The notes under the pieces were generated by a model. That model was not told where the DNA came from, made no database searches, and saw nothing but the letters and a program-made list of their open reading frames with translations. A stretch of DNA of 64,000 nucleotides, taken from positions 1-64,000 of IMG/VR virus record IMGVR_UViG_3300043788_000049; one strand, written 5' to 3'. The position numbers and the translations under genes were made by a program. Positions 1-64,000 of the stretch are shown in pieces. Positions within the stretch are counted from its first letter, which is position 1; the number at the start of each line of letters is the position of its first letter. Source of the DNA: a virus.

Positions 1-1212
1 AGCCTGACCGAGAAGGCGCCCAACTTCCGAGATGCCCTGCATGAACCCAGACGGGACCGCGCCGTAGAGTGCGGCCGTCCCCACATCGCGAAGCGCCGGC
101 ATGAGACCATTATCCTCGCCGGCCGCCGCGCGCTGGCGCTGGATCATCGGTTCTACAATGCCCTGCCCGGCGGCATTGAGCGCTGCGCCGCGCGCGGCGG
201 CTTCGGCAACGTTCAATCCGGCTCTTTTGAGGCCAGTCAGCCCCAGCGTCTCCGCCAGCTTCGCCTCGCCGGGGCCAGCGGCCAGAAGCGCGAAATTAAT
301 CGGCGAGCGCGCCCAGCCGAGGAAATGCCCGACCCCGCTCACAATGTCAGGGATGACCCCGCCGCCCGTCTTGGCGTAAGCGCGCGTGTCGGCCCCTTCG
401 ACACTTTTATATAGAGCCATCCCGTCATCGAGGACTGAACGGTTCGCGCCGATCGTGCCCAGGATGTCCCGCTCGCGGTCGGAATTGCCGCTGTATTTCT
501 CGGCTAGGTTCTGCAGGTCTTGCTGATAAAGATTGCGCTCGGCCTGCTGGACCTTGCTCATCCATTCTGGTGAGCCAAACATGATCGGGTTTTCGGGCGT
601 GCTCTGGGCCTGAACAATCTGCTTTGCTTGTTCGAGATAGTCCCCCATGAGGGGGTTCTTCATTTTGACGCCTGTCGCCTCATTGATGGCGTCGTTGCGG
701 CGCTGGACCGCTTCGCCGATCGCATTGCTCTGGGCGTCATAGACATCATGATAGCGAGAACTGTCCTGGGCGGTGTTGAGCAGATTGTTGAGAACGCCGC
801 CATGAGGCATCCACTCCGCTTCTGACCTGATGGCTGCTCCAAGCAAGGATTTAAAAGCGCTGGGTTGCGGTGGGGGCGTAGGCAGCCCCGCGGCGTCCGG
901 GGCCGATGCGCCAGGGACCGTCGCGGGCGAAACGAGGTCCTTGGCTTCCCTGATCGCCTCGCCGGCCAGCGTGTCGCTCAACGGCGGCGCGGGGCCGCTC
1001 TTGACATTGCCTGCCTGCAGATCGGTGGAGAGCGGCATCCCGGCGGCGAGCATCCCGGCGGAGACGCGGTGACGCTGATTGAGTTCGTCGTCCGCAGGAT
1101 CAAGTTCGCTATGGGCGTTCGGCAGGTGCGTGAGGTCGAACTGCCGCATCGGTGGCATGGCCGAGGGCGGCGTCGGTGAAACCATCGCCTGATCGGTCGC
1201 GGCGTCGGCCAT
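1..1212 (-). CDS. Large internal virion/ejection protein, N-terminal part (runs off the window start)
   Basis: ATG at 1212-1210 overlaps the TGA of the upstream gene (TGATG). Frame reads MADAATDQAMVSPTPP... and appears open towards position 1. Lies after tail and ejection genes. Confidence 0.7.
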   Translation of the reverse strand, partial: MADAATDQAMVSPTPPSAMPPMRQFDLTHLPNAHSELDPADDELNQRHRVSAGMLAAGMPLSTDLQAGNVKSGPAPPLSDTLAGEAIREAKDLVSPATVPGASAPDAAGLPTPPPQPSAFKSLLGAAIRSEAEWMPHGGVLNNLLNTAQDSSRYHDVYDAQSNAIGEAVQRRNDAINEATGVKMKNPLMGDYLEQAKQIVQAQSTPENPIMFGSPEWMSKVQQAERNLYQQDLQNLAEKYSGNSDRERDILGTIGANRSVLDDGMALYKSVEGADTRAYAKTGGGVIPDIVSGVGHFLGWARSPINFALLAAGPGEAKLAETLGLTGLKRAGLNVAEAAARGAALNAAGQGIVEPMIQRQRAAAGEDNGLMPALRDVGTAALYGAVPSGFMQGISEVGRLLGQA

Positions 1213-4200
1213 CACTCAGCCTCAGCCGTCTGGGGTGCCGGCTCGCCAGCCTCTAGCAGTTGCCCCGGCGTTGTGGCCGGGGTGCGCTGTGGCGACGCCT
1301 TCGGCTTGAGGAAGGCGTCACCCGCGCGATCGCCCATCATGCTCCGGACCTGATCGAACTGGAGTATCCATTGCTTGCCGTTCTGCCCGAAAACTGGCTT
1401 GGGATTTTCGCCGTTCGGGTCGTGGAGATAGACGGCATAATCGCCGTGGAATAGGCCGTCCTGCTGATCCGGAACCGCTCGAAGCCATGCCTCTTTAAGA
1501 TCGACCGCCTTGAAGTTGCCGCGGGGCGGATTGGGCAGTTGGGACAGATCGCGGTCGGTGATCTTGTTGATCACATCGTCGAATTTGTTGGCTCGAACGT
1601 CTGGCGGGACGAGCACCTTCTGCTGGTTCCCAGCCCAATAGCCGCCGCGATCGATGACGCCGCCATACCAGTTACCGTCCTTATCCTGGGTCGCGCCAAG
1701 CGCCTTCTGATAAGCGGTATCGATAAAAGTATTATCGACAAAGCTCTTGTCAGCCTTGGGATCGCGACCATCGCGATAAGCCTTCGCGCTCATCAGCAAA
1801 TTCGCCATTTCGCGCGTCTGGGAAGTGTAGATGTCGCCAAGCGCCTGACTGGCGTTGCCCAGCGGGTCCTGGCGGCCCTGGCCGAGAATGCTTTCATTGA
1901 ACCGAGGCACGTCGCTCTTGATGGATTTATCGTGGAGCGCCGCTGTGACCTGGGCGATGTCATCGATCGCCCCCGGATCGCCACCCTGGAGAGCGAGCCT
2001 TCCCATGCCCGCAAAGGCCGGCGCATCCGCGCCAATCTCCTTGAAGACGGAGCCAGCCTGCGAGCCCATGCCGGCGACGACGCTGCTCGCGAGATTGATC
2101 ATCGGCTGGCCGCCGTTGCGTGCGATCTGGCGAAACTGCGCCTTCTCCTGAGGCTGGAGATATTGCGGCTCGCCCAGCCCGTAGAAGTTTGCAACCTTTT
2201 CCGCGTCCGCCGCGCGCTGGCGCATATCGCCAACGATGGTTTGGCTGTTGGGATCGAGGGCTTTGACGCCAGGAAGCACGCCATCCTTGACCGCCCGCCC
2301 GAACGCATTCTTCGCAATTTCGCCCTGGTAGGACTTGAGCCACTTCTGGGAGGCGTCGAGCGCTGCGGCTTTGGCGTCGGTGTCTGAACTGTTCGGCTGG
2401 GTCTGGACCTGCTTGACGTATTCGGCCTCCATGTTGTCGACGTTGGCCTGGACTTGGGCCGGCGAGAGGCCGCGGAAGCTGTTGATGGCGTTGCGAGTGG
2501 CCGCGAACTCCGCATAGCGCTGTCGAACCTCTGGGTCTTGGTGGGCGGAATAGCGGTTCTTGTAGTCGTCCGCGGTGTCCTGGCCGACCGGCTGGCCCTT
2601 GATGAGATCAGACGTTGCTGACTTGAGCGCCGCCTTGGCGTCCGTCGATTCCTGCTTCTGACCTTCCGAATTGCGCCGCTCGATCGTCGCAACCGCGTTC
2701 TGGAGCTGCACGCCAAGTTCGGCCTTCTCATCCGGCTTTAGGGCATCGAGGATGGTGCCGGTCTTGCCCGGAGCGAACGCCCCTGGTGCGCCGGTTGCGC
2801 GCGAGCCGGGGACAGGCTGCGTCGAGCCATCCTTCATCACATAGACGAGCGACCCATCCCGAGCATTGGCGACATGGTCGACGCCGTCCGGGCGCTTCGG
2901 ATTGATGCTGTCCGCCTTAGCGCCAAGATCGATCGGCTGGCCGCCTAGAGGAATTAGATCGCGCCCTGGACCCGCCGCGCCGGTCTGGTCGATCGGCAAA
3001 GGCTTTTCTTGGCCTGGAGCCGGACGCGCACCCCTTCTTTTTTGAAATGCCTCCGTGTCCTGTTCCATGAACCGGTGCATTTCTTGGTAGCGGGATTCCG
3101 CCGTCGCTACGTCAGCATAAGCGGGAAATTTCTCGATACCCTCTGCCTTGGCGCGGGCGAGCGCATCTTTTGGCGGCAAAATCTTACCATCCCAGACGGT
3201 TGGAATGTTGTAGGTTTTTCCGCCTATGTCCACTGAGGTTTGGAAAAGCGATGATCGGCTTCCATCGGCATTGTCTACCCCGCCCGGACCATAAAGATTT
3301 GTCAAATGCCTCTGATAGAGCGCTTGTTCCTGCTGCGTCATCTTCAGTGTGCTATTCGCTACATTGAAATTCGTTTGATCCGGTGGACCGGCGCCTTGTG
3401 TTGTGACTGCCGCAGGCGGAGAAAGCCCAACAAAAGCTCCCGACCCTCCATTGGAATAAGCCTGGAACGCCGTCTGTGAGTAGTTTGCGCGCTTGGTGCT
3501 TTCGTCCGGCCCCTGGTCCTTGGGCTTCTCGAAATAGCGCATCCAGATGTCGCTGGCCTCTTTGACGCTCCCGGCGCGATTGACCGCATCCCAAACGGAC
3601 GTCCTGCCGTCCGGCATCATCATCTGCGAGGATTCAAACTTGGCGTAGGCGAGTTGGGTAGCCGGATCGTTGATGTCCTGGCCATTCGCCTTTGCCCAGG
3701 CTTGAGCCTGCGTCCAACGCTCGCCGTTCCATTGGAACTGACCATGCGAGTCTTCATTGTCCCAATTTCCGGCAGTCGTTCGAAGACTGCTTTCTCGGAT
3801 GCCATTGCCAGTGATCGCGGCCGCGCCGATCGGCGATGCGCCAAAGTGAGTAACGAGAGAGCCGGTGACAGCCGTGGCGCGCTGGCGCAATTCAGCCGCA
3901 GAAGCCGGCGGCGCGCTCCAGTCGGAAATGCCGCCGCCGCTTATACCCGGCTGCATCTGATAATAAGGAAGGAGCCGCTTTAATTCAGACGTGTCGCCGG
4001 TCTGGTCCGCGCGCGCGATGGCGATCCGAAGTTGCGCGTAGCTGTAGTTGTGAGCGAACTCCAGCGATCGTTGTTGCCGTTGTTCGGGCGTGATGTAGCC
4101 CTTAGCGACTGCCGCATCGAGCCGCGCGCCGTAGGAACTGATCAGGCTGTTTCGCTGGTTGTCGTCCTGCGTGGAGAGGGCGCCGTTGATCGTGTCGGTT

Positions 4201-4667
4201 TCGGCCTGCCCGAGGCCGGCGACCTCATTCTGGGTGTTAAGCCCGTGGATATGATCGCCAACGGCGATATTGGCCTTCGCCAGCGTCGGGGCCTGCTCGG
4301 TCAGCCAGTTATCGCGCTGCGGTCCTTCTGGAAAGAATTTTGCCGCATTGGCCGCGACCTGATTGAACCGGTCTGGATAATTGTTCTGCTGGACCGCATT
4401 GGGGTCCGTCTCCTTGCGAAGGTCATTCTCGGTGTTGATGAGCCCGACCTGCATGGCCGAATTGGCCTTGGCCGTGGCAAGCTGCTTGTCCTGCTGCGAA
4501 ATCTCGCCGCCGTAGAGGCCGAGATCCATCCCGGCGCTTTCGAAGCCATGGGCGAAGGTCTGCGCGCCCTGCTCCAGTTCGCGCGGTTGCCAACCGCCAA
4601 CGCCCATGCGCCGCGGCAGCTTGTCGGGAAGCGGGGCAATCGCATCTTGGCCGGGGAGCTGGGCCAT
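1212..4667 (-). CDS. Internal virion (ejection) protein with phage-tail-lysozyme domain
   Basis: 1151 aa, Ala/Gln-rich. Segment GAAAITGNGIRESSL...GQFQWNGER...TQLAY...FEKP...KRANY (about 3470-3880) matches the phage tail lysozyme pattern. Confidence 0.8.
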   Translation of the reverse strand: MAQLPGQDAIAPLPDKLPRRMGVGGWQPRELEQGAQTFAHGFESAGMDLGLYGGEISQQDKQLATAKANSAMQVGLINTENDLRKETDPNAVQQNNYPDRFNQVAANAAKFFPEGPQRDNWLTEQAPTLAKANIAVGDHIHGLNTQNEVAGLGQAETDTINGALSTQDDNQRNSLISSYGARLDAAVAKGYITPEQRQQRSLEFAHNYSYAQLRIAIARADQTGDTSELKRLLPYYQMQPGISGGGISDWSAPPASAAELRQRATAVTGSLVTHFGASPIGAAAITGNGIRESSLRTTAGNWDNEDSHGQFQWNGERWTQAQAWAKANGQDINDPATQLAYAKFESSQMMMPDGRTSVWDAVNRAGSVKEASDIWMRYFEKPKDQGPDESTKRANYSQTAFQAYSNGGSGAFVGLSPPAAVTTQGAGPPDQTNFNVANSTLKMTQQEQALYQRHLTNLYGPGGVDNADGSRSSLFQTSVDIGGKTYNIPTVWDGKILPPKDALARAKAEGIEKFPAYADVATAESRYQEMHRFMEQDTEAFQKRRGARPAPGQEKPLPIDQTGAAGPGRDLIPLGGQPIDLGAKADSINPKRPDGVDHVANARDGSLVYVMKDGSTQPVPGSRATGAPGAFAPGKTGTILDALKPDEKAELGVQLQNAVATIERRNSEGQKQESTDAKAALKSATSDLIKGQPVGQDTADDYKNRYSAHQDPEVRQRYAEFAATRNAINSFRGLSPAQVQANVDNMEAEYVKQVQTQPNSSDTDAKAAALDASQKWLKSYQGEIAKNAFGRAVKDGVLPGVKALDPNSQTIVGDMRQRAADAEKVANFYGLGEPQYLQPQEKAQFRQIARNGGQPMINLASSVVAGMGSQAGSVFKEIGADAPAFAGMGRLALQGGDPGAIDDIAQVTAALHDKSIKSDVPRFNESILGQGRQDPLGNASQALGDIYTSQTREMANLLMSAKAYRDGRDPKADKSFVDNTFIDTAYQKALGATQDKDGNWYGGVIDRGGYWAGNQQKVLVPPDVRANKFDDVINKITDRDLSQLPNPPRGNFKAVDLKEAWLRAVPDQQDGLFHGDYAVYLHDPNGENPKPVFGQNGKQWILQFDQVRSMMGDRAGDAFLKPKASPQRTPATTPGQLLEAGEPAPQTAEAE

Positions 4668-5290
4668 CAGGGTAACGGAGCGCTATAGCTATCGGGCATG
4701 GTGCTATAAGTGTTGCCTAAATAATTGCCAGCGCCGGTCCCCAGGCCAAAGCCCATGCCTGCCCCGCCGCGTCCGCTATAGGCCAGCGTGCGAAACATCG
4801 AGCCGGCCCCGCCCGCCAGCGTCCCGACAGCGGCATAGCGAGATCCTTCTTCTGCAATCGATCCGCCGTAAGCCGCCGCCCGGCCCATGCTGGTCAGGCC
4901 CGCCGCCTGATTTTCTCCCTGCGACAGGCTCATCAGGGCATTGTATTCGCCGCGGCCGGCGATCTGGCTCCCGAGGCTGATGACGGATGGCGCCGAGGCC
5001 GAAGCGCCCGATCCCGCCGCGCGCGCCGTCAGGGTTGACTGGACCAACCGCGTCTCGCGCTGCTGCTCCATCATCTGCCGCTGCGCGGTTGCCGTAGCCT
5101 CATCGGCCTGGACGCCATATTCCTGCTGCTGATATTGGCCCATCGCAGCGGCGTTCTTGCCCGAGGCCAGGGTGCCCATCGCGCCAACGCTCGCACCCAC
5201 GGCGCTCATGGCGAGGCCGCCCGCTGTCATCAAGGTGACTGGATCGCGTGGAACGCTGTGGAGAAATGGCAGGCGGTCAAGGAAGCTCAA
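4667..5290 (-). CDS. Small internal virion core protein (T7 gp14-like position and composition)
   Basis: Gly/Ala-rich, with DPVTLM..GLAMSAVGA and RAAGSG motifs. Sits between the GNAT-like and ejection genes. Confidence 0.7.
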   Translation of the reverse strand: MSFLDRLPFLHSVPRDPVTLMTAGGLAMSAVGASVGAMGTLASGKNAAAMGQYQQQEYGVQADEATATAQRQMMEQQRETRLVQSTLTARAAGSGASASAPSVISLGSQIAGRGEYNALMSLSQGENQAAGLTSMGRAAAYGGSIAEEGSRYAAVGTLAGGAGSMFRTLAYSGRGGAGMGFGLGTGAGNYLGNTYSTMPDSYSAPLP

Positions 5291-5666
5291 GGACGTAGAC
5301 CCTCAGCCCGTTAATCTCTCTTTTCTCAAATCCTAGCCTTAAAAGCCAGCGTTCTCCCGCAGGATGGGTCTCAGAGGTCGCCACGACGCGCGGAATGCCC
5401 ATCTCCTTGGCAAGTTTAACCGTTGCTAGCCCGGCCTTGTGGAGGGCCATCGGATATTGCCGGGCCTCATCCGTCAGATCGGCGAACATGAGGCGGACAT
5501 TGTTGGGCAAGAAGGCGATGCCGCCAATCCCCACCACGCGATCCTCGACGCGGGCAGCGAAAGCTCGAACCCGGTAGGGCGCGGGCGCGGGCTTGCCATA
5601 GAGGGCGAGGGTATAATTCTCGAAGTCAGCCGCCGTCGCTGGGCCGACGATGATCGGGGGCTTAAT
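5277..5666 (-). CDS. GNAT-like tail assembly/acetyltransferase protein (start uncertain; ATT at 5666 or ATG at 5786)
   Basis: IVGPATAADF...VVGIGG...RWLLRLGF, typical of the podovirus gp13-like GNAT family downstream of tail tube B. Confidence 0.65.
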   Translation of the reverse strand: MKPPIIVGPATAADFENYTLALYGKPAPAPYRVRAFAARVEDRVVGIGGIAFLPNNVRLMFADLTDEARQYPMALHKAGLATVKLAKEMGIPRVVATSETHPAGERWLLRLGFEKREINGLRVYVLELP

Positions 5667-8496
5667 TGCTTGTCTCGATCTGGAAGGTGATGCCGAGCAC
5701 GGTCGCTGGTCGCGGCGACTTGGCCTGCAGATAGACGCGGTAGTCGGTATCGGCGTCACCGGCAATCTCGAATTGCTTGCCGTCATACTGCGTCCAGATC
5801 GTCCCCGCCGAGGTCACGGCTCCATATTCGACCAGGGGAAGCGCATCGAGGACTGCCGGCACCGAGAACAGCCCGCTCACCGTCACGGTAGGGTCGTTTG
5901 GCGTGTAGCGGCCGTAATTCACTCCCTGATAATGCGTTGACGCCAGCACCATGCCGATATGGTCGACGCGCTTTACCTGATTGAGGGCCGATCCCATCTT
6001 GGCCGCATAGGCGAGCTTGGCTGAGATGAACTCTGAATTATACGGCAACCCCACCACGGCCTGCGTCACCGTCACGCCGTTCGGAACAATGACGACGCCC
6101 GCGCCACTCACCACAGCCGTTCCGAGGTCATCGGTGATCCCTGTCACGCTATTCGTGCCCCAGATCGCGACGGTCTGTCCGGCGAGATAGGTAAAGCCCG
6201 AGAGCGCGCTAGTCGCAGCCTGTGGCCCGTTCGGGCCGTAAACCAGCATGCTGTCGACGTTCTTGGTGATCGCCGCACCCAGGCATTCATCGATCCTGGC
6301 AAATTTCTCCAGGTAGCGTTTGGTCGCGCCGCCGATGGTGCGATTGACCACGACATAGACCTGATCCTCGATCGCCCCTGGCAGGACCATGACCTTCTCG
6401 ATCGTCCCGTTTGGCGTCTGAATTTTCCAGAACGCCTCCACCTGATCGTCCACATCGAAGACGAAGGAGACGATCACGCCGTCGGCGCGCACGAGGTTGA
6501 TGCGCGTGTCGGGCTGGCGCTGCACGCGCAACGCAACAAAGCCCGGCAGCCCTATCTCACGGTTAAAGCGGGTCAGATCGGAGGGCCGGTAGTTGTAGAT
6601 CCCGATGTCATAGATGAGCTGATAGAGCCGGGCCCCGGACTGGTCGATGTAGACCGCGCGCTGATCGACGCGCCCCGCCTGGATCGGGTAGGAGCCGTTG
6701 GTCACGGATTGTTTCAGGTTGAAGTTCGTCGGCGTCAGGGGAGAGTTGATCGCGTCCGACAGGGCGGCGATGATCGAGGTATCCGCTCCGGCTAGCAGGT
6801 GATCGAGCGACAGAAGCCAATTGATGTTGGCGATCGGCCCCTTGCCGATGGACTGGTCGATCAGCGCCGCGTCCCCGATCGCGTCGAAGTCGAAGTTGGT
6901 GTAATCGTCCGACATCGACCCCCACCACCGATCGGCCCCGGCCCACCAAAGCCGCCCCTCGTGGAGTTCGACGGAGGTCGGCCAGCCCTCGAAGTTCGAC
7001 CACTCCGATTGCCGCCAGTCATGGCTCGCGGTCGTGTTGTAGAATGGAACCAAGACTTCGATGTTGGCCGAGGTTGAACTGTTGACGGCCGTGATGTGCC
7101 CGACGCCATAACCACCACCGCCGGCATAGTTTATGGTGACGACCATCGTGCCGCTGGTGTAGGCGCCGGGGCCAAACCCAACCTTATACCAAATTATCTC
7201 GTTATTCAGATAATCATTGACCGTGCCGGTCTGGTTGGCGCTGAAGGTGGTGTAGGCAGTAAATCCGGCTATAGCGCTCTCAAAGGACCGAAAGACCGTC
7301 GCCGTGCCTGACCAAGTCCCTGAGACTGATTCGGTAAAGCTCCGATCGGCCACCTGCACATTGGCCGAGCCATTGTTGATCAGCGAAACACCCTGGATCT
7401 CGACCGTGTCGGTATAGCTGTCCGAGGCATTCAGGCTTTGGACGATATTCTGCCCGTTATGGAAAATGCGAAATAGGGTGCCGACGTCCGACGTCTTGAA
7501 CAGCGGCGCGCTCGCCGTCAACGTGGTGTTGCCACTGAGCGCCCCCGGCGTAATGCTGATTTGAGGCTGAGGCGTCGCCGCCTCCATCGGCCCTTTGACC
7601 GGCCGATAATTGACGACCGCCCAGGAATGCGCCCCGTTGATCCTCTGGATCGAATATTGGGCGTAGCCAGCGGCAGCGAAATAGACCACATCCCCGGACG
7701 TGGTGTGGCGAAGGATAGACGGCCCGACAAGCGTGCTCTGCGGCCAGGGCGTCGGGAGCGTAAATGTCCCGGCGGCCTCCAAGGCAATCGAGGACACCTG
7801 CGTTTGTTGTAGACCAGTCGGTTGCGTAAGTGTCGTCGTGTTGGAGTTCTCGGGCGATGTCGTCGCCGAGAATTGAATGAAAACAGTCCCGACCCCGGCC
7901 CCTGGCGTGAAGGCCAGCGAATAGGTGCCGGTATCAAGCACCGTGACCGGGAAGAGGTCTACGCCGCCAGAAGTCGAGCCGACCTGAAAGCTGATCGGGC
8001 CGTTCTCCATCACAATCCGCAACGCATGCTCGGTCGTCTGATCCCCCGACGCGATCGTGCAACTCGTAGACGCAGTCGCCGTAGCCCCGGCATTAAGCGA
8101 GGCGAAGGTCAGCGTCCCCGCCGTCGCGGAGGTCGTCGCGGTCCCTGTCGCCGTCGTTGACCACGAAGCCCCAAACGCCGGAACCGTCGTCCCGACGCTT
8201 GCCCGCGTCAGCAGCGCATCGCTGATCCAGACCCGCATGGTGCTGTCGGTCAGTTCGACTAGCGCTGTGTCGGTGAACTCCGCGACGAACTCCACAAACT
8301 CCGCCGGACTATCGTTCAGGATTTCCCCAATCCACTCCGTCCCCGGCCGGAAGGTCATCGGGCCGACAATCCGCGGCATCCAGTTCACCATGGACTGCGC
8401 GGCTAAACGCACATGTTCAAGGTCAGTTCTTGCCAGCGCTAGTGGCGAAATTTCGCCCCTGTTACAACTGCTGAAAATTTCGCCCTGGCGTGCCAT
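5662..8496 (-). CDS. Tail tubular protein B / nozzle (stabilisation protein)
   Basis: 944 aa. N-terminal NRGEISP..LARTD...RPGT; internal GWPTSVELHEGRLWW..WGS..DDYTNF, typical of podovirus tube B. Confidence 0.85.
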   Translation of the reverse strand: MARQGEIFSSCNRGEISPLALARTDLEHVRLAAQSMVNWMPRIVGPMTFRPGTEWIGEILNDSPAEFVEFVAEFTDTALVELTDSTMRVWISDALLTRASVGTTVPAFGASWSTTATGTATTSATAGTLTFASLNAGATATASTSCTIASGDQTTEHALRIVMENGPISFQVGSTSGGVDLFPVTVLDTGTYSLAFTPGAGVGTVFIQFSATTSPENSNTTTLTQPTGLQQTQVSSIALEAAGTFTLPTPWPQSTLVGPSILRHTTSGDVVYFAAAGYAQYSIQRINGAHSWAVVNYRPVKGPMEAATPQPQISITPGALSGNTTLTASAPLFKTSDVGTLFRIFHNGQNIVQSLNASDSYTDTVEIQGVSLINNGSANVQVADRSFTESVSGTWSGTATVFRSFESAIAGFTAYTTFSANQTGTVNDYLNNEIIWYKVGFGPGAYTSGTMVVTINYAGGGGYGVGHITAVNSSTSANIEVLVPFYNTTASHDWRQSEWSNFEGWPTSVELHEGRLWWAGADRWWGSMSDDYTNFDFDAIGDAALIDQSIGKGPIANINWLLSLDHLLAGADTSIIAALSDAINSPLTPTNFNLKQSVTNGSYPIQAGRVDQRAVYIDQSGARLYQLIYDIGIYNYRPSDLTRFNREIGLPGFVALRVQRQPDTRINLVRADGVIVSFVFDVDDQVEAFWKIQTPNGTIEKVMVLPGAIEDQVYVVVNRTIGGATKRYLEKFARIDECLGAAITKNVDSMLVYGPNGPQAATSALSGFTYLAGQTVAIWGTNSVTGITDDLGTAVVSGAGVVIVPNGVTVTQAVVGLPYNSEFISAKLAYAAKMGSALNQVKRVDHIGMVLASTHYQGVNYGRYTPNDPTVTVSGLFSVPAVLDALPLVEYGAVTSAGTIWTQYDGKQFEIAGDADTDYRVYLQAKSPRPATVLGITFQIETSN

Positions 8497-9137
8497 TAGT
8501 CCAATTCAGCCAACGGCATACCGATCGGCAGGATCGAGCCGCGCGGCGCGCGCGAGGTAACCCAAGATCCCCAGGGCAGGCGGCCAGCGGGCAAGTCGAA
8601 CGACTCCTGCGACAGCGCCTCGATCTTCTTGCGCTTAACCAGCTTCTCCAGCCGATCGACTTTGGCGCCGTCCTGCTTGATCCGAGGCGCGATCAGCCAT
8701 GCGAGATAGCAGGCAAGATATTCAGAAAAGCCCGGCGTCCACAGGGCCATGTTGAGGCCGTAGCTCGGATCGTTGGAGACGTATTTGAAGTAGAGCGGCG
8801 CAATGTCCGCATACAGGACATAATTGACGTCTTCCATCTCTCGGATCAGCGGGTTGAACGCCTCGTTATCCGCGACTTGGTAGGTTTTGACCCAATCGGG
8901 AGGTTTGGTGAAGCAGAACTCAAAGCCAAAGGCGGGGGACTGATTCGCATCCGGGTTGAGCTGCGAAATGCGGATCGCCCATCTCCAATATCCGGAATAG
9001 AGGCAGAACAGAATGGCGTTACTCCACTCGTCATCCAAGTAACGCTTAGGTTCGCGGTTCTCCGTCAAAGAAGATAATTTTCTTTCTTCCAAGTATCGGA
9101 GTGCTGCATTGTATAGACCGATTTGTGAAGCTGCCAT
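8496..9137 (-). CDS. Tail tubular protein A / adaptor
   Basis: IGLYNAALRYL...W.WA...PPDW...F.EYLA..LA..IAP pattern, directly upstream of tube B. Confidence 0.8.
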   Translation of the reverse strand: MAASQIGLYNAALRYLEERKLSSLTENREPKRYLDDEWSNAILFCLYSGYWRWAIRISQLNPDANQSPAFGFEFCFTKPPDWVKTYQVADNEAFNPLIREMEDVNYVLYADIAPLYFKYVSNDPSYGLNMALWTPGFSEYLACYLAWLIAPRIKQDGAKVDRLEKLVKRKKIEALSQESFDLPAGRLPWGSWVTSRAPRGSILPIGMPLAELD

Positions 9138-9142
9138 AATAC

Positions 9143-9649
9143 TTACCCCGCTCTCGCGAAATCGCCGAAATACTGTGATGCGGCGGATACGTATACAGCG
9201 TGGGCCTCTTCCTTCGTTTCAAATCTGCCAAGATAGAAGCACTGTCCACTCACCGTGATTTGCGCGTTCCATTTTCCAGCACACCAACGGACCCCTTTAA
9301 ATCCCGAGGTATTGGTTGATCGCTTCGGCGTGTTGGCCATGTTCCCGCTGCGCGTCGCCTCGCGGAGATTGGCCCAGCGGTTATTGCCCTTGTCCAAGTC
9401 GATGTGGTCAAGCTCGTGCGGCCAGCGTTCCGTCATATAGAAGAAGGCGAGGCGGTGGGCTTTGTAGAGCACCTTGTCGATCATGAGCGGCGTGTGCCGC
9501 CCCTTGCCAGGGCAGCCCGCCCGCTGGCCTTTCTGAGCGCGCGAGCCCATTGTGACCAGCCATGTGAACTCGCCACTGAGCGGGTCGTAATGGACGACCT
9601 CACGCAGACGCGCGTAGGTCAGCGGCGGGTTCTGCATCGGCTTCGCCAT
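9143..9649 (-). CDS. HNH homing endonuclease with C-terminal AP2-like domain
   Basis: YDPLSGEFTW...AHRLAF...DHIDLDKGNNRWANLREAT...NTSGFKGV...YLGRF. ATG at 9649 overlaps the upstream TAA. Confidence 0.85.
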   Translation of the reverse strand: MAKPMQNPPLTYARLREVVHYDPLSGEFTWLVTMGSRAQKGQRAGCPGKGRHTPLMIDKVLYKAHRLAFFYMTERWPHELDHIDLDKGNNRWANLREATRSGNMANTPKRSTNTSGFKGVRWCAGKWNAQITVSGQCFYLGRFETKEEAHAVYVSAASQYFGDFARAG

Positions 9650-10143
9650 TACCTCGCCTTCTGGGCGTTGAGCCAATCCCTCAACCACACCGCGGCTTCC
9701 TCGCGACTTTTGAGTTTACCATCGCCCTTGATCACCTTGCCATCGCTCTTGCGAATGACCTGATGACCACGAATCATCCCACCGTCCTCGATGAGATAAT
9801 CGTCCTCCGCCCTTTGGAGCGGGGCGTTCTCGCCGATTTCGAGCTTGGTGAGGAGCCGGACATCGGCCCAGGTGCCGTAGGAGCCGAAAACGATCAGCTC
9901 GGCGTAGCGGTTTTTCTTTTCCCAGATGCAGACGATCTTGGCCGGGCAGGTGAGCTTGGCGGCGACATGCGCCCAGAACTTGCGGTCGAGGACATCGACG
10001 ATGCTCACTTCGTCGTTGATGTAGGCGCACCACACGTTCTGCCGGCTCTCGCCGAGGAAGAACTGCCGTTCGGCCAGGGGCTCGGCCTGCTTGCGCTCCG
10101 GGGCGGCTTCTGTCTTCGGCTTTTCGAGGGTTTCGGTGGGCAT
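9649..10143 (-). CDS. Hypothetical morphogenesis-region protein
   Basis: AGGAG SD before ATG at 10143 (MPTETLEKP); TAATG coupling to the next gene. Confidence 0.6.
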   Translation of the reverse strand: MPTETLEKPKTEAAPERKQAEPLAERQFFLGESRQNVWCAYINDEVSIVDVLDRKFWAHVAAKLTCPAKIVCIWEKKNRYAELIVFGSYGTWADVRLLTKLEIGENAPLQRAEDDYLIEDGGMIRGHQVIRKSDGKVIKGDGKLKSREEAAVWLRDWLNAQKAR

Positions 10144-10195
10144 AAGGCCACTCCTTGTGGGTCTGCCCGCTAGTCCTACCACCGATATGGTCAAC

Positions 10196-10224
10196 AAAAA
10201 AGCGGCGGTGGTGAGCCGCCGCTT
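10196..10224 (-). terminator. Rho-independent terminator after the glycosyltransferase cassette
   Basis: Stem AAGCGGCGG/CCGCCGCTT followed by a T-run on the minus strand; TTGACC (-35-like) lies just downstream. Confidence 0.7.
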
Positions 10225-10300
10225 CAAGTCTAAGGGAGGAAGACGCCCAGGCCCCCAGGGGTAGAGGGGCGGGGCTTCCGAATCAGACCTTAGCACACTT

Positions 10301-11215
10301 TTAGGTCCCGTAGGCCGCCGTCATCATGGACGGCATATCTTTTTCCACGACGTTGCCGGGGTTCTTCTCCATGTCCTCGGCCCAGACCTTAAGCTTTTCG
10401 ACGGCCTTGCGCTTGATCCGCCAATAGCGATCGTCGGCGGCCGGCTGCGCCATGACCCCGCGCGCCATGGTGCGCACCTGATCGTTGATCCAGGTCGAGC
10501 GGTGTTCGACGAGGGGATAGGCTTGGCGCAGGAGTTCCTTGCGCCATTCCGGCTCCTGGAAGTCCTCGCCGTCGATGATCGCCCGCGCCTGCGCGCGCCG
10601 CTCGCGCCGCCCGGCGTCGAAGAAGGTCGCCCAGAAGGCCAGATCGCGCATTTCCTGCGTGCCGGCCTTCACCTGCTGGGTTTGATCGGTTTCGACCGGG
10701 GCGTAGGCGATGCGGCCGATGAGGCGGGCGACGTCATCCACCCAATGATCGACGAACCAGAACGGGAAATAGGTCGGGAAGACAAAGCCGAGCTTGTCGG
10801 CCAGCTTTGCGGTGATGCACATGTAGGCCGGGAACGAGGCGTTCGCCATCGCCGAATAGACGCAGCCAATCCCGTCGGGGAAGATCGCCGAGGCCTTCAG
10901 AAACATCTCATCGAAACCGTGCGTCAGGACCATGCTGTCGTCGCACATCGGCATAAACAGTGTCCCGCCCATCTGGAGGCCGCGGTTCCACTTCTCGCCG
11001 ATACTATCCTCGCGGGGCTCGACCGAGAGGAAAATCCGGGGGTCAAGCTCTTTGTCGATGCACGCCCGAACGGCGTCAGCGGTCGCATTGTCGTCGCCGT
11101 CGACGCAAACCATGATCCGGGTGTCCTGGCGGATCGCGTGCCGGATGACTGACCCGATGACGTTGACACACATGCCGGGGCGATTGCGCGTGGCGAGGCT
11201 GATGGTGAGGCTCAA
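10301..11215 (-). CDS. Glycosyltransferase, GT-A/GT2-like
   Basis: TTG start after AGGAG (MSLTISLATRNRP); VDGDD, KWNRG, MCDDS (DxD-like) and WFVDHW motifs. Confidence 0.75.
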   Translation of the reverse strand: MSLTISLATRNRPGMCVNVIGSVIRHAIRQDTRIMVCVDGDDNATADAVRACIDKELDPRIFLSVEPREDSIGEKWNRGLQMGGTLFMPMCDDSMVLTHGFDEMFLKASAIFPDGIGCVYSAMANASFPAYMCITAKLADKLGFVFPTYFPFWFVDHWVDDVARLIGRIAYAPVETDQTQQVKAGTQEMRDLAFWATFFDAGRRERRAQARAIIDGEDFQEPEWRKELLRQAYPLVEHRSTWINDQVRTMARGVMAQPAADDRYWRIKRKAVEKLKVWAEDMEKNPGNVVEKDMPSMMTAAYGT

Positions 11216-11436
11216 AGGGTTGCTCCTGATTGGTCGAAGGCGTTGGCGACGGCGGCGAGCGAGAAATAGAACCCCTCCCAGCGCCATCGGCCCAGGTGGA
11301 AGCCCTCGAAAACGATGTCCTCATTGAGGATGACTAGCAGGTCCTTGCGCCTGCGAGCCCGCCCGTAGCGGAAATAATAGCGGCCGTTCACATAAAAGAG
11401 GACATAGCCCTGGCGGAGAGCGGCGAAGGTGGTCAT
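11212..11436 (-). CDS. Small hypothetical protein in the glycosylation cassette
   Basis: Coupled by ATGA and TTGA overlaps at both ends. Confidence 0.45.
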   Translation of the reverse strand: MTTFAALRQGYVLFYVNGRYYFRYGRARRRKDLLVILNEDIVFEGFHLGRWRWEGFYFSLAAVANAFDQSGATL

Positions 11437-12095
11437 CGCTTCGGCTCGCAGCAAAGCATCAGGTGATATGCCGTCATCCCCGGATGATCGGTAAATAGTG
11501 CGGTTCCGGTCATGCCGAAACGGAACACGTTGTGGAAATAGTGCAGCAAATCCTCTCTCATATCGTCCCCATTTTTGCAGTTGATATGCCCAATTCTACT
11601 TTTCTCACTGGCGTATTGCTGAAACTCAAGGGACGGGCAGCCGGCGATGAAAACCCCATGCGGCTGTAGCGACGCGCAGATGTTGCGCATGGCGCGCGGC
11701 TCGTCGACGGGTCGAATGTGCTCCAGGACATCGAGCGCATAGATCCCGTCATATGGTTGGACGCCCTTGCGCGCGGTGAGCGGGCCATCCTGCACAATGT
11801 CATGGACGCGGAAGTCGCAACCGCTCTGCGTCGCATATTCCGCCCAGGCGACATCGAAATCGTAGAGGTCGAGGCGTCCAACGCGCCGTTCGACCACCGG
11901 AGCCGCAAAGCCATCGGAACAGCCAATCTCGGCAACAGCGGCCTTCCCTTGCATATGCTTGGCGACAAAATCGACGTGCGAGAGGAGCCGGACGAGCCGA
12001 TCGGGATTGCGCCGCCATGTCCCGCCGGTCATCGGCCCGAGCGTGACCGGCTCCAGGGCGAAGTCAGAGGCGTATTGAGGTTCGCGGGTTCTCAC
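11433..12095 (-). CDS. Class I SAM-dependent methyltransferase
   Basis: VAEIGCSDG (motif I), YDGIYALDVLEHI, L.PHGVFIAGCP. Confidence 0.85.
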   Translation of the reverse strand: MRTREPQYASDFALEPVTLGPMTGGTWRRNPDRLVRLLSHVDFVAKHMQGKAAVAEIGCSDGFAAPVVERRVGRLDLYDFDVAWAEYATQSGCDFRVHDIVQDGPLTARKGVQPYDGIYALDVLEHIRPVDEPRAMRNICASLQPHGVFIAGCPSLEFQQYASEKSRIGHINCKNGDDMREDLLHYFHNVFRFGMTGTALFTDHPGMTAYHLMLCCEPKR

Positions 12096-12287
12096 ATCCG
12101 GCTCGCGGCGTCCTTGATGGCCTCGCTGGTCGAAAGGCCGCGATTGCGCGCTTCCGGGAACGCCACGCTGAAGGCATTCCTCACGCGCCTCTCCTTGCTT
12201 TTATTGCGAACCCGGCGCTTGAAAATGCGGCCATCCTTCATCACGCGCGGATTTCCCCCGCTCTCGAAATAAAAATGCTGCATTGGC

Positions 12288-13070
12288 TCACACAGGCGCG
12301 CGCTGCGGCTCGGGGGGTGGAGTGAGCCCATTGAGCAATTCCTTCACGCCGGCGAGCGTGCGGCCCTCGATCCCCATCTTCTGGAGTTCGATTTCCCTGG
12401 CGTATTTGGTCCGCAGCCACGGCCCGAGCGCGCCGACTGATTCGGTCTGCCATTTGTGGTGGAGGATCAATTCCGGGTCGATCCAGGTCTTCTCGCCGAG
12501 GGCCGCCCATTTCTTGCAGAACGTGTAATCCTCGCCCCACAATTGATGGGTGGCCTTGTTGAATTGGAACTCGAAGAGGTTGAACAGGCGCTTGCCGGGC
12601 GCCGTCATGTCCTCATACCACTCGTCCTGGTGGGCCGCGACGAGCTTCTCCGCGCAATCGCGCCGGATGCGCAGGAACCCGGTCGGCGACGCTTCGACCT
12701 CCATCAGACCGGTCTTCTCGTCGAACATCAGCCGATCCTGCCAGGGCTTGAAGACGAAGCCCTCCTTGTCGCCGCGGTGCGGATAGACGCCGCCGACCAG
12801 CGCCACGTCATGGCTCATCAGCCGCGTGAAGCAGCCCGATTCCGCCCAGACATCGGAATCGACGCACATCATGTCGTCGAAGTTGCCTTCGAGGAATTGG
12901 GCAAAGAGCACGGCGCGCGCGCGCGGGAGGATCGAATCCGTGGTGCGCAGCGTGAAATCGCAGCCCCATCCCTTGGCGTTCGCCTCCTGCGACATCTTCG
13001 CGATGCTGGCGTGATAGCGATAATCAAGCTCCCCGTTGTAGGTCGGGGTAGCGATCAGGATTCTGCGCAT
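12288..13070 (-). CDS. Glycosyltransferase-like protein (GT-A fold)
   Basis: ILIATPTY, ILPRARA, VDSD (DxD), GGVYP, PTGFLRI, GEDYTFCKKW..LG..W.DP. Confidence 0.8.
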   Translation of the reverse strand: MRRILIATPTYNGELDYRYHASIAKMSQEANAKGWGCDFTLRTTDSILPRARAVLFAQFLEGNFDDMMCVDSDVWAESGCFTRLMSHDVALVGGVYPHRGDKEGFVFKPWQDRLMFDEKTGLMEVEASPTGFLRIRRDCAEKLVAAHQDEWYEDMTAPGKRLFNLFEFQFNKATHQLWGEDYTFCKKWAALGEKTWIDPELILHHKWQTESVGALGPWLRTKYAREIELQKMGIEGRTLAGVKELLNGLTPPPEPQRAPV

Positions 13071-13102
13071 GTGGGGAATCTCGCTGGCGAAATGCTGCCA
13101 GC

Positions 13103-13142
13103 AGATAAGATTAGGGCCGCTCCGGTGTCAATGGAGCGGCCC
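13103..13142 (-). promoter_or_regulatory. GC hairpin after the decoration gene with TTGACA in its loop (terminator/promoter)
   Basis: Stem GGGCCGCTCC (13114-23)/GGAGCGGCCC (13133-42). Minus-strand TTGACA at 13131-26 and TTATCT 17 nt downstream. Confidence 0.55.
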
Positions 13143-13166
13143 CAAAGTCAGAGCGTGAACTTATGA

Positions 13167-14414
13167 TCAAAGGTCGGCGGTAGCCTGGATGAAGCCGGAG
13201 TTGGGCTGCCGGCTGACCAGAAGCGCGGCCTGACCCGAGGCGGCGGTCGTGGTGCTGACCACGTTGATGAAGTTGACCGTATGCGTCGACCCGGCGGCGA
13301 AGCCGGAGACGGCGGCCGTGGTGCCGATGACATAGAGGGCGAACGAGCCGGCGAGGACCGTGACGGTCGGCGGGGAGCGCATCTGAACCGGCAACGGGAT
13401 GAAGATCGTCTCGTTGTTGGTGGTGATGACTTCGCCGGAACCGACGATCGAACCCGAAGTGCCTTCGTTGATCTGGAAGAAATAACGCTGGCAGATTTCC
13501 AGTTCGACCTGGACGTCGCGGTGCTCGAAGGCGGTCGGCCCCGTGCCGGCCTCAAGCTGGACGCCCCACATATAGATATTGTCGCCCACCACCGCGTTGG
13601 AGTTCGTCGGTGAATAGGAGAACAGGGCGGCGAGCTGGGTCGCGCTGGTCGGAACCGTCCCATAGAAGGAATAGCGGGTCGGGGTCGAAGTCAGAGCCTG
13701 GGTCGCGCTGATGACGTTGTTATAGCCCGTCCAAGTGCCGGCGACGGCGGAGGTAGCCGACTGGTTGGTGCCGCTACCCATGGCCAGCGTGACGCCCATG
13801 TTGGCGCCTGAGAAGCCGGTATTGGCCGCAGCCCAGAAGGATAGCGTGACAGGCGATCCCTGCATGCGAATGCTGTCCAGGCTCTCCAGGACCTGCCCGA
13901 AGGTGATCGTAGAGACGGTGGTGCCGGACGTGCCACGGCCCCACTGGAAGGCTTGCGAGAAGGTCGGAACCGATGTGGTAGCGACGTTCGACACGGTGGC
14001 CGAGGTCGCTGCGGCGCCGGCAATGAGGAACCAGCGATCAGCCGTGTAGACGGCGGTCGTGCCGATGTTCGAGAAGAAGTTGCCGCGCTGCCACGGGTTG
14101 ATCGTCGCGTCGCCGCCGTCGAGGAGGTTGCGGAAGTTGGACGACAGATAGCCGGCTTGCGCGCCAAAGAAGGGCGCGACGGTGGCCGCGCGAGACGTCG
14201 AGGTCGGGCTATTGGTGACGTAAGCCTGATAGGTCACGCCGCCAGCGACAATATTGACGATGTCGCCCTGCTCCATGCCGCGCGCAGCGCCATCGGAGAA
14301 GTAGCCGGCGCTGAACACCGTCGCGATGCCGTCGGGCGAGACGTAGAAGAATTCGCCCTGATTGCCCTCGATCGTCTGGGCAATGCGGGACAGAAAGTTG
14401 CCGTTATAGGCCAT
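13167..14414 (-). CDS. Capsid decoration protein fused to a Ser/Thr-rich beta-sandwich, fibre-type domain
   Basis: Directly after the capsid gene. N-terminal AGYFSDG..RGM..GDIV; C-terminal NLLDGGD..PWQRG..YTADRW..GVQLEAG..PTAFEHR..ELEICQRYF. Confidence 0.65.
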   Translation of the reverse strand: MAYNGNFLSRIAQTIEGNQGEFFYVSPDGIATVFSAGYFSDGAARGMEQGDIVNIVAGGVTYQAYVTNSPTSTSRAATVAPFFGAQAGYLSSNFRNLLDGGDATINPWQRGNFFSNIGTTAVYTADRWFLIAGAAATSATVSNVATTSVPTFSQAFQWGRGTSGTTVSTITFGQVLESLDSIRMQGSPVTLSFWAAANTGFSGANMGVTLAMGSGTNQSATSAVAGTWTGYNNVISATQALTSTPTRYSFYGTVPTSATQLAALFSYSPTNSNAVVGDNIYMWGVQLEAGTGPTAFEHRDVQVELEICQRYFFQINEGTSGSIVGSGEVITTNNETIFIPLPVQMRSPPTVTVLAGSFALYVIGTTAAVSGFAAGSTHTVNFINVVSTTTAASGQAALLVSRQPNSGFIQATADL

Positions 14415-14438
14415 AGCGGTTTCCCTCTTCTCCCGGCC

Positions 14439-15302
14439 TTAGCTGATCGCCGAGGCGTCGTGGAACACTTGGACAACGCCCTTGGTCTGCAAGAGCTTGG
14501 AGCCCATGTAGACGGAAGTGCGCGCCCACGAATAATCCTGGCGGCGGTGGTAGTCGGCCATCGCCATGATCTCACCGGAATTGACCGCGTGGCCGATCGC
14601 ATTGCGGTGATAGGCGTAGCACTGCTCGGCATTGGTCCCGAGGCCGGTGAGCAAGGCGCTGGTGATCCAGTTGAAGCCCATCCAGCGCATCATCTTGCGC
14701 GGCACGCCGCCGCCGTTATTCGGCAGGGGCTGTTCAAGGACCTTCACATCGACGTAGAAAACGTTGGTGAATTCCTTGACCTGATAGAGGTAGCCGATGA
14801 AGCCGGGGCTAACGACGAAGAACATATTGTCGATTTCGTCGACTGCGACCGCGTTATTGCCCAGCTTGGTCATGGTGCGTGACACCATGGACTGGTTCGC
14901 CGTCGAGCCGGTCGGGCCGCCGATGACGTTGGTGGCCGCCGAGAGAGCCGAGAGAATGTCCAGGTCGATCGTGCGATTGATCACCTTCATGCTCGTCTCT
15001 TGCATGATGCGCTTGCCGTCGCCCTGGCTGGCGAAGAGGTTGAACCCGGTGCGCTGCACGAGATCGTGCTGTTCGATCAAGGTCGCCGTGAACTGATTGA
15101 GGTTGTCGACACGGGACGGGATCAGGCCGTTGACGCCGCGGGTTTGCGCGATCGCGCCGCCAGAATCCGCAACCAGGAAGATCGCTTGGTTGCCCTTGAT
15201 TACCGCCTCTGTAATCACAGTGGTGCGAAGCATAGACATGCCGACTTCGAAGCCAGCAATGAATTCTTGGCGGTATTGCACCTGAAAAGCTGTGTCGGAG
15301 AT
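14439..15302 (-). CDS. Major capsid protein (BPP-1 Bbp17-like); probable ATC start
   Basis: SDTAFQVQYRQEFIAGFE...TRGVNGLIP...WMGFNWI...YHRNAIGHA...MGSKLLQ..GVV. GGAGG SD is 5 nt before ATC; an in-frame TAG lies 4 codons upstream. Confidence 0.9.
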   Translation of the reverse strand: MSDTAFQVQYRQEFIAGFEVGMSMLRTTVITEAVIKGNQAIFLVADSGGAIAQTRGVNGLIPSRVDNLNQFTATLIEQHDLVQRTGFNLFASQGDGKRIMQETSMKVINRTIDLDILSALSAATNVIGGPTGSTANQSMVSRTMTKLGNNAVAVDEIDNMFFVVSPGFIGYLYQVKEFTNVFYVDVKVLEQPLPNNGGGVPRKMMRWMGFNWITSALLTGLGTNAEQCYAYHRNAIGHAVNSGEIMAMADYHRRQDYSWARTSVYMGSKLLQTKGVVQVFHDASAIS

Positions 15303-15520
15303 GGTAACCTCCTACCAAAAGAGCCAGGCAATAGCCTCGGTCTACTTTCGATAGGGTTTTCCGCAGTCGTGATTACCTCGGGTTGCCTCACATTCCTGTC
15401 AGGGCCGAAGTATATCTAGCGGGGCCTCTCTCCAGTTATTTCCTTTGGAAGCGGTCGGGCCGCAAAGGCGGGTTGCCAACAGCTACTATCAAAGGTGTGG
15501 GTTACCGCGCCCACACCCTT
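15303..15520 (-). ncRNA. Candidate structured 5' leader RNA of the capsid gene
   Basis: Intergenic between the HNH and capsid genes. Several hairpins, three GGYAACCC and three GGCCC motifs, and long-range CUUUGAUAG/CUAUCGAAAG pairing. Confidence 0.5.
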
Positions 15521-15549
15521 CTAATAGCCTTACCTGCGTCACTTGTAAA
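15521..15549 (-). promoter_or_regulatory. Sigma70-like promoter for the capsid leader
   Basis: TTTACA-17 nt-TATTAG. Confidence 0.5.
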
Positions 15550-15562
15550 TAGGGGTAGTGTT

Positions 15563-16087
15563 TTAGGCGGTCAGCCAATCGAATCTGGCGAACTCGCCCC
15601 ATATGGCTTCAGCCGCCGCGCGGTAGACTGCGCGGGCTTCTTCGAGGGTGTCATAGGTGCCAAAGAATTGGCCCCGCGCTCGCACCTGATATTTTCCAGT
15701 CGATTTAAGCTTGTGGACGCCTTTGGCCCCCGAAGTGTTGCGCGTGCTGTTTGCCATGTTGGCGAGGTTCTGTGAGCCGGTGGCTGGGCGCAGATTACTC
15801 CATCGATTATTGAGTTTATCTGCATCTTGGTGATCAAGGTCGAAACGGCACCACTCTCCCGTCATCAGAAGATATGCGATTCGATGTGCTAGAAAGGAAT
15901 CCTTAAATAGGCCGACAACGCGATAGCCATCTATGCTGATTTTGCCAGCGATCTTGCCGGGGGCTGATTTCCCGCTACGCGCGGGCTGTTTTATCCAAAT
16001 GAGGTCGCCGCTATCCGGATCGTATGCGAGAAATTCTGCGATTTGCTCGAATGTCGGGAGTTGTTCTATCGTTCGACGAGCCGTCAT
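15563..16087 (-). CDS. HNH homing endonuclease (HNH-AP2 type)
   Basis: YDPDSGDLIW...LAHRIAY...DHQDADKLNNRWSNLRPAT..QN...NTSGAKGV. Confidence 0.85.
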   Translation of the reverse strand: MTARRTIEQLPTFEQIAEFLAYDPDSGDLIWIKQPARSGKSAPGKIAGKISIDGYRVVGLFKDSFLAHRIAYLLMTGEWCRFDLDHQDADKLNNRWSNLRPATGSQNLANMANSTRNTSGAKGVHKLKSTGKYQVRARGQFFGTYDTLEEARAVYRAAAEAIWGEFARFDWLTA

Positions 16088-16164
16088 GATCCGCTCCACG
16101 GGTCTGATGGTTAGGAGCCGCAGGCCGTGCAACCGACCTTGCGGCTCTGTCTTTCTAGCACGAA

Positions 16165-17268
16165 TCACGCCGCCTTGCGCGGGTTCCCATTCTCGTCGAT
16201 CAAGCCCTGCTTCATGAGCGCATCGAGAATATCCCGATATTCCTGTTGCATGGGCTGGCTCTGCGGGCCGAAATAATAGGGATTGCTCCGGTCGGCCATG
16301 CCGCGGCGCATGTGACCCTCGATTTCGCCCTTGCGATCCATGGCGGATTTGACCGGATCGCCCTTGTCGCCCAGGACCAGAGCGCCGAATGGGTTGTTTT
16401 GCAGCATCGTCGCCGCGGCCCATTCCATGAAATCAGGCCGGTTGCCGATCAACTTCCCGTCCGGCCCGCGCGCGCCGATGATGTCCTGGAACAGCGTGTT
16501 GCCGTCGAAGAAGCTCAAGGCCGCGTTGTAGCGCTTGGTATATTCCGCGCCCCACTTCGCCCGAAGGCTCGTGTCGGCCTGGAGGGTGTCTTTATTGTCC
16601 TGTTGGGAGAGGCGATCGACCGATTGCTGCTGCTCGGAGGCATACCAAGCCAGCATGTCCCGGAAGGCCTCGGGCGCAAGATTGTGTTCGAGGGCGTGGG
16701 CCTTGAAGGAATCAAGCGCCGGCTTGTCGTATTCGCCCCAGACCCAGCCATTGCCGATGTCGGTCGAATAGCCTTCCGCCGAGTCCGGGATGCCGTGGCT
16801 CTTGCGATATTCAGCCAGTTCCTCCGGCGTGTAGTTGTTCGGGAGGGCCTTTTTCAGGTCCCCCGAGGACATGCGCTGCTCCATCGCCAGCCATGATTTG
16901 CCGATGGCTTCCGGCGACGTGAACCGCGCGAGACGGTCGATCAGGGATTTCGGCGGGTTGGGGCCGGCGATCTCCTTGGCGAATTTCTCGCGCCAGTCGG
17001 CGGGCCAGTCGGCAGGCGTGGCCGGCGGCGGCTGCGTGCCGTCAAGGGGTTTCTGGGCGAGGGTTGTGGGCTTGGCCGGCGCGGGCGGTGCAGGTGGAGC
17101 GGGTGGAGCGGGTGGAGGCGCATCGCCAGCCGGCGGGGCCGCGGGCGGCGTGGCAGGCGGAGTAGCCGGCGGCGCAGGAGGCGGGGCGGTCGGATCGCTG
17201 CCGGTGGGCGGCGGCGCGACAACGCCAGGACGGCCGCCATCGGGGTTCTGGGTGTCGCCGTCAGCCAT
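16165..17268 (-). CDS. Capsid scaffolding/assembly protein
   Basis: Pro/Ala-rich N-terminus, WPADWRE, GIPDSAEGY, LRAKWGAEY. Lies between portal and capsid genes. Confidence 0.8.
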   Translation of the reverse strand: MADGDTQNPDGGRPGVVAPPPTGSDPTAPPPAPPATPPATPPAAPPAGDAPPPAPPAPPAPPAPAKPTTLAQKPLDGTQPPPATPADWPADWREKFAKEIAGPNPPKSLIDRLARFTSPEAIGKSWLAMEQRMSSGDLKKALPNNYTPEELAEYRKSHGIPDSAEGYSTDIGNGWVWGEYDKPALDSFKAHALEHNLAPEAFRDMLAWYASEQQQSVDRLSQQDNKDTLQADTSLRAKWGAEYTKRYNAALSFFDGNTLFQDIIGARGPDGKLIGNRPDFMEWAAATMLQNNPFGALVLGDKGDPVKSAMDRKGEIEGHMRRGMADRSNPYYFGPQSQPMQQEYRDILDALMKQGLIDENGNPRKAA

Positions 17269-17278
17269 CGTCTATCTC

Positions 17279-17638
17279 CTATGTGTTCTTGATCTCGCCA
17301 TCGTTGTCGGCGTTTTCCGGCGCGGGCATCGGCGCTTTCGTGACCCCTATCATATCAATTTGTCCTGGGCTCATCCGCAGGATTTTCTCGATCTCGTTGC
17401 CCACGAACCTCTTGCCCTCGCTAAAGCTCGTGTCGCGGTCCCCGCCAAGGTGATCAGGACGGTAAGCCATATCGTAGGTCCGGCAGAGATCCACGATCAG
17501 CCACTTCATGAAAAGGGTCTGCTGACTCTCGTCTGCCGAACCGCCCCAGAGCGCCTTCGCCGCATAGACGACCTGCTTGGTGAGCCGGGGCGGAATATAG
17601 GGCGCCATAGCGTGGTGCTTGGTGCGGATCAGGCGCAT
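17279..17638 (-). CDS. Bbp19-like head protein
   Basis: DRDTSFSEGKRFVG motif; located after the portal gene. Confidence 0.7.
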   Translation of the reverse strand: MRLIRTKHHAMAPYIPPRLTKQVVYAAKALWGGSADESQQTLFMKWLIVDLCRTYDMAYRPDHLGGDRDTSFSEGKRFVGNEIEKILRMSPGQIDMIGVTKAPMPAPENADNDGEIKNT

Positions 17639-17642
17639 TCAA

Positions 17643-19370
17643 CTACATGGCCCCGCCCTGTTGCGGTAATTGAGCCGGGATGACGCCTCCTTGTTGAAGG
17701 AGGTTCGCCGCATTTCCGATCTTCGACGCCACGTCAGCCCCATGCCCGGCCGTGTTCATCGTGTCTTGGGTCTGCTGCTGGGCGGCCATCGCCGCGCGCG
17801 ACTGCGCCTTGAGCCGCGCAGCGACTTCCTTCGGGACCATCCAGGTCGCCGGGGCGCCGGTGCCTTCAACCGCATCGCGGAAGGCGGTATCGAGGTCGAC
17901 GTCATGGACGACCGTCGGATCGACCGCGGCCGCGGCCTGCGTCACCTGCATCAGGGTCGTGAAGGATTGCACATTCGCCCTCGTGGCGGCCATCGTTAGC
18001 GGCGTCTCGAAGATAAACCGGACGTCCATGCCACGGAGGATTTTCGGCATATAGCCGAGGTCCCCGAAGGCGTTCATCCGCAGCATCATCTCGAAAACGC
18101 GGTCGCAGACGGCGCCATTGTATTCGACCTGGAGGGGCTCGAACAACGGCGTGGTGTTGCGAATATATTCCTCCCAGAGTTTCTGGACCTCGAACGCCGT
18201 GCGGGCGTGGGTGGTGTCCGGGAGCTTGATCTGATTGAGGAAGTGGCCGGTGGCGATGATTTCGGCGATGCGCTTTTCACGATCGACGCCCCAGCCGAGA
18301 TTGGGGTTGGTGCCAAGCAGCGGTTCGAGGACGGGCCCGGTGCGCTCGTCGTAATCGGCGTCGACCCAGGTAATGCCGCCGGCATAAGTGTTCACGCCGC
18401 CCTGGATCGCCTCGAAGACGCCCTTGTAGGGTGGATCGACCGCTTTCTGGCCCGCTTCGAGCAGCGTCAGGGTGATCTGCTGGAGCATGCGCGCGTCGGC
18501 GATGTTGACGACAGCCGGGGGGGAGTAGCCGTAGCCAAAGCCCGGCACCGTCTCCCAGCGCGGGCAGACGTAGCCCAACTGATACTGGCCCATTTCCTCC
18601 AGGATCGTCTCGTTATCGACATCGATCCAGATCGAGACGAAGGGCAGCTTGCGCCCGCTCATCCGGATGATCTGGCCGCCCTTAGCCTGCTCATCGATCG
18701 TCCCGGTGCCCTCATAATCGCTGCTCGGCATGACGATGTGCCGGCATTGGACATCGGTGTGCGGGTCTTTCTCGGCCAGGGTCTTGACCTTTGCGTCGAC
18801 CTTATCCGGGAACAGCTTGATGAGGTTCGCGCGGGTGATCTTGCGCTTGACGTGGATCGTGTCGACTTGCCCGCTCGGGTCCTCGGCCCACGCCACGTCC
18901 CGCATGTGGATCGTGCGGAAGAGAAGCCCGTTCCAGTTCGAGTTCGGGCGCAGCATGATGCAGGCGTTGCCGATCGTGACGAAATCGCGGTCCCCCTCCT
19001 TCGCCGCGCGCGACCAGCCGGACAGATTGTCATACATGGCCTGCCGCATTTGCTCGGTGGCGAAATCCAGCCACTTGCGGGCCATCGTGTCCTTGTTGAT
19101 TCGCTCGGATTGCGTGCGGGCATGGAACCACGTTTGACCCGGAGGTCGAAGCATGGCAGAAATGGCGTTCGCCAAGTCCCGCGAGGCCATTGCAGGCACG
19201 CCCGTCATCAAGTGACTAGCGAATTCCATGCCTATGCTACGGACGTAGCTGTAATCCGCCCGTTCTGGATATAGCTGTTCAGTTATTGCTTGCCAAAGAC
19301 TAATGATAGCTCGTCGGCGGTTGAACAAATCGTCGCCAATGCTTATTAACTCGGCAATTCTACTTTTCAT
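17643..19370 (-). CDS. Portal (head-tail connector) protein
   Basis: WQAITEQLYPERAD...LRPPGQTWF...PRWETVPG..YGYSP...KAVDPP...TAFEV. ATG at 19370 overlaps the HEG stop (ATGA). Confidence 0.9.
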   Translation of the reverse strand: MKSRIAELISIGDDLFNRRRAIISLWQAITEQLYPERADYSYVRSIGMEFASHLMTGVPAMASRDLANAISAMLRPPGQTWFHARTQSERINKDTMARKWLDFATEQMRQAMYDNLSGWSRAAKEGDRDFVTIGNACIMLRPNSNWNGLLFRTIHMRDVAWAEDPSGQVDTIHVKRKITRANLIKLFPDKVDAKVKTLAEKDPHTDVQCRHIVMPSSDYEGTGTIDEQAKGGQIIRMSGRKLPFVSIWIDVDNETILEEMGQYQLGYVCPRWETVPGFGYGYSPPAVVNIADARMLQQITLTLLEAGQKAVDPPYKGVFEAIQGGVNTYAGGITWVDADYDERTGPVLEPLLGTNPNLGWGVDREKRIAEIIATGHFLNQIKLPDTTHARTAFEVQKLWEEYIRNTTPLFEPLQVEYNGAVCDRVFEMMLRMNAFGDLGYMPKILRGMDVRFIFETPLTMAATRANVQSFTTLMQVTQAAAAVDPTVVHDVDLDTAFRDAVEGTGAPATWMVPKEVAARLKAQSRAAMAAQQQTQDTMNTAGHGADVASKIGNAANLLQQGGVIPAQLPQQGGAM

Positions 19371-20014
19371 GAAAGTGCCCTCTCGACCGGCCAGCCGGAG
19401 GTCATGCGCGAGCAAAAAGTGCTGTAGCTGAATGGCGGCGAGGCAAGCCGATAGGCTTCGGCCCAAGTCATTTCCTTGCCGCGAAAGATCGTCCAGCGCG
19501 TGTTACGTTTGTTGTTCGCTTGCTCGATCGGTGTAGCCCAGCGCACGTTGCCCGCTTCGTAATTCCCATCGGTATCAGGAAAGCGATCGAGCGAATGCTT
19601 TGGCGACGGCGATCGGCCCATGTCGGCGAAGAACGCCTCGAACGAATCATCCCATGTCTGGGAGACCGCTACGCCTCTGCCGCCATAGAAAGCGTAATCT
19701 TTGCAGTTCGGATTGTTGCAGCGGTCCCGCATGTTGGCCCAGATGCCGTATTCGCGCGTATCATGCGCTCCGTGTTTCACGGCCATCGGGGCTAGAACTT
19801 CGGTCGCGTGGCGCGTTGCTTGCTCGATATGTAGGCAGCCACAAGACTGGACGCCTTTGTTCCGCAAACTCGCCCCCCTCGCGGTGATCTGGCCGCCGCA
19901 ATCGCAGCGGCACGTCCACAGCGCCGCGCCATATCGGTCGTTGCCCATTTGAGCCAAGACCGTGAGCCGGCCGACCTTGAGGCCCGTCATGTCGATAAAG
20001 CGCGGATGGGCCAC
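19367..20014 (-). CDS. HNH-type homing endonuclease (CxCDCG/SCGC family)
   Basis: GRLTV...WTCRCDCG...SCGC...YGGRG...SLDR..DGNYEAGNVRWAT. Confidence 0.8.
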   Translation of the reverse strand: MAHPRFIDMTGLKVGRLTVLAQMGNDRYGAALWTCRCDCGGQITARGASLRNKGVQSCGCLHIEQATRHATEVLAPMAVKHGAHDTREYGIWANMRDRCNNPNCKDYAFYGGRGVAVSQTWDDSFEAFFADMGRSPSPKHSLDRFPDTDGNYEAGNVRWATPIEQANNKRNTRWTIFRGKEMTWAEAYRLASPPFSYSTFCSRMTSGWPVERALS

Positions 20015-20025
20015 GGTAGGTCGCC

Positions 20026-20262
20026 TTAGTTCTGCGTCCCGAGGCGCGAGGATGCGTAGGCGTCTTGCGCGGTCGGCGCGGCGCTAGGGGGGTTAGCGCC
20101 CTGGCGCCCCATTATCGTGCTCTGCCGGCCGGCGCGCGCCATTGCCGCGGCCGCCTGCTGGCGCTGCGCTTCGAGGACGCTGGGCGAGGTCGGGTCGGGC
20201 ATGGGCGGTGCGGCCGCAACGACCGGCAGGGCGGGTGTTTTAGGGGCAAACAGGCCAGCCAT
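20026..20262 (-). CDS. Small virion protein preceding the portal gene
   Basis: MAGLFAPKTP..PPMPDP...GRQSTI, typical of podovirus host-range/adsorption-like small genes. Confidence 0.6.
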   Translation of the reverse strand: MAGLFAPKTPALPVVAAAPPMPDPTSPSVLEAQRQQAAAAMARAGRQSTIMGRQGANPPSAAPTAQDAYASSRLGTQN

Positions 20263-20266
20263 GGGC

Positions 20267-20476
20267 TCATCTCCGGAAGGAATTCTTGATCTTCTCGAAA
20301 CCGACGTGACAGCGATCGCCTTTTTTGCGACGGCCCTCTGCAATCTCGGCTTCGACCAGCGCCAAATTCGTCTCGTCCTCTAGTGTCTTATCACTCTTCC
20401 GCCTACCAGGGCTAGGAGTCCTCGGGGCGGGGACCGGTTCGAACAGCCGCATGTGGGGGTATTTCTCGTCAGCCAT
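20267..20476 (-). CDS. Hypothetical protein
   Basis: ATG overlaps the end of TerL. Confidence 0.4.
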   Translation of the reverse strand: MADEKYPHMRLFEPVPAPRTPSPGRRKSDKTLEDETNLALVEAEIAEGRRKKGDRCHVGFEKIKNSFRR

Positions 20477-22103
20477 TGCCGCCCCCGAACCCGCGTTTGA
20501 TGTCCGAATAGCCTCTGTTGACGCTGGTCGGCATATCGCGCCCGCCGCCATAAGCCCCGCCGAACCGCCCTTTGCGCAGCGCAGCCTCGCCGGGCGCGTA
20601 GGCCATCACCACAGCGTCGGCGAGGTCCGGTGACCGCCCGAGGCGCTTCTTGATGTCCTTCTTGTCCTCGACTTGGATTTTCAGCATGTCGGGCACAAAG
20701 CACGGCGCCGTAAGCTCGGCCCGCAGCGCGGAATCGTCCGGAAGCTGGATGATCGAGCCGCCGGAGCGGTCTGGATTGAGCGCCTCGCGAAACCGCCACC
20801 ACGCCTCGGCCCGCTTGTTCTCGAAGATGCGGTTGGAGCCGTCCTTCGCCCTGGCTACCGATCCCGCGGAGCCGTTGAACTGAACCGCGGTGATCTGGTT
20901 GTCCTTGAGCCGGCCGACCACATCGCCGCCATAGCCGCCGCTGACGTCGACCACGACGCTGCATCCATCCCGGCGGTGCTGGACGATGAGCGACGCCTGC
21001 TTGGAGCCGTCCGGGGCGTCCTTGCCGGCGACGACGATCAGCGGCGCATACCATTCGCCATGCCGGCGGGCGATGACGACGCGATCCGCGCCGCCCTGGC
21101 CGACGTCGACGCCCATGCTGCTCATCATCAGGTCGCGGCCACCGTCGCGCTTCCACCGTTGTTGGGCGAGCAGGACCCACTCAGTTGGCAGAATCTGATA
21201 GCTCTGGTCCTTTCGCGCGGCGAGAAAGTTTCCATCTCGATAGGCCGACCGGAAGGGTTCTTCGAGGGAATCCAACTTGGACTGATATTCCGGGGTGTTC
21301 AGAGAGGGGTTGTCAGAGAGACTTGCGCGAATGAACGTCCGCGACATCGGAATCACGGGGCGCGGCTCTCCGGGAAACTGATATGGCTCCGGGCCATCCA
21401 CAAACAGGTCATGGCCTTCCGGGTCAGAAACGACCCAACGCAATTCGCCGTCTTGCGCAGGATTAGGATAGTTGTTATCCAACCACGGCGCGAACATGGG
21501 AATCAGCCAATCGCCCCCGGCCGAAATCGGGGGATTCGAGGCTAGGACGACGCGGGTTCGCTGGGTGGCGTCAGCCGATCGCACCCAAGTCATATGAAAT
21601 CTGACAACTTCCTCTGGAATATCAACCACTTCATCGAAGAACTTCGCGTCGAAGGCCGCGCCTTTCCATTTGTCCATCTGCGCGCCGGTAAATTGGACAA
21701 AGCGGCCATCATCCGTCGTCAGGGAAGGTGGATTTGACCCGTTGTAACCCCGCTTCGTCCCGTTGATCTCGATCGCGCGCTTCGTCAGCGCCGTCAGCGC
21801 TGTGAACTCCTGGCGCATGATGAGCGATCTACGATGGGCGGTTAGCGCAAGTCCGAGGAGAAGGTCGCTTTTGCCGCCGGCTGCCTGACCACCGTAAAGG
21901 AGCACGTCGGCCTTTGAGAAGAATGCTTCCGCTTGAGGGCCTGAATTTGCTAGCCATTTTATCCCTCGCGTTGCATCTTCGGCCACTCCCATTATCGCAT
22001 CGCGCGAATCTTTTGGAAGCTGTGCGAGACGCTCGGCGAGTTGATCTAGGGTGAGGCTGCTCCAGCCGGAGAGTGCATCAACAAGCGTGGGGCCATCGGT
22101 CAT
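20469..22103 (-). CDS. terL: Terminase large subunit
   Basis: LYGGQAAGGKS (Walker A), FFDE (Walker B), ASNPP, GVDVG..G.D and RSPDLADA nuclease motifs. Confidence 0.92.
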   Translation of the reverse strand: MTDGPTLVDALSGWSSLTLDQLAERLAQLPKDSRDAIMGVAEDATRGIKWLANSGPQAEAFFSKADVLLYGGQAAGGKSDLLLGLALTAHRRSLIMRQEFTALTALTKRAIEINGTKRGYNGSNPPSLTTDDGRFVQFTGAQMDKWKGAAFDAKFFDEVVDIPEEVVRFHMTWVRSADATQRTRVVLASNPPISAGGDWLIPMFAPWLDNNYPNPAQDGELRWVVSDPEGHDLFVDGPEPYQFPGEPRPVIPMSRTFIRASLSDNPSLNTPEYQSKLDSLEEPFRSAYRDGNFLAARKDQSYQILPTEWVLLAQQRWKRDGGRDLMMSSMGVDVGQGGADRVVIARRHGEWYAPLIVVAGKDAPDGSKQASLIVQHRRDGCSVVVDVSGGYGGDVVGRLKDNQITAVQFNGSAGSVARAKDGSNRIFENKRAEAWWRFREALNPDRSGGSIIQLPDDSALRAELTAPCFVPDMLKIQVEDKKDIKKRLGRSPDLADAVVMAYAPGEAALRKGRFGGAYGGGRDMPTSVNRGYSDIKRGFGGGNG

Positions 22104-22740
22104 CGAGCGGCTCCGTCAGGGCGCGGTGGGCGGACCATCCCTTCGCCATTCGCTTGGCAACTGTATGGCTTTTCATGCCGGCGATTTCGCAGGCCTCCGC
22201 TAGGGCCATTTCGCGACCCATGAAATGGACTATGCGATTGGTGCGCCGGTTTCTCGCCTGTTGCGAAGGCGTGGCCCATCGCACGTTACCGGGGCGGTAG
22301 TCGCCATCCTTATCCGGGAAACGATCAATGGAGTGGACGCGGGAAGGCCGCTTGCCGACATAATCGAAAAACGCCTGAAAATTATCCCGCCATTCATCGC
22401 AGATCGTGATTCCTCGACCGCCGTAGTCTGGATAGTCTTTGTCGTTCTGGTTGAAGCAGCGCCGCTTGATCCGCGACCAAGTCGCATATTCGGGCGTCTC
22501 AAAACGCTCGCCATCAATCGCTGCGGTGTGGCCGTGAGTGAGCGCCTTGTCGCGCGAAAATTCTCGCCGAAAGCATCCGCAGGACGTGGTTTGCCCGTTG
22601 GTTAGGTTCTCGCGAAGCGGCTCAACCGTATTGCCACAATCACATTGGCAGAGCCACGACGATGAGTTCCATTTCACGCCAGCAAAGCGAAGGACGGTCA
22701 GCCGCCCGAACCGCTGACCGGTCATGTCAATCCGAGGCAT
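22078..22740 (-). CDS. HNH-type homing endonuclease (CxCDCG/SCGC family)
   Basis: GQRFGRLTV...CQCDCG...SCGC...YGGRGITIC...SIDR...PGNVRWAT. Confidence 0.82.
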   Translation of the reverse strand: MPRIDMTGQRFGRLTVLRFAGVKWNSSSWLCQCDCGNTVEPLRENLTNGQTTSCGCFRREFSRDKALTHGHTAAIDGERFETPEYATWSRIKRRCFNQNDKDYPDYGGRGITICDEWRDNFQAFFDYVGKRPSRVHSIDRFPDKDGDYRPGNVRWATPSQQARNRRTNRIVHFMGREMALAEACEIAGMKSHTVAKRMAKGWSAHRALTEPLDDRWPHAC

Positions 22741-22746
22741 GAGACC

Positions 22747-23253
22747 TCAGTAGTTGGCGGCGACCAGCTTCGCGCCGACCTGAGCTGGACGATCGCCTAT
22801 CTGAGCGCAGGGGAAGAAGCCGGTGTTGGCGGTGTCGGTGATCGCCAGGATGAAAGCGCCAGCGGCGTTGGTCTGGGCGCGACACATCTTCGAAGTGGTG
22901 CCGGTTCCGATGATCGTGCCGCCGCCGGATGCCGCCGCAAAGCCGCCCGAGGCGGTGGTGGCGGTGAGGCCGATGCCGGTCGCGGCGTCGGAGAGCCACA
23001 CATCGAAATTGATGATGCGGGCGACGTTGTTGCCCAGCGCATCCTGGAGCTGGAAAGTCACGTTGGCGATGTTCGCGCCGCCGGGGGCATAGGAAATAGC
23101 GAAATTGTAAGGAATATTCTTGCCGACGATCGATGGAGCGCCTTGGGTATTGGTGACATCGGTGTTGCCGCTGCCGCCGAGAACCAGATTGCCTTGATCA
23201 TCGATGCCGCACAGCGGCCGATGGAGTTCAGTGAGGATGACGCCAACGGCCAT
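22747..23253 (-). CDS. Ig-like, Gly/Ala/Thr-rich virion accessory protein
   Basis: VTFQLQDALGN (Big-like) motif and composition. Confidence 0.5.
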   Translation of the reverse strand: MAVGVILTELHRPLCGIDDQGNLVLGGSGNTDVTNTQGAPSIVGKNIPYNFAISYAPGGANIANVTFQLQDALGNNVARIINFDVWLSDAATGIGLTATTASGGFAAASGGGTIIGTGTTSKMCRAQTNAAGAFILAITDTANTGFFPCAQIGDRPAQVGAKLVAANY

Positions 23254-23488
23254 GGGGGCTCTCCGTCGCTATATAAAGCGGGTGGGAGCCGTTTAACCAC
23301 AAAATCCGGTGATGCGCCAGCGTGTCATGGCAAGACCTCGCGCCAAATGACTATCTGATGGTCCGGGTAGAATTTTCTGGCGATAGGGTCCCAAAAGAAG
23401 GTGACATGAAGCTTCAGTCTCTCGCGGATGCGCCCCGTCAGGGCTTCAAAATAAACCCAATCCTCAACTTCTGGCGCTTTGATGGGGG

Positions 23489-24079
23489 TCAGTTGGCGCT
23501 CTCGACATAGAGCGTCATCGTGGTCGAAACGCCGGTGGCGCCGGAGCCAGAGATCGCCTCAAGCGTCCAGTAGATGAGCGCGGGGGTCCCGGACTGCAGG
23601 CGCAGAGAGACGACCGTCCCTGCTCCGGTCAGCGGCGAGCAGCGGGCGTAAGCCCCGTCGCCGCCCTGGATCATCGTGCAGGAGAAAGAGCCGAGATAGC
23701 CGGCGGAGCCGGTAGCGATGAGATAGGCCGCGCGATCGCCATTGGTCATGGTCGGCGCGGCGGCCCATAGATCGACCTGGATCGTCTTTGCGGGCCACGC
23801 GGTCGAAGTCGGATCGCTTGAAATCAGCCGAACGCCGGTCAGGATTGTCGGTAGACCTCCCGGCGATCCTGGAGGCACGAAGGACGGGATGACGCCATTC
23901 GCGGGGGAAATCCATTGAGCGGCGGAATAGGCCGTAGTCTGGGTGGTAAGGGTGAAGCTGCTGCTCGGGTCCGCATCGTTGATGGCGAAGGCGGGAGAGC
24001 CGAAGAGAAGCGCGGCCACTAAGGCCAGCCCAGAAAGGTAGGCCGCTAAGGCCAGCCCAGAGAAGATAGAGCGCAGCAT
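23489..24079 (-). CDS. Exported beta-rich protein with signal peptide
   Basis: MLRSIFSGLALAAYLSGLALVAALLFGSPAFA, followed by a Thr/Ser-rich domain. Confidence 0.55.
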   Translation of the reverse strand: MLRSIFSGLALAAYLSGLALVAALLFGSPAFAINDADPSSSFTLTTQTTAYSAAQWISPANGVIPSFVPPGSPGGLPTILTGVRLISSDPTSTAWPAKTIQVDLWAAAPTMTNGDRAAYLIATGSAGYLGSFSCTMIQGGDGAYARCSPLTGAGTVVSLRLQSGTPALIYWTLEAISGSGATGVSTTMTLYVESAN

Positions 24080-24129
24080 CGTGGTGGTCCCTGCCAAGGC
24101 GGCCTTCGGAATAGCACGGCGCGAGCCTG

Positions 24130-27100
24130 TTAGGGAAGGATCAGCGGCGGCCCCTTGACCGTGGCGTCATCGGGTGGGACGAGCCCGGTCTTTTGCTGAA
24201 ATTCAAGATATTCGCCGGAATTGCAGGGCGTGAAGACGACGCGCGCGCGGTCCCAATCTGGCCTACCGCCCGAGGCGTCGGCGGTTTCACGGATTTGCGT
24301 CTTGACGGCTCTGGTCAGTAAATCATCGATCCGGACGTCCTGAGTGTGCCTACGACACAGATGGCAATCGTGCATGCTGACGATGGGCTTGCGGATTTTC
24401 TCGTGCCAGCCAACGAAGGGGACCAGAGCGCAAGGGGCATACGCGCCGTTTTCATCGCATCCATGCGAGTCACAGCGAAACCCGAAGAGAGTGGTCCCTT
24501 CAACTCGACGTGCCATCAGCGGAGCGCCCACTGAACGATCGTGGCGATGAGGGCCACAAAAGCGGACGCGACTATCGCTACTAAGCTCCAATCAAGCCGA
24601 AGCGGCTTGGAGGAGAATGAAACTTGTGATGGCTGCGTCCTTGTCAGGGACTGCCACACCAGATGCTCATTGAGCTTCTCGTTCTTGTCCTCGATCGCGC
24701 CGAGAACATCCATGGCATGGAATAAAGCTCCGGCGCTATCGACGTAATAAATGCCATGGGGCGGCCCATAGCCGTGGACGGTCAGCACATTTCCGCCCCA
24801 ATGGATATTGTAGGCCATCAAAAGGCCATGAGCCGCCTGAGTCGGCGCATAATCCTTGAGCGTCTCGCAATATTCTCTGACCTTTGCGGCATGGTCGGGA
24901 TTGGCAAAGACCGAATCAGCCGGACAATCGAGCTGGGGCGGAACTTCGGGGATGATGGTGGGGGCGGGGGCAGGCTGGCTATAGACGCCGGCCTGTTGAT
25001 AGGTGCCGCCGCCATACGGCTGGGTTGCGAGAACTTGCCCCATCCCCGACAGCCCATTGCCGCCGCCGCCATATTGGCTTAGGGCGTGCTGGTAGGCTTG
25101 GGTGGCGGCGTTCATCTGCGCGAGCATCGCTGGGTGCATCATCCACCCGCCACGAAATCGAGCAGCTCGCGAGCGATTCGGATGAGGTCTGCAGGCGGGG
25201 AGCCAGTGGGTAGCGACGAAGCCGCCATTTTCAGGACCTCCATTCTGATTTCCGGGGTGGCGGCGCTTTTGCCGCCGGATAGCCCCGTTGTCTCTGCGGG
25301 ACGGTCCTTCATGGACTGCGCTTTCATGAGCGCCTGACGGGTTTCCGGGTCGATCCCAGCGGGGAGGGCTGGCGGTGCGCCTTCGTCCTCGGCAGGGGCG
25401 TTCGGGTCGATCACCTGCTTGGGGTTCGGATTGGTCCCGTCAAAGACATGGACGCGCTCTAAGGGCACATGCTTCTCCTTCTTCTCAGTCTTCCGAGCTT
25501 CGAGGGTTGCGGCCCATTGGCGGGCGCGGCGCAGCCGGCGGCTTTCGGACGCCGCCACTTATCGAACCCTCGGCGACGCGCTTGGCGTAGGCCAGAATAT
25601 GCTCGGCCAGCGCTTTCTGGACCTGAACGGGATCGTCATTGCTCAGAACAAGATTGCCCTTGATGTTCGAGCCCTCAATGTCGGGCGACCGGATGATAAG
25701 GGTTATCAGCTTCGAGTGGAACAGCTTCGCGATCTGGGCCAAATCCGCTTGGAGGGCGTGGCCGAGGGCTTCGGGGAGGTCCTTGGTGATCGGGGCGGCG
25801 AGGATGGCGGAGGCGATTTCCTCGTATATGAAATTGGCTTTATGGTCGGGACAATGAGCCCGCGCTATCTCCGCTGCCCGCTCGAAGGCGAGACGACGTT
25901 CAGAGCGGAGAACGCTCGTTGCCCTATCTTGACATTTACATTGAACGTCGGGGGCGCAGAGTAAGGCACACCATTTTCGAGCCTCACTTTGTAATTCCCG
26001 CGCCCTCTCTTCCATCTCGCTCATCTCATCCCCCTTTGGAGCTAGTGAAGAAACTATTCTACACGAACCAAGTACAGGTCCATGCAATATGATCAATCCG
26101 GCTTGACTTAATGCTTCGTCGAGGGTCATGGTATGTTCCCTATCCACCAGCCTTGTATATAATCCAAAGTTGCTGAGCAGTTACAGCAACTATTAAGCCA
26201 GTGATGAACCCGAGTAAAAACAACATCTCATTTCCCTTTGGAGTCGGTCAGCGCGGCGCGGGCGAGCAGCACCATGCTGCCAGTGCGGAGATTAGGATTT
26301 GAAGCGATGTTCTCCAGCGCCTCCCGCAATCGCGCGAGTTCGGATTCGGCTTCCTCTCGCCGTCGGCTTGCGCTAGCCGCCCATATTCGCCAATGCAGCA
26401 CATCATCCTCGAAAGGATGCGCGGTTAGGTTCAACCCCGCGACTGTATCTTGCGCCTCCTGCAGCGCGGCGATGAGACGGCGGATACTTTTGGCATTGCG
26501 AACAATCCACGCGCCGAGATTTTCATAATCGGCTTCGCTGCTAAACTTCGCCGTCTGGTCTATGCGACTAAGCAATTCCCCAATCAGCGCTTCAATCTCG
26601 CTCGGATCGCTCATTCGGTTCTCCTACGATGGGGAGGAAGGAGTGTTTGCTATTTTCTTCTTCGCCTCTTCAAGGCAATGAATGGCGACTTGGATGAGGT
26701 AGGCATTCCGCACATCTGTTGGGTTCTCCCACCACAGCTTTAGATTGCCCTCGGCTTCCCTGACGTTTTTCTGGGCAGTGTCGCCCAGAGGAAGAACAAA
26801 TAATCCCATCTCCCTCTCCCTTTCTCTGCTCAATCAGGTGAACGCGGAACGAAGGGAGTAGTCATGCCATCGGCACTGGGGGATGTTGGGAAAAGTGGCG
26901 CACTTCCGTCTCTGATGTGTTTTATGAAGCGCTGTTGGACCTCATTGGTGGCAGTATCCCAATCCCATTCGATGCCGGTCCAAGCACGAGATGTTTCCTC
27001 GTAAAGAGCCTTGGCGGCTTTAACGATCGTCGTTGCTGAAATAGCGCTCATTCACGGTTCTCCTACGGCGCCCAAACGACACGCGGTCATGCCGGCCGCT

Positions 27101-30100
27101 TTGCGGCTTCGACAATCGACTGGACCATGAGGGCGTCGCGGATGATGGTCGCTACGGCCTCCTGGCGGGTTTTATAGCCAAGGCGGGCGATGAGGCGATC
27201 GAACAGGGCGAGGTCCGGCCCCTCGATCGTGACGATGGCCTGGATCCCGATTACCGGGCGCTTGTCGTCTTCGAGGAGATCATCTTCGGTCAAAGGCCAG
27301 CCTCTTCTGCTGTGAGGATTCGATTATCGCTGCGCCGGTCGAGTTCTTTGGCCGCAGCCCTGAATAATCCGGCCAAGCGGGCCGCGGGGATAAGATTATC
27401 GTCGTCGCGCTGGGTTGCAATGCGAAAGGCGTTGCCGTCGTCCAACTCGACGGTCAGATAAACCCAGACCCCGTGCTCGTCGCCGCCGTAGTTGATGGCG
27501 GTGGATTTGACTTTCATTTGAGCGCCTCGTCGATCATCGCTTGCCAGAACCCTTCTGCAACCTCTGCCGGTTCTCCGATGATTTCTCCAACGCCGCATGC
27601 CGCTACCATCGCCTTGGTCGGCTCGCGCATCGCGGCGATGGCGTCACGCGCGACGGTGCGATGCCAAATCTTCTGGCGATGATCTAACTCGTCCCATGCA
27701 TCGCGACCGGCTATCGCTATTGCCACGCGCTCAACCATCTCGCTCATTTCTTTCTCCACCAGTCCTCGATCCTGACGTCCTCGATACGGTGTCTCCGGGC
27801 ATGCCGTTCGGCCCGGACTGATTCGGCGATCATGAAGGGCGCGATCATCAGCATCGGCAGCAGCCAAATCGGGATGGTGACAATCGCCAGGACGACGAGG
27901 ATGATGGTGTGGCTGAGCGGCTCGTCCATTTTATTTCCCTCTCCCAATCCACCACCACAAAAAACAATATCCGCCCACGAATAGGATCGTGCCGAAGATG
28001 AACACAAGGCCGCCCTCATAGGAGCCCTCATTCATCCCAATTAACCGGCTGGCCGCGAGATTTTTGGGCGCGGGCGCATAAATCTAAGGTCAGAATATCC
28101 TTGCGGATTTGCGCGCCCTGCGCCCAGGCCAGCTCCCGCCACGAGTTGCGGTCTGTGACCATCCAGCCATCGACGATGAATAGAGCCGCCATGATCAGCA
28201 CGTAGACGGCGACGCAGACCTTGCTCATGCCGGCATCCTCTCGATGAACATCTTGTTGATTTCGAACGATCGCTTTTTCCCCTCCCACCGCACGATCACC
28301 GTCTGGGTCGGGTAGTGATCCTTGATCGGGTCGGCCACCACGGTCCCGAAGTCCCCATAGAGGTCGAGCCGGAGCGAACTTTGCCCCAGGTGCGAGAGGC
28401 GGACGATTTCGCCTCTGCGGTAGCGATCGCCGGAGAGATAGGTCACGTCGCTCATTTGTCCGACTTCTTGTCTTCTGACGCTGGTTTCTCGGCCAGATGC
28501 TCTAGAATCCGCTCAGCTAAGGCTTTCGCATCGGATGGGATCATGACGACAGAGGCACGGACGCCTACTTCCCTGCCAATATATTGGTCGAAGAAAAATA
28601 TCCGAATGAGCCCAGGATAGACCATGAAGGCGGCGCTATTGCAGAAAACTGACGGAAAATCTCCATGCTTGGAAATTGTAATGTCCGCCTCCTGGCTCAT
28701 GGATGGCCCTCGTTTAATCGCCTCAAATAATTCCTCGATGCGGCTCATGGCTTTTTCACCCCCATGACGAGTTGCGCCCAGGCGCGGCCGTTGAGCGGGC
28801 ACTGGTGATTGACTTCCGGCGGCTCGGGCTCCGGGAAGGTCGCCCCCACCGTCGCGCGGCTTCGTCGGTGCTCCGCGTAGCGCGCTTTATATTCCGGGCA
28901 ATCTCTGGCGGTCATGCCGTCGAAAAGCTGGGCCTTGCACTCGCCGCAGGTCGCCAGCGGCTTGAGGGCCGGCAATTCGGGCAAGGGCGGCGGCACGGCG
29001 GCGGCGGTGACTTTGGGCTTGCGTGGCTTGCGGGGGGTCATCACCAATTTCCTTCGCCGACGGCCTGACGGGCGATGAAGATAGCTTGGTCCAGCCGATC
29101 GATCGATGAGTGCGCCGGAACGGGATTGTTCTCACGCCATTCCTTGTGCGTCATAAACCGCGCGATTTTCTTGAGCGCGTCTTCCCAGACCTTCGCGACC
29201 CCTGGCTCGGTAAGCCGTGGTTTTGGGGCCTCCACCTTGGCGCAGGCGGAGTTGAGCCGTGCGCGCTGGGTTGGCGAAATGACCCCGTGGCCCTCGGACA
29301 CCGCATAAACCTCGCCGCAAATATCGAGCAGTTCGCGGATGGCCAATTCGGAGGGGATCGTTTTTACCGGATTGGCGAGCAAGGCCAAGTTCCGGGAGAT
29401 CGAGGTCAAGACAGTCAGTTGGGTGATCTGAACCAATCCCCTCAAATCCTCTTTAGGAAATGCCCTGCCGACTTCCCGAATCAGCGCGTTCACAGCCTCA
29501 AGATCGCTCATTTCGCCCTCCGCGCGTGGCTATTCAAATACCGCTCCGGGTTCTTGATCTTCGTCGGCTTGGTCCCCGCCCGGCGGTGATATTTCGCCCA
29601 TCGACGAACACCGCCTCGCACCGGCGGCGTCCCGGCCGCATCACGCTCGCTGGATTTGCTCATTCTGCTTCCCCCTCTTCCTGGCCGCCAGCCTTCGCTC
29701 CGCCAGATACTTCCTCAATTCCCGCGCCGCCTGCGCCAGCGCCTTCTTGGCGTCCGCCTCAGCCCATGCGCGCAGTTCTTCCTCGGTTATTTCCGCTCCC
29801 GCTGTAAGCTCTGCCGCCAATCCGGCCCGATCAATCGCGCCCAGACCTTCCCGATCAGCCGGCGACACCGCCGCTTCGACAGCCTATTACCCAACACCCT
29901 CGGAACCCCCAGCCCCAACAATTCCTCCCGCCACCGCTGGTCCCATTTCAGCAGCCACCCCTCCATCGTCGCACTCCCGAACGGCCCAGCAGCCCCGCTC
30001 CGGTAAATCCTCAGCACAACCCGCCGCGGACTTTCCTTCGACACAGCCCGGATCGGCCGCTTCATTTCGGGGCCTTCTTTCGCTCGCGGTATTTCTCGGC

Positions 30101-30274
30101 GCAGCCACTATCGCAAAACCATAGCCCGTAAACCTTGATCCACGTCCCGGCCTGTAGAGCCCGAAGCGCGCTCCGTCGCGAATAACCAAGCCCTAAATTC
30201 GCCTCCTGGCACCACGGGCAAACTACGCCCCAATCGGCGACAAGCTTCCCATCCCGCGTGTTGTTTGCCGTCAT
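24130..30274 (-). other. Cluster of about 18 small, translationally coupled accessory genes between terS and terL
   Basis: Chain of ATGA/TGATG overlaps, e.g. 24130-24516, 24516-25142, 25139-25558, 26228-26614, 26624-26833, 26830-27051, 27087-27293 (RHH-like), 27290-27517, 27514-27747, 28225-28455, 28452-28748, 29041-29511. Confidence 0.65.
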
Positions 30275-30777
30275 CATGCCACGTCCCTCATAATCCGCCG
30301 CGCCGTGATTTCGACATCCCGGTTCACAAGCCCAGGCCAAATCGCGATTAGCTTTTCCTCCATCGCCCGCGCCTGCTCGCGCGTCGCATAAGTCGCCATC
30401 TTGATCATCTTCGGCCTCACTCCGTGCTCCTGCATCCAGCAATAGACCGCGCTCTCGCGGCTGTGCATGTGCGAAAGCCTGCGGGAGGCCATATCCATCG
30501 TGATCCCCACATAAATCGGGCGGCGGTCACGAGGATCAATCCAATAATAAACGTGGTGGTAAACCGGCCAAATTACGGGGTCCGCTTCTTCCCTCGCCGG
30601 TAGTCCTTCATGTAATCCCGCATATATTCCTTGTGATAACGCTGCCTGTCGAAGGGCTGCTTCGTCGCGGGCTCCGCAGGTTTCGCACTCGGAGGCTCCG
30701 GGGGAGGCACTGGAGCCACATTCGGCACAGACAATTTTTCCTCTTTCGGAGAGATGCTGCTTTTCGAAGGGCGACAT
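30274..30777 (-). CDS. GIY-YIG nuclease-family protein (start uncertain: 30777 or 30573)
   Basis: VYYWIDPRD..IYVGIT...R..SH...AMEEKLI. Confidence 0.7.
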   Translation of the reverse strand: MSPFEKQHLSERGKIVCAECGSSASPGASECETCGARDEAALRQAALSQGIYAGLHEGLPAREEADPVIWPVYHHVYYWIDPRDRRPIYVGITMDMASRRLSHMHSRESAVYCWMQEHGVRPKMIKMATYATREQARAMEEKLIAIWPGLVNRDVEITARRIMRDVA

Positions 30778-30863
30778 GCCGGCTCATCCCAAATGTGGAC
30801 CTGATACGCGAAATGCCGGTGTTCGCAGATCGAGCACATCGGAGGCTCGGAGGCTTTAGCCAT
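30573..30863 (-). CDS. Small protein with C2H2-like N-terminus and basic C-terminus
   Basis: CSICEHRH....H and FDRQRYHKEYMRDYM..YRR. Confidence 0.55.
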   Translation of the reverse strand: MAKASEPPMCSICEHRHFAYQVHIWDEPACRPSKSSISPKEEKLSVPNVAPVPPPEPPSAKPAEPATKQPFDRQRYHKEYMRDYMKDYRRGKKRTP

Positions 30864-30899
30864 CGTGTTAGACCTAACGGCTGGGTTTAACGGCGTCAA

Positions 30900-31120
30900 G
30901 TTAGTTCTAACGCCAGGAGCAAAATATCGCAACTTGCCCGGAAATTTCTGGCCAGATACCGATCCGAAAATTTGGCGAAATCGTCGGTCAGTAGCTGGCG
31001 GCGGATCGAGGCTTCTCTTTCCACAGGCCCCCGGGGTCGCGATTTGACCCCCTCCGGCTTTGAGGGGTGGGGGGCCGCGATCGTTCGAGGTCGCGCGGGA
31101 TGGTCGCTATGCGGTAGCTA
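30900..31120. other. Candidate packaging-initiation/terminus region
   Basis: Non-coding, downstream of terS. G/C runs with inverted repeats (ACCCCCTC...GAGGGGT), AAATTT tracts and a local G/C strand-skew switch. Confidence 0.4.
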
Positions 31121-31125
31121 CGCCC

Positions 31126-31854
31126 TCACCGCTCGTCAGGTTTACCTTTCGGATCAGAGGCTTGCTCGATTGGACTGCTACCTTCGCTAGGTAGAGCCTT
31201 CCCCTCGATCATCGGCGGGCCGGACTGCATCGCTGCGGCTTGTCGGATGAGGAACGCCACCTTCCGAGCCGCCTCGATCGAGGTCGAGACGCCAACGTTG
31301 AGCTGGTTGACTGTGACATTGGTTGGCGGTGGCTTGTCGTCAGCGAACGCGCCGGTGATTTTGAGAATGTCTACAAGGGCTTGGCGTTGGTCGTGCAGTT
31401 CGATGCGCGCGTGGCCGAACTTCGCGATGATGCCCTTGATGCTGGCTGCAGTTGCGGCGCTCATCTTCGAGCTGGGCGTCATCCGGACGTCTTCCTCGTA
31501 GCCCGTGACCTCGCCATCTGCATTGACGATCGCGCGCCTATCCCATTGAGCGATCTCGCGAATGTCCGTGAATGCGATGGCTTCCAGGCGAGCCAATGCG
31601 CGTTGCTGCAGGTCGCCCGCTTTCGCTTGGCGGCGCACAAACCTGCGAGTTTGGGCTTTTACTCGGTCATCGAGGAGCTTTTGGACCTGAGCGGCGATGT
31701 CAGGTCGGTGTCTGCGGTGCCAAGCTTCTTGCTTGTTGTCGGAGAAGCCAGCGAGCCTATGGGCCTCGGCGAGTTTGTGGCCTTCAGCGATAGCGGCGGC
31801 GAAGGCGTGGTCACGCGGAGAGAGAGAGGCTCTTTTTTTTTGGTTTAAGGGCAT
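31126..31854 (-). CDS. terS: Terminase small subunit
   Basis: F...AEAHRLAGF HTH, RPDIAAQV, LEAIAFTDIREI, AASIKGI, IELHD...AL. Confidence 0.75.
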   Translation of the reverse strand: MPLNQKKRASLSPRDHAFAAAIAEGHKLAEAHRLAGFSDNKQEAWHRRHRPDIAAQVQKLLDDRVKAQTRRFVRRQAKAGDLQQRALARLEAIAFTDIREIAQWDRRAIVNADGEVTGYEEDVRMTPSSKMSAATAASIKGIIAKFGHARIELHDQRQALVDILKITGAFADDKPPPTNVTVNQLNVGVSTSIEAARKVAFLIRQAAAMQSGPPMIEGKALPSEGSSPIEQASDPKGKPDER

Positions 31855-31990
31855 TTGGGGGAGGATATGTGTTTGTTGCCAGCAAGCCAAGGTGCGGCGG
31901 TTGCGGCGAAGTTGGGTTTGGGTTTAATGGCCCAACGCCTTATCAGAGGCGAGCGGTGGCAGGCAAAGGGGAAGTGGGAGGTAGGAGAGG

Positions 31991-32200
31991 ATGTCGGAAC
32001 GAGAATGGCCGCTGGTGAGGCTTGAAGGGGCGAGAAAGCCTCATTGTTTTCATCGTGAGGGGGAATGGATTTGTATCCAGCCCACAAAGCGCATCGGTTC
32101 TGGTGAACCAAAGGTCGTAGCCGTGAAAGGAACCGTGCGTGATTTGGCGTTTGCGTGGCGAATGGTCGTCACAAGAGCGAAAGCATTGGGATTGGAGTGA
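31991..32200 (+). CDS. Hypothetical protein
   Basis: Strong purine-rich SD before ATG. Confidence 0.45.
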   Translation: MSEREWPLVRLEGARKPHCFHREGEWICIQPTKRIGSGEPKVVAVKGTVRDLAFAWRMVVTRAKALGLE

Positions 32201-32203
32201 GGC

Positions 32204-32680
32204 GTGATGGCTGAGACGAGAGAAGCGGTTCTGGAGGCTTCCAATGGCGATGGTGGCTATGATGAGGAAGTCATTGTGGCCAAGGATGCGGCGAATGCGG
32301 CTGGGTTTGACCATGTAGGCGCATATTGCGGGACGAAGATGATGGCTGCGGCTATTGCGGCGCTGGATGCACATCGAAAGGCTAAGCGTGAACCAAAGGC
32401 TTCTGAGGCCAGCGTAGCGATGAGGGTTGGAAGCGCGGTTAAGGCCGAATGGGAGCGGTTCATGATGGGTCCGGACGGCGATGATGCTGTCAAAGAGACC
32501 CGAGCGCTTGGTCGCGCGGCGTTGGCGGCGCTTCGCGACCCGAATCACGAGATGATCGAGGTTGGCCGAATGGAGTTGGGCACCTGGCAGGATATCCCAG
32601 GGTCCGGATTGACGGTGGCGCGCGAGAAGATGCGGCGAAGATGGAATGCAATGGTCGAATGGGCGATAGCCAGAGGGTGA
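32204..32680 (+). CDS. Hypothetical phage protein (ARAAxxAxRxPxxxM family)
   Basis: GRAALAALRDPNHEMIEVG...WNAMV resembles 27514-27747. Confidence 0.55.
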   Translation: MMAETREAVLEASNGDGGYDEEVIVAKDAANAAGFDHVGAYCGTKMMAAAIAALDAHRKAKREPKASEASVAMRVGSAVKAEWERFMMGPDGDDAVKETRALGRAALAALRDPNHEMIEVGRMELGTWQDIPGSGLTVAREKMRRRWNAMVEWAIARG

Positions 32681-32684
32681 TGAG

Positions 32685-32936
32685 TTACGCCCTCTTGGCG
32701 CGTAGCTCATCAAGGACGTCGAAGAGATTGGGGGGATCGGTGAATGATTGCAAAGTCCAGACCCCGAATCTATTTAATCGCCACGTCCATCCAGCCTGAT
32801 GACCATTGAGCGCGTTTAGCCAAAGCACGCCACCGCGCCGGCGAAGCTGGAAATCAATATTCTTTGGGCAGATAGAGAGGGGTCCTAGCTCATCCTCCGA
32901 CAGATCGCCAACGCCTGGAAGCTTCTCAATGCTCAT
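32685..32936 (-). CDS. Small protein with C-terminal PNLFDxLDELR motif
   Basis: Ends PPNLFDVLDELRAKRA; start overlaps the upstream gene. Confidence 0.7.
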   Translation of the reverse strand: MSIEKLPGVGDLSEDELGPLSICPKNIDFQLRRRGGVLWLNALNGHQAGWTWRLNRFGVWTLQSFTDPPNLFDVLDELRAKRA

Positions 32937-33204
32937 GGGCCCGCAATTCCTCAATGATGTCAAATAGATTGGGGTTTGGGTCCAACCACACCGGACAAAG
33001 CGTGCCGTCGCACCCGTAACGCCACTCGTTCCCCAAAAATATGCGCTGCCATGTAGAGTCTGGATACTTAGAGCGATCTTCCGCCATCAGAGGGCCAAGG
33101 ATGCTCGGATAAGCCAGCCAATCGCCATCTTCCGGCAGCGCATTGACCGCTTCCAGCTCGATCGCCGTCAGCCGCCGCGCGCCTTCTCGAATCATGACGC
33201 TCAT
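32926..33204 (-). CDS. Small protein with the C-terminal motif
   Basis: Ends PNLFDIIEELRAHEH; ATGA coupling. Confidence 0.7.
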   Translation of the reverse strand: MSVMIREGARRLTAIELEAVNALPEDGDWLAYPSILGPLMAEDRSKYPDSTWQRIFLGNEWRYGCDGTLCPVWLDPNPNLFDIIEELRAHEH

Positions 33205-33479
33205 TTGCGCAACTCGTCCAAGATGTCGAAAAGGTTGGGGCCGACCATCGCCCGGAACTCCTCATCGGGGCTTATCTGTTGCCACTGATACGAGTGGCCG
33301 CTCGAACTCACGTTGAGGGCGCAGACGACACTATTCTGGGTATTGCGCAGCCAAATCTTGCCGTCAGCGGCACGCTCTACTGTCCAGTTCACCTTCTTAT
33401 CCAGCGCCCGCAGAGCCTCTAATTCAATCCGCGTTGTGATGAATCTTCCGTCATTTGGTTCAAGTGTGAGGACCGTCAT
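33201..33479 (-). CDS. Small protein with the C-terminal motif
   Basis: Ends GPNLFDILDELRK; ATG at 33479 overlaps the TylF stop. Confidence 0.7.
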   Translation of the reverse strand: MTVLTLEPNDGRFITTRIELEALRALDKKVNWTVERAADGKIWLRNTQNSVVCALNVSSSGHSYQWQQISPDEEFRAMVGPNLFDILDELRK

Positions 33480-34258
33480 TTGCGTAACCAGCGAACCGAG
33501 AAGTCCACATGCGCCAGATAGGGCCTGATCCTCAGCGTTGAGAAGAACTCGTTGCAAGCGTCCCGACATCCTTTGAGGCACCAGTCATCGATAATCACGA
33601 AGCCGCCGGGCACGACCAGATCCCATAGGTGGTCGAACGCGACCTTGTAGCTGTCGTAGAGGTCGCCATCGAGCCGCAGGATTGCGATCGGGCCAACGTA
33701 ATCGACCGGAACTGTGTGCTGGAACCAGCCCTTGTGGATGTGCAGATCGTCCAGCGGATAGCCGATTTGCGCCATCAGCCCGATCACATCGCCCAATTTA
33801 GCATCGCCGAGCGCGCCAGCGGCTTCGAGCGCGCCATCGCAGCGCCCAGGCGGCAATTTCTGCGTTTCGCACGCCCAGATTATGTCGTCCTTGTCGAACC
33901 GAGGCCACGGAATGCCCTCGAAACTGTCAAAAGCGTGCAAAGCCCGGCGGCGAGAGCCAAACTTGAGATTGGCGAGCGCCATCGCGCCCAGAGCTCCGCC
34001 CCGCCAACAGCCCAATTCAACAAATGCGCCCGGTATCGCTTCCTCCTCGCAATAGCGGACCTGATCAATTAATGTCGCAATCCCGTCATACGTGACCATG
34101 GTGTGAAGCTTGATGGCCTCGATGATCGGCCACATGACCGTGTGCTCGTCGCGATAGCCGCGCGACATGAACTGCGAGTGGATCATCGCGTCCCCGATCG
34201 AGATAGCCTGCGATGAGAAACATTGGTCCGATGGGCCAACCCCTGGGTAAATCATCAT
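33476..34258 (-). CDS. TylF/MycF/NovP-family O-methyltransferase
   Basis: PGAFVELGCWRGG, FDSFEG, KGWFQHT, LRLDGDLYDS, PGGFVIIDD, GCRDA. Confidence 0.9.
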   Translation of the reverse strand: MMIYPGVGPSDQCFSSQAISIGDAMIHSQFMSRGYRDEHTVMWPIIEAIKLHTMVTYDGIATLIDQVRYCEEEAIPGAFVELGCWRGGALGAMALANLKFGSRRRALHAFDSFEGIPWPRFDKDDIIWACETQKLPPGRCDGALEAAGALGDAKLGDVIGLMAQIGYPLDDLHIHKGWFQHTVPVDYVGPIAILRLDGDLYDSYKVAFDHLWDLVVPGGFVIIDDWCLKGCRDACNEFFSTLRIRPYLAHVDFSVRWLRK

Positions 34259-34303
34259 GCTTGATCCGGCGAGTTCCGTTGGTTAAGAGGCAGTTTATCA
34301 CAG

Positions 34304-34507
34304 ATGGAGACGCGAGTGGAAACCCCGAGCGACAAATTGGACCGAGCGAAGCGCGATAAGCTGCTCGATATTATCCGGCGAGTGATCGCCAACCCGGAGA
34401 ACGCCAAGGAAGCCGCGGACGAGATCGCGCAAGACTGGTTTCCGATGATCAAGGTTGATGCCCGCGGCGCGATACACTTTCGTGTGGGCTCGGGCCGCAA
34501 ACGATAG
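34304..34507 (+). CDS. Hypothetical protein
   Basis: First of three closely spaced plus-strand genes. Confidence 0.5.
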   Translation: METRVETPSDKLDRAKRDKLLDIIRRVIANPENAKEAADEIAQDWFPMIKVDARGAIHFRVGSGRKR

Positions 34508-34516
34508 GAGCGACCA

Positions 34517-34696
34517 ATGAAGCTGATCCTCGCGTTGTTCGTGGCCCTCGGCCTCTCGGGATGCGCCACGGGCAACTATCCGAGCCAAGACTATAGCTGG
34601 GAGCACCACGAGGACCATGGATGGGACCACCCAGACCATCATGGCGACTGGCGTCATCCGAATCACCGCCGGCTCAAACATCAGGCAAAGCCATGA
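34517..34696 (+). CDS. His-rich lipoprotein (59 aa, not in the ORF track)
   Basis: AGGAG SD; MKLILALFVALGLSG|C lipobox; WEHHEDHGWDHPDHHGDWRH. Confidence 0.7.
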   Translation: MKLILALFVALGLSGCATGNYPSQDYSWEHHEDHGWDHPDHHGDWRHPNHRRLKHQAKP

Positions 34697-34902
34697 GCAT
34701 CATTTCCAGCGTCGATCTGGCCCGCAAGCTCGTCATCATGGCGTCCGGCGAGGAAGTCCCGATCACCAATATGTTCGATCGGCACGGCGAGGAAGTGACC
34801 GACCCGCGCCGCGCCGCGACCGTCGTTGCCGGGCCATGTGAGGCGGGATGGATTGCCACTGTCCTTAGCGAGGAGGAGCGGGAGGAGTTGGAGCCAGCGT
34901 AG
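34693..34902 (+). CDS. Hypothetical protein
   Basis: ATGA overlap; MSIISSVDLARK...PITNMFD. Confidence 0.55.
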   Translation: MSIISSVDLARKLVIMASGEEVPITNMFDRHGEEVTDPRRAATVVAGPCEAGWIATVLSEEEREELEPA

Positions 34903-35173
34903 CGCGCAATTCCTCGATCACGTCAATGATGTTGGGGCCGGGCTCCTCCCACGCCTCAATGATCGGCCATTCCTCCAACTCGGGTTGGCGCAGATCGCGC
35001 GGCAGCCACCTGCCGTTGCTCATCAGAGCCCACACTCCTTGGATATTTCGTAGCATGAGCCCGTGGGCGTGCCGTGAGAGCACAAAATTAAGCGGAAGGT
35101 CTGAGCGCACTCGCTCGACCGCCCGTTCCTCAGCCTCACTCATCGGGAGGCAGTTAGGGTCATATCGGATCAT
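34865..35173 (-). CDS. Small protein with the C-terminal motif
   Basis: GPNIIDVIEELRATL near the C-terminus; ATGA coupling. Confidence 0.65.
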   Translation of the reverse strand: MIRYDPNCLPMSEAEERAVERVRSDLPLNFVLSRHAHGLMLRNIQGVWALMSNGRWLPRDLRQPELEEWPIIEAWEEPGPNIIDVIEELRATLAPTPPAPPR

Positions 35174-35418
35174 CGCCGCGCCCGCAGTTCGTCGAGGAGA
35201 TCGAAGAGGTTGGGGGCGTCTACGGATAAGACGATCCAATGCCCGTCGAGCCCCGTTTCCTTTTCCCATGCCATTCTCGGGAAATGGCCATTTTCATCAA
35301 CTGCGACGAAGGTGGCGAACTCGTAGCGAAACGTGCATATCCACTTGCCACCGCGAGGCAAAAGATCCGCGCCCGTGAAGATGCGCCCATCGGGCGTAAA
35401 GACCGGACTGCTAGCCAT
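35170..35418 (-). CDS. Small protein with the C-terminal motif
   Basis: Ends APNLFDLLDELRARR. Confidence 0.7.
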   Translation of the reverse strand: MASSPVFTPDGRIFTGADLLPRGGKWICTFRYEFATFVAVDENGHFPRMAWEKETGLDGHWIVLSVDAPNLFDLLDELRARR

Positions 35419-35653
35419 CCCGCTTGGCCTCCAGCGCGCGTAGCTCCTCGATCACGTCCACAATGTCAGGGCCGGGAGGGGGCGGGTTCTTCCACGCATC
35501 ATACTGCGCGGTCCAATCGATCCGGAGCGGATAGAGCCAATGAAGCACGAAGCCGAGAAGAAGCCCGAGCCCGAGGATCACGATTGAACCCATCATCACG
35601 ATCGCCAGAAAGCCCAGGGCGATATTCACGACCATGTCGGGATCAATCATCAC
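35411..35653 (-). CDS. Membrane-anchored small protein with the C-terminal motif
   Basis: Long hydrophobic N-terminus; ends GPDIVDVIEELRALEAKRDG; coupled to the VWA stop. Confidence 0.7.
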   Translation of the reverse strand: MMIDPDMVVNIALGFLAIVMMGSIVILGLGLLLGFVLHWLYPLRIDWTAQYDAWKNPPPPGPDIVDVIEELRALEAKRDG

Positions 35654-36807
35654 GCACTCGGGTCCAGATCGAGCAACTTCCCGAACGGCGGCTTGTTCGA
35701 ATAGCCTCCATATCGCACCCAGAGCACCGGACAGCCGGGTTCCTGGCCGAAGCTATGGCAGCACAGGTCGGTCAGATAAACGACGCCAGAGGCCTTGGGA
35801 GCGTGTTCTGCGGTCCATCGGAAGGCCGGAGCGAAATCTGTCCCCCCTCCAGGCTTCGGACACACGTTGATGATGTCGCCGGCCTCGAACTCCAACGTCT
35901 CTTGGACCGCGCAATCGCAGAACCCGACAGTCAGCTTCTCGCACGCGCTCTCATCGAGGAAGCCCTGTAGCTCCGCCATGATCGCGGCCAGGGAGCGCTC
36001 GTCCATCGAGCCCGACGTGTCGACCCAAGCGACGATATGCGAGGGCGCGATCGAGCCCGACCCTGGAAGGATTATCCCGTCGCCATAGTCGCGGCGCGAC
36101 GGGCGCGTCCAATCGGTGTCAACGATGCGTGATTCGTCCGCCCAATCCCGGAATAGCTCCTTCCAGGTGATCGTGGGCTTGTCCAAATCGGCCATCATCT
36201 TGACCAGGGGCGCGGGAATCGAGCCGACGTTCTTGGCGCGCGCCACCGCCATCGCTTGTCGCACCTGCACCTGGGCGCGGCGCTCGGCCTCCTTCATTTC
36301 CGAGGAGGCATAGGGCGGCGCAGCGTCCATCACCCCGCCGCACTTGCCGGGGTCGCTGCCATCGCCCCCCTTGACCTTCTTCGCGTTCTTGACCAGCAGG
36401 TTGTAGACCTGCTCGGTCGACATGCCCTCGTATTTCTGGTCGTAAAGGTGCGGGTTCGGCAGCTTGATGCCAGCGCGCCGCAGATCGGCGTTAATGACGA
36501 AATCGCCGGCAATGTTCCAGATGTCGCCCTGGCGATCGCCGCGGCGCGTGTGGTGGAGATAGCAAACGTGCATCACTTCGTGCGCAAGGACAGCTTCAAG
36601 CTCCTCCATCTTCAGCTTCAGGACGAACGGCGCCCAATAGAACAGGCGCTTGCCATCCGTCGCCATCGTGTCGATGCCAGAGCCCTCGGGGCCCGGATGG
36701 ACCCCCATGTGCATGATCAAGACGGCGAAGAATGGCTGGCTCATCATCAGCCGCGCCCGTGCCTTCAGGATCTTCTTCTCAGCTTCGATCTGGTCTGGAG
36801 TCAGCAT
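35650..36807 (-). CDS. DUF2201-type metallopeptidase plus VWA domain protein (MoxR partner)
   Basis: TMATDG, AHEVMH (HExxH), WNIAGDFVIN, DTSGSM (MIDAS), GGGTDF, YLTD. Confidence 0.9.
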   Translation of the reverse strand: MLTPDQIEAEKKILKARARLMMSQPFFAVLIMHMGVHPGPEGSGIDTMATDGKRLFYWAPFVLKLKMEELEAVLAHEVMHVCYLHHTRRGDRQGDIWNIAGDFVINADLRRAGIKLPNPHLYDQKYEGMSTEQVYNLLVKNAKKVKGGDGSDPGKCGGVMDAAPPYASSEMKEAERRAQVQVRQAMAVARAKNVGSIPAPLVKMMADLDKPTITWKELFRDWADESRIVDTDWTRPSRRDYGDGIILPGSGSIAPSHIVAWVDTSGSMDERSLAAIMAELQGFLDESACEKLTVGFCDCAVQETLEFEAGDIINVCPKPGGGTDFAPAFRWTAEHAPKASGVVYLTDLCCHSFGQEPGCPVLWVRYGGYSNKPPFGKLLDLDPSA

Positions 36808-37238
36808 CAGAAATCTCCATCGGCGATCTGAGCGCAAGGGATTCCAAGCTTGCGCCATACATCCACGACGCGCTTCCTGTCCTCGAAAATCATGATCGGC
36901 TCGAACCCCGCCTCGCGCGCCTCAGCCAGCAACTCGACCTTGACCACGCTATCGTCTCGATAGTCGCCAGCCTTGCGCATGAAAAGGCCATGGATAAGCA
37001 CTCCGTGCTTGGTCAGCCATTCCACTGTGAGTTGCCGGCACTCATCAGAGCGCCCCGAGAGGCACACGACTGGCGCAGGGAGCATCTGCGCCAGATCGAT
37101 CATGTGAGGGATAGGCGCGTCGCCGTCGCACGCAGCGAAGAAGGCCCGCCAATCCTTTGGCTTCTTCTGGATGTGATGCAGCCGATGTGACGGGTCCGAA
37201 AGCGTCCCATCGATGTCGAAAAACCATGCCCGCTTCAT
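36807..37238 (-). CDS. HAD phosphatase (PNKP 3'-phosphatase-like)
   Basis: FDIDGTL, LSGR, D..VK, FEDR..VV. Confidence 0.88.
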   Translation of the reverse strand: MKRAWFFDIDGTLSDPSHRLHHIQKKPKDWRAFFAACDGDAPIPHMIDLAQMLPAPVVCLSGRSDECRQLTVEWLTKHGVLIHGLFMRKAGDYRDDSVVKVELLAEAREAGFEPIMIFEDRKRVVDVWRKLGIPCAQIADGDF

Positions 37239-37249
37239 TTTCTGCCCCC

Positions 37250-38245
37250 CTAGATCGAGATGTCCTGGTTCCGCGTCGCCCACTCGGTGTAGGCCTTGGT
37301 GGTCTTGAGCGAGGGATCGCGCTTGACCGCATCCGTGACCAGCGTCATCTCGAAGTCCTTGGTCAACCGGCCGCCATAGATGAGGATCGCTTCGAAATTT
37401 CCCCGATCCGCCTTGCGGGCCAGAGCGCCAACCACCGCAAATTGGGTGTTTGGAGCCGATGGAACCGCAGCCTTCCTCGGATGCGCGATGATCTCGGCCA
37501 AGGGCGGTAAGGTTTTATACGTCTGAATGAACGCCTCCAGTTCCGACGCCGCGCCCTCGCCAACTAATCCCTCGATCAGCTTTTGCCGAATATCGTCATC
37601 GGCATGGATGACCTTGGCGACCTGGACCCAGGACCGCGGCGACGGGAACGCCCGAACCTCGATGTTCTGCGGGACATTGTGGAGCAAGGCCGGCCGATAG
37701 CGCAGGAAGGCGCAGATGAGCGGTTCGATCAGCGCCTTGTTGGCCCAGGACTGCCAAGCGTCCATGTCCTCCTCGACGTCGATCCAGGCAAAGCGATTCG
37801 CCAAGCCAACCGGCATCTTGTTGACGCCGGAGCGGTCGATCTGCCGATTGCCCGCGGCGACGATCATTGTCCGGGGAGGCAATTTATGCAGGCCGACAGC
37901 CCGATTCCACACCAGTTGGAAAAATGCCGTTTGCACAGAAACGCTTCCCTGAACTAATTCGTCGATGAACAGCATCGTCGGCCTGTCGCCGTAGCTCTCC
38001 AGCTCCGTCAGCCACTTCGGCTTGGCCCAATCGACGCCCGCATCCGCCCGGAAGGGCAGGCCACGAACGTCAACTGATTCGAGCGTCGTCGCGCGCTCCT
38101 CGACCAGCACAGCGCCCAGCTCATCGGCGACCTGATAGACGCCCTCCGACTTGCCGATGCCGTTCTTGCCGGAAATCATCACCGACATCCCAGCCGCGAG
38201 ATAGGCTTTCAGGCACTTCTTAGCCATCGTGACGTTCATAGGCAC
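37250..38245 (-). CDS. MoxR-like AAA+ ATPase
   Basis: GKNGIGKS (Walker A), DVRGLP, LFIDEL (Walker B), AAGNR, LANRF, PSPRSW. Confidence 0.9.
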   Translation of the reverse strand: MPMNVTMAKKCLKAYLAAGMSVMISGKNGIGKSEGVYQVADELGAVLVEERATTLESVDVRGLPFRADAGVDWAKPKWLTELESYGDRPTMLFIDELVQGSVSVQTAFFQLVWNRAVGLHKLPPRTMIVAAGNRQIDRSGVNKMPVGLANRFAWIDVEEDMDAWQSWANKALIEPLICAFLRYRPALLHNVPQNIEVRAFPSPRSWVQVAKVIHADDDIRQKLIEGLVGEGAASELEAFIQTYKTLPPLAEIIAHPRKAAVPSAPNTQFAVVGALARKADRGNFEAILIYGGRLTKDFEMTLVTDAVKRDPSLKTTKAYTEWATRNQDISI

Positions 38246-38308
38246 AACCCCTTTCGTCGAAGCCTAATCGCTTCGGACAGCCGGCGCGAGGCCGGCTCCC
38301 CGCTGCGG

Positions 38309-38536
38309 TCACAGCAGATGCGCCAGCCGATCGTTCAGCTTGCCCGGAGGCAGCGGGCGATCGCTCTCGATCGAAGACGTGCCGTGGGCATAGAAGAAGC
38401 AGCGCGGGTCGATCCTCTCCGCCTCATCGGCCGCAACCCTAACCGCAGCCCTGGCGCGTTCATGGTCGGCGAACGGCCCAAGCAGCCAAGCCGTGCGCTG
38501 GCCGTCCTTCAAGGTGACGTAATAGCCTTTTGCCAT
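38309..38536 (-). CDS. Hypothetical protein
   Basis: AGGGGA SD; MAKGYYVT...LLGPF. Confidence 0.55.
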   Translation of the reverse strand: MAKGYYVTLKDGQRTAWLLGPFADHERARAAVRVAADEAERIDPRCFFYAHGTSSIESDRPLPPGKLNDRLAHLL

Positions 38537-38539
38537 TTG

Positions 38540-38700
38540 GATTTCCCCTTTCCTCACTTTCCCATAAATGAGGCCGTAGAGCCGGTCAAGCGAAATCTGG
38601 CTGTTTCCCCCAATAATATGGGCGTGGGCAGTTGACATGCGCCAGAATATCATATCTAAGGAGCGTGGGGCGATCGTGTCCCAATCGAAAGGGGTTAAAA
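38540..38700. promoter_or_regulatory. Divergent promoter region
   Basis: Minus-strand CTTGAC at about 38586-91 and plus-strand TTGACA at 38632-37; flanking genes diverge from here. Confidence 0.5.
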
Positions 38701-38895
38701 ATGTTAACCATTCACCGCACCGCCCAAGAATGCCAGAACCTCGCCGCTACCTTCGCCAAGGACGCCCTCGAAGCCCAGGAGCGCGGCGACGAAGGGATCG
38801 CCTGGGCCTTCATGGCCAAGTCAGCCTATTACGAGAATGAGGCCCTGGAGCAAATGAAGATCGAAGACCAGATGGCCGAAGCCCTCGCGGCGTGA
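38701..38895 (+). CDS. Hypothetical helical protein
   Basis: AGGGG SD; first gene of the plus-strand arm. Confidence 0.6.
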   Translation: MLTIHRTAQECQNLAATFAKDALEAQERGDEGIAWAFMAKSAYYENEALEQMKIEDQMAEALAA

Positions 38896-38906
38896 AGGAG
38901 GACACC

Positions 38907-38996
38907 ATGAGAATCACACCGATCGAATTAGCTCTGATCCTCGCCCTGGTGGCGCTGGCTGTCACCGTCTCTATCGCAACAACCGCAGGGGTGTGA
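38907..38996 (+). CDS. 29-aa hydrophobic peptide resembling a Flp/type IV pilin alpha1 helix
   Basis: AAGGAGG SD; MRITPIELALILALVALAVTVSIATTAGV. Confidence 0.6.
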   Translation: MRITPIELALILALVALAVTVSIATTAGV

Positions 38997-39007
38997 GAAT
39001 ATTTGGC

Positions 39008-39286
39008 ATGAACCCCCACGCCCAGGCAGTCGAGGCGATCATGGAGGCGGTGGCGGAATATGCGCCGCCGCTGGATAAGCCTGTGGGGTTTCTCCATGAA
39101 TTTCTCGACCGCGCGGCGTTATTGGACTTGGACGGAGCCGAAAACTATTTGCGGTGGTTGCTGAACTTGCCGACGGACACGCCCGGCATTCTCGTGCAAC
39201 ACGGATTCCGGTGGGAACGGGAGCCTAATAAGCGGCGCAGAGAGATCCTCGTGAACTGGCTCCGGCGCGTAAGGTTCATGAAATGA
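39008..39286 (+). CDS. Small protein with N-terminal HxxxVxxI motif
   Basis: MNPHAQAVEAIMEAVAEYAPP. Confidence 0.65.
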   Translation: MNPHAQAVEAIMEAVAEYAPPLDKPVGFLHEFLDRAALLDLDGAENYLRWLLNLPTDTPGILVQHGFRWEREPNKRRREILVNWLRRVRFMK

Positions 39287-39828
39287 CCAAGCGCCACGTC
39301 CACCACATCGACGGCAACCCCAACAACCACGACCTCGCCAATCTGAGGTTGGTAAAGGCGAGCGTTGGCGTGTCGCCGAACTTGAACCCGGTGCCGCTTG
39401 GGAAGCTCTACGGCCGCTCCCCCGGCTCGCTCCCTGCCGACTTCGAAGAAGCGATGGACCGGATTAATTCATTCAACCGTCGCTTCAAAACCCGCCTCGT
39501 GAAGGTGACGCCCCCGCCGGCTAACAAGGAACATGCGGCGGAGGTCCAGAGCATTCTGGAGACGGTGTGCTCGGTGGACTTCGCGCCATCGCCCCAAGGA
39601 TTGCCAGGGATGCCCACTGAGGCTGATTTCGCCTATGCAGCCAGTATGGACAGCGCGGGCCGCGCCCTTGGGCATGTAGGCCGTCTTGCTGCCAATCTCT
39701 GCGGGTATTCAGAGCAAGTATTCGATTGGACTGTTGGCGAGGGACGCGCTTGGCTAGGGGCTACTCGCTCCTTCCGCCGCGATTGGCTCCGAGGCAAGGT
39801 CGAGCGCGCCTTGAGGGCCCGCCGATGA
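39283..39828 (+). CDS. HNH-remnant N-terminus fused to a motif-bearing domain
   Basis: VHHIDGNPNNHDLANL, then internal EHAAEVQSILETV. Confidence 0.6.
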   Translation: MTKRHVHHIDGNPNNHDLANLRLVKASVGVSPNLNPVPLGKLYGRSPGSLPADFEEAMDRINSFNRRFKTRLVKVTPPPANKEHAAEVQSILETVCSVDFAPSPQGLPGMPTEADFAYAASMDSAGRALGHVGRLAANLCGYSEQVFDWTVGEGRAWLGATRSFRRDWLRGKVERALRARR

Positions 39829-40124
39829 CCCACGCCGCCGAGGTCGAGCGCATCCTGGCCCATGCCGAGGAGTATCTGGCTCCGCCGCAGCGGGTTTTTG
39901 ATGCAGACTGGCTGACGGAGTGGTGCAAGGGCATGAGCGGTTTTTCGGCAGGGATCGCCGCCATATCCTGCGTGAGTTATTTCAAGCTAGATGAGCCAGA
40001 GGCGATGGTCGCCGACTTGCTTAACCGCCTTGGCTGGAGGGTGGCCGGAGCTACCGCGCGCGTCACAATCATTCGCAATGCCTTGAGCATCTTTGGCGTC
40101 CGGACGAAGCAGGCTCGCCCATGA
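39825..40124 (+). CDS. Small protein with the N-terminal motif
   Basis: MTHAAEVERILAHAEEYLAPP; ATGA overlaps. Confidence 0.7.
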   Translation: MTHAAEVERILAHAEEYLAPPQRVFDADWLTEWCKGMSGFSAGIAAISCVSYFKLDEPEAMVADLLNRLGWRVAGATARVTIIRNALSIFGVRTKQARP

Positions 40125-40420
40125 CCAACGACGCCCATAGCGCCCAGGTGGAGGCGATACTGGAGCAAATCGGGGCGTTTGCCTTCACCCCAGGAACCAA
40201 CCTGCGGGTCTGCGTAGGCCAAATCGTTCCAGGTGATGTGATCGTTTGGGACACATGCCAAAGGATCGTGAGAAAAGTCCGGCATACCGGCGGCCAATAT
40301 ATCGAAGTCTCAATGAGAGGCGTTGACGGTAAGGTGTTCGACGTCGATTGGGACGTCACTCATCACGTCGAAATCCTCACCCCGCCATTGCCGGAATGTA
40401 TCGCAAGAGGCTTGCTATGA
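40121..40420 (+). CDS. Small protein with the N-terminal motif and an SH3-like beta domain
   Basis: MTNDAHSAQVEAILEQIGAF...VGQIVPGDVI. Confidence 0.7.
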   Translation: MTNDAHSAQVEAILEQIGAFAFTPGTNLRVCVGQIVPGDVIVWDTCQRIVRKVRHTGGQYIEVSMRGVDGKVFDVDWDVTHHVEILTPPLPECIARGLL

Positions 40421-40644
40421 ACCCCGCCGATCACAAAGCCGCCGTCGAGGCGATCGAGGCAAAGGTCGCGGAGTATGAGGGGCCAGTGCCTGCCCACGAT
40501 CGCTGGACTGTCGATTTGGGTAGCACAACCATCACGCCACTCTTGAGCGGCAACTTTAACGTGCTGAGTGGGTATTACCTTGTCGCAACGCCGGAAGAGG
40601 CAGCAAAAAACCAACGAGCCTTTTGGGAGAACCTAGACCTATGA
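40417..40644 (+). CDS. Small protein with the N-terminal motif
   Basis: MNPADHKAAVEAIEAKVAEYEGP. Confidence 0.65.
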   Translation: MNPADHKAAVEAIEAKVAEYEGPVPAHDRWTVDLGSTTITPLLSGNFNVLSGYYLVATPEEAAKNQRAFWENLDL

Positions 40645-40889
40645 CCGACGCCGTGACCATCAAGTCCTTCTCCGAACTCGCCAAGGAATGGCGGACCCGC
40701 AACCGCTACTCCCGCCCCCAGCTCTCCGAGCTGACGGGATACTCCCCCTCGGCCATCCAGGACATCGAGGAGGCGATCTACCGCTCCCCGCCCCATCCGG
40801 TCAGCCCGGAGGTCATGCGGCGCTACCGGCTGATCTGCGCCGCGGTGGAGCACAAACTGACGGATTGGGAATTTACCGATCGGGGATGA
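40641..40889 (+). CDS. XRE-family HTH regulator
   Basis: KEWRTRNRYSRPQLSELTGYSPSAIQDIE. Confidence 0.75.
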   Translation: MTDAVTIKSFSELAKEWRTRNRYSRPQLSELTGYSPSAIQDIEEAIYRSPPHPVSPEVMRRYRLICAAVEHKLTDWEFTDRG

Positions 40890-40890
40890 A

Positions 40891-41163
40891 ATGACCCACG
40901 CCTCACAGGTCCAGGCCATCCTCGATCGCGTCGCGGAGTGGGAGACGCCGCATGCCGCGGTGATCGAAGCAGCCTTGGAGCAAGCCGCGCACATGGCTCC
41001 GGGCGAAGCCTTACGCTGGCTCAACGCTCGCTTCGGGACGCCAATCCCGCAGTTTTGGGTCCAGCACGAGGTAGGAACGTGGGGATCGATAATAAAGATT
41101 GAGGAGCGCATCGTTTGGCTGCGGCGAAATTGCCTCAGCCCGACGCTAGGCTCCGGGTCTTAA
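40891..41163 (+). CDS. Small protein with a tandem N-terminal motif (probable paralogue of 39008)
   Basis: [37 protein letters not shown]; shares LRWL..VQH..WLRR with 39008. Confidence 0.7.
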
Positions 41164-41516
41164 CCCGCCGGGACGCCGTCGCTCGACGGGCGTCCGAGAT
41201 ATGACGGGCCGGAAGCTTGCCGCCAGGATCAGCTCTCATGAACTCCTGGCCAACCTTCTTCGGGATTCCGAGTGTGGAATGGCCCGAGGCAGCAGCGGCC
41301 ATCGCACGCCGCTGAGGTTCGCTGACGGCGGGCAAGTTAGTGCCTCGCCTTGGCGAAGGTTTGGGCCAAGGTCGCCATCCGACGAATGCGAGGGTTCTTC
41401 GAGTTCTTGGCTTCAGCCACGCGCGCTGCGGGGATTTTCTGGCCCATCGGAACGCCAAGGGCCCGGTGTAATCCACCAGGGTGCCGCACGGCACCTGACA
41501 TCCAACCTTTGGCCAT
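41135..41516 (-). CDS. Two small basic phage proteins (41135-41336 and 41337-41516)
   Basis: [21 protein letters not shown] and [23 protein letters not shown] are recurrent small phage protein types. Confidence 0.55.
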
Positions 41517-42124
41517 CAGAAGCCCTCCGGTTCGGGGATCTTTACCCAAGCATTACAGCACGCCGCGCCTTCAATTGTCTTATCGAGATCGAAAACCTCG
41601 GGCAACGCCTCGTTGAGCGCCTGATAAAGTTCGCATTCTGGAATGCCGGTCCCATCGCCATCCATGTCAGCCATCCGACAGTGCTGGCAGCGGACGCGAG
41701 TGTCGTAGACGTAGCCGGCCGTCGAGGGCGACACGGCACCGCGCAGGCCACGAGCAAGCTCTGCGGCGTTCGAGTCAACGATCGCTTGGCATGGCACACC
41801 GACAGCCCAAGGTTGCCAGAACCCGCAAGACGAATCGTCGGTCACTGAAAATTCGCTGCCAAGCAGGACGCATCTGGCTCCGCGGACCGTGCCGTGCATG
41901 GAAGCTTCTGGGACGAATTGGGCACAATTCGAGCACTGGCCAAAATATCCCTTCCCGTCGAAGCCATCGCGCGGGGCCATATACAAAAACACGCTCCGAT
42001 CCAGCCTTGGCTCGGCCTTGACGGGCTCCTCGCCGGCTTCGTTCTCGGCCGGAGCGCGGCGGCCGAGGTTAGATCCTGGTCTGACGGTGACGCGGACCGG
42101 GGTTGCGGCGAGGGGGCGGGCCAT
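41516..42124 (-). CDS. Protein with two HiPIP-like Cys clusters
   Basis: CSNC-x17-C-x14-CGFW and CQHC-x14-C...CCNAW. Confidence 0.55.
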   Translation of the reverse strand: MARPLAATPVRVTVRPGSNLGRRAPAENEAGEEPVKAEPRLDRSVFLYMAPRDGFDGKGYFGQCSNCAQFVPEASMHGTVRGARCVLLGSEFSVTDDSSCGFWQPWAVGVPCQAIVDSNAAELARGLRGAVSPSTAGYVYDTRVRCQHCRMADMDGDGTGIPECELYQALNEALPEVFDLDKTIEGAACCNAWVKIPEPEGF

Positions 42125-42462
42125 CAGGCGTCTTCCTTTTCGTCAGGATCAGGCGCGGGGACGATGATAAAGCCGGCCAGATAGAGCCGCATCAGAATTT
42201 TGTCTGTGGCTCTGAGCAATCCCGTCCGCTCTGGCTTCGTTTCAATCTCGGTGTTGATGGCGTCAGCCAGGGCTATGCGCGCGGCCGCGCCGTGCCGGAC
42301 CCGATCAGTCTTGACGTCGCTCATCTGGATGCCTGTGGATGCCGAACTGGTGGGGATGGTGCTTGTCCCACTCGTATTGGACGACCGCGCCGCCACCGAA
42401 CGCAGCCACAGCGCAGCCGCCAAGCGTGACCGAGAGAAATGCGCAGATGATCAGGAGCCTCA

Positions 42463-42705
42463 TCATTCCCTCTCCATTTCGGCGATCATCATAACCGCGA
42501 TCTGAGTATAGAGGATGGAGCCTTCATTAAGGTGATGCTTTGTCGCGAAGATTTCCTCTTTGTCCGCCAGGATGGTCCAGATGAAAAGTCCGTCACGGTC
42601 GCTATCGAAGCCCGCAACCAGGGTATCGGCGACCCGATCGGGGACATGGCGCTTGCGCAGCTCCACCCCGACCTTGGCCTCCAGGACGTTGTGGCGCCCT
42701 ATCAT
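42463..42705 (-). CDS. Hypothetical protein
   Basis: ATGA-coupled. Confidence 0.5.
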   Translation of the reverse strand: MIGRHNVLEAKVGVELRKRHVPDRVADTLVAGFDSDRDGLFIWTILADKEEIFATKHHLNEGSILYTQIAVMMIAEMERE

Positions 42706-42902
42706 TTGAACAAAAGCGCCCTGACAGCCGCATCTTTTGCTTCCAATAACTTCCGTAGGGCGACCGTGCGCTCCGGATTCCGGGGCAGGCCCTCAATAAG
42801 CCTGTTCGCCAGGTCGCCAAATGGCTTGCTGACCTCCTGCAGCCCTGGCGGCAGGTGGTTGTAGCCGAAGAACTGCATAATCGGTTCGTTTTCTTCTGAC
42901 AT
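42702..42902 (-). CDS. Possible Acb2/Tad1-like helical-hairpin protein
   Basis: FFGYNHLP..LQEVSKPFGDLA..LP.NPERTVALRKLLEAKDAAVRA. Confidence 0.45.
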   Translation of the reverse strand: MSEENEPIMQFFGYNHLPPGLQEVSKPFGDLANRLIEGLPRNPERTVALRKLLEAKDAAVRALLFK

Positions 42903-43125
42903 CAGGCTTTTCCTTTCATCATCGCGCCCAGCGCCGCGAGGCCGGCGAAGGTCCGGCGCATGGCCGCCTGCCGGTCCTTCTCAGACTGCGGCTTAGGAGG
43001 CTTGCCCATTGTCGCCATCGTGGCCGGCTGGGCCGGCTTCGATGTGACCTTGGGAGGACCCATGAGGGCCGATGTCTGGGAGGGGACGAAGGCTTTCTGC
43101 GGGGCCAGATCCAAGGCGGCCTCCT

Positions 43126-43639
43126 TTAGGGCTTGAGGGCGCCCGCCGCGGCGATCCGCGCCAGATTGACCGCGATTCCGCCGAGCAAATCGATCAAATT
43201 CTCGACGGTCGCCACATAGGAAGGATCGGATTGTCCCGCGAGCGCGACAGCTTCAGCTTTCAGCTTTGCAACGACAGCATCAACGGCGTCAGGCGTAATC
43301 GGCGTGTTCATTTGCGTCACCTGTGTTTTAAAGCTTTTAGCCCAGCGCTTTCTCCGTGCGCCCGAGAGCCTCTTCAATTCGGCTCAAGTGCGCGTGAGAG
43401 TGTTCGACAATCGACCCGAGAGTCTCATGCAGTCCGTTCGGAACCGGAGTGGGTGCATTGCCGGGTTTTTCCGCCTGCTGCGGATATACGCCGCCTACGC
43501 GACTTGCGACCCTCTCGGCAGCATTAGCCAATTCAGTGATGCGGTCGATCACAGATTTCAACGCCAGGATGCGACCGGCTACGGTATTTTGGTCTACCGG
43601 AGCACTCGCCGTTTGTAGATTTGAATATTCAGCAGCCAT
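43126..43639 (-). CDS. Two small helical hypothetical proteins (43126-43311, 43337-43639)
   Basis: Co-oriented ORFs with plausible SD sequences. Confidence 0.45.
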
Positions 43640-43739
43640 TTTGTGCCCTCGTCAGTAATGCAGGATATAGCCCAGCAGGAATACCGTGGCGACCATCGGC
43701 AGCAGGAAGGCGTAGACGATCGCCACGTAAATCATAGCA

Positions 43740-44042
43740 TCACCAGCAGAGGCCGAATAGGCCGCAAGGCGCGCTCTTGGGCTCCGGCTTTGCGACTACC
43801 GGGGTTGTCTCGGGAGGATAGTGGTCGTGGTGATGGCGATGATGATGGTGGTGATCCCGATCGCGGTCATGGTGGTGGTGGTGACGTCCATCTCGGTCGT
43901 GGTCGTGATGCCCCCGGTGCCCGTGGTGATGCCCTTCATGATGACCCCAATGGCCCTCGCCCTTACCCTTGCCGTGGTGGGCAAGAGCCGGCGAGGCAAC
44001 TGCCAAGGTGAGAATAGCAGCGCAAGCAAGTAGTCTTTTCAT
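43740..44042 (-). CDS. Secreted His-rich protein
   Basis: Signal peptide MKRLLACAAILTLAVASPALA, poly-His/Asp/Arg tract, ends CGLFGLCW. Confidence 0.7.
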   Translation of the reverse strand: MKRLLACAAILTLAVASPALAHHGKGKGEGHWGHHEGHHHGHRGHHDHDRDGRHHHHHDRDRDHHHHHRHHHDHYPPETTPVVAKPEPKSAPCGLFGLCW

Positions 44043-44875
44043 ATGGTTAAGTCTCCTTTGAGCTGGGAATATCCCCTGTCGTCTACACCCGGAACCACAC
44101 GCAACACAGAACTAGCTTTAAACGTCGCCGCGATATGCCGCGCGAGCGGCAACGGTATCTTAGCGATCATGGCGCTAGCAGCTTTTCGGGCCGGGCTCTT
44201 GCTACTGCACATGCGGGACAATGATGGCTGGGATTGGTTTAACCAATCCCCTCCTTGTTTGATGCCATCGGCAAGAGCGTCCCGGCCATTTGCGGCATAG
44301 GGCCCGAACCAAGAGCCATTGCCGCCGTTCTTCACGCCTTCCCTCGCCTGTCTACCGGCAATGCGCGTAAAGTCTTGGCCGCGCTTGGTTTGGTCGCTCC
44401 AGTTCATGCCGGATGTTTTGTAAGAGTGACCTATCGGCATAAGCGCTGGTATGTCGCCCCATAGGTAGAACGAGCCGAAGTTCCAGCGCGCGCGACCGAC
44501 CCATTTCTGAGCGCCACGCACGTTCTCGACGATCAGCGGAATATGCCGCCCAGCCGCATCGCAAGCCTCGCGCTGAATGCGAAAGCACGCCTCGAATAGT
44601 GTGTTATCAGGCGGCGGAAGCGCCTTCGCCTTCTTCCAAGGCATGGCGCGGTAGCTGTAGGCTTGGCACGGCGGCGAGGCGACGATCAGCGCTACATCCC
44701 TGAATTGGCTGCCGTGGAGCGTCAGCACGTCTTGGAGCACGAGCTGGCCCGGATAGCGATGGCCGCCATATTCGTGGCGTTCGATGTCGAACCCGATGAC
44801 ATCGTAGCCCTCGGCGAGAAGACCATCGGTCCAGCCGCCGAGCCCGCAGAACAGATCAATCGCGAGCGGCTTCAT
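44039..44875 (-). CDS. DNA cytosine-C5 methyltransferase-like protein
   Basis: IDLFCGLGG, ASPPCQ, IVENV. Confidence 0.8.
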   Translation of the reverse strand: MKPLAIDLFCGLGGWTDGLLAEGYDVIGFDIERHEYGGHRYPGQLVLQDVLTLHGSQFRDVALIVASPPCQAYSYRAMPWKKAKALPPPDNTLFEACFRIQREACDAAGRHIPLIVENVRGAQKWVGRARWNFGSFYLWGDIPALMPIGHSYKTSGMNWSDQTKRGQDFTRIAGRQAREGVKNGGNGSWFGPYAANGRDALADGIKQGGDWLNQSQPSLSRMCSSKSPARKAASAMIAKIPLPLARHIAATFKASSVLRVVPGVDDRGYSQLKGDLTI

Positions 44876-45183
44876 GGCTGACACCGGAGAACCGCGCGCA
44901 AATCCGCCAACCCTATCTCCCCCCTGGCGAAAGCCTTGGCCGCCTCGCGCGCCGCCGCAGCGTCGTAGAGGCGTCGTGGCTGGCGCGGCTTGCGCTCAAC
45001 CTTGGCAGGCTTCGGCTTACGCGCCCAATGCTGGCCCCTCGCGTCCACCAAGCGGCCGTTCAGCACCCGCCGGACCTGCGATTTCGATACCCCCACATGC
45101 CGGGCGATCGCCCCATTGCTCCAGCCCTCCTCGCGGAGTTCGCGGGCGGTCTGATGCCAGGGGATGGCGGCTCTATCGAGCAT
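44872..45183 (-). CDS. HTH protein
   Basis: LREEGWSNGAIARHVGVSKSQVRRVL. Confidence 0.7.
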   Translation of the reverse strand: MLDRAAIPWHQTARELREEGWSNGAIARHVGVSKSQVRRVLNGRLVDARGQHWARKPKPAKVERKPRQPRRLYDAAAAREAAKAFARGEIGLADLRAVLRCQP

Positions 45184-45775
45184 CAAACTTCGTCTTCTCG
45201 TTGCCCCAGACTGTCCAGCCTGAGCGGGATTGACGGCCGAAAAGTTCGAGATACGGCCCAGAGACCAAGCGCTCAATGCGCTCCTGGACGCAATCCGGTT
45301 TGCGACTGTGCTCGCGACGGGGCTCGATAATAGCCTGCCTAACCCCAGAATCGCGGCGCTTCGGCTTGCCTCGCGTTGCCAACAAACAGATTTCGGAATT
45401 TGAGCGCGTCCAATAACCGAGCGTCATATGCGGGTCGATGTCGTCGCGGAACATATCGATTTGGCCAGCATGGGCCTTTACCCAGCAAAAACCGCAAGTC
45501 TTGTATTCAAAGCCCCACGCCTTGATCGTTCGGAACGACCATTCGATGACCGGCCAGCACGTCCAGAGGAACAGCACGCAATCGTCAGCGGCCAAATCGG
45601 CAACCGGGAGCGCGTTCAATTCATGCTCGCGCATGACCTCGTAATGAGGACCGACTGCGCGCGAAGCATAGGCTGCAGGCGTTTTCTCAGAGCGTCCGCC
45701 CCACCACAAATTGAAGGCCCACGGCGGATCGGCCAAGATCGCCCCAAACTTGCCCGCCGGGAGAGGATCAATCAT
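45173..45775 (-). CDS. MT-A70-family adenine methyltransferase
   Basis: ILADPPW, LFLWT, AWGFEYKT, GYWTRSNSE, REHSRKP, LELFGR. Confidence 0.92.
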   Translation of the reverse strand: MIDPLPAGKFGAILADPPWAFNLWWGGRSEKTPAAYASRAVGPHYEVMREHELNALPVADLAADDCVLFLWTCWPVIEWSFRTIKAWGFEYKTCGFCWVKAHAGQIDMFRDDIDPHMTLGYWTRSNSEICLLATRGKPKRRDSGVRQAIIEPRREHSRKPDCVQERIERLVSGPYLELFGRQSRSGWTVWGNEKTKFDAR

Positions 45776-46146
45776 TTGCGTCCGCGCTTCGGAAATGACC
45801 TCGACGGCCACTTCGACTTCGGCTTTTCCCGCCCCGGCTCTTTGGCCAGGAGCCGGGCGCGGAAGGCGGCTTGCTCTTTCGTGAGCCGCTTCGCCTTGGC
45901 GGCATTAGCGATGTCGGAGCCAGCAGTCGTTGCCGGCGAGCCGAAGGTCTTGAGTGTGTGGCAGTATTTGTGGACCGCCCGGAGGTTAGCCAGATCGTCG
46001 GCGCCGCCGATAGACAAAGCGATTTCGTGGTCAAAATCACAGTTATCCAGAGCCCCGATCCGCAAGCCGCATAGCGGGCAGATGGCCTGACGCGCCAGGA
46101 CCGAGGCTCTCGCCAAAACGCCCCAATGCCGGCGCTTGCGCTTCAC
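45772..46146 (-). CDS. HNH endonuclease (NinG/Rap-like position)
   Basis: CPLCG...DHEIALSIGGADDLANLRAVHKYCH..KT. Confidence 0.8.
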   Translation of the reverse strand: MKRKRRHWGVLARASVLARQAICPLCGLRIGALDNCDFDHEIALSIGGADDLANLRAVHKYCHTLKTFGSPATTAGSDIANAAKAKRLTKEQAAFRARLLAKEPGREKPKSKWPSRSFPKRGRK

Positions 46147-46625
46147 GGGTCGTCTTGCCTCGCTATTCCCATGTCCATGCGCGCCTTGGACCCCTCCAGC
46201 ATCTTGACCGCCACCGCCCGGAAGGCGTCGTAGGCCGCCAGGAACTCCTGCCGCTGCTCCGTGGTCATTTCGAGGCTTGTCGGGCCGTAGATGGAAACCC
46301 AATGATTGACGCCACCCTCGGTGGTGTTGAACTCCAGGCAGCGCTGGACGGGCGGGGGTGCGGGTTGTGACGCGATTGCAGGGTGCCTAACTGTTTGCTC
46401 CGCGACGACCTTTCGCATTTCTGCCTCTAACCCCCTCTCGGCGGCGATGAGCTGTGCGCTCAGACCGTCAGCCAACGGCAGTCCATTACGGAGGGCCGGA
46501 CGCACTTTCGTGGCATTGAACATCTGCGGTTTTCTCCTGAGTCGGGCCCCTATTTGATCGGCCCATAGGGCGACCGCCAGCAGGACCCCGATGGCGGCGG
46601 TGATGGCCCAATGGGCGGAGGTCAT
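46143..46625 (-). CDS. Hypothetical protein with N-terminal TM helix
   Basis: Coupled at both ends. Confidence 0.5.
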   Translation of the reverse strand: MTSAHWAITAAIGVLLAVALWADQIGARLRRKPQMFNATKVRPALRNGLPLADGLSAQLIAAERGLEAEMRKVVAEQTVRHPAIASQPAPPPVQRCLEFNTTEGGVNHWVSIYGPTSLEMTTEQRQEFLAAYDAFRAVAVKMLEGSKARMDMGIARQDDP

Positions 46626-47695
46626 GCGTGTCCTTCCAGTTCCTTCTTTCTTGCCTCGATGATCGCCAGCGCCTCGTGCTCGACGTCACTAGTCATATTG
46701 GGGAGGGAGTTGCGGAGCTTGCGCTGGGCCGGTTGTTTCCACCAACGGTCCAGTTCACCCCGATCCGTAATCCGCCCGATCGTGAGAAAAACATAGTTCG
46801 GATAATCCTGACCGGTTCGCGCCTCGATCACATCCGCTAACGGGCCAGCGGGGACGGCTGGGTCCGCGTCAGCCGCCCCCGTCACGCCCGCGGAAGGCTC
46901 CAGAGCAGGGGTAGGACCCTGGGCTTCCGCGGGCGCTGGCGATGCTCCCTTGTCGATCGTGGAAGGAGCGCTCGCTTCGGTCGCCGGAGCGCTTTGCTCC
47001 AGCGTTTGGTGGACATGGTCGGCATTGAAGCCCGCGCGCGCCGCAGCGGCGGGGCTGAGCCGGCCGAGCACGTTCGTCTTGGGGGTCACATCCTTGGCGT
47101 TGTCGGCGCCGATCGCCGAATCCTCAAGCTCGTCCTTACCGTAGGCACCCAGGAGAATATCTGGGCAATAGCGCCGGCACCATGCGCGCGCCGCCATATA
47201 TGCCTGCTGTTGGTCGGGATCATTCTTCCAAAGCGGTGAATTTTTTGGGTTAATGTCCTTGAACTTTGGTGTCCGATATTCGAGGGCGTCGACCTCGCCC
47301 TTCATGTGGCCGGTGCAGATGCAGACGCGCTCTGGCCCTTCGCCTTCATAGGTAAACCGCAGGCGTTGTTTCAATGGAGCCCGGCGCTCGATGACGGCAT
47401 GAAGAAGCTGGGCAAAATATCCTATCTGATCGTTGACGACATAAGACATTCGGGCAAGCGCAAAAGGCGAAAACCCCCACTCGTCCGCCTGAACGCAGAT
47501 AGCCAAACACGATCCTATGTTACCACGTAAATAGAGCGGGACTGCCTTGTCGGAGACGGCCATTAACCGCGAGAAATCCATCATCTCGGCGACGTTCTTG
47601 AACGAAATGCCGCCGACCTTATCGTCAATTTTGATAAGAGCTGTCTTTTCCTGATCGATTTTGCTCTCGATAGCTAAAACACGGTTGTCGCTCAT
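46622..47695 (-). CDS. RecT-like ssDNA annealing protein
   Basis: VPLYLRGN.GSCLAI..QA..W..SPF...NSPLWK.DP.QQ..Y.A.R.W.R.YCPD.LLG.Y..DE. Confidence 0.85.
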   Translation of the reverse strand: MSDNRVLAIESKIDQEKTALIKIDDKVGGISFKNVAEMMDFSRLMAVSDKAVPLYLRGNIGSCLAICVQADEWGFSPFALARMSYVVNDQIGYFAQLLHAVIERRAPLKQRLRFTYEGEGPERVCICTGHMKGEVDALEYRTPKFKDINPKNSPLWKNDPDQQQAYMAARAWCRRYCPDILLGAYGKDELEDSAIGADNAKDVTPKTNVLGRLSPAAAARAGFNADHVHQTLEQSAPATEASAPSTIDKGASPAPAEAQGPTPALEPSAGVTGAADADPAVPAGPLADVIEARTGQDYPNYVFLTIGRITDRGELDRWWKQPAQRKLRNSLPNMTSDVEHEALAIIEARKKELEGHA

Positions 47696-48249
47696 TGTTG
47701 CCCCCATTTGCCCCAATATTTTACGGCCGCTGCGGAATACGCAGCGCTTGCTTCTTCCGGCGTTCCAAATGCGCCAAGATGGATGAGCGTGCCGTTAATT
47801 CTTATCTTCGCGTGCCACCGCACGGTCTTCCTAACGGCTCGAAAAACACCCCTAAATCCAGACGTATTGTCGATTTGCTTGTTGCGGTTGCGAGCGTTTT
47901 CAACCTGCGTTGCAGGTCTAAGATTTTTCCACCTATTGTCAGACTTAACCCGGTTTATATGATCAATTTCGGCGATCGGCCATTCGCCGGTAATTATCAG
48001 CCAGATTAAGCGATGCGCTAGATACAGCCGACGCTTAATCTGGACCGCGACATACCCCTTTTTACCAATGGTGCCAGCAATTTGCCCAGCCCACCTTTTG
48101 CGCCACCACAAAAGCTTTCGGCCAGTAAACCCAGGCCATTCTTTCCACCGTAAAATTCCTGTTTCGCTTTCATATTCCAATATTGACCTGACAAATTGCG
48201 CCGACAGGTCGCTCTTCAATGGCTGGCCGTTATTGGCGAGAGCAGTCAT
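47692..48249 (-). CDS. HNH-AP2 homing endonuclease
   Basis: YLAHRLIW..DHINRVKSDNRWKNLRPAT..NTSGFRGV..HLGAF. Confidence 0.87.
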   Translation of the reverse strand: MTALANNGQPLKSDLSAQFVRSILEYESETGILRWKEWPGFTGRKLLWWRKRWAGQIAGTIGKKGYVAVQIKRRLYLAHRLIWLIITGEWPIAEIDHINRVKSDNRWKNLRPATQVENARNRNKQIDNTSGFRGVFRAVRKTVRWHAKIRINGTLIHLGAFGTPEEASAAYSAAAVKYWGKWGQQ

Positions 48250-49184
48250 TCCCCTTCCATCCTTAGCTTTTGCTCGATCACGCCGCGGCGGCGCTCGCTT
48301 ATTTCCAGATATTGAACTTCCTCTTGATTTCCCCCAGGGCCAGCCCACAGGCCCGAGTTGAACGCCTTGACGAAACGCTCCAGGGCAAAATGGTTTTGCT
48401 TTTCCCCTAAAACCAGATCGTGCGGCTTGAGCGTGACCATCCGAGCCGAATAGGGAGGGGTCTTGCGGACGAAGTAGAAGGAGAAGTCCTCGATCTCCTG
48501 ACCGAATAAAATCCGGTGGCCCTCCGCGACTAATGCAGCTTGTTGCTGATAATTATATTCCCCGACGGTGCGAACGAGATCGTCCCACTTCACGCTCTGG
48601 GTTGTCTTGAGATCCAAGTAGTTGCCCGAATCAGTCGGGATGACGTCGGGCCGCGCGAGCAGCCAGATCCCCGTGCTCTCGTCCTGCCATGCCATGGTCA
48701 TTTCTATCAAACCATTGAGCACTCCCGCGCGCACCAGGGGCAGCTTGCCCAGCCCCGTCGCCATGCCTTTGATGTCCTCGACCATGTCGGGCGTCAGGAC
48801 GGTCAGGTCCGCCTCGGCGGCCTCGACGAGCCACTTCTTGCATTTGAGAGAATTGCCGCTCCATGGCTTCTCGTTGCCCTTCTCGTCCGTGTAGGTTTCC
48901 GGCCGGATGACGAAGCTCTTGCGAAACTCGGATTCCCCCATGAGCAAATGGTGGGTCGCGCGCCCGATGATGAGGTCTTTGTTCTCGGGCTTCTCGATCC
49001 GCTCCGGGTTGTAGGGCGAAAACGCCCAATAGTCGGCCTCCGAATCATCGAAGATTGTGCGGAGACTGGACGAGGACAGGGTGGGACCGACGCAAAGTCG
49101 TCCACTATGATAAGCGGAAATTCCTACGTTCGAATAAACGCCGGGCCTGTCGATGGGCTGGCCGGACCAGGGGATGATCTTCAT
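48246..49184 (-). CDS. RecE/exonuclease VIII-like PD-(D/E)xK nuclease
   Basis: YHS..LSSS, GRATH, ARPD, DLKT, Y.QQAA. Confidence 0.85.
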   Translation of the reverse strand: MKIIPWSGQPIDRPGVYSNVGISAYHSGRLCVGPTLSSSSLRTIFDDSEADYWAFSPYNPERIEKPENKDLIIGRATHHLLMGESEFRKSFVIRPETYTDEKGNEKPWSGNSLKCKKWLVEAAEADLTVLTPDMVEDIKGMATGLGKLPLVRAGVLNGLIEMTMAWQDESTGIWLLARPDVIPTDSGNYLDLKTTQSVKWDDLVRTVGEYNYQQQAALVAEGHRILFGQEIEDFSFYFVRKTPPYSARMVTLKPHDLVLGEKQNHFALERFVKAFNSGLWAGPGGNQEEVQYLEISERRRGVIEQKLRMEGE

Positions 49185-49371
49185 CGCCTTGCCCACAGCA
49201 CGAGAAACGGCAGGCCGGTCACGGCGCACAAGACTAGCCCGAACAAAAAGCCGGGGATGCCGTGATGAAGGCAATATTCAGCTATTTGGAACCCATCGAC
49301 GATGTCCGTGACAAACAAAACGAACATGGAAAGCACGGCAGTCATTATCCAAGCACCCAATAGATCTCTTT

Positions 49372-49710
49372 TCATCTTACGCGCCCCTCCAGAGCCTTGA
49401 CCGCCAATCCCAGCGCCGAACTGACCACGAGGCGCTTGGTCGCGTCCTCGATCTCGTCCATGCGGTCGAGGGTCCCACGAACCGTTTGTAGGATTGAGAA
49501 CTCGTTGTCGGCCGGAATGAGGTTTCGATAGTGGCCTTTGTCGGGGACCAGAAAGCCGTCCCGAATCATCCGGCCGATCATCTGTGACGTCCCGCCGATC
49601 GAGGAATAATTAAACTCCGTCATCACGTCTCGGAAACTCGGCGATATGCGATGCTTGGCGATATAGCGCCGGTAGAAGGCCAGGATGTCGTTCTGTTGCT
49701 TGCTGGGCAT
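49372..49710 (-). CDS. LexA-type DNA-binding-domain protein (no peptidase domain)
   Basis: KQQNDILAFY..YI....ISPSFRDVM..F..SS.....I..M...GF. Confidence 0.7.
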   Translation of the reverse strand: MPSKQQNDILAFYRRYIAKHRISPSFRDVMTEFNYSSIGGTSQMIGRMIRDGFLVPDKGHYRNLIPADNEFSILQTVRGTLDRMDEIEDATKRLVVSSALGLAVKALEGRVR

Positions 49711-49779
49711 TAGCCGGCGATCCTCGGTGGGGCCGAAGCGATTTCCATTAAACGTGTTCCCTTATGTTCCTTTCCGCCC

Positions 49780-49835
49780 AATTTAGTTTCCCCATTCGCC
49801 CCGTCAAGCCTTGACGCGCACAATTCCGACTATTT
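49780..49835. promoter_or_regulatory. Back-to-back divergent promoters
   Basis: Palindrome CGTCAAG-C-CTTGACG (49802-49816) gives a CTTGAC -35 on each strand. Confidence 0.55.
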
Positions 49836-49873
49836 AAGTGAAAAATTATTTCCACCAGCAAACGGACCAACCA

Positions 49874-50470
49874 ATGTCGGACATCAACGAAGACCAGCCC
49901 CCGAAGCGCAAGCCTGGGCGCCCTCCCGGCTCCAAAAATAAAACCTCGAACGGCGCAGAAGCAGCGCCTTCAAACGGTGAGGGCCACAACATCAAGCCGC
50001 TCACCGACGAGCAAAAGCAAAAGCTCTTTTTCGAGCACGTCGCGAGCTACCAGAAGGCCCTCAAGAAATTCAAGACGGCCCAAGCTGACCTGAAAAATGT
50101 GGGCAAAGTCATCAAGGGCGAAGGCACGAATCTCGCCGATGTGAAGCTGGCGATCGCGCTCGAAGACCCAGACCAAGAGGAAGCGCTACGCGAGCGCATC
50201 CAGTCCCAACTCAAGGTCGCGGCGTGGCTCGGCCTGCCGATCGGCTACCAAGCGGGCCTTTTCTCGGCGCTCCCCGAGGTCAGCAATTCCGATCAGCGGC
50301 ATTTCGAGGATGGCAAGCGCGCCGGCCTCAAAGGCGAATCAGCCAAGCCGCCAGATCACTTCGGGCAAGCGGCGGCCGACCACTGGCTCCAGGGCTATCA
50401 CGTCGGGCAGGCCGTCATCCTCGGCAAGTTCAAGAAGAAGGGCGATGGCGGCGATGAGGCTCACGCCTAA
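49874..50470 (+). CDS. Phage DNA-binding protein (AT-hook-like GRPPG; GapR-like helix)
   Basis: KRKPGRPPGSKNK, coiled segment, WLQGY C-terminus. Confidence 0.5.
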   Translation: MSDINEDQPPKRKPGRPPGSKNKTSNGAEAAPSNGEGHNIKPLTDEQKQKLFFEHVASYQKALKKFKTAQADLKNVGKVIKGEGTNLADVKLAIALEDPDQEEALRERIQSQLKVAAWLGLPIGYQAGLFSALPEVSNSDQRHFEDGKRAGLKGESAKPPDHFGQAAADHWLQGYHVGQAVILGKFKKKGDGGDEAHA

Positions 50471-50873
50471 GCGCGACCTGAACCAGGAGGCCCGGGCACA
50501 GGCCGCGATCGTCGATTTCATCAGGACGGTCGCCCCGCAATGCCTCTGCATCCATATCCCCATGGGCGGTCTCCGCACGAAATCGGAGGCCGCCAAGCTC
50601 AAGTGGATGGGAGCGATGGCCGGCGTGCCCGACCTCCTCCTGGTTGACGAACATTCGCTTTGCTACTTCATAGAAATAAAAGGGCTTGAGGGCCGCTTGA
50701 GCGAAAGCCAGCTCGCCTTCCGCGAACTCTGCCGCGCGCGCGGCTGGCCGTGGGGCATCTGCCGATCAATAGAAGACGCGCGGAATTTCCTAGCGCGCTG
50801 GAAAATAGTGAACCGCGAGGTGAAGAATGGCGAAACCGAAGCAGCTACCCAGCGCAGAATACCTGCGAACTAG
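50454..50873 (+). CDS. VRR-NUC nuclease / Holliday junction resolvase
   Basis: GAMAGVPDLL...FIEIK...GRLSESQ. Confidence 0.85.
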   Translation: MRLTPKRDLNQEARAQAAIVDFIRTVAPQCLCIHIPMGGLRTKSEAAKLKWMGAMAGVPDLLLVDEHSLCYFIEIKGLEGRLSESQLAFRELCRARGWPWGICRSIEDARNFLARWKIVNREVKNGETEAATQRRIPAN

Positions 50874-51387
50874 GTTTAACTACGATGAAGCCACAGGCAT
50901 TTTAACCTGGAAACCAATAAATGCCTTTATGGGATGGGAGTATTCTTGGAATCGACGTTGCGCGGGTAAGATTGCTGGAGCTATCAGTCTGGGGCATTAC
51001 ATGGTTTCCTTGGCTGGAGTTGGCAGCGTAGGTGCTCATCGTATCATTTGGAAAATAATCCACGGCGAAGACCCTCCGCCGATGCTTGACCACAAAAACA
51101 GAAACCCCCTCATCAATACCTTAGCAAATTTACGCCCAGCTACGGCCGAACAAAACTGCCAGAACGGGCGGCTCCGATCTGACAACACCACGGGCGCGAG
51201 GGGAGTCTATCTTCACGAAAGCGGTCGATATCGTGTCCTCATCACCGCAGCCCACAAACAACACCACATCGGTTATTTCGCCACATTAGAAGAAGCCGTT
51301 GCCGCTCGAAAAATTGCGGCCGAGAAGCTTCATGGCGAATTTGCATCTCACCTTGCAGGGGATATTCATGGGGCCAGCGCCGCTTAG
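50827..51387 (+). CDS. HNH-AP2 homing endonuclease
   Basis: YDEATG.L.W..AHRIIW..DHKNRNP..N...NLRPAT..NTTGARGV..HIGYF. Confidence 0.85.
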   Translation: MAKPKQLPSAEYLRTRFNYDEATGILTWKPINAFMGWEYSWNRRCAGKIAGAISLGHYMVSLAGVGSVGAHRIIWKIIHGEDPPPMLDHKNRNPLINTLANLRPATAEQNCQNGRLRSDNTTGARGVYLHESGRYRVLITAAHKQHHIGYFATLEEAVAARKIAAEKLHGEFASHLAGDIHGASAA

Positions 51388-51761
51388 CCATAGCGCACAT
51401 GTCGCCGACTATTATCGCCACCACGCATTCGCGAACCGCGAATCACCCGCCGAATATTTCCGGCTCCATCGCCACCGCCGCACCCACCTGATTCTCTCCG
51501 GGGCGCCGATTCGATTCGTCGAGAAGCAGATCAGGATGCCGCGCGAGCCATCGCGGCCTGTGGAAAACCCTTAGAAATCCGAGAGCAGACGATGGCTTAT
51601 TGACGGCGAGCCAAAAGCTTGCCTACAAAATGCAGATCGGGCCACTCCAGCCAGAAGTGAGCCCGATCCTGGATATCAACGTGTGCGCCCGGTGACATCT
51701 TGAATAAGCTTTCACCATACTTTTATTGCGGTTTCAAGTCGGCTCGCGAGGTATTGTCCTC

Positions 51762-52586
51762 GTGAGTTTCGATCCAACCCTTATTGCCGATCTCGTTCGA
51801 TCTGGCACAGACCCCGATCTGATCGCCAGAGTAGCCGCGGCACTGACGGCCTTTCCAGTGTGCAGCGCAATAGCACCCGTTAGCGAACGGGAGCAAGCTA
51901 CAGATGATGACCGGCAAAAAGTGCGGCGCGAGGCTGCAGCAAAACGTCAGGCGCGGTGTCGGGAGCGCCGCCGAGAGGCCGAGAGAGGGGCCCTCACAGC
52001 GTTACTTTTGCGTGACGCAGAGCGTGACGTCACGCGTGACAAAGCGTTACTTTTGCGTGACGTCACGCCCCCCGAAGCCTCGCGTGCGCGCGCGTTCTCT
52101 GTTGTCGAAGAAGAAGATAATTACCCCCCAGGTGCTTCGCACCTCCCTACCCCCACGAAAGAACTCAGCGTGACAAGCGTGACTATTCCTGACAACTCTG
52201 TTGACCTTTTTGGAGACAAACTAAAGTCGAAGGCCCTCATCAGAGCCGAGGGTAATCAAGCCCTGCTCGATCGCATCACAGGCTTGTGGAACGCTTGGGC
52301 GGTGCAACATGGATCACCGCAGGTCCAAGGCTTGACCAAAGCGCGTGGCGTCCATTGCCGGCGGCGCATTGCCGATTTGATGGAATTTGGGCCAAAGACA
52401 CCAGAGGAAGCTTTCAAATTCCTGCTCACAAAATGCGATCAATCTTTTTTTGCGCATGGCGCATCGAGAGCGCCGCTGAAATTCAATCAGCTAATGCGAG
52501 AAGACTTCATGATCGAAATGATCGAAGACGGTTTTATTTACAGAAAGCCGAACGGAGAAAAAAAATGGTCAAACGGAAAGATCTGA
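51762..52586 (+). CDS. Replication initiator-like protein
   Basis: GAGG SD plus GTG; basic RQARCRERR segment, internal DNA repeats and a C-terminal domain (lambda O-like architecture). Confidence 0.6.
   Translation: MSFDPTLIADLVRSGTDPDLIARVAAALTAFPVCSAIAPVSEREQATDDDRQKVRREAAAKRQARCRERRREAERGALTALLLRDAERDVTRDKALLLRDVTPPEASRARAFSVVEEEDNYPPGASHLPTPTKELSVTSVTIPDNSVDLFGDKLKSKALIRAEGNQALLDRITGLWNAWAVQHGSPQVQGLTKARGVHCRRRIADLMEFGPKTPEEAFKFLLTKCDQSFFAHGASRAPLKFNQLMREDFMIEMIEDGFIYRKPNGEKKWSNGKI
51998..52183. repeat. Iteron-like repeats (candidate origin)
   Basis: AGCGTTACTTTTGCGTGACG at 51998 and 52043; palindrome GCGTGACGTCACGC at 52022 and 52055; further AGCGTGAC copies at about 52167 and 52176. 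Confidence 0.65.
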
Positions 52587-53155
52587 CGGTCATCGCAGGG
52601 GGCGGCGGCGTAGGTTCGGGCCCGACGACGAAGGGGAATTATCAGGCGCGCGCCTTGGAGTTCATTAAGACGAGGGGCCTTGGCAAGGGCTTCGTGATCC
52701 GCACCGCATATCCGCTGGGCGAGCCGTCGAAGTGGCCTGTCAGGGATTTCCCGATGACCGAGGCGCAATGGAACGCTTGGATGATTTATCTGGCGCGGAT
52801 TAATTTCAAAACGCATTTCGTTCGGTCGCAGGGCTTGATGACGGTGCCGGCGGAGTGGCCCGAAGAATTTGATTCTGACGCGCCACTGAGTGACCGGGAT
52901 TATCGACCGCTACCGAAGCCGTCCAGGGACTATCGGCCAGAAATTGCCAGGATGATGAAGGAGCTTGCCGCCTCGATCCAGTCCACAGCGGACGAGCGCC
53001 GGGCCGCAGCGAATCCACCGAGGACGCCCGAGCAGCACGAAGCGCATCTGGCGGCCTTGAGAACTAAATATTACGACAAGCCTATCACCGAGCCGCTCCA
53101 CCCGGCGATGCTCAAGCGGCCACCGGAGGCCGACTTTCCGGTCGAGGGGATTTAA
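52565..53155 (+). CDS. Hypothetical protein (replication accessory position)
   Basis: Overlaps the end of the initiator gene. Confidence 0.55.
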   Translation: MVKRKDLTVIAGGGGVGSGPTTKGNYQARALEFIKTRGLGKGFVIRTAYPLGEPSKWPVRDFPMTEAQWNAWMIYLARINFKTHFVRSQGLMTVPAEWPEEFDSDAPLSDRDYRPLPKPSRDYRPEIARMMKELAASIQSTADERRAAANPPRTPEQHEAHLAALRTKYYDKPITEPLHPAMLKRPPEADFPVEGI

Positions 53156-55597
53156 TGCCTGTGCTTCCGGTCCCGCCATCCCTTACCCAAGGGCTTCTTG
53201 AACCGGAAGGGCCATTCCTCCGCGCGGAGTTTGCGACGCCGTATCCCGCCAACCCAAGTAGTAAGGCCGATGACGAGCATCACCAGGGCCATGAGGATGA
53301 TAGCGAGCACGGCGCCCCCAGGATCAACAGGGGCGCTCACTGGCGGCAAGGTGACTTCGGTGGTCATCGACCCTACTGCGCGCCCTCGTGCGGGCCTCCG
53401 TCGATCTTATTGAGGCGCTGGAGCACGGTCTCCCAATGCTTCTTGTTGTCCGCCGCTTCGAGGGTCCGCTGGGCCTGCACGGCGCTTAGGGTCTGGGAGA
53501 GCGTCGCGAAGTTAGAGCTAAGGCTATTCAGGTGGACCTTCATGCCCTGATCGGGATCGGCGATGGTTGTTATGACTTGATTGATGGCCTTCCCGTGGTC
53601 TGCAAGGGTCGTCTTCTGATCCTGTTGGGTCCATTGGATTTGGGACAGGGAGATGTCGTGGTCGTGGGTTTCTTTCACGATCCAGAGGACGCCGGATGCG
53701 ATGACCGTCGTGGCAATGCCCGAGACGATCTTGCCAACGCTGATGTCCATTTGCCCCTCACGGATGCCGTGTGAAAACTTCAAAGGTCATGACCAGCGCG
53801 TAGATTAGCCCACCGGCGCCGATAATGTAACCCCAGAGGTCGCCCCGGCCCGCGCCGCGCGCCTCTATCACCGTGAGGCGATCCTTCATGTCGTCGATGA
53901 CCGACGTCAGCCCATCCACCTGCTTGGTGAACAACTGCTCAGTCTTTGTGATCGAATCCTTGGTGTTGTCGTTCTGAAGATCAACCAAAGTCTGGGCGGC
54001 TTTCAGCGCCGCATCGAGGGCCGTCTGCTTATAGGTGTCGGATTGAGTGAGGCGTGTCCCAAGCTCGGTGAACCGGGTCCCGACGCCGACGAACTTTTCC
54101 TCATGAAGTAGCTTAAGGCTCTCGATCTTTGCCTCAGTCAGGTCACTGACATTCTTGGCCGCGATGTCGACGTGCCGCGTGATCGTAATTTCCACGTCCT
54201 TGCTGATCTTCTCCATAGAATCGAGACGAACTTCTAGCTTCTCCCGGAGGGCGTTTGTGGCCTTCTCGACCAGCTCGTTGGTGAGCGTCGTCGGGTCGGG
54301 GATCGGCCGGACGATCATGTTCGGCGCGTCGTTGGCGGCGGCCATCAAATCCTCCCCGTTATGGCGAGGATGATGACCACGACCAGGATAACGCCGACGA
54401 GGCTTAGGCCGCCGCCAACGCCAGCCCCGACATAGCCGAAGCCGCCAAAGATAACGATCAGCAGGAGAAGGATGAGGAGGAGGGGCATGTTATTGCAGGA
54501 GCCTCCCCGCCGTCTCAACGAGGATCACGCCGATGAAGCCCAGGAAGAAAGCCAGGATGCCGCTGGCGAACCGATCAATCATGGCCGTCTCCTTCGCGGC
54601 TCAAAGGCCCATTCCATCAACGCCTTCTTCAACCTACGCCATTCCCGCACGTCTGCGTTCCGGGGGTTCGCCCTGGCTATGTCCTCCACGCTCTTACCGG
54701 GTTCTATGAAGGCAACGCGGCGCGCGGCCGCCTTCGCCTGCTCAATCAGGATGACGCGACGCCGTCGATGGGCGTCGTCACCCAAGCAATGTCGCAGCTC
54801 CAAGGGGGAAGAGTTGGACTAGATGCACACACTCGATCAGCATGAAGAAGACGACGATGATCGCGATGATCACCGCTCCCCAGATCAAGATGTTGATCGC
54901 CCCCATCACAAGGCCGCCGGACGCGCCGAGCGCCGAGAGGATGGTCGGGAGAACCAGCTTGACGAACGCCACAACCATGCAAACGACCACGAGCACGATC
55001 AGAATATGCTCGATCCAAGAGAGTGATGCACAGCCGCCCATGGCAGTTGTCCTTCTGTTACTTCTGGCCCGGCCTCGGTTCGCTTGGCCCAGGCTTGAAG
55101 GTCGAAAACCAAGTCTTCAGACGCCCGGCTGAAGCGTCGAGCGCCGCGTCAACATGAGCCAGGGCGTCGGCGCCCTTGTTCAGGCCCGCGACCAAATCCG
55201 CTCGGAGCGCGGCAAGCTCCGCATCGATCTTCGCCATCGCCGTAGTGTGGTCGGTCATCGCTCACGGTCCCTTTGCTGGCGGCGTTGAGGCCGCAGCCAC
55301 CGCCGAATTGAGCGCCGTCACCTGCGTGTTGATCTGCTGCACAATCGCTTCGACGGCAGCGTCGGGGGTCCCAGCCGTCGCGGCGCCCAACTGAGTGAGG
55401 AGAGACGAGATTTCCGTCGTGGCGCTCGTGATCGCCGTGGTGAGAGAGGCCATGGAAGCCTGGAGGTCGGTAAGAGCGGACATGATGGCAGTTCCTTGCT
55501 TGATGAGAAGCGCGAGAGAAGCCGAAATATTCTTCTGGCCCGCCAGAATGGCGTTCAGTTGTTGGTAGGTGGAGGGCCCGAAGCCGTCGTCACTCAT
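53152..55597 (-). other. Cluster of small membrane and coiled-coil genes downstream of the lysis genes
   Basis: 53152-53367 TM; 53373-53751 TM plus coil; 53758-54345 coil plus C-terminal TM; 54345-54488 DUF3309-like; 54490-54582 TM; 54778-55041 two TM; 55058-55258; 55262-55597. Confidence 0.6.
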
Positions 55598-55657
55598 CCC
55601 ATTGGTATACGCTAAAGTTCTGGAGAACCCAAGACGGTCGTATACCTACGGAGATAC

Positions 55658-56428
55658 TCAGACCGAGAGCTGGCCGCCGCCCATCGCCTGATAGGCTGCG
55701 ACGATCTGGGCATAGGCAAGTTTGTTCGGGGCTGCGCCATTTGCTGCAATCCAATCCTTGGAAAGAATGCAATAGCTTTCCTCGACATAGGTGTCCCACC
55801 ACGCCCAAGTAAGTTGCTTAAGGCCGCCCCATGTGATGCAGGTAAGGCCGCGAAGAGTATATGAAATCGTCAAAAAACAATGTCCCCCCCATGAGCCGGG
55901 TTTGCCTCTGCCGACAGGACCGCCAGCCGGGACATCCCAAACATCCTGTGTTTGAGCCGAAAGCGGCATGGCAGCCCCGGTATAGACGCCGCCGAAAATT
56001 TCGATCCCATCCCTCACGCTTTCCTGGTTTTCAGGAGCCACGGCGACAAAGGCATCCGGCTTATGGCCCGCTAGACCGTTTTTGACCCACCACGTCAAAA
56101 CATCTGCGCAGACACCGCCAACGTCCGATGTCGGATCGGAGGGGTCGTAACCACAGGATGCCTCATACATGGTCTCAACGGAAATGTCGGGCGGAGTAAA
56201 TTCGGAACTAGCATTTAATGTCCAGACTTGTTCCTGGTGGCCAGCAGCAGCGCAGGTGCAATCACTGATTCGGTCGTTCAGGAGGACTCCCCAACTCGTC
56301 ACGTCACGCGACCAATCGCAAACGTCCGGAGCCAGTGGAAGTTTTGCCGTATATGCCGATAGCAATGGCAATCCTGGTAGCGGTTTCACTGGCAGGCGGC
56401 CGAGTTTCATCGCAGAATGGTCAGCCAT
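55658..56428 (-). CDS. Papain-like cysteine peptidase
   Basis: LNDRISDCTCAAAGH...GGHC...ITWG. Confidence 0.65.
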   Translation of the reverse strand: MADHSAMKLGRLPVKPLPGLPLLSAYTAKLPLAPDVCDWSRDVTSWGVLLNDRISDCTCAAAGHQEQVWTLNASSEFTPPDISVETMYEASCGYDPSDPTSDVGGVCADVLTWWVKNGLAGHKPDAFVAVAPENQESVRDGIEIFGGVYTGAAMPLSAQTQDVWDVPAGGPVGRGKPGSWGGHCFLTISYTLRGLTCITWGGLKQLTWAWWDTYVEESYCILSKDWIAANGAAPNKLAYAQIVAAYQAMGGGQLSV

Positions 56429-56523
56429 TGAATTTCTCCCAAGCCCTATGTTAAAAATGACGGAGCCGTAGGACGCGCTAACGCCCAACGGCTCCTTGAC
56501 ACTGAGCCTTCGTGAGAGGTCCA

Positions 56524-57126
56524 ATGCCATCCCTCAAAATATGCTCGATCCAAGGCTGCAGCAAACGCGTTGCGGGACGCGGATGGTGTATGACCCACTA
56601 TTCCCGCTGGCGCATCAATGGCGATCCCCTGATCGTCCATTGCGTGATACCCCCAAAGGAAGCCGTTAAGCAATTCTTCGAAAAAGCGCTTTCTTATTGC
56701 GGCGAAGAATGCCTGATTTGGCCCTACAGTCGCGATCGGATGGGCTATGCGACAATGCACCGAGGCAAAGAAGCGCCCAACAATACCTGTTTTGTTTCCC
56801 GGCGTATTTGTTATGCAGTTCATGGGGCACCCCCAACGCCCAAGCACGAGGCCGCTCATTCGTGTGGCAAAGGTGGCCTTGGGTGCATCGCCCCGTTGCA
56901 TTTGAGATGGGCGACGCACCGGGAAAATGTCCACGACGGGTTTATCCACGGCACCATAGGTCGCGGGGAGACCCATCGCGGAGCCAAGCTTACCGACGCT
57001 GCGGTGAGGGAAATACGGTTGCTCGCTCCAGTGCTCACACATAAAGAAATTGCTCGGCGTTTCGGCGTAGCGGCCGCAACCATTGATTACGTGGTATGCC
57101 GCAGGACTTGGCGTCACGTCCTCTGA
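56524..57126 (+). CDS. HNH homing endonuclease (Zn-binding loop type)
   Basis: CSIQGC..CMTHY; CLIWP; AAHSCG..CIAPLHLRWAT..EN; C-terminal HTH. Confidence 0.82.
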   Translation: MPSLKICSIQGCSKRVAGRGWCMTHYSRWRINGDPLIVHCVIPPKEAVKQFFEKALSYCGEECLIWPYSRDRMGYATMHRGKEAPNNTCFVSRRICYAVHGAPPTPKHEAAHSCGKGGLGCIAPLHLRWATHRENVHDGFIHGTIGRGETHRGAKLTDAAVREIRLLAPVLTHKEIARRFGVAAATIDYVVCRRTWRHVL

Positions 57127-57340
57127 TTCCTAGAAACCGGGCGGCGACGGAGGCTTGGTCTACGTAGTCCGCGGCCATCCGCGTCACTCATATTGTCACC
57201 CGCAGCCCAAATCTTGAACAGCCGCTCCCAGCGGTCGAACGCCTCGTCCCTGTTAACGTTGCGCCGGTGGCACATTAGCCAGCCGGCGCAGAAGGAAAAC
57301 AAAGCGGTGACCGGCAGGAACGCCCAGACCCAGCCGCACA

Positions 57341-57748
57341 TCACGCAATCGGCGGGAAGCCGCAGGCTTTAATGAACGCGATGGCCCCGGCATAGCCGGC
57401 CGCGCTGATCGCCGCGATCGTATCGGAGTTCTCGAACGAGGCTCCGGTCACGACTATCTCCGAGGAATAGGTCGGAGGGGTTGTCGCCGCCGCCGCGAGC
57501 TTGATCATGGTGTGTGGCTTGAGCCACAGCATCCCGGCCGCATCCGCCGAGAGGACCATCCCGTCCGGGCTCGCCATGCAGTTCGAGAGCGTGATCGCCG
57601 TATTGTGGTCGGCGGGATTGTCTGGGTCCGAACCAGCATCCCAGATGCGCGTCTGGACTGCCAAGCTCGTCGGCCCGCTCTGCATAAGGGTGACTTTGTT
57701 GAGCGCCCCCGACACGACCGAGACGATGGTAAACATATTGACGGCCAT
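57341..57748 (-). CDS. Hypothetical protein
   Basis: GGGAG SD; co-oriented with the lysis genes. Confidence 0.55.
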   Translation of the reverse strand: MAVNMFTIVSVVSGALNKVTLMQSGPTSLAVQTRIWDAGSDPDNPADHNTAITLSNCMASPDGMVLSADAAGMLWLKPHTMIKLAAAATTPPTYSSEIVVTGASFENSDTIAAISAAGYAGAIAFIKACGFPPIA

Positions 57749-57762
57749 TGCGGTGCTCCCTG

Positions 57763-58161
57763 TCAGACCCGCGTTCCGTGGATGACAATTTGCTTATTGT
57801 TGATCGTGACGACCGGGAGCGGCAGCCCGCGGCGGCGCGCGCTGGCGGTGGTCGCCGGGGTGGCGTTGACCGCATCGCAGATGACCTTGGCGACCGCCTC
57901 GACGGGCACGATGACGGTGCCGGCGGGGCCATAGGCGGCAAGGACGGCGGCGACGCTCTCGATGGTCGGCAGGAAGCTACAGCCCGCAACGACGGCCGAG
58001 CGCACCGAGTTGATGAACGCCGTGACGTCCTGCTGGACGACAGGCGGCACGCCGCCAGCGCAAGCGGCAAGGCTGAGGGCCGCGGCGACCGGCAGGGCGT
58101 TGACCAGTCCCCGGAGGGCGAGCGATCCGGCGAAGATCGGGATAGCAATGGCCTTCTGCAT
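57763..58161 (-). CDS. Lipoprotein (possible spanin component)
   Basis: LSLAA|C lipobox; follows the holin-like gene. Confidence 0.55.
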   Translation of the reverse strand: MQKAIAIPIFAGSLALRGLVNALPVAAALSLAACAGGVPPVVQQDVTAFINSVRSAVVAGCSFLPTIESVAAVLAAYGPAGTVIVPVEAVAKVICDAVNATPATTASARRRGLPLPVVTINNKQIVIHGTRV

Positions 58162-58162
58162 G

Positions 58163-58540
58163 TCAGGCTCCCTTCTTGAGCTGCGCGGTTCCGCTGACGT
58201 TGCCGCTGACCACAACATTGTCGGTGATGAAGTCCGAGGCCGTGACGACCTTGTCGTTGTCGTTGTGGGCCGCATTGTTGGCGACCGCAGGCGTGGTGAT
58301 GACGCTCACAACTCCAGGCGCGTGGCTGGCGGCCGTGATGACGGCGTCCGGCGTGTGCTGGTAGGACTTGTAGCGCTCGATCACGAAGCCGACGATCAGC
58401 ATGATGATGGTGCCGAAGGCCGCGGTCGTCGAATCGAGGTCCGGCGAAGTGACGATGCCCTTGCTGACGAGCCAAGCGGCGACTGCGCCGGCAAGCCACA
58501 TGGCTGCGCTGGTGACGGTGCTCTTAAGCTGCGGGTCCAT
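58163..58540 (-). CDS. Holin-like membrane protein
   Basis: Two hydrophobic helices; near the endolysin. Confidence 0.55.
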   Translation of the reverse strand: MDPQLKSTVTSAAMWLAGAVAAWLVSKGIVTSPDLDSTTAAFGTIIMLIVGFVIERYKSYQHTPDAVITAASHAPGVVSVITTPAVANNAAHNDNDKVVTASDFITDNVVVSGNVSGTAQLKKGA

Positions 58541-58690
58541 TGGGTGTTCCTTTTGGTTTTTTCCATGCTCCTGGTGGAAAAGAAGGAAGGCTAAAGAACG
58601 GCCAGTTTTTCCACCAAAGCACAAGTCGCCAAGGCCATTTGAACGCATACAGTCGAACACCTAACGGGCCAATACCGAAACCGGGCGTTG

Positions 58691-58936
58691 TCATTCCACT
58701 CTCCAAATACGGACGCCTTCTTTAAGCTTTCGCGTCGTGAACTTGCGGCCGGTCTCGCGCGTGATCGCAGTCGCGAACGCGCTCAGGTTATGCTGGGTCC
58801 TCTCCGGGAATAGCACGCTGTCGCCTATTTCCATATCCCGCAAGATAGAGCGTTCCTGCGAGGGCGCGGGGATCGGGACCCCCTTCTCGATCTCTGGGGC
58901 AGCGAACAACGCCTTATGGTTCAGGAAATCTGGCAC
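58691..58936 (-). CDS. Small DNA-binding protein (IEKGVPIP family)
   Basis: IEKGVPIP..MEIGDS..FTTR...GVRIWR. Confidence 0.65.
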   Translation of the reverse strand: MPDFLNHKALFAAPEIEKGVPIPAPSQERSILRDMEIGDSVLFPERTQHNLSAFATAITRETGRKFTTRKLKEGVRIWRVE

Positions 58937-58944
58937 ATGGTTCC

Positions 58945-59409
58945 TTAAAGGGTCTGGTCAAACTGTTTCAGGTTACTCGTTTGGATAATGTTAAGCAATT
59001 CAGCGGCATAGTGAATGTCCGTCGCATAGCCGCAGTCGTGGAGGGCCTGACAATACGCCTCGACGGTCGGGGCGTCGATGCAGAGCTGGTAGTGCGGTGT
59101 CACCAGCAGCGCCGCGTGCGCGTCGAAGCCCGCCTCGACCGTCGAGTAGTTCGCGAAGTTCTGCCATATCGCATAGACATGGCCGGAAGGCGTCTGCTCC
59201 TTGGTCATGCGCCGGGTGTAGTCGCCCGCCGCAACCTGCGCCACCGTGGCCTTGATCCCGAAGTAGTTGTTCGCCCCCGATGCGTATTTCCCCCATCCGC
59301 TCTCTAGCGCCCATTGCGCGATCGTGACCGAAACGAATGGGCCCCGCGGCCAGAACGTCTTGTGAGAGGCTTGGGCGGCCTCGATGATCTCGGCGGGAAT
59401 GTCTGTCAT
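58945..59409 (-). CDS. Endolysin, GH73 glucosaminidase/FlgJ-like
   Basis: IAQWALESGWG, NNYFGIK, GYATD..YA. Confidence 0.88.
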   Translation of the reverse strand: MTDIPAEIIEAAQASHKTFWPRGPFVSVTIAQWALESGWGKYASGANNYFGIKATVAQVAAGDYTRRMTKEQTPSGHVYAIWQNFANYSTVEAGFDAHAALLVTPHYQLCIDAPTVEAYCQALHDCGYATDIHYAAELLNIIQTSNLKQFDQTL

Positions 59410-60035
59410 CAGGCAGCCCTCCGAGACCACGTCGTCCTTAGTGCCATTTCGACAGCTTTCTGAGCTGCCATCCCTCTATAAACACGGCCATGCACAGTGC
59501 CATATTTTAAGGTGCAACCGGATCGTTCGAATATTTCGGGCAGCGTTAGCGCTTCGCCTTTATAGGGATGAAGATGCGAGACGGTGCGGTTGCGCGCTTG
59601 TTCCTTTACGGTTGCCCAGCGGCAATTCCCCGGCTCGTAGTTGCCGTCATTGTCGATCCGATCAAGCGATAGACCACGGGGCCTTTTGCCCATGTCTGCA
59701 AGAAATGCCTCAAAACTATCCCACCGCGAACAAATAACAATGCCGCGATCCGCATACCACTTGCGGTTCTTTTTATCGCTAATTTTTACGCGCTGACGCA
59801 TTGAGACCCATGCACTATAGGTAGTGGAGCGCTCGTTTCGCCTATTGTGGCCATGAGAGAGAGACCGCGCAGTTATGGCGCTGCGTGCGTAACAGCCGCA
59901 GGAAGTTGTATGACCACTCTTCACATGCTGGAGAGTTGTTTCGAATTCCTTTCCGCATTCGCATCTGAAAACGCCACGCGTGATGAATCCGCGACCGCCA
60001 GTCCGTGGCAATCTCTGAATCAGCAATGGCGTCAT
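59409..60035 (-). CDS. HNH-type homing endonuclease (SCGC family)
   Basis: CECG..SCGC..RGI.IC.RW.SFEAFLADMG..SLDRIDNDGNYEPGNCRWAT. Confidence 0.82.
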   Translation of the reverse strand: MTPLLIQRLPRTGGRGFITRGVFRCECGKEFETTLQHVKSGHTTSCGCYARSAITARSLSHGHNRRNERSTTYSAWVSMRQRVKISDKKNRKWYADRGIVICSRWDSFEAFLADMGKRPRGLSLDRIDNDGNYEPGNCRWATVKEQARNRTVSHLHPYKGEALTLPEIFERSGCTLKYGTVHGRVYRGMAAQKAVEMALRTTWSRRAA

Positions 60036-60475
60036 AGTCCCAGCCCCTCATGACTAATGAAACCTTGGCCAACTTGGTCGATCATGTCGACCAACTGCTT
60101 TGGCGCTTTCATAGGTGTGCAGGCGTTTGGTCCATCGATCCAGAAGATAACGCCTCCGTCTCCTATTCGAGCCAGAACGGCCTTATCGCCGGATGGAAAG
60201 CCGGCCCCTGTTTGTGGGTTTAGGATGTAAATGCCGCGCAAGAACTCCCATTGGTCTCTATTTAACTCAATCCAGGCTGTGCTGCCATTTGCGATAGCAA
60301 GCGCTTTAGCCTCTTCGATCGTCCTACAGGGGCCTCGTGGCGTCTGAGCCGCCGCCTTGTGCTGCATGTCGGCCATCACGAACAAGAGAAATATCACGAT
60401 GGCCAGGACTGCGGCGATGAGCCAGTCGGTGCGGCTGAGATCCTCGGGCTTCTTCCGATACTGCCGCAATGTCAT
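60032..60475 (-). CDS. Membrane-anchored hypothetical protein
   Basis: One N-terminal TM helix. Confidence 0.55.
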   Translation of the reverse strand: MTLRQYRKKPEDLSRTDWLIAAVLAIVIFLLFVMADMQHKAAAQTPRGPCRTIEEAKALAIANGSTAWIELNRDQWEFLRGIYILNPQTGAGFPSGDKAVLARIGDGGVIFWIDGPNACTPMKAPKQLVDMIDQVGQGFISHEGLGL

Positions 60476-61753
60476 TTACCCCCCCCAGATTGTTGCATCG
60501 GCGGTATAGTGGAGGAAGGCCGATGAGATGCTGGTGGTCGATCCATCGAAGAGAAATGAGGCTGTCGAGATATTGAATGGCGGCTGCGTGGCCGTGACGC
60601 CGGCCGTAAAGGCCGAACTGGTTTGCAGAATGACCGAAACCTTGTTGACCGTCCCAGCACTATCCCAATAGCTGACCGTGGGGACATTGCGCATCAGGGT
60701 CGGGAACATCACGAGGCCGGCATTGACGCCTGCGTTATTGGTGAGGGCCGGCCCTGCGATATTCAGCGTGGTGGCGGTCCCGGCGGAGCTTCCATTCGCA
60801 TAGCTCTGCGCCCAGAAGCGGTAATTCCACTGAATGTCGCTGGCCGGATCGCGAACCTCTGGAGTGGGCGGGCTCGCATTGAGGCCGATGGTTGCGCCAG
60901 GGGTGACGCGCGCATCGAAGCCGGCGTTGAGAGTGAACGTCTTGCCGGAAGTCGAGAAGTTATTGCCAAGATCCACAATGAACTCGTAGCCGGTGGTAGC
61001 TCCTGAATTGGCGGCAAAGGTGTAGGCTTCCGTGCAGCTCGTGTTGTTCAAGCACGCTTGCAGGTTGACCGAGGAAAGATCGGTTGTGGAGCCCGCCCAA
61101 GCTCCCCCTGCCGTAACCCCGCCATCCTGACCGCCTGTGGCGTATTTCGTCGTTAGGGTCGGCGTGATGGTCGCGCCGGAATTATTAAACCAGGGAAGTT
61201 GAAAGGTTACGGTCTGCCCCGCAAACTTTGCCGCCGTGTAGCTTTCGACAACGAACCGCAGTTTCACATCGGTTACGCTCGCTGCCCCGGTGACTTTGAG
61301 AGCGTTGTAGCCAAGAGAGCCAACCGGACCAGCAGACTGCGTCCAGGTCACGGCGGCGCCAGATGCGACGACAAAGACACCCTCGGCGGTCCAATCCGCA
61401 TTCCCCACGACAGTCGATGTCGTCCCGCTGGTTCCGTGGAACCATGCGGTTAGGGTGGCGTTCCGCAGAACGTTGGTGAAGCCCTCGGTGTTGCCGGCGA
61501 TCACCGCATTGCCGATGTTGTTGCAGCCGAAGGCTGACATCGAAGCCGTCCAGGTCAAGGCTTGAGCAGCGCCGTGGCAATCCGTCATCGTGAAGAAATG
61601 CTGGATGCCGGATTGGTCAATGCCGCCTGAAGGTTGCGAACCCGCAGTCCCCGACGATTGAAGGCGGTTGATGTAATCCTGCGCCGCCGCCGGCTCGGCC
61701 AGCAAGGCGAATGGGGAGCAAGCCAGAAGGAGGCCGAGGCGGTGAGGCTTCAT
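60476..61753 (-). CDS. Fibre-type beta-sandwich protein with signal peptide
   Basis: MKPHRLGLLLACSPFALLAEPAAA|QD; NVLRNA..W..G, GQTVTF, RDPASD....RFW, FPTLMRNVPTV. Confidence 0.6.
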   Translation of the reverse strand: MKPHRLGLLLACSPFALLAEPAAAQDYINRLQSSGTAGSQPSGGIDQSGIQHFFTMTDCHGAAQALTWTASMSAFGCNNIGNAVIAGNTEGFTNVLRNATLTAWFHGTSGTTSTVVGNADWTAEGVFVVASGAAVTWTQSAGPVGSLGYNALKVTGAASVTDVKLRFVVESYTAAKFAGQTVTFQLPWFNNSGATITPTLTTKYATGGQDGGVTAGGAWAGSTTDLSSVNLQACLNNTSCTEAYTFAANSGATTGYEFIVDLGNNFSTSGKTFTLNAGFDARVTPGATIGLNASPPTPEVRDPASDIQWNYRFWAQSYANGSSAGTATTLNIAGPALTNNAGVNAGLVMFPTLMRNVPTVSYWDSAGTVNKVSVILQTSSAFTAGVTATQPPFNISTASFLFDGSTTSISSAFLHYTADATIWGG

Positions 61754-62370
61754 CGGTTTGTCTGCGCAGTTGATTGGATCGTCGCGATTTGCGCCGAGGT
61801 CAGCCCAAGAGAGCTTTGGACCAAGGCCCAGATAGAGCCGCCGACCGGCCAGAACGCATCGCTATAGGCAATGTTCTGAGAGTTGGTCGTGTCCGGCGGC
61901 ACGGCGGCCTCGAAGGTTTCGAGCGTATAGCCCTGCGTCACGATCGCCCGCTTGGCTTGCCCCGAGGTAATGGGCAGCGTGTTGATCGTCGGGGCAGCAG
62001 CAGTGAACTGGATGAAATTGATTGGTGTCACGCCAACGATGATCGGGTTAGGCGTCGCGACCGCGAAGATCGCGTTGGCGTAGAGCAGGCCATTAGTGAT
62101 AAGAGTTTGTGTGCCCTGGACGACGTTGGAATCGCCATTAAAATCAATTGCTAACGTCCATGCACCAAGCTGCGCATTGTAAATTCCGTTCGTGGTCGCC
62201 GATGTATTTGCCCGGACGAGGATGCGGTCGCCGGCCAAAGTCTGATAACCATCGATCACGAGCAGACCGATCATTCCATTCGTGCGGTCCATTGTCGTGG
62301 CGGCCTGACAGGGCGCTTTGATCGCCACCTGATCGGGAATGCCGCCGAGAATATCGAGGGAGGTCGACAA
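61750..62370 (-). CDS. Tail fibre attachment/adaptor protein
   Basis: AIKAPCQAATT..IDG....GDRILV...T.NGIY....W..A.DF, typical of fibre N-termini. Confidence 0.65.
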   Translation of the reverse strand: MSTSLDILGGIPDQVAIKAPCQAATTMDRTNGMIGLLVIDGYQTLAGDRILVRANTSATTNGIYNAQLGAWTLAIDFNGDSNVVQGTQTLITNGLLYANAIFAVATPNPIIVGVTPINFIQFTAAAPTINTLPITSGQAKRAIVTQGYTLETFEAAVPPDTTNSQNIAYSDAFWPVGGSIWALVQSSLGLTSAQIATIQSTAQTNR

Positions 62371-62568
62371 GCCTGGACCTCAACCAATAGAGGAACGAGC
62401 CTGACGGATTACCACGGATAGCCGCTAGGGGCTACCGCCCCCGCGTATTGCGGGTGCCCGGTGGCGGCTTCGTGATCTTGACCACCTGGGGAGCCGAGCG
62501 GACCACGCGCCCGCTGGCGTCGCGGCGCACGATGACGACCTTGCCGGGGCGATGGCTGTAGATCGCCT

Positions 62569-62799
62569 TCACTTCTTCCCCCGCTCGGCCTCGATCCGGT
62601 GGACCTCGGCGATCATGTCGAAGATGTCGGGCTCCGGCGGGTCCTCCTCTTCGTCGAGCAGGCCGATATCCCGCAGATAGTCGTGGCTGACATAGGTGAT
62701 GCCGCCCGCCCATGGGTGGTTAAGAGCGTGTCCGCCTGCCGGTGTTTCGAAGGCGTCGACGAGCAAGCCTTGCCAGTTCGGAGGATCGCCAATGGTCAT
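62569..62799 (-). CDS. Small protein with a variant C-terminal motif
   Basis: Ends EPDIFDMIAEVHRIEAERGKK; ATGA-coupled to the large virion gene. Confidence 0.6.
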   Translation of the reverse strand: MTIGDPPNWQGLLVDAFETPAGGHALNHPWAGGITYVSHDYLRDIGLLDEEEDPPEPDIFDMIAEVHRIEAERGKK

Positions 62800-64000
62800 C
62801 GCGGAGCCGGAGTAAAGATGCGGGGCCAGCGGGAGGGTAGCATTTCTCCCGGTTTCCAGAAATACTGCTGGCCTGTTTCCTTCCTAAGTTTTTCAGCTTG
62901 CTGCCAGAACTCACGGTGCGCATCCGGGTCGGTCGCATACTGCGCCTGATCGAGGATCATCCGGTTGAACGCCGCGCGGATCGGCCATGCTGTCGCGGCG
63001 ACGGGCGTATAGCCTTGCGCAAATCGCCGCCCCGCCTTCGCGAAGACCTTGCGCCACGGCTGCTTCTGCGTGCCGGATTGCCAGTTGCGAAGAAGATCGA
63101 GGGCGCCCTGCCCGGCGTTGATGGGGAATGTGGCGACCGGCCCCGCCAGGGTTTCGAGCGGCCCTTGGCCGAAGGATGAAATGTCGGAGGTCAGGAAGTC
63201 GCCGAATAGACCGAAGGAGGCCGAGGTCGCCAGGGCGCGAACCCAGGTCGAGAAGCCAACGCGCGATGTAGGGTCCATAGGCAGCGCATCCTTGCCAGCG
63301 GCGATCTGCTTTAACTGGAGCGACATCATCCCCATCATCCAGAGGATCGGGATGAAAGCGGCGAGATAAGCGATGCCGTGCCAGTTGCTTCGGGCGAACT
63401 CGCGCTGGAGCCCGAGGGCTTGGGTGATCGTGTAGGTGCCAATGAAACCCTTGAACATGCCGAAGGATAGCGCGAGCGCTCTGGGCGCCCCCCCCGGCAC
63501 CGTGCCGCCAAGCATTGTCGCCGAAAAGCGCATGGAGTGTTGCGGGACGGCGACCTCTCGCTCGCCCTGCATATAGGTGTTGAGGTTGATCCCCACCTGC
63601 CGGGCGATCTCCTCGGCGGCCTCTTGGTCCTTGGTCGGATCGAGCGATGGGCGGCCATAGGCTTGCAGGACTTCCTGCGGCTTCAGGCTCCCAGCATCGG
63701 GAATGTCGATCGGCCGGAGCCACTTCGCGGAGCCGACCGATGGCTCATAAAGCTCGGCGAGCTGCATGACCTTCCAGTCGCGCTCATCCATCCCGTAGCC
63801 CTGGAGCTTCGTGCGCACGCGCTCAGGAAGCCCGGACCAGGACTGCTTGATGTTGTCGGCGAAGAAAGCCATGTGGCCGCGGAAGTTGGCGGCCTTGTGG
63901 GCATTGACGACCGGGATAAGGCCCGTCCAGTGGGTGGTGCGGTCGGGGAGCCAGCGCGACCAGTTCGCCGCCTTGGCGAGCGCGCCGGACTGGCGAGCGA
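62796..64000 (-). CDS. Large internal virion protein, C-terminal part (enters from the window end)
   Basis: L..YG....DW, FGMFKGF, QLKQIAAGKD..PMD, FGLFGDFL, LAGP, typical of BPP-1/epsilon15-like largest ejection proteins. Confidence 0.75.
   Translation of the reverse strand, partial: ARQSGALAKAANWSRWLPDRTTHWTGLIPVVNAHKAANFRGHMAFFADNIKQSWSGLPERVRTKLQGYGMDERDWKVMQLAELYEPSVGSAKWLRPIDIPDAGSLKPQEVLQAYGRPSLDPTKDQEAAEEIARQVGINLNTYMQGEREVAVPQHSMRFSATMLGGTVPGGAPRALALSFGMFKGFIGTYTITQALGLQREFARSNWHGIAYLAAFIPILWMMGMMSLQLKQIAAGKDALPMDPTSRVGFSTWVRALATSASFGLFGDFLTSDISSFGQGPLETLAGPVATFPINAGQGALDLLRNWQSGTQKQPWRKVFAKAGRRFAQGYTPVAATAWPIRAAFNRMILDQAQYATDPDAHREFWQQAEKLRKETGQQYFWKPGEMLPSRWPRIFTPAPR

Follow-up and report, generated by a model that had tools for sequence, protein, structure and literature searches.

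Results

Genomic context of the capsid gene

We analysed a window of 64,000 nucleotides, which corresponds to positions 1 to 64,000 of the IMG/VR virus record IMGVR_UViG_3300043788_000049. The source genome is a single 87,271-bp record of an uncultured phage with a GC content of 60.4%; the first 127 nt of the record recur at its end, and its completeness is rated at 100%, with direct terminal repeats. Terminase, portal-like, scaffold-like, HNH, capsid, fibre-like and tail protein genes follow each other in this order and form a podovirus-like head module, in which the succession of scaffold and capsid genes is syntenic in about 80 loci. The other genes of the phage look intact and have canonical starts. 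The whole genome contains no tRNA genes, and an IF3-like domain (PF00707) is likewise absent from it. The features of the capsid locus lie on the minus strand as follows:

14439..15302, minus strand: gene for the major capsid protein (PF19821, phrog_3437), which comprises 287 codons and a stop if ATC is taken as the start
15279..15281, minus strand: GTG at codon 8, the rival start chosen by ORF callers, without a Shine-Dalgarno (SD) sequence
15297..15312, minus strand: predicted hairpin GGAGGU/AUCUCC with loop UACC, in which the start codon and codon 2 pair with the SD
15300..15302, minus strand: ATC, a near-cognate codon at which the major capsid gene is proposed to start, from sequence and homology to the starts of relatives
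15303..15562, minus strand: capsid leader with motifs conserved across the family, among them GGCAACCCG at 15387-15379, and with hairpins that covary in relatives
15307..15313, minus strand: SD AGGAGGU, with its GGAGG core 5 nt before ATC
15312..15314, minus strand: in-frame TAG, four codons upstream of ATC and overlapping the SD, which excludes any start further upstream
15563..16087, minus strand: free-standing HNH homing endonuclease gene (PF13392, phrog_99) between the scaffold-like and capsid genes
16165..17268, minus strand: scaffold-like gene (phrog_3742), upstream of the capsid gene and syntenic in relatives

The capsid gene matches the Pfam family PF19821 (Phage_capsid_2) with 72 bits at a cut-off of 25, covering profile positions 3-290 of 293, and the major head protein family phrog_3437 with an E value of 4e-42 (4.3e-42), covering profile positions 7-292 of 294. 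Both profiles align to capsid residues upstream of the GTG at codon 8. A sequence search of the PDB with the capsid protein gave 0 matches. In the deposited phage collection, blastn found 0 matches to the window, and tblastn found matches of only 22-28% identity and no close relative.

The start region of the capsid gene

On the minus strand, the start region reads TAG (15314-15312), GAG GTT ACC, ATC (15302-15300), TCC GAC ACA GCT TTT CAG, GTG, CAA TAC, with AGGAGG at 15313-15308, and there is no canonical start codon between the in-frame TAG and the ATC. ORF callers place the start at the GTG and thus predict a product of 280 amino acids (P0001, a database entry), while reading from the ATC yields the N-terminus (ATC)-S-D-T-A-F-Q-V-Q-Y-R. 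The preliminary description of this locus had proposed initiation at ATC on the basis of these letters, of the GGAGG located 5 nt before the ATC and of the blocking in-frame TAG, all of which are borne out by the sequence. Its statement that the GTG has no SD also holds, since no SD-like motif occurs in the 20 nt before this codon. We also considered translational coupling to an upstream ORF and rejected it; the in-frame stretch before the TAG comprises 9 codons and contains no start codon.

The codon at the initiator position in homologs

We compared the capsid protein with the best 120 of approximately 4,000 database homologs. About 105 of these 120 begin with M-[S/A]-D-[T/S]-A-F-Q-x-Q-Y-R, or more fully M[S/A]D[T/S]AFQ[I/V]QYRQEF, and the N-terminus that the preliminary description had expected for this capsid family proved to be correct. 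As the homologs share this N-terminus in register with the window, the ATC occupies the initiator position. To avoid reliance on gene calls, we read the initiator codon from the DNA of the fetched homologous loci. It is ATG in 52 and GTG in 5 of 57 IMG/VR loci; 42 metagenome and genome loci comprise 38 with ATG, 1 with ATC and 3 with interrupted genes. Taken over 123 distinct full-length capsid sequences, the DNA reads ATG (105), GTG (8), TTG (2), ATC (4), ATT (3) or AAC (1) at this position. The codon homologous to the ATC of the window is therefore ATG, GTG or TTG in 115 of 123 distinct relatives, with an alignment that is in register from residue 2 onwards, and an ATC at the exact homologous start position of some 115 distinct relatives is not explained by chance. 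In nearly all homologous loci, an SD-like GGAG precedes the start by 5-9 nt.

The number of ATC and ATT (AUY) cases depends on how they were collected: 4 of the 7 distinct AUY sequences were initially picked up by a directed search for the pattern ATH plus conserved codons. AUY was seen in 0 of 57 and 1 of 38 sequences in undirected scans and in 5 of 72 in a scan that was seeded with an ATT member, so that a fair estimate of its frequency in the capsid family is about 3-6% of sequences. Some truncated protein calls (P0044, P0047, P0049, P0053, P0104, P0107 and P0110) may mask further non-canonical or intron-split starts. The single AAC, in L166 (approximately 1495-1503), stands at the initiator position (NADTAFQ...) directly after a CTG and has no visible SD; it may be that translation begins at this CTG, one codon upstream, or that a further insertion boundary lies here.

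Other lineages with AUC or AUU at the capsid start

Alignment of homologous capsid 5' ends, the check proposed in the preliminary description, places ATC or ATT at the same site in at least three other lineages. Counted by TIR type and with the window included, the AUY cases represent at least four lineages. In L087 (47% identity with the window), an ATC follows AAGGAG, a TAA lies eight codons upstream, and the first canonical codon is codon 24. L158 and L160 also carry ATC, in a TIR that resembles that of L087, and the ATC of L104/L108 is present in two assemblies with a single difference over 900 nt. ATT occupies the initiator position in L105, L106 and L107. The frame is closed upstream, without a canonical start, in L087, L158, L104 and L107. 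The first canonical codon downstream lies at codon 16-41 in the AUY loci other than the window, and a start there would cost the protein its conserved N-arm. Placing the AUY states on the capsid tree takes 7 changes, of which at least three for ATC and two for ATT are imposed by well-supported branches.

The capsid proteins of the three loci with ATT are 83-90% identical and the coding sequence of the lineage has diverged by 10-17%, and they share an identical 14-nt TIR, GTGAGGCACCCAAA-ATT, between diverged flanks. Synonymous and nonsynonymous changes in codons 2-23 number 9:2, 12:2 and 5:0. These codons are thus under purifying selection, which means that they are translated and that initiation must be at ATT. 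Judged from this pattern of substitutions, near-cognate initiation works in this capsid family.

Two further observations concern the TIRs of these lineages. The TIR of the ATT loci is more conserved than the gene itself, and its SD is weak (about -6 kcal/mol). In L087 (approximately 120-136) and L158/L160 (approximately 1485-1503), the TIR AAGGAGATGA(T/C)CAAA-ATC resembles an extended complement of the anti-SD (AAGGAGGUGAUC, one mismatch). We considered whether L087 and L158 could start at an out-of-frame ATG inside the SD, and rejected this possibility; the ATG lies immediately next to the GGAG core, and its frame is not that of the capsid gene.

The ATC allele of the window

In its own clade, the ATC of the window is a singleton: relatives with at least 70% identity all start with M, except for one with L, and the sister locus L001 (88% identical, SH-aLRT 100) has ATG. 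The persistence of AUY starts is therefore shown for other lineages and not for the allele of the window. Compared to L001, codons 2-7 carry 4 synonymous and 0 nonsynonymous changes, a pattern that does not date the G-to-C change. When the exact TIR pattern was searched in viral_contigs with N at the variable base, no second copy was found. Public runs each contained at most 12% of the sampled words, with no RNA run among them, and the four that were tried yielded no near-identical contig across 15204-15337.

The window also differs from its sister in the strength of the SD. When paired to a generic 16S 3' end, the SD of the window has a predicted duplex energy of -11.4 kcal/mol, which ranks 4 of 121 family TIRs, compared to -5.1 kcal/mol in L001. 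The median over ATC lineages is -10.9 kcal/mol versus -7.4 kcal/mol for canonical starts (MWU p = 0.006, with n = 4 lineages that are not phylogenetically independent), and 3 of 4 ATC lineages are in the top 5% for SD strength. These predicted duplex energies, of the window and of the ATC lineages, speak for an allele that is established rather than newly damaged or erroneous. Compensation of a weak codon by a strong SD is not general, however, as the SDs of the ATT lineage are weak.

Predicted RNA structure at the start

The predicted local fold is less favourable for initiation. In the hairpin GGAGGU/AUCUCC, a G of the SD is the pairing partner of the C of the AUC, and the predicted stability is -5.2 kcal/mol with AUC versus -2.3 kcal/mol with AUG; the predicted probability that the SD is unpaired is 0.02 with AUC and 0.40 with AUG. 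The C of the AUC would thus stabilise a hairpin that buries the SD, which counts against efficient initiation. The preliminary description had placed the SD in the loop of a UGGUA/UACCA stem. Such a stem can be drawn (-3.5 kcal/mol), but it is beaten by the -5.2 kcal/mol hairpin, which represents the MFE/ensemble fold and in which the SD is paired. The fold at the capsid start is not significantly more stable than that of shuffled sequence (z = -1.0), and in a wider sequence context, the TIR of the window is moderately buried (rank 20 of 121).

The capsid leader, the HNH gene and interrupted relatives

Approximately 200 nt of the leader form a conserved, covarying structured RNA across the capsid family. 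One leader hairpin has the form CNGG-CCCC-(GNRA-like loop)-GG-ACACC-CCNG; its outer stem covaries, as 8-9 of 38 sequences have changes on both sides. A second motif, GGACA(C/A)CCCGAGCGACGG, lies about 45 nt before the start. No Rfam family was recognised in positions 14000-18000 of the window, and no sigma-70-like consensus promoter was found on the minus strand of the leader. This structured leader is common to relatives that carry ATG. It is therefore not an adaptation to AUC and does not explain the ATC.

The HNH gene upstream of the leader has homologs (37-44% identity, some of them tandem partial duplicates) at the same spot in L001/L031, L004/L062 and L023. A link between the HNH endonuclease and the ATC, in the sense of a self-immunity mutation, is not supported: these same loci carry the HNH gene, yet their capsid genes start with ATG.

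In four relatives, the 5' end of the capsid gene is interrupted:

L083 1509-2500; L103 approximately 338-1314; L098 approximately 57-1020; L126 approximately 1500: interrupted capsid 5' ends

The interruption follows codon 16 in L083 and L103 and codon 9 in L098 and L126, and exon 1 of the interrupted relatives (MADSAFQVQYRQEFIA or MADTAFQIQ) lies about 1 kb upstream. In L083, an ORF for a double-motif LAGLIDADG endonuclease (1649-2488) ends just before exon 2. Rfam recognised no family in the interrupted relatives. The interruptions are probably mobile group I-like introns, which suggests that the conserved 5' end of the capsid gene is a hotspot for mobile introns.

Discussion

Probable initiation of the capsid gene at AUC

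Our analysis suggests that the major capsid gene of this phage probably initiates at the AUC at 15302-15300. This reading, which was that of the preliminary description, is the best supported one with respect to the position of the codon, the SD, the conserved residues downstream and the presence of AUY in other lineages; the weak part is the allele of the window itself, which is a singleton. In the P site of bacterial ribosomes, the initiator tRNA can read AUU, AUC and AUA, codons against which IF3 discriminates. It is also known that methionine aminopeptidase removes Met before Ser. Initiation at this locus could thus proceed in three steps: the strong AGGAGGU SD located 5 nt upstream would position the 30S subunit on the AUC, initiator fMet-tRNA would decode the AUC with a mismatch at the third position, and methionine aminopeptidase would remove the Met. 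As residue 2 is Ser, the mature protein SDTAFQVQYR... would be identical to the product of an ATG allele. A phage-encoded initiator tRNA with an altered anticodon was also considered, and rejected in view of the absence of tRNA genes from the genome. We infer that this phage is viable in spite of the AUC, that its SD, being unusually strong, makes up in part for the weak codon, and that the output is lower than from AUG. In E. coli, the yield from AUC relative to AUG is about 1-2% (GFP) or 0.1-3% (NanoLuc), and mass spectrometry has confirmed that the product of AUC initiation carries an N-terminal Met (10.1101/063800). An output of about 0.1-3% is hard to reconcile with several hundred capsid copies per virion.

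Alternative explanations

An alternative reading is that base 15300 represents an error of the assembly or consensus, or a minority or defective variant, and that the functional phage has ATG. We regard this as unlikely, yet as an explanation to be taken seriously: the window alone in its clade has ATC, a single G-to-C change away from the family norm; initiation is predicted to suffer from this change on two counts, the codon itself and the hairpin at the SD; and no independent copy of the allele occurs in the collections that were scanned. On the other hand, the contig closes with an overlap of 127 nt, is rated 100% complete and carries other genes that look intact, substitution errors in short-read consensus sequences are rare, and the prior chance of one at exactly this base is low. 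Changes of this kind are, moreover, real in other lineages of the family, where they are inherited, and an SD of rank 4 among 121 would be an unexplained coincidence if the ATC were an artefact. Even if the ATC is genuine, it could be a dead former start, with translation now beginning at the GTG at 15281-15279 and a capsid that lacks SDTAFQ. The GTG is the first canonical start in frame and the choice of the gene callers (P0001); GTG at codon 8 is also uncommon in the family (3 of 120), and the sister has ATC there. However, no SD-like sequence precedes the GTG, and the strong SD is spaced for the ATC and lies 26 nt away from the GTG. A start at this codon would also delete residues 2-7, including A5, F6 and Q7, which are conserved to 100%, 94% and 99%, from a stretch that ranks 19 of 281 six-residue windows for conservation. 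Such a route would be closed to the other AUY lineages, in which the first canonical codon is found at codon 16-41. We therefore consider an exclusive start at the GTG quite improbable, while this codon, rare as it is in the family, could serve as a minor back-up start.

The HNH endonuclease gene just upstream, together with the interrupted capsid 5' ends of some relatives, could also point to a split gene, whose first exon with an ATG would lie upstream of the HNH gene and be joined to the remainder by group I intron splicing. This is barely credible for the window: the genome contains a single coding copy of SDTAFQVQYR, which is contiguous with the rest of the gene, the SD and the ATC align with the TIR of the family, and there is no match to an Rfam group I intron. 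Furthermore, relatives with the same HNH arrangement have an ordinary ATG after the same kind of spacer.

Comparison with known near-cognate starts

Near-cognate starts themselves are already known from infC and pcnB. As in infC (AUU/AUC) and E. coli pcnB (AUU), a near-cognate AUY occupies the initiator position of the capsid gene behind a functional SD and would be decoded by initiator tRNA. The weak codon of infC is phylogenetically conserved and acts as the sensor of an IF3 autoregulatory loop, and this gene, in spite of its AUU, still gives about 5,500 IF3 molecules per cell, as stated in PMC5499595. The capsid differs from infC in that it is a structural product with no known role in initiation and no evident feedback, and in that AUY is sporadic (about 3-6%) and not universal in its family. 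Mutants and constructs of phage genes offer a second comparison. The examples given in PMC5499595 comprise T4 rIIB (AUG to AUA), T7 0.3 (AUG to ACG) and the HB-3 murein hydrolase (AUA/AUU/AUC), in which initiation with Met persists at lower yields of 5-7.5% for HB-3 and about 15% for rIIB, and all 64 codons have been measured as starts in E. coli (10.1101/063800). Like these phage mutants, the capsid genes carry a single-base change of AUG behind a normal SD. In contrast to the mutants, which are products of the laboratory, the capsid AUY starts are found in nature, on the gene that encodes the most abundant protein of the virion, and sister lineages have kept them through 10-30% protein divergence. 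In a limited literature search, we found no paper that describes AUY starts on phage major capsid genes.

Near-cognate starts are usually tied to proteins that are of low abundance or autoregulated, and they reach about 1% of AUG in E. coli reporters, which makes their repeated, and in one lineage stable, occurrence on a capsid gene unexpected. Reporters may overstate how much the identity of the codon counts in the strong native TIRs of phages, or capsid translation may be deliberately limited. The further suggestion of the preliminary description, that initiation is regulated (for example IF3-sensitive or leader-assisted), is so far a conjecture: ATG-bearing relatives have the structured leader too, and the genome encodes no IF3-like protein. 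That AUY capsid starts represent a selected throttle, and not tolerated drift, seems doubtful to us. Under such a scenario, the conserved structured leader would act as a strong ribosome-recruiting platform before a weak start, and lineages would have arrived at this arrangement independently, some of them adding an extra-strong SD. A start that is sensitive to IF3 or (p)ppGpp could couple capsid synthesis to the translational state of the host, or could set the ratio of capsid to scaffold.

Our results also bear on the annotation of phage genomes. Standard gene callers allow only ATG, GTG and TTG as starts, and they thus cut off the conserved N-terminus of capsid proteins such as the one described here. 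The natural allelic series of ATG, GTG, TTG, ATC and ATT behind homologous leaders would be well suited for comparative reporter work on start codons.

Two minor observations were made elsewhere in this genome. Near position 31043 (minus strand), within the ORF 30573-31106, the pattern GGAGG-N7-ATC occurs in an open frame whose first canonical start is codon 58; as a candidate for a second ATC start it was set aside, with no family support and no PHROG match, and it probably arose by chance. An ORF of approximately 3,365 amino acids wraps the contig junction (C1 78265-87144 into window positions 1-1215, minus strand); at C1 84424-84678 it has a domain of the RelA/SpoT type (PF04607), with a score of 33.6 bits that exceeds the cut-off. 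(p)ppGpp has been reported to preferentially inhibit mRNAs with non-AUG starts in vitro, as stated in PMC5499595, but it would be pure speculation to link this ORF to the AUC capsid start.

Follow-up and report, generated by a model that had tools for sequence, protein, structure and literature searches.

Six short minus-strand genes (g1-g6) of an 87,271-bp phage genome end in one near-constant 11-residue peptide. We favor, with modest confidence, the explanation that they are six old tandem paralogues of one small protein from a probably N4-like soil phage, in which the constant C-terminal helix would be a shared contact surface and the variable bodies would provide specificity. The preliminary description of the window (the whole 64,000-nucleotide stretch analyzed here) had seen a portable address tag, and the main correction to that first reading is that the carriers form a paralogue family and the peptide is no tag on unrelated cargo.

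Results

At the head of the same-strand gene run stands an AAA+ ATPase gene (37250..38245, minus strand; phrog_1297, 5.7e-79), which reached only E 0.087 against Pfam AAA and which we read as a MoxR-type candidate because it is paired with a VWA gene. A gene with a HAD-type PNKP phosphatase domain (36807..37283, minus; Pfam PF25109, 9e-30) lies between it and the VWA gene (35650..36858, minus), whose product joins a DUF2201_N metallopeptidase-like domain to a VWA domain (Pfam PF13203 and PF09967). The start of g6 (35411..35650, minus; 79 aa, P0004) overlaps the VWA stop, and the array begins at this stop codon. As had been described, one of the six is a membrane protein, namely g6, in which a 33-residue uncharged hydrophobic segment is followed by W..W, a PPPPG linker and the tail (PDIVDVIEELR, 35438-35470). 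The soluble members g5 (35170..35418, minus; 82 aa, P0009; tail PNLFDLLDELR, 35182-35214) and g4 (34865..35173, minus; 102 aa, P0001; tail PNIIDVIEELR, 34904-34936) come next, and the g4 tail carries a 12-residue Pro-rich extension that is also present on the orthologous tail of the close relative L026.

An opposite-strand island (34304..34902, plus) then holds a 67-aa gene, a 59-aa lipoprotein-like gene and a 68-aa phrog_12097 member; the last is convergent with g4 and overlaps its 3' end, and L026 and the second lineage, L090, likewise have it beside the array and convergent with it. The array is interrupted by a TylF-type O-methyltransferase gene (33476..34258, minus; Pfam PF05711, 3.3e-38), which shares 82% DNA identity with L026 and is missing from L090, where the array is unbroken; the PNKP phosphatase-domain gene is missing from L090 too. 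Behind TylF lie g3 (33201..33479, minus; 92 aa, P0003; tail PNLFDILDELR, 33207-33239), which has ATGA-type overlaps with both TylF and g2 and is the member closest to all others, g2 (32926..33204, minus; 92 aa, soluble, P0002; tail PNLFDIIEELR, 32941-32973), which overlaps the g1 start by 11 nt, and g1 (32685..32936, minus; 83 aa, soluble, P0005; tail codons 32700-32732, PNLFDVLDELR), whose orthologue P0006 is 52% identical. The gene coupling proposed earlier is confirmed, with overlaps of 1-11 nt at VWA/g6, g6/g5, g5/g4, TylF/g3, g3/g2 and g2/g1. Lengths and overlaps are based on database gene starts rather than longest ORFs, which turns the 80-100 aa first given into 79-102 aa, different from the longest-ORF lengths. 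Judging from their sequence conservation, g1-g6 would be expressed. The phage also encodes RecT-like and exonuclease genes.

The 87,271-bp genome has exactly six copies of the motif, which is of the PNLFDxLxELR type; all are on the minus strand, and 6/6 lie 1-12 residues from the stop. Its degenerate DNA pattern matched six times in the window and not once in each of 100 shuffles. The six C-termini were quoted correctly at the outset, in both sequence and coordinates; the "seven" tails of the accompanying check list are six, because neither the motif nor a looser core was found elsewhere in the whole genome. Within the six 33-nt tails, second codon positions are variable at 0/11 sites and third positions at 11/11 (42% pairwise identity); identity in the 30-nt flanks is ~30%. 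The L090 tails show 89/89/27% identity at codon positions 1/2/3, with Arg written as CGN or AGA and Ser as TCN or AGC, and these codon-position patterns indicate that the copies are old in both lineages. The earlier statement that conservation is at the peptide level and does not reflect a DNA repeat is therefore borne out: conservation regardless of codon position, as expected of a DNA repeat or RNA element, is seen neither in the window nor in L090, and purifying selection on the amino acids holds the tail near-constant.

The codon pattern also bears on the highly improbable reading that the stretch is kept as nucleic acid, be it a recombination site, the ribosome-binding region of the next gene or an RNA element. 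Such a role would fit the high identity of tails plus junctions between close relatives whose bodies have been replaced (92-96%), the presence of the RecT-like and exonuclease genes, and the GAGGA-like codons upstream of some downstream starts. Within the genome, however, third positions are near random while second positions are invariant, which largely refutes a nucleic-acid function as the primary cause; moreover, Rfam gave no match, and a promoter/terminator scan gave no excess over shuffles. A ribosome-binding role of the GAGGA-like codons was rejected because the g1 and g4 tails have no coupled gene downstream.

We compared the tail-less bodies with leave-one-out profiles of the other members. 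The g3 body scored 20.6 bits, g2 9.1 bits and L26_g2 (from L026) 13.0 bits, with 0/1000 shuffles as good in each case, while g1 (p ~0.02) and g4 (p ~0.05) were marginal. The g5 body was not significant against the family profile and resembled only g3 (z 4.7-5) and L090-K5 (z 3.1) in pairwise comparison, and the g6 body showed no similarity to the others, pairwise or by profile. Body-only pairwise scores of z 4.5-5.7 linked g3 to g2, g5, P0006 and L090-K5. Similarity outside the motif is thus present in g1-g3, marginal in g4 and g5 and absent in g6. In a 14-member alignment covering two lineages, W, W, L and R are invariant across the full length and LP, R, G, P, D and E near-invariant, spread along the whole of it. 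The whole-length conserved positions are joined by a common predicted topology in g3 and g5. AlphaFold gave g3 (pLDDT 72) a helix, four strands, a helix and a tail helix, with the tail below the core in pLDDT, and g5 the same topology, with its tail helix at pLDDT 80-88, the highest in the model; the shared layout of short helix, four-strand meander and tail helix is to be read with the middling pLDDT of 72-74 and a shared alignment that may bias both models towards one topology.

These comparisons suggest that at least g1-g3 and the members in the relatives, and probably g4 and g5 too, are full-length paralogues that have diverged from one small alpha+beta protein. For g5 and g6, whose bodies score without significance against the family profile, paralogy is not proven, and in g6 alone the C-terminal module seems to have been re-used, placed after a membrane segment. 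The bodies had been called dissimilar, yet several are significantly alike once the tails are removed; the supposed varied cargo domains are mostly paralogous, g6 alone having a different N-terminal part. Full-length paralogy by profile alignment, which the preliminary description had itself named as evidence against a portable tag, is largely what we find, g6 being the exception, and for most members the carriers are not unrelated.

The tail had also been proposed to be an acidic amphipathic helix, and this gains support from the g3 and g5 models, in both of which it is predicted to be helical. Its hydrophobic face would consist of L, F/I/V, V/I/L, L/I and L and its charged face of D, D/E, E and R, and the Pro, the N/D cap and the Asp three residues on make up a classic helix-capping pattern. 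It is conceivable, though not probable, that the tail helix owes its constancy to its structural role alone, as the best-conserved element of the fold, covering the sheet and packing on the two Trp, with no common partner and with variable surfaces that act or drift. Within the bodies, only two Trp never vary, and both sit in the strands that directly precede the helix, which would suit such packing, as would the top pLDDT of the tail in the g5 model and the capping features readable in the motif. But the charged and presumably exposed D, D/E, E and R are as invariant as the hydrophobic residues, in g6 the sheet is lacking and the helix follows a membrane segment on the linker, the g3 tail falls below its core in pLDDT, and lineage-specific tail features are common to all copies of a lineage.

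A host sliding clamp had been named among the possible partners. The bacterial sliding-clamp-binding motif is QL[SD]LF or QLxLxL, and the tails resemble it as short hydrophobic peptides near the C-terminus with an 'LF'. The idea nevertheless fails on sequence, because the defining Gln at or before the hydrophobic run is present in 0/20 tails (window, L026, L011, P0006 and L090). The tails also differ in being acidic, helical and followed by 1-12 residues after the motif, and the L090 variant WDAIEELR has no LF.

In L090/L091, six tandem family members stand directly behind a VWA gene, whose product in L090 is 58% identical to that of the window; the AAA+ gene adjoins VWA in L090, and a membrane-type member is absent. 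The L090 tail version is WDAIEELRASEARR, the variant of L090/L091 being [MI]WDAI[DE]ELRA[ST]EA[RG]R. Body comparisons gave no clear 1:1 orthology between lineages, and the lineage-specific tails may have arisen by co-evolution or by separate expansions, each lineage starting from a single ancestor. Between the window and L026, flanks are 82-86% identical in DNA and tails plus junctions 92-96%, while the bodies show no match at the DNA level; in L26_g3, ends of the g3 type enclose a body resembling g2 (score 110), and in L011 the g1 slot has a different body but retains the g1 tail. Close relatives thus keep gene ends and swap middles slot by slot. Tail conservation has more likely led to recombination at these sites than resulted from it.

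One tail version per genome, with another in the second lineage, would also be explained by self-recognition. The tails would then bind each other, forming homo- or hetero-oligomers through the C-terminal helices with g6 as a membrane anchor, a rather unlikely arrangement in our estimate. It accords with the six copies kept in both lineages and with translational coupling of the genes; on the other hand, 11 residues are few for a bundle-forming helix, and L090 has no membrane member.

The VWA protein has HExxH in its N-terminal domain and an intact DxSxS MIDAS motif, and H76, E77, H80, D263, S265, S267, T323, T346 and D347 are invariant among 36 homologues. Homologues occur in many phages, several with N4-like genome size; the VWA protein is the counterpart of N4 gp25 and the AAA+ protein that of N4 gp24. 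N4 gene 25, annotated 'vWFA domain', is an N4-like core gene, and AAA+ and VWA genes are core in all N4-like phages (PMC4193335). In both the window and L090 the VWA stop codon marks the start of the array, with the MIDAS intact, so linkage is kept in a second lineage. Across genomes, the predicted co-occurrence of tails with VWA was not seen: of 82 VWA loci only L090/L091 have tails, the 80 other, more distant VWA-bearing phage loci having none.

In the first reading, the tail is a portable address by which the neighboring AAA+/VWA-peptidase pair would take up the small proteins, whether as clients or as adaptors; an acidic residue of the tail could, for instance, sit at the MIDAS. MoxR-vWA chaperone pairs include NorQ/NorD and CbbQ/CbbO. 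For such pairs, capture of a peptide by vWA followed by MoxR action has been proposed as a common mechanism (Kaur et al. 2020, PMC7159879). The likeness lies in an array directly behind an AAA+/VWA pair in two lineages, in the DxSxS..T..D MIDAS and HExxH of the VWA protein, and in the invariant acidic residues of the tails. We nevertheless consider the reading unlikely. The AAA+/VWA pair is core in all N4-like phages (PMC4193335) and most phages with a VWA gene lack the tail family; three genes of the array are found only 1.9 kb further on, beyond TylF; the bodies are paralogues of each other and not the varied cargo proposed; and MIDAS ligands have been described as extended peptides (PMC7159879), whereas the motif here is a capped helix. 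Complex prediction of the VWA protein with Mg and Zn against the family (g3 first) scored 0.00 in both runs, a score that favors neither binding nor its absence.

Loading into the capsid has to be considered as well. T4 internal proteins are packaged by means of an N-terminal capsid-targeting sequence that is cut by the head protease, and are otherwise unrelated. Several small, fast-changing phage proteins with one short common terminal peptide recall that pattern, and N4-like phages inject a virion protein; tails acting like these targeting peptides, or those of encapsulin cargo, would package g1-g6 for injection with the DNA. We regard this as very improbable. The peptide here is C-terminal and the bodies are paralogous, the array lies in a non-structural region and the capsid, portal and terminase genes are >10 kb away, no protease site pattern was seen, and a membrane member such as g6 does not suit packaging.

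Outside the window the family is scarce. None of the six proteins matched Pfam or PHROGs, a sequence profile search of the PDB gave no match for the family, the ESM Atlas gave scores only at the level of shuffled proteins, and Foldseek against PDB and BFVD plus a wide VIA-align search gave a best Z of 4.3 and no E <= 0.001. A 'distant' blastn search of the phage collection found no match among deposited phages. A profile search of 1.84 billion representatives returned only three members beyond the window's own, all from close relatives (L026, P0006). Matches to giant proteins in the same set (P0008, P0011 and others) were judged spurious, these being surface proteins with PKD/fn3/LRR repeats, which hit profile positions 12-40 repeatedly. 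A scan with the tail pattern gave 0 matches in IMG/VR, 37 in metagenomes and 31 in genomes; true C-terminal tails came only from L026 (three tails) and L011, the rest being internal or in unrelated proteins, so the expectation of a tag on many unrelated proteins across genomes was not realized.

Other leads were set aside. The C-termini of EPSP synthases (KTFPNFFDVLEELR) match the tail pattern, which we put down to convergence. In an Albimonas MoxR-DUF58-DUF4381-BatA operon, PPNLVDLLDELRQPPPPPP stands just ahead of the DUF4381 membrane helix; this was taken as chance because 16 other DUF4381 N-termini, which read ..dls-GLRDIHLP.., are only weakly alike. A DAIDALRALE match in L181/L211 belongs to a member of an unrelated small-gene family. 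One soil-metagenome DNA run (n=1) contained a small share of the stretch as scattered short contigs only, and no RNA run was listed as containing it. Family members come only from a narrow clade of phages that is probably N4-like.

Discussion

In the explanation we favor, the soluble form (g1-g5, ~80-100 aa) would consist of a short N-terminal helix, a predicted four-stranded antiparallel sheet with two invariant Trp, and the capped amphipathic tail helix. The sheet and N-terminal parts diverge fast and are exchanged between slots in close relatives. These variable bodies would lend each member a specificity of its own, while the constant helix would serve the family as its shared contact surface; in g6, a polyproline linker would hold this helix out from the membrane. 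All copies of a lineage share one tail version, which fits co-evolution with one lineage-specific partner, whether from the phage, from the host or among the copies themselves. We infer that the tail helix binds in trans, with a single partner.

Back-to-back, translationally coupled small genes of a diverged family are also seen in lineage-specific tandem expansions of early or middle phage genes, such as the SPO1 host-takeover module and jumbo-phage gene arrays, which share with this array a fast turnover between close relatives and a lack of relatives beyond a narrow clade. In contrast to these, one 11-residue C-terminal helix is near-invariant here while the rest is at the limit of similarity detection, and one copy (g6) is membrane-anchored. 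The split is unusually clean, between a near-frozen helix and bodies at the edge of detection that are swapped between slots, and such a split usually marks a constant docking element with variable recognition surfaces, as in proteins of the phage-host arms race.

The case is a modest one in that the family is limited to a few uncultured soil phages. It is an undescribed family nonetheless, an orphan without a Pfam, PHROG, PDB or fold relative in our searches. It is an unlikely idea that the constant helix is a handle by which the core AAA+/VWA-peptidase pair grips diversifying small adaptors or clients, one copy being tethered to the membrane by g6. If true, this would provide the first natural client set for a widespread phage AAA+/VWA module, together with a system of exchangeable 'specificity cassettes' evolving through recombination at conserved tails. 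If the partner of the helix were found, a set of genes now called 'hypothetical' would gain a role, and the conserved AAA+/VWA pair of N4-like phages might gain one as well.

An array of six small genes with a common C-terminal peptide

The source contig is a single phage genome of 87,271 bp, of which the window is the first 64 kb. Between 32685 and 35653, the minus strand carries six small ORFs, each ending in P[ND][LI][FIV]D[VIL][LI][DE]ELR at 1-12 residues from the stop codon (the tail; the rest of each protein is its body). By the gene starts that the protein database records, these are g1 (32685-32936, 83 aa), g2 (32926-33204, 92 aa), g3 (33201-33479, 92 aa), g4 (34865-35173, 102 aa), g5 (35170-35418, 82 aa) and g6 (35411-35650, 79 aa), all on the minus strand. 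A degenerate DNA pattern for the motif has six matches in the window and none in 100 shuffles, so the motif itself stands; the "seven tails" of the preliminary description come down to the six that the genome holds. The motif is absent elsewhere in the 87,271 bp, and a looser core, [DE]x[LIVM][DEQ][DEAQ]L[RK] at no more than 30 residues from the stop, has no further occurrence genome-wide.

Coupling of these genes behind the VWA gene (DUF2201_N/VWA, 35650..36858, minus strand) and behind the methyltransferase gene TylF (33476..34258, minus strand), which splits the array, holds because every junction (VWA/g6, g6/g5, g5/g4, TylF/g3, g3/g2 and g2/g1) is an overlap of 1-11 nt. No sigma-70-like promoter or terminator stands out within the block, which has no match in Rfam. 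An opposite-strand island of three small genes (34304-34902, plus strand) lies between g4 and TylF. Its 67-aa gene is missing from L026, a contig of a close relative; its 59-aa gene is lipoprotein-like (MKLILALFVALGLSGC, then a His/Asp/Trp-rich tail); and its 68-aa gene, a member of phrog_12097, overlaps the 3' end of g4. A phrog_12097 gene converges on the array in the window, in L026 and in the relative locus L090. A second array (38993-41163, plus strand), divergent from the AAA+/VWA gene run, encodes five or six small proteins in which a common N-terminal helix, H[AS]xxV[EQ]AI[LMI]..v.e, leads through a Pro-containing linker into differing bodies.

The tail is conserved as a peptide, and the soluble bodies are largely paralogous

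The proposal that conservation lies at the peptide level is borne out by codon position. Each of the 11 codons in the 33-nt tails keeps the same second position in all copies; the first position differs in six codons, always giving L/I, N/D or F/I/V, and the third differs in all 11, where pairwise identity is 42%. The 30 nt on each side are about 30% identical. With this pattern, the primary cause cannot be a DNA repeat, a recombination signal or a ribosome-binding region, and a ribosome-binding region for the next gene is also at odds with g1 and g4, which bear the tail with no coupled gene downstream. The copies are old, and it is the peptide that selection has kept.

For the body comparisons, everything from the motif onward was removed. 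Pairwise local alignment against shuffles gave z of about 5 for g3-g2, g3-g5 and g3-P0006 (a 93-aa ENA protein, 52% identical to its orthologue g1), and z of 2.5-3.6 for several other pairs; the g6 body showed no pairwise resemblance to other members. Leave-one-group-out profiles built from bodies only, with 1000 shuffles as control, placed g3 (20.6 bits), the L026 member L26_g2 (13.0 bits) and g2 (9.1 bits) above all shuffles; g1 (p=0.02) and g4 (p=0.05) followed, and g5 and g6 were not significant. In an alignment of 14 members, with a second phage lineage included, positions that are invariant or nearly so are spread along the full length: an LP pair, an Arg, a Gly, two Trp that never vary, and P, D, E, L and R in the tail. 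AlphaFold models of g3 (pLDDT 72) and g5 (pLDDT 74) agree in topology: a short helix comes first, then four strands, and the tail forms the C-terminal helix; the g3 model adds one helix ahead of the tail. Because these body comparisons, the alignment and the common topology agree, the bodies can no longer be called dissimilar: the soluble members are largely full-length paralogues, the outcome that the preliminary description had itself set against its reading. In g6, a 33-residue uncharged hydrophobic segment precedes DW......AW, a PPPPG linker and the tail, and this protein looks like the family's C-terminal module behind a membrane anchor.

What the tail helix may do

Read directly from sequence, P-[ND]-x-x-D gives the helix an N-cap, capping box included. 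One face of the helix has L, F/I/V, V/I/L, L/I and L, the other has D, D/E and E, and an invariant Arg lies near its end. On balance, we lean towards a paralogue family whose tail helix would be exposed and serve the variable bodies as a constant docking surface, a preference that owes most to the paralogue family itself. The main rival, that the tail is a core helix covering the Trp-bearing sheet, has in its favor the two invariant Trp and the high pLDDT of the g5 tail. We nevertheless regard it as rather unlikely and prefer the docking surface, because the charged tail residues vary no more than the hydrophobic ones, because g6 lacks the sheet and displays the helix on a polyproline linker, and because all copies in a lineage carry that lineage's version of the tail.

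As to what such a surface would bind, the suggested likeness to sliding clamp motifs fails at the sequence level, as the defining Gln occurs in none of the 20 tails compared and LF is missing from the L090 variant. Binding of the tails to each other is improbable. Still less probable as partner is the pair formed by the VWA protein and the AAA+ ATPase (37250..38245, minus strand). Two lineages keep the gene linkage, the MIDAS motif of the VWA domain is intact, the N-terminal domain carries an HExxH, and capture of substrate peptides by vWA domains on behalf of MoxR ATPases has been proposed (PMC7159879); but nearly all phages with the pair lack the small-protein family, and half of the array genes here sit behind TylF. 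Virion loading through the tail is very improbable, given the gene position and the membrane member g6.

Relatives and phage type

Homologues of the VWA gene occur in many phages; its counterpart in N4 is gene 25, which belongs to the core gene set of N4-like phages (PMC4193335). Since the genome also has a 2993-aa ORF at 78265-87246 of its 87 kb, the phage is probably N4-like; the AAA+ gene we take, from its position only, to be the gene 24 counterpart.

None of the six members matches Pfam or PHROGs, and neither solved structures nor predicted viral folds gave a match to the AlphaFold models. Sequence searches, word-indexed over 5.8 billion proteins and by full HMMER over 1.84 billion representatives, added only P0006 and two L026 proteins to those of the window itself; the remaining matches, repeat-rich giant surface proteins, were judged spurious. 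Exact scans with the motif DNA pattern gave no match in IMG/VR, 31 in genomes (none a true tail) and 37 in metagenomes, where true small-protein C-termini occur only in L026, with three tails within 1.9 kb, and in L011, another close relative.

The second lineage, L090/L091, was reached through the neighboring VWA gene rather than the motif. On this 98.8-kb IMG/VR contig, whose VWA protein is 58% identical to the window's, six tandem small genes begin at the VWA stop codon. All six end in a variant, [MI]WDAI[DE]ELRA[ST]EA[RG]R, with the core D-x-[IL]-[DE]-[EA]-L-R-A in common with the window tail. Among these L090 tails, identity is 89% at codon positions 1 and 2, against 27% at position 3. 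The LP..W / W..W signature recurs in the bodies, of which that of K5 aligns with the g3 body at z 4.5. No such tails were found at 80 further VWA-bearing viral loci (VWA at most 41% identical). When L090 8867-11110 is compared with window 35650-38245, the HAD/PNKP phosphatase gene between AAA+ and VWA (36807..37283, minus strand) is absent from L090, as is TylF, so both look like insertions in the window's lineage.

Exchange of bodies between conserved ends

Between the window and L026, DNA identity is 82% in TylF and 86% in the opposite-strand island, 92% over the g3 tail and g3/g2 junction (49 bp) and 96% over the g2 tail and g1 start (91 bp), while the g3 and g2 bodies give no DNA alignment at all. 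The L026 gene in the g3 slot has g3-like ends and a g2-like middle (score 110, z about 20), that in the g2 slot has the g2 tail on a distant body, and in L011 the g1 tail (95% DNA identity) follows a different body in the g1 slot. The slots thus retain their ends, and what lies between is exchanged or replaced. Every body sits between two tails, that of the preceding gene and its own, and the phage has genes for RecT-like annealing and exonuclease VIII-like proteins (46622-47716 and 48246-49274, minus strand), a phage recombination pair that could act on short conserved gene ends; recombination at these ends is therefore a plausible route of exchange, and would follow from the conservation of the peptide rather than cause it. 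The 158-aa gene facing g1 (32204-32680, plus strand) and its counterpart in L011 (104-556) have only the first ~12 codons in common (MMAETREAVLEAS; 38 bp, 100% DNA identity), the rest of the protein being replaced, which makes this one more slot where a conserved end goes with a swapped body.

Look-alikes and closest known systems

Several other loci recall parts of this arrangement. C-termini reading KTFPNFFDVL[DE]ELR at four loci (L012, L022, L023 and L061) fit the phage motif pattern; these are presumably the ends of EPSP synthase (AroA), and the match is apparently convergent, in the C-terminal helix of an unrelated fold. In a DUF58-DUF4381-BatA(VWA) run of Albimonas sp. CAU 1670 (L060, 6686-7351), a DUF4381 membrane protein has PPNLVDLLDELRQPPPPPP just ahead of its membrane helix, mirroring g6 (membrane helix, PPPPG, PDIVDVIEELR); the likeness is probably due to chance, because typical DUF4381 N-termini read GLRDIHLP. 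At L211 (1-2600) and L181, an unrelated viral contig, several small genes begin MTEHLPEC.. and/or end ..GDQP, another small-gene family with common ends. Upstream of another phage's VWA gene (L153, 17-2419, plus strand), four ORFs end in LP[KE]HLGDY[IV]R[KR]VQF, three of about 200 aa and one of 59 aa at the locus start.

Small early or middle phage genes that have expanded in tandem within a single lineage are the closest known kind of system. The T4 internal proteins are a set of phage proteins sharing a terminal targeting peptide, and the likeness to them is conceptual, lying in the common terminal peptide. The g1-g6 family belongs to no described family, and the array is set apart by its demonstrable paralogy, by a very sharp contrast between tail and body, by a membrane-anchored copy, and by a position behind the VWA gene that is conserved in two lineages.

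Follow-up and report, generated by a model that had tools for sequence, protein, structure and literature searches.

Shared end helices on small proteins around a MoxR-type AAA+ ATPase and its zincin-VWA partner: candidate docking handles in a small clade of soil phages

The genome of a soil phage (G000), complete at 87,271 bp, has two arrays of small, fast-evolving proteins that flank a block encoding an AAA+ ATPase, a HAD phosphatase and a zincin-VWA protein, and each array carries its own short end helix. The question raised by this locus is what these shared helices do and whether they are connected to the machine that they surround. The window analyzed here is a 64,000-nucleotide stretch of this genome, and the features discussed are collected in Table 1.

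Table 1. Features of the AAA/VWA locus and one outlying gene, in window coordinates
Feature	Position	Strand	Remarks
208-aa protein, outside arrays	24516..25142	-	internal N-tag-like block (NPDHAAKVR..CE), C-terminal membrane helix
C1, C-tag protein	32685..32963	-	likely start ATG at 32936; orthologue P0006, 51% identity
C2, C-tag protein	32926..33204	-	AF2 model alpha/beta, C-terminal helix 80-91
C3, C-tag protein	33201..33479	-	start overlaps methyltransferase stop
TylF-type O-methyltransferase	33476..34258	-	within C array; in L061 relative, not in G001 locus
Three small ORFs	34304..34902	+	interrupt minus-strand array; 67 aa, 59 aa lipoprotein-like, 68 aa (phrog_12097)
C4, C-tag protein	34865..35173	-	ATGA overlap with C5 stop
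C5, C-tag protein	35170..35418	-	C motif
C6, C-tag protein	35411..35653	-	N-terminal hydrophobic (membrane-like) helix; start codon overlaps VWA stop codon
Zincin-like metallopeptidase (DUF2201_N, HExxH) fused to VWA-like domain (DUF2201); phrog_1314	35650..36858	-	DxSxS..T..D MIDAS
HAD_PNKP-type phosphatase	36807..37283	-	between AAA and VWA; not found in G001 locus
MoxR/midasin-like AAA+ ATPase (phrog_1297, N4 gp24-like)	37250..38245	-	Walker A, Walker B, helix-2-insert hairpin
75-aa ORF (phrog_20105)	38309..38536	-	first gene leftward of divergent gap
Divergent intergenic region	38537..38700		promoter presumed
64-aa ORF	38701..38895	+	first rightward gene; matches no known family
N1, N-tag protein	38993..39286	+	likely start ATG at 39008
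N2	39283..39828	+	N-tag at residue ~84, behind weak HNH_3 fragment
N3, N-tag protein	39825..40124	+	orthologue P0014
N4, N-tag protein	40121..40420	+	AF2: N-terminal helix 3-18, linker, beta-rich body
N5, N-tag protein	40417..40644	+	N motif
HTH (HTH_31-like) protein	40623..40889	+	inside N array
N7, N-tag protein	40891..41163	+	orthologue P0012

A sequence-only reading of this DNA had named the central proteins a MoxR AAA+ ATPase and a VWA-peptidase, and both identities are borne out. Walker A (GxxGxGKS) and Walker B (hhhhDE) motifs are present in the window AAA protein and in all scorable homologues scanned, the A3 profile matches the AAA domains of midasin (6e-18) as well as NorQ (9e-5) and CbbQ (1e-4), and an RGLP...W..P segment aligns to the midasin helix-2-insert hairpin. 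The protein also matches phrog_1297 ("ATPase") at 6e-79 and is ~30% identical to an ORF annotated "N4 gp24-like"; it has no Pfam match at an E value of 0.01, though many of its homologues carry PF07728 or PF00004. Its partner is a predicted peptidase (DUF2201_N; PF13203, 3.4e-37), with an HExxH motif whose H93, E94 and H97 scarcely vary among homologues and with an invariant H102, fused to a VWA domain (Pfam DUF2201, 2.6e-22) with an intact MIDAS site whose residues D280, S282, S284, T340 and D364 are invariant in 28 homologues. The true start of this gene likely lies near 36807, overlapping the HAD stop.

The Walker motifs, the helix-2-insert hairpin and an adjacent VWA domain with a full MIDAS liken the phage pair to NorQ-NorD, CbbQ-CbbO, RavA-ViaA and midasin, although the phage VWA protein differs by its N-terminal zincin-like DUF2201_N domain and no metal-cofactor enzyme lies near the pair. 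In NorQ/NorD, the mouth of the pore is lined with helix-2 inserts that are in contact with the VWA finger, and AAA-VWA contacts are made by these inserts and by short terminal peptides (PMC13036017). Homologues of both phage proteins are found in gp24 and gp25, which are among the N4-like genus's 14 core genes, with gp24 entered as unknown and gp25 described only by its vWFA domain (N4-like core-genome paper); no tag arrays have been described for N4-like phages. An N4-like (Schitoviridae) identity for the phage itself was rejected, as the single giant ORF that it has (2993 aa) finds its matches among DarB-like antirestriction, methyltransferase and helicase PHROGs and is not a virion RNA polymerase.

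The genes AAA-(HAD)-VWA-C6-C5-C4 are tightly packed, with gene overlaps, and the second block of the C array, C3-C2-C1, lies farther off. Between C4 and C3 stand the plus-strand genes at 34304-34902 and then the methyltransferase, so the C-motif genes do not form the single leftward run that had been proposed. As the HAD and methyltransferase genes are missing from the locus of phage G001, they are not core parts; in the relative L061, the 59-aa lipoprotein-like ORF and the 68-aa phrog_12097 ORF are kept. Two further proposals about the layout did not hold up. A promoter at 38540-38700 firing both ways found no support, a sigma-70 scan having returned one weak match, fewer than expected by chance, and the first leftward gene is not AAA, as had been supposed, but the 75-aa ORF at 38309-38536. 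Two GC-rich hairpins were read by eye in the 63-nt gap ahead of AAA.

Six minus-strand genes end in the C-tag, with the consensus P-[ND]-[LI]-[FIV]-D-x-[LI]-[DE]-E-L-R standing 1-12 residues ahead of the stop codon, and six plus-strand genes carry near their start the N-tag, H-x3-V-x2-I...[YWF]..P. Six-frame regex searches of the window and the whole 87,271-bp genome found exactly six C motifs, all on the minus strand (32700-35461), and six N motifs on the plus strand (39017-40920), with no recurrence of either motif in array form elsewhere in the complete genome. Five of the six N motifs lie a few residues from a plausible start, and the sixth (39532) falls within a 181-aa ORF. When both complete tag-bearing genomes were scanned with HMMs of the tags alone, the counts did not change, and one further, weak N-like motif came up at an internal position (24516-25142), in a 208-aa protein of which this block is the part best conserved relative to the G001 counterpart. 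The sequence of the C-tag follows a generic pattern for the start of a helix, and unrelated proteins contain it internally as well. The description of both tags as acidic helices is upheld by AF2 models, which place helices at residues 80-91 of C2 and 3-18 of N4, and by amphipathic cores with a net charge of about -2. At conserved tag residues, codons match in only 29-56% of within-genome pairs, which indicates selection on the protein rather than on the DNA.

The tags are known only from G000, from metagenome fragments of a close relative and from the complete phage G001. G000 and G001 have one gene order in common, running from the N array through the divergent gap, AAA, VWA and the C array to the terminase small subunit; their AAA and VWA proteins are each 57% identical, and in both genomes the first C gene begins with a start codon that overlaps the stop codon of VWA. 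Such overlaps are common among phage genomes. A similar HTH gene was recognized by eye within the G001 N array. As there are only two related tag-bearing lineages, and as G001 was found through its AAA, the co-occurrence and synteny are expected from common descent alone. It had also been predicted that tagged arrays would vary their cargo, keep their tags and occur only alongside the AAA/VWA pair. The first part stands: between G000 and L061, the backbone is 82-86% identical and the tag junctions are 92-96% identical, and the C2 and C3 bodies have no nucleotide similarity to their counterparts despite the kept junctions, revealing rapid turnover of small-protein bodies with retention of the tags. 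For the second part, both complete tag-bearing genomes, the only two, do have the pair, but one of them was found by means of it. AAA and VWA themselves occur in 833 and 665 phage records, respectively, mostly without tags, and ~70 of 80 IMG/VR AAA/VWA loci are tagless; hence, the machine has no need of tags. A second case is offered by a distinct family of small paralogues, whose members have a conserved C-terminal helix of their own; it occurs in 12 of 80 other phage loci, a few of which are near-duplicate contigs, and its genes lie chiefly between AAA and VWA, with some copies upstream of AAA or after VWA.

One observation bears more closely on a connection between tags and machine. The AAA protein of G001 has a 28-31-residue insertion in which none of the conserved N-tag positions (H, V, I, L, aromatic and P) is missing, located between the RGLPF and WAKP strands that align to the midasin helix-2 insert; a full N-tag is thus built into the tip of the pore-lining helix-2 insert. 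The spacing between Walker A and Walker B is 86 residues in this protein versus 52-71 in all other AAA homologues, and the insertion is missing from every other homologue examined, that of G000 included (199 sequences, among them three G001 copies and other duplicates). As it agrees with the individual N-tag genes at just 21-28 of 51 nucleotides, the insertion is old and has been kept. Its sequence lends direct support to a link between tag and ATPase, although any link made in this way is optional, since the G000 AAA lacks the insertion, and the G001 ATPase could equally be one more tagged protein, read by a third party.

The explanation that we tentatively prefer, with somewhat less than even confidence, is that the locus is a lineage-specific accessory module of a small soil-phage clade and that the helices are docking handles tying variable proteins and the AAA/VWA machine into a single working assembly. 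A conserved MoxR-type AAA+ protein and its zincin-peptidase/VWA partner are flanked by two expansions of fast-diversifying small proteins; these would dock through their acidic amphipathic end helices and would serve the ATPase/VWA-peptidase as adaptors, clients or effectors that can be swapped for one another. Judged from the sequences, binding of the tags to this machine is plausible. We infer that the helices bind some partner, that their reader would be the AAA ring, the VWA finger/MIDAS or another tag, and that the bodies have targets of their own.

The tags could instead be handles for some other shared reader, either a host hub or a distant phage protein, with AAA and VWA as mere neighbors and the G001 ATPase itself taken to that reader. 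The tags have the usual form of docking motifs, being short helices, acidic and amphipathic, that Pro-rich linkers set apart. In both phages an N-tag-like block also occurs in a 208-aa protein that is anchored in the membrane and encoded at a distance from the array, C6 bears a membrane-like helix, the G000 AAA is untagged and the majority of AAA/VWA phages are tagless, all of which would suit a separate reader. However, no candidate for such a reader was identified, and a tag placed exactly at the pore-facing helix-2-insert tip, together with a first C gene that overlaps the VWA stop, fits a direct relation more simply. We therefore regard a separate reader as unlikely but to be reckoned with.

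Distinctly doubtful, in our view, is the absence of any shared partner, in which case the arrays would be two ordinary fast-evolving paralogous families, the end helix would be the most constrained element of the fold or a self-association surface, and the synteny would be inherited. The C proteins do align as one diverged paralogous family, having LPxG, two conserved Trp and the C-terminal helix in common, with a cross-lineage BLASTP body similarity of 28-34% over ~80 residues. The earlier picture of unrelated cargo bearing a standard tag was therefore overstated: the tag is upheld and the unrelatedness is not. Further, the C2 model is a compact alpha/beta unit whose C-terminal helix has high pLDDT, so this helix may simply be part of the fold, and small-paralogue arrays with conserved ends are frequent in related loci. 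The N proteins are harder to accommodate, as their bodies apparently fall into two or more kinds, some beta-rich and others helical (judged by eye and on one model), and as the N helix is parted from the body by a low-confidence linker in the N4 model. The C6 tag, too, sits on a membrane-like helix rather than on the common body, and the N-tag alone, without an N body, was grafted into the G001 ATPase and kept, which a purely fold-internal helix does not explain. That conservation acts mainly at the nucleic acid level, with gene ends that contain the next gene's ribosome-binding site and start and that provide homology arms when cassettes are exchanged, is very improbable, for although the well-conserved junctions around replaced bodies, the GAGG-like stretches 8-10 nt ahead of the next start in several tags or tails and the RecT-like and exonuclease VIII-like recombination proteins encoded by the phage would fit, codon agreement is low, the motif is kept at C1 and C4 with no downstream gene to serve, N-tags stand after the start codon rather than ahead of it, and the AAA insertion keeps the peptide with unrelated codons.

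Docking handles of the kind that we prefer would have precedents. In bacterial MoxR-vWA conflict systems, adaptor modules, the effector-associated domains (EADs), are present in one copy on a core component and in more copies on stand-alone effectors, and such systems may include a zincin peptidase and small proteins that diverge fast apart from a conserved C-terminal peptide (PMC7159879, Kaur, Burroughs, Iyer, Aravind 2020). As with these EADs, G001 has one N-tag on a core component, its ATPase, and others on variable stand-alone proteins nearby (11 array genes), and lineage-specific paralogy and fast turnover are seen as well. The phage module differs in being an ~18-residue helix rather than a globular domain, in having no core copy in G000 and in being phage encoded, and homotypic pairing of tags is only putative here. 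A general scan recognized no VMAP or iSTAND-like genes among the scanned locus proteins. As relayed in PMC7159879, which cites Haft and Basu 2011, FxSxx-COOH-type small proteins with a zincin metallopeptidase are a peptide-processing add-on of MoxR-vWA systems. The phage locus has the same juxtaposition of a zincin-like peptidase with small, rapidly diverging proteins ending in a conserved peptide, but its peptidase is fused to VWA, the putative precursors are six paralogues rather than one, the motif is different and helical, and there is no radical-SAM partner. T4 internal proteins offer another comparison: their capsid-targeting sequence is a short common N-terminal peptide on variable small proteins from hyperplastic loci, and is removed by the prohead protease, the cargo being packed in the head. 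Here, in contrast, the genes belong to an AAA/VWA operon and do not accompany head genes; that some tagged proteins are membrane anchored and that one tag lies within an ATPase argues, though only indirectly, against a tag of this type. Extending the docking explanation, the AAA/VWA pair might be a remodelling or processing platform that, in this clade, is programmed by the small proteins through mini adaptor helices, a phage counterpart of EAD/peptide-tag logic in which the bodies would pick host targets (e.g., defence proteins) for remodelling or cleavage; we consider this fuller scheme unlikely, if worth entertaining.

Hundreds of cultured phages carry the AAA/VWA pair, which belongs to the N4-like core and is given no function in the literature examined. 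The clade described here gives the first concrete candidate partners for this pair, namely, 12-17 small proteins per genome with defined handles, and shared end tags on small phage proteins come in this case with a nameable candidate reader. As a handle grafted onto the ATPase pore mouth in one phage amounts to a natural experiment, the function is directly testable.

In six-frame regular-expression searches of the window and of the whole G000 genome, the C motif P-[ND]-[LI]-[FIV]-D-[VIL]-[LI]-[DE]-E-L-R occurs exactly six times, always on the minus strand and 1 to 12 residues ahead of a stop codon (6/6), and the N motif, H-x3-V-[EQ]-x-I with an aromatic residue and Pro after it, occurs six times, always on the plus strand; neither motif was found elsewhere in the window or the genome. 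HMMs built from the tags only reproduce both counts of six and add one weak internal N-like block, so that the two motif-sharing arrays described in the sequence-only reading hold by either method. As the same codon is used at only 29 to 56% of the identical conserved residues of the tags, codons vary freely at these positions, and the constraint therefore acts on the peptide. Likeness to beta-clamp-binding motifs or to SSB, FtsZ or antitoxin tails was considered for the tags, and none fitted the invariant positions.

The weak N-like block lies in a 208-aa membrane-anchored protein with a counterpart in the second tag-bearing phage, G001. In each, the N-terminal region is of low complexity and rich in Gly, Gln and Pro, and the C-terminal part holds a membrane helix; neither has a Pfam or PHROG family, and the best-conserved block between them is the N-tag-like N-P-D-H-A-A-K-V-R-x-x-C-E.

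Pfam, PHROG and profile matches confirmed that the AAA+ ATPase (AAA), a HAD phosphatase and the zincin-peptidase/VWA protein (VWA) with its complete MIDAS lie between the arrays. The C array had been read as continuous, and this is true in part: C6, C5 and C4 run on directly from VWA, with stops overlapping starts, but C3, C2 and C1 are set apart, preceded by three plus-strand ORFs (two of them kept in a relative) and then a methyltransferase. A 67-aa ORF here is missing from L061, a metagenome fragment of a close relative that is otherwise collinear on both sides, which suggests a small indel or a moron within the interruption. Leftward transcription had been expected to start with AAA; the first leftward gene is instead a 75-aa ORF, separated from AAA by a 63-nt gap in which GC-rich hairpins were read by eye. 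The proposed divergent promoter also gained no support: a sigma-70 scan gave one weak site, below chance expectation, and the G000 and G001 intergenic regions have no conserved promoter element in common.

Features of the tagged locus, its surroundings and related loci (G000 unless another record is named)
Feature	Coordinates	Strand	Remarks
C motifs	32700-35461	-	six
N motifs	39017-40920	+	six
AAA+ ATPase	37250-38245		phrog_1297; profile matches to midasin, NorQ, CbbQ
HAD_PNKP phosphatase	36807-37283		
DUF2201_N + DUF2201 protein (VWA)	35650-36858		HExxH; complete DxSxS..T..D MIDAS
TylF methyltransferase	33476-34258		
Three ORFs before C3-C2-C1	34304-34902	+	
67-aa ORF	34304-34507	+	
Gene adjoining C1	32204-32680	+	compared with L022 104-556
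N2 ORF	39283-39828	+	
208-aa membrane-anchored protein	24516-25142	-	
Its G001 counterpart	97997-98425	+	
167-aa ORF	30274-30777	-	
2993-aa ORF	78265-87246	-	outside window (L172)
Four adjacent small genes in L175	17953-19263	-	
Separate paralogous family (L182, L184-L186, L188-L191, L193, L196, L226, L234)	about 11000-13500 per locus		mainly between AAA and VWA

The virus record is 87,271 bp long, has direct terminal repeats and is rated 100% complete; the window covers its first 64 kb. Its terminase large subunit is about 39% identical to the counterparts of BPP-1 and Caulobacter podophages. Also encoded are the small terminase subunit, proteins resembling RecT and exonuclease VIII, and a giant protein of 2993 aa, whose ORF extends nearly to the end of the record and matches PHROGs for DarB-like antirestriction, for a DNA methyltransferase and for a helicase. 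The terminase affinities and the DarB-like giant protein led us to reject an N4-like identity. A 167-aa ORF adjoining the terminase small subunit matches zinc-ribbon and GIY-YIG models weakly, in each case below the Pfam cutoff, and may encode a homing endonuclease. We found no near-identical phage record, and the search of sequencing runs returned no RNA run and a single DNA run, with a small share.

No tagged protein has a family in Pfam or PHROGs. With tags stripped, most pairwise scores among the G000 bodies are at shuffle level, with a few at z of about 4.6. The cargo had been described as unrelated, which does not hold for the C proteins: with relatives added they align as one family, with an N-terminal L-[ST]-x-x-E helix, an LPxG, two conserved Trp residues and a C-terminal helix, at 28 to 34% identity over about 80 residues across lineages (BLASTP). 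The exception is C6, in which the tag is joined to a membrane-like helix. The description fits the N bodies better; by eye these are more mixed, with beta-rich and helical kinds. The AF2 model of C2 (mean pLDDT, 77) is a small alpha/beta unit whose C-terminal helix, at residues 80 to 91, is predicted with confidence. Foldseek against PDB returned nothing above noise for it, nor did a VIA-wide search (best Z, 4.7, the ToxR periplasmic domain), and the ESM Atlas yielded no usable lead. For N4, the model places a low-confidence linker between the tag helix (residues 3 to 18) and the body. The N2 ORF carries a weak HNH_3 fragment at residues 5 to 27 (E = 8e-5, below the Pfam cutoff) ahead of the N-tag at residue ~84; either the remnant of a decayed homing endonuclease has been fused upstream of the tag, or the true start may be internal.

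The tagged families are almost orphan. Among 5.8 billion protein clusters, the only extra members were the C1 orthologue P0006 and the orthologues of N7 and N3 (P0012 and P0014), and a C-family profile run against 1.84 billion representative proteins returned the input lineages and spurious repeat proteins only. In IMG/VR, the back-translated C-tag pattern gave only chance matches and the N-tag pattern found only G001. Across metagenomes and 185,579 species genomes, the C-tag DNA pattern found, apart from matches inside large proteins such as the FPNFFDVLEELR end of 447- to 589-aa frames recognized by eye as EPSP-synthase-like, only L061 and L022, short soil-metagenome contigs of one close relative. 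Against this relative, the G000 backbone is 82 to 86% identical and the tag-plus-junction segments are 92 to 96% identical, whereas the C2 and C3 bodies show zero nucleotide similarity; the relative's gene at the C3 position most resembles C2 of G000. It follows that array members are replaced or shuffled as cassettes with their ends kept, in agreement with the rapid exchange of small domains proposed in the sequence-only reading. The gene adjoining C1, in which the first 38 nt (~13 residues) are 100% identical to L022 and the rest is unrelated, is another end-conserved, body-swapped gene.

When small ORFs at 80 loci were screened for common end motifs, only L173 and L174 emerged, both of them parts of G001, a complete phage of 98,782 bp whose AAA and VWA are each 57% identical to those of G000. 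Six C-type genes with the variant tag [WYI]-[DE]-A-I-[DE]-[EA]-L-R-A-[ST]-E directly follow VWA, the first start codon overlapping the VWA stop codon in both phages, and the terminase small subunit lies beyond them; the divergent array holds eleven N-type genes and an embedded HTH gene that by eye resembles that of G000. The HAD and methyltransferase genes are absent from the G001 locus and are therefore not core parts.

The N-family profile also matches inside the G001 ATPase gene, in a 28- to 31-residue insertion that is missing in 24 aligned homologues and in the AAA of G000. The insertion contains H-A-D-K-V-Q-S-I-L-D-Q-M-E-V-Y-A-G-P, with every conserved N-tag position, and Walker A and Walker B are 86 residues apart in G001 AAA versus 52 to 71 in all other homologues (199 AAA sequences, among them duplicates, with the G001 protein present three times). 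The insertion is placed between two strands, RGLPF and W-A-K-P, that align to the midasin helix-2-insert hairpin; in NorQ/NorD structures such hairpins ring the pore mouth and touch the finger of the VWA partner (PMC13036017). Only 21 to 28 of 51 nucleotides match any N-tag gene of G001, so the insert was not copied recently and its peptide has been preserved. The N-tag is therefore a portable module, and the insertion is, at the level of sequence, the only direct link of a tag to the AAA/VWA machine.

We tentatively consider it most likely that the tags are docking helices that would unite variable small proteins and the AAA/VWA-peptidase in one module. Bacterial MoxR-vWA conflict systems offer two precedents: adaptor modules of which a core component bears one copy and stand-alone effectors bear others, and pairs of a zincin peptidase with small proteins that diverge fast and conserve a C-terminal peptide (PMC7159879). 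Binding by the tag helices is itself an inference; candidate readers would be the AAA ring, the finger or the MIDAS of VWA, a second tag or some third protein, and the peptidase may cut the C proteins. Scored without controls, a complex prediction of VWA-peptidase, AAA and C2, each as an alignment, reached 0.30 (mark, 0.32), which gives no verdict on binding in either direction.

It is rather unlikely that the tags have a different common reader and that the G001 ATPase is just one more tagged protein. Somewhat less probable still are two ordinary paralogous families, with structural end helices, that adjoin AAA/VWA by descent; the C proteins do align as one family, while the N-tag also stands within the G001 AAA. 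Co-occurrence of the tags with AAA/VWA carries little weight, because the only two tagged complete genomes are related and G001 was reached via its AAA. A constraint on nucleic acid, from ribosome-binding sites embedded in the gene ends and from arms for recombination, is very improbable as the explanation and can account for neither the codon pattern nor the insertion in AAA, though it probably contributes to the conservation of the junctions.

The AAA/VWA pair itself is widespread: tblastn found AAA in 833 phage records and VWA in 665, N4-like phages included, and the 14 core genes of the latter include gp24, listed as unknown, and gp25, listed simply as a vWFA-domain protein. From an alignment of AAA homologues, 80 IMG/VR loci were obtained, with AAA and VWA on the same strand and 0 to 3.5 kb apart in ~70. 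At 12 of these other 80 loci, some of them near-duplicate contigs, there are 2 to 5 copies of a separate paralogous family of 100- to 170-aa proteins. These have a conserved N-terminal x-I-[KR]-x-V-[WYF]-G-P and, as their own conserved helix at the C terminus, L-[KR]-x-[KR]-L-x-P-E-[DQ]-[IL]-A; the family lies for the most part inside the AAA-VWA operon, with a few copies upstream of AAA or after VWA. No homology among this family, the C family and the N family was detected with hhalign, and its presence is a further hint toward docking helices. L175 holds a further small-paralogue array in AAA/VWA phages, four adjacent genes whose products share M-[ST]-[DN]-D-L-V-K-R-L-R at the N terminus and, further on, A-A-D-R-I-E-x-L-E. 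In G000 and G001, the tagged arrays come with a candidate partner that can be named, the AAA/VWA pair.

Follow-up and report, generated by a model that had tools for sequence, protein, structure and literature searches.

AAA+ ATPases of the MoxR/midasin type operate together with partners that carry a vWA/MIDAS domain. Such pairs include midasin with the UBL domains of Rsa4 and Ytm1, RavA with ViaA, CbbQ with CbbO and, in phage N4, gp24 with gp25; to our knowledge, no library of tagged small proteins has been described for the midasin, RavA-ViaA, CbbQ-CbbO or N4 gp24/gp25 pairs. The phage version of this machine, an AAA+/zincin-vWA cassette of the N4 gp24/gp25 type, usually has a DUF3150 protein as its third partner. 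A different precedent for a peptide shared by otherwise dissimilar proteins is provided by the internal proteins of phage T4, whose capsid-targeting sequences consist of a short conserved N-terminal peptide on diverse small proteins encoded at a variable phage locus.

In MoxR/midasin systems the vWA/MIDAS domain grips a short client element and the ATPase remodels the client (PMC7159879, together with general knowledge). In MoxR-vWA conflict systems, effector-associated domains (EADs) are defined by their distribution, with a core component carrying one copy and the products of adjacent genes carrying more (PMC7159879). Homotypic binding has been proposed for these modules and is itself only predicted (Kaur, Burroughs, Iyer and Aravind 2020, eLife; PMC7159879).

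The locus presented here lies in a phage genome of 87,271 bp, which ends in a 127-bp terminal direct repeat and is therefore probably complete. The window that was analysed is a stretch of 64,000 nucleotides, positions 1 to 64,000 of the virus record IMGVR_UViG_3300043788_000049.

A tag shared by six tandem genes

Six plus-strand genes located between 39008 and 41163 have in common a tag with the consensus H-x3-V-[EQ]-x-I-...-aromatic-x2-P. The operon that accommodates them is organized as follows:

38701–38895, + strand: ORF of 64 aa heading the operon, upstream of gene A; tag-free
38907–38996, + strand: ORF for a hydrophobic peptide of 29 aa, just before gene A; tag-free
39008–39286, + strand: gene A, 92 aa; N-terminal tag at 39017–39070, predicted all-helical body
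39283–39828, + strand: gene B, 181 aa; incomplete HNH_3-like stretch near the N-terminus (residues 5–27), linker, internal tag and helical C-terminal part
39532–39588, + strand: internal tag of gene B, after the HNH_3-like stretch and linker
39825–40124, + strand: gene C, 99 aa; N-terminal tag at 39831–39884, body of the helical family
40121–40420, + strand: gene D, 99 aa; N-terminal tag at 40136–40192, then a predicted six-stranded SH3/KOW-like beta-barrel
40417–40644, + strand: gene E, 75 aa; N-terminal tag at 40432–40485, orphan body
40641–40889, + strand: gene for an XRE-type helix-turn-helix protein (82 aa) within the array; tag-free
40891–41163, + strand: gene F, 90 aa; N-terminal tag at 40897–40950, a degenerate second copy directly after it, and a helical body related to that of A

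The initial annotation of this DNA reported an N-proximal motif in six proteins, with a second copy in the protein encoded at 40891. All six copies are present, their His codons lying at 39017, 39532, 39831, 40136, 40432 and 40897, and the count includes the copy at 39532, which is internal to the 181-aa ORF of gene B. The second copy in gene F is also found, in degenerate form (residues 3–20 of A against 20–37 of F, 50% identity, E 0.001). The conserved unit spans about 18 residues and is longer than the motif first reported. Searched in all six frames with the regular expression H...V[EQ].I, the whole genome of 87,271 bp yields seven matches, six of which fall inside the 2.1-kb array, all on one strand and all in coding frames. 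In 200 nucleotide shuffles the expression matches 0.43 times on average and never more than twice, so that the motif is enriched in the array; residue shuffles of the six array proteins give a mean of 0.009 motif-bearing proteins.

In 18 copies from two phages, the present one and a sister phage described below, the H, V and I residues are invariant, accompanied by an aromatic residue at +14 and a Pro at +17/18. The DNA copies of the tag vary at synonymous sites (CAC/CAT, GTC/GTG, ATC/ATT/ATA and CTG/CTC), which indicates that selection acts on the peptide. An origin of the shared segment by DNA repetition or recombination was considered and is excluded by these synonymous differences and by the lack of any outstanding DNA-level identity between copies. 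The GC1/2/3 pattern of the array ORFs agrees with that of real neighbouring genes, and GC3 backs the frame of gene B across its N-terminal half.

The genes are coupled to one another and to the regulator gene in the way first described: ATGA overlaps occur at five junctions (A/B, B/C, C/D, D/E and E/XRE), and XRE and F are spaced by 1 nt. The XRE gene matches Pfam HTH_31 with 24.4 bits (cut-off 27; E 3.8e-5). Pfam and PHROG searches with the six array proteins reveal only the HNH remnant in B, the other rows being at chance level; the N-terminus of gene B matches Pfam HNH_3 with an E of 8e-5, under the curated cut-off and over profile positions 20–42 of 46 only. No Pfam family is found for the 64-aa ORF at 38701–38895. 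One weak sigma-70-like site is located at 38625–38653, and the count of sites in a promoter and terminator scan is not above that in shuffles.

The bodies that follow the tag are 50–80 residues long. Once the tag is stripped, one alpha family and one beta family can be told apart, besides singletons, and no signal crosses from one family to another. In leave-one-out HMM comparisons, a helical family with sister-phage members recognizes tag-less A and C, 1–7 of 1700 shuffles being as good (7 of 1700 in the case of C), and tag-less F and B more weakly; A and F are 33% identical over 85 aa (E 3.6e-5). The body of gene D belongs to a separate beta family, and that of gene E fits neither. By this scoring there are about three body types rather than six. 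The earlier statement that the downstream domains differ, except for the pair encoded at 39008 and 40891, needs correction, as A and C, and more weakly B and F, score with one helical family. At the same time the six proteins do not make up one homologous family throughout, D being a predicted beta-barrel and E an orphan. Distant paralogy is possible for four of the six bodies, in which case part of the sharing is due to common descent.

AF2 models place the tag in a separate helix. The model of gene D (pLDDT 78.6) shows a helix at residues 3–21 and strands at 27–86, and that of gene A (pLDDT 63, too poor for a fold search) consists of helices throughout, with the tag helix at 3–17; in both, a low-confidence linker comes after the tag helix. 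Foldseek relates the model of gene D weakly to domain I of eIF5A/EF-P (E about 3e-3), and its structural look-alikes in the ESM Atlas, which are leads only, include standalone phage proteins of 75–79 aa. No usable look-alike of gene C is found in the ESM Atlas. Judged from the models, the tag looks like a plug-in module on unrelated bodies, predicted as helix plus barrel in D and as all-helical in A. The initial annotation had envisaged an N-terminal leader or docking helix with an invariant His: the predicted separate helix, the invariant His, the presence on at least two unrelated body types and the recurrence in a second phage all agree with this description, and docking is retained as the best reading.

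The adjacent cassette and a sister phage

A cassette on the minus strand lies next to the array and is followed by a second group of small genes:

37250–38245, − strand: MoxR/midasin-type AAA+ ATPase (N4 gp24-like), divergent from the array; without the tag insertion in this phage
36807–37283, − strand: HAD phosphatase of the PNKP type (Pfam HAD_PNKP, E 9e-30), between the AAA+ and vWA genes
35650–36858, − strand: zincin of the HExxH type joined to a vWA-like domain (N4 gp25-like); putative tag receptor
32685–35653, − strand: second array, six small genes with a different C-terminal helix tag, of the type P-N-L-F-D-x-L-D-E-L-R

The AAA+ protein matches PHROG 1297 (E 6e-79), its phage matches are annotated as N4 gp24-like or MoxR-like, and its best solved-structure matches are midasin AAA domains; further AAA+ homologues show 49–51% identity. 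The zincin-vWA protein matches Pfam DUF2201_N (E 3e-37) and DUF2201 (E 3e-22), as well as PHROG 1314. An ATPase of PHROG 1297 adjoining a protein of PHROG 1314 with DUF2201_N and DUF2201 is the arrangement that defines the N4 gp24/gp25 type. The likeness to MoxR/midasin pairs resides in the midasin-type ATPase and its vWA-like partner, whereas the fusion of the phage vWA domain to a zincin domain sets this pair apart. A TylF-like methyltransferase gene separates the two triplets of the C-tag array. The N-terminal and C-terminal tags were suspected of being one motif from a shared V-[ED]-x-I-x-E; this is excluded by a profile comparison, in which they score 8.7, the level of permuted controls. 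A regular-expression search of the genome and the tag HMM reveal no tag copy in the AAA+, vWA or any other large protein of the window.

A sister phage (L001/L002) harbours a related locus, in which 11 tagged genes surround an orthologous XRE gene at the matching place. This array is headed by a weak orthologue of gene A (n1), includes an orthologue of gene D (n2) that is recognized without the tag at an E of 5.5e-6, and holds a beta family of six members; six counterparts of the C-tag array follow the vWA gene. Between the two phages the core proteins share 57% (AAA+), 58% (vWA) and 65% (XRE) identity, and the tagged bodies about 30% or less, with H, V and I of the tag invariant. In the L001 AAA+ ATPase itself, a 28-aa insertion that bears a copy of the tag separates two conserved segments, RGLP and W..P. 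All of 11 other homologues lack this insertion, which ties the tag to the machine.

A motif search in related phages had been suggested at the outset, and it recovers the tag in the sister phage and in no other among the loci searched. An HMM built from the six copies of the window and run against 25,223 ORF fragments, drawn from 80 phage loci holding AAA+ relatives, retrieves only L001/L002, namely ten array ORFs and the AAA+ insertion, and the addition of 80 metagenome loci leaves the result unchanged. An exhaustive tag-profile search of 1.84 billion representative proteins yields only these two phages and one irrelevant protein, the top match of 2792 aa, which is a coiled-coil protein that owes its score to 12 repeats. 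A word-based search with gene A returns only A itself; no match is obtained in a viral-contig search with gene C or with the AAA+ as a single protein, or by megablast of the array against phage records.

The arrangement is similar to that of EADs, as small, mostly helical, non-enzymatic terminal modules occur on several proteins beside a MoxR AAA+/vWA pair, and both kinds of module are proposed as coupling adaptors. Of the two phages only the sister, L001, has a copy on a core component, namely in a loop of its AAA+, and the window has none. EADs are full small domains on enzymatic effectors of cellular defence, whereas the tag amounts to one helix, about 18 residues long, in a phage of lytic type; the tagged bodies are tiny, and the HNH remnant in B is the only trace of a fusion to an enzymatic or signalling domain. 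The likeness between EADs and the tag is one of layout.

Resemblance to DUF3150 and a predicted complex

DUF3150 adjoins the AAA+ in 98 ORF fragments of the loci that were fetched. When the tag profile is compared with a profile of the C-terminal 30 residues from 31 DUF3150 proteins, 17 columns align with a score of 20.1 (P 3.2e-5), a value reached by none of 400 column-permuted controls (maxima 17.8 and 13.4). The alignment brings the tag core together with an extreme C-terminal helix of the form A-x2-A-x2-I-L-x2-V-x2-F-L-A. Tag sets from the window only and from L001 only give a P of 7e-5 each. Against the full-length DUF3150 profile the C-terminal helix is again the best match to the tag (P 1.5e-3), with a score of 21, while the background from other regions and from the AAA+ reaches about 15. 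The C-tag, which is also an acidic amphipathic helix and comes from the same phages, reaches only 8.7–9.2. The resemblance to DUF3150 is moderate and could reflect convergence of amphipathic helices. It is restricted to that one helix, the tagged proteins having no homology to the domain of about 300 residues; the tag has an invariant His and Val in addition, and lies at the N-terminus or inside the protein instead of at the C-terminus. In DUF3150 the C-terminal helix shows conservation along a single face, its overall conservation being average, and it may simply be part of the fold and not a peptide for docking. Among the small proteins of the remaining 158 loci, none bears a convincing tag that resembles the DUF3150 helix. 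DUF3150 itself is absent from the 87-kb genome by tblastn and by a family HMM of 78 members (best E 0.5), so the tagged proteins may take its place.

A complex between leader and partner was also predicted, as the initial annotation had suggested. With the AAA+, the zincin-vWA protein and a 30-aa tag segment, the tag scores 0.33, in a range more often wrong than right, against 0.00 for the best of three controls, and the score drops to 0.00 once the vWA chain is swapped out. Contact agreement between runs is at least 68% and partner pLDDT at least 58. In calibration, 58 of 80 solved complexes and 2 of 110 mismatched pairs came up to the mark; only 7 of the 80 solved complexes did so at scores of 0.60 or below, where both passing mismatches also lay. 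The predicted placement lends weak support to tag docking that depends on the zincin-vWA chain. Solved structures of vWA-zincin or DUF3150 partners were sought and none was found.

A proposed docking helix and its alternatives

We infer, with a confidence somewhat short of even, that a common docking helix attaches a fast-evolving library of small domains to the AAA+/zincin-vWA machine. An amphipathic N-terminal helix of about 18 residues, separated from the body by a Pro-containing linker, would act as the docking tag and connect small non-enzymatic domains, among them helical bundles and the SH3/KOW-like barrel, to a single receptor common to all. The likeliest receptor would be the phage's own MoxR-type AAA+/zincin-vWA machine, encoded divergently next door, with the zincin-vWA protein as the favoured contact. 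The tag appears to be derived from the DUF3150 C-terminal helix or to mimic it, and the tagged proteins might serve as exchangeable adaptor or substrate-selecting subunits in place of DUF3150.

Diverged arrays of small paralogues are common in phage early regions, and the present array, tandem and translationally coupled, might be a plain paralogue family in which the helix is the slowest-evolving ancestral remnant, an ordinary part of the fold with no role as a tag. The resemblance of A and C, and more weakly of B and F, to one helical family points in this direction, as does the six-member beta family of the sister phage. However, an all-beta barrel and helical bodies without detectable relation to each other are preceded by this one helix, it is inserted within an AAA+ ATPase and stands internally after an HNH remnant, and its H, V and I residues persist although body identity drops to about 30% or lower; we consider this explanation unlikely. 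A homotypic coupling helix, with tags that bind each other in the manner of EADs, would generate mixed oligomers and recruit them to a tag-bearing core protein such as the sister AAA+. L001 fits the EAD pattern, with a copy on the core AAA+ and others on adjacent-gene proteins, and the two tandem copies in gene F could pair as a hairpin. Set against this, the core components of the window are all tag-free, the tiny non-enzymatic bodies without Pfam or PHROG family are unlike EAD-linked effectors, and the predicted placement of the tag on the AAA+/vWA pair, itself weak, depended on the vWA chain, which leaves homotypic coupling improbable too.

The presence of a zincin domain fused to the vWA domain next door invites the idea of a cleavable leader or timing signal, which the HExxH zincin or a host protease would clip at the Pro-rich boundary to activate, release or destroy the small proteins. 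Every tag is closed by aromatic-x2-P, and the predicted tag placement needs the zincin-vWA chain (0.33 compared with 0.00 for the best control, a weak value), but the copies in the sister AAA+ loop and inside gene B would be cut too, and the probability of such a leader appears low. The analogy with T4 capsid-targeting sequences, drawn in the initial annotation, would have the tag load proteins into proheads for injection. It has in its favour a conceptual likeness only, namely diverse small proteins, one conserved N-terminal peptide and a variable locus. The head module, with T7-like portal, major head protein and terminase, occupies about 1–22 kb on the minus strand, and the array lies at least 17 kb from these head genes on the opposite strand; no prohead protease was detected among the head-module ORFs scanned. 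Instead of head morphogenesis genes, the surroundings of the array are an operon with a regulator gene and the N4 gp24/gp25-type cassette. The tag is also found within the ATPase loop of the sister phage and resembles the C-terminal helix of the cassette partner DUF3150. Capsid targeting is thus very improbable, and the analogy is not upheld.

The docking helix, which remains our preferred explanation, can be set in a wider frame that we regard as possible though doubtful. The AAA+/zincin-vWA pair would be a programmable remodelling or proteolytic machine with exchangeable specificity subunits, in which DUF3150 is supplemented (in the sister phage) or wholly replaced (here) by libraries of N-tagged and C-tagged small proteins, each with a fast-evolving recognition domain. 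In that frame the docking element of the N-tag array would be a copy of the DUF3150 C-terminal helix, and that of the C-tag array another helix unrelated to it; possible targets would be found, for example, in host defence or in host takeover.

A tag system of this kind is not described in the literature searched. The AAA+/vWA pair is widespread, occurring in N4-like phages, many other phages and plasmids, and if the docking explanation is true, a tag that marks the clients or adaptors of the machine would offer a direct experimental handle on it. It would likewise represent a phage case of 'one adaptor helix, many cargo domains', so far only predicted for bacterial MoxR-vWA conflict systems. 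A frozen tag combined with quickly diverging bodies is the pattern expected for proteins that engage changing host targets.

A packed array of tagged genes

The contig under study is a single molecule of 87,271 bp, of which the window covers the first 64 kb. Since its ends carry an exact 127-bp direct terminal repeat (1-127 and 87145-87271), the phage genome is probably complete, and either has terminal repeats or is circularly permuted. Between 39008 and 41163, seven genes follow one another closely head to tail, with an ATGA overlap at five junctions and a 1-nt spacer at one, and display the GC1/GC2/GC3 pattern of real genes nearby. Six of the seven share the tag, an N-proximal helix of about 18 residues.

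Genes of the array, all on the plus strand
39008-39286: gene A, tagged
39283-39828: gene B, tagged
39825-40124: gene C, tagged
40121-40420: gene D, tagged
40417-40644: gene E, tagged
40641-40889: XRE-type helix-turn-helix gene, without tag
40891-41163: gene F, tagged

The shared motif, proposed in the initial annotation as HxxxV[EQ]xI[LME], is real. The strict core H...V[EQ].I has seven matches in a six-frame translation of the whole genome, six of them within the array, against 0.43 on average and at most 2 in nucleotide shuffles; when the residues of the six tagged proteins were shuffled, on average 0.009 proteins had the motif. The core is present in all six genes, but the motif runs further than first described: His, x3, Val, [EQ], x, Ile, [LME], x5, aromatic, x2, Pro. 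As synonymous codons vary between copies, the conserved entity is a peptide rather than a DNA element. Gene F bears a degenerate second copy immediately after the first. In gene B the tag lies at residue 84, and residues 1-27 correspond to the C-terminal half of an HNH_3 domain, a truncated remnant (39283-39366, plus) fused in frame. Directly before gene A lies a 29-aa hydrophobic peptide ORF (38907-38996, plus) with a GAAGGAGG ribosome-binding site, which a 40-aa cut-off misses.

The array is transcribed divergently from a cassette that runs, on the minus strand from 38245 down to 35650, in the order AAA+, HAD phosphatase, zincin-vWA.

Other features of the window, all on the minus strand
37250-38245: MoxR/midasin-type AAA+ ATPase (PHROG 1297; phage matches annotated 'N4 gp24-like')
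36807-37283: PNKP-type HAD phosphatase
35650-36858: HExxH zincin fused to a vWA-like domain (Pfam DUF2201_N + DUF2201, PHROG 1314)
33476-34258: TylF-type O-methyltransferase (Pfam E 3e-38), between two C-tagged triplets
about 1-22 kb: head and tail module (T7-like portal, major head protein, tail proteins, terminase)

PHROGs and many GenBank phage records give the zincin-vWA family PHROG 1314 the label 'HNH endonuclease'; because Pfam detects no HNH in this protein, but DUF2201_N and a VWA-like domain, the label looks like a propagated misannotation. A full HNH gene (15563-16423, minus; PHROG 99, E 9e-50) is located between the head protein gene and a putative scaffold gene.

A sister phage and the bodies of the tagged proteins

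As a word-based search among 5.8 billion proteins returned no relatives of gene A, these were sought through the AAA+ gene instead, and 160 loci were collected. Among them, a profile built only from the window's six tags had matches in one lineage alone, L001/L002. This 98.8-kb viral contig encodes an AAA+ 57% identical to that of the window, and its layout mirrors the window's: eleven tagged genes in tight succession lie on the opposite strand from AAA+, with an XRE orthologue (65% identical) mid-array. Between its conserved RGLP and W..P segments, the L001 AAA+ itself holds a 28-residue insertion that includes the full tag and is absent from all 11 other homologues compared. From the alignment and general knowledge of the clade, we take the receiving segment to be the helix-2 insert, by homology to midasin and MoxR ATPases. 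His, Val and Ile are invariant in all 18 tag copies of the two phages, in contrast to orthologous bodies, in which identity is about 30% or lower. When 1.84 billion representative proteins were searched exhaustively with the tag profile, 16 matched at E of 0.001 or better: 15 are proteins of these two phages, each matching at the N-terminus, and the sixteenth, an unrelated 12-repeat coiled-coil protein, was rejected.

Plain paralogy of the tagged proteins is a rival explanation for the shared motif. With the tag removed from each protein, leave-one-out profile searches were compared with 1,700 shuffled decoys. A and C join a helical family with sister-phage members, only 1-7 of the decoys scoring as well; F and B are weakly linked to A; D falls in a separate family and E in none, and these searches gave no signal between helical and beta families. 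The bodies are not one family, yet they are less diverse than the initial annotation reported. AlphaFold2 models agree with separate helical and beta families. For gene D the prediction is a helix at residues 3-21 and then a six-stranded barrel (pLDDT 78.6 overall, 82-88 in the barrel), with weak structural similarity to domain I (SH3/KOW-like) of eIF5A/EF-P; its look-alikes in the ESM Atlas, leads only, include standalone phage proteins of 75-79 aa. Gene A is all-helical at low confidence, and in both models a poorly predicted linker follows the tag helix.

In both phages six small genes with a C-terminal helix, the C-tag, follow the vWA gene (window 32685-35653, minus; L001 12241-13897, plus). 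The consensus is lineage-specific, P-N-L-F-D-x-L-D-E-L-R in the window and W-D-A-I-E-E-L-R-A-S-E in L001, and the idea that C-tag and N-terminal tag are one motif was rejected, the profiles being unrelated. Far from both arrays, a small ORF at about 62570-62883 (minus) has a C-tag-like end, P-P-E-P-D-I-F-D-M-I-A-E-V-H-R-I-E..., and could be a seventh member, with an HMM E-value of only 12. Small proteins with extremely His-rich tails (runs of H, HG, HD) and signal-peptide-like or lipoprotein-like N-termini occur near the arrays of both phages (window 43740-44042, minus, and 34517-34696, plus; L001 2546-2791, plus) and may be secreted metal-binding proteins.

Likeness to the DUF3150 C-terminal helix

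The low-scoring tail of the tag search repeatedly met the extreme C-terminus of one protein adjoining AAA+ in many loci, the roughly 300-residue DUF3150 family (98 matching ORF fragments in the fetched loci); its annotated member in Synechococcus phage MinM2 has a MoxR ATPase on one side and a VWA-like protein on the other. No solved structure of DUF3150 was found. Most members end in a helix, A-x2-A-x2-I-L-x2-V-x2-F-L-A, in which one face alone is conserved and conservation overall is average. Compared profile against profile, the 18 tags and the final 30 residues of 31 members aligned over 17 columns (score 20.1, P 3.2e-5), a score reached by none of 400 column-permuted controls (maxima 17.8 and 13.4); window-only and L001-only tags each gave P 7e-5. 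Against the full-length profile the best match was again this helix (P 1.5e-3), over backgrounds of 15 for the next-best DUF3150 region, 15 for AAA+ and 10 for the vWA protein, while the C-tag, of similar composition, scored 8.7-9.2. These comparisons argue moderately for an origin of the tag in the DUF3150 helix, or for mimicry of it; convergence between amphipathic helices is a possible alternative. L001 carries a DUF3150 gene (8251-9153) on the strand of its tag array, and the window's whole genome has none.

A proposed docking role and its alternatives

On the likeliest reading, the tag would attach small exchangeable domains to the AAA+/zincin-vWA machine by docking there. It would act as a free amphipathic helix with a hydrophobic stripe (V5, I8, L9, V/M12, Y15), the spacing of which is that of the DUF3150 helix. 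Predicted as a complex with three controls, AAA+, the zincin-vWA protein and a 30-residue tag segment scored 0.33 against 0.00 for the best control, which amounts to weak support. In calibration, 58 of 80 solved complexes reached the mark, as did 2 of 110 mismatched pairs; only 7 of those 80 and both of the passing mismatches did so at 0.60 or under. Replacing the vWA chain while retaining the tag likewise gave 0.00; runs shared at least 68% of contacts, with partner pLDDT at least 58. The zincin-vWA protein may tentatively be proposed as the tag receptor. For MoxR-vWA pairs in general, the proposed model has the vWA domain holding a peptide of the client while the ATPase remodels the client (PMC7159879), which would make the tagged proteins adaptors, regulators or clients.

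Among published concepts, the effector-associated domains of bacterial MoxR-vWA conflict systems come closest: a core protein and its neighbours carry copies of one domain, and homotypic binding has been proposed (PMC7159879). Homotypic coupling of tags is nevertheless a rival rather than the main reading, because the sister phage fits this core-plus-neighbours pattern but the window has no copy on a core protein. The tag might also be a cleavable leader. Least likely is capsid targeting, the analogy with T4 drawn in the initial annotation, given the genomic context, with the array lying in a region other than the head and tail module, and the tag copy inside an ATPase.

The principle of one terminal tag on many cargo domains is already known from other systems; the papers searched on DUF2201 in phage and on DUF3150 yielded no description of such a tag and nothing on the function of either family. 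The tag itself is a real feature, conserved across two phages and linked to a widespread cassette, and it lends itself to direct tests.
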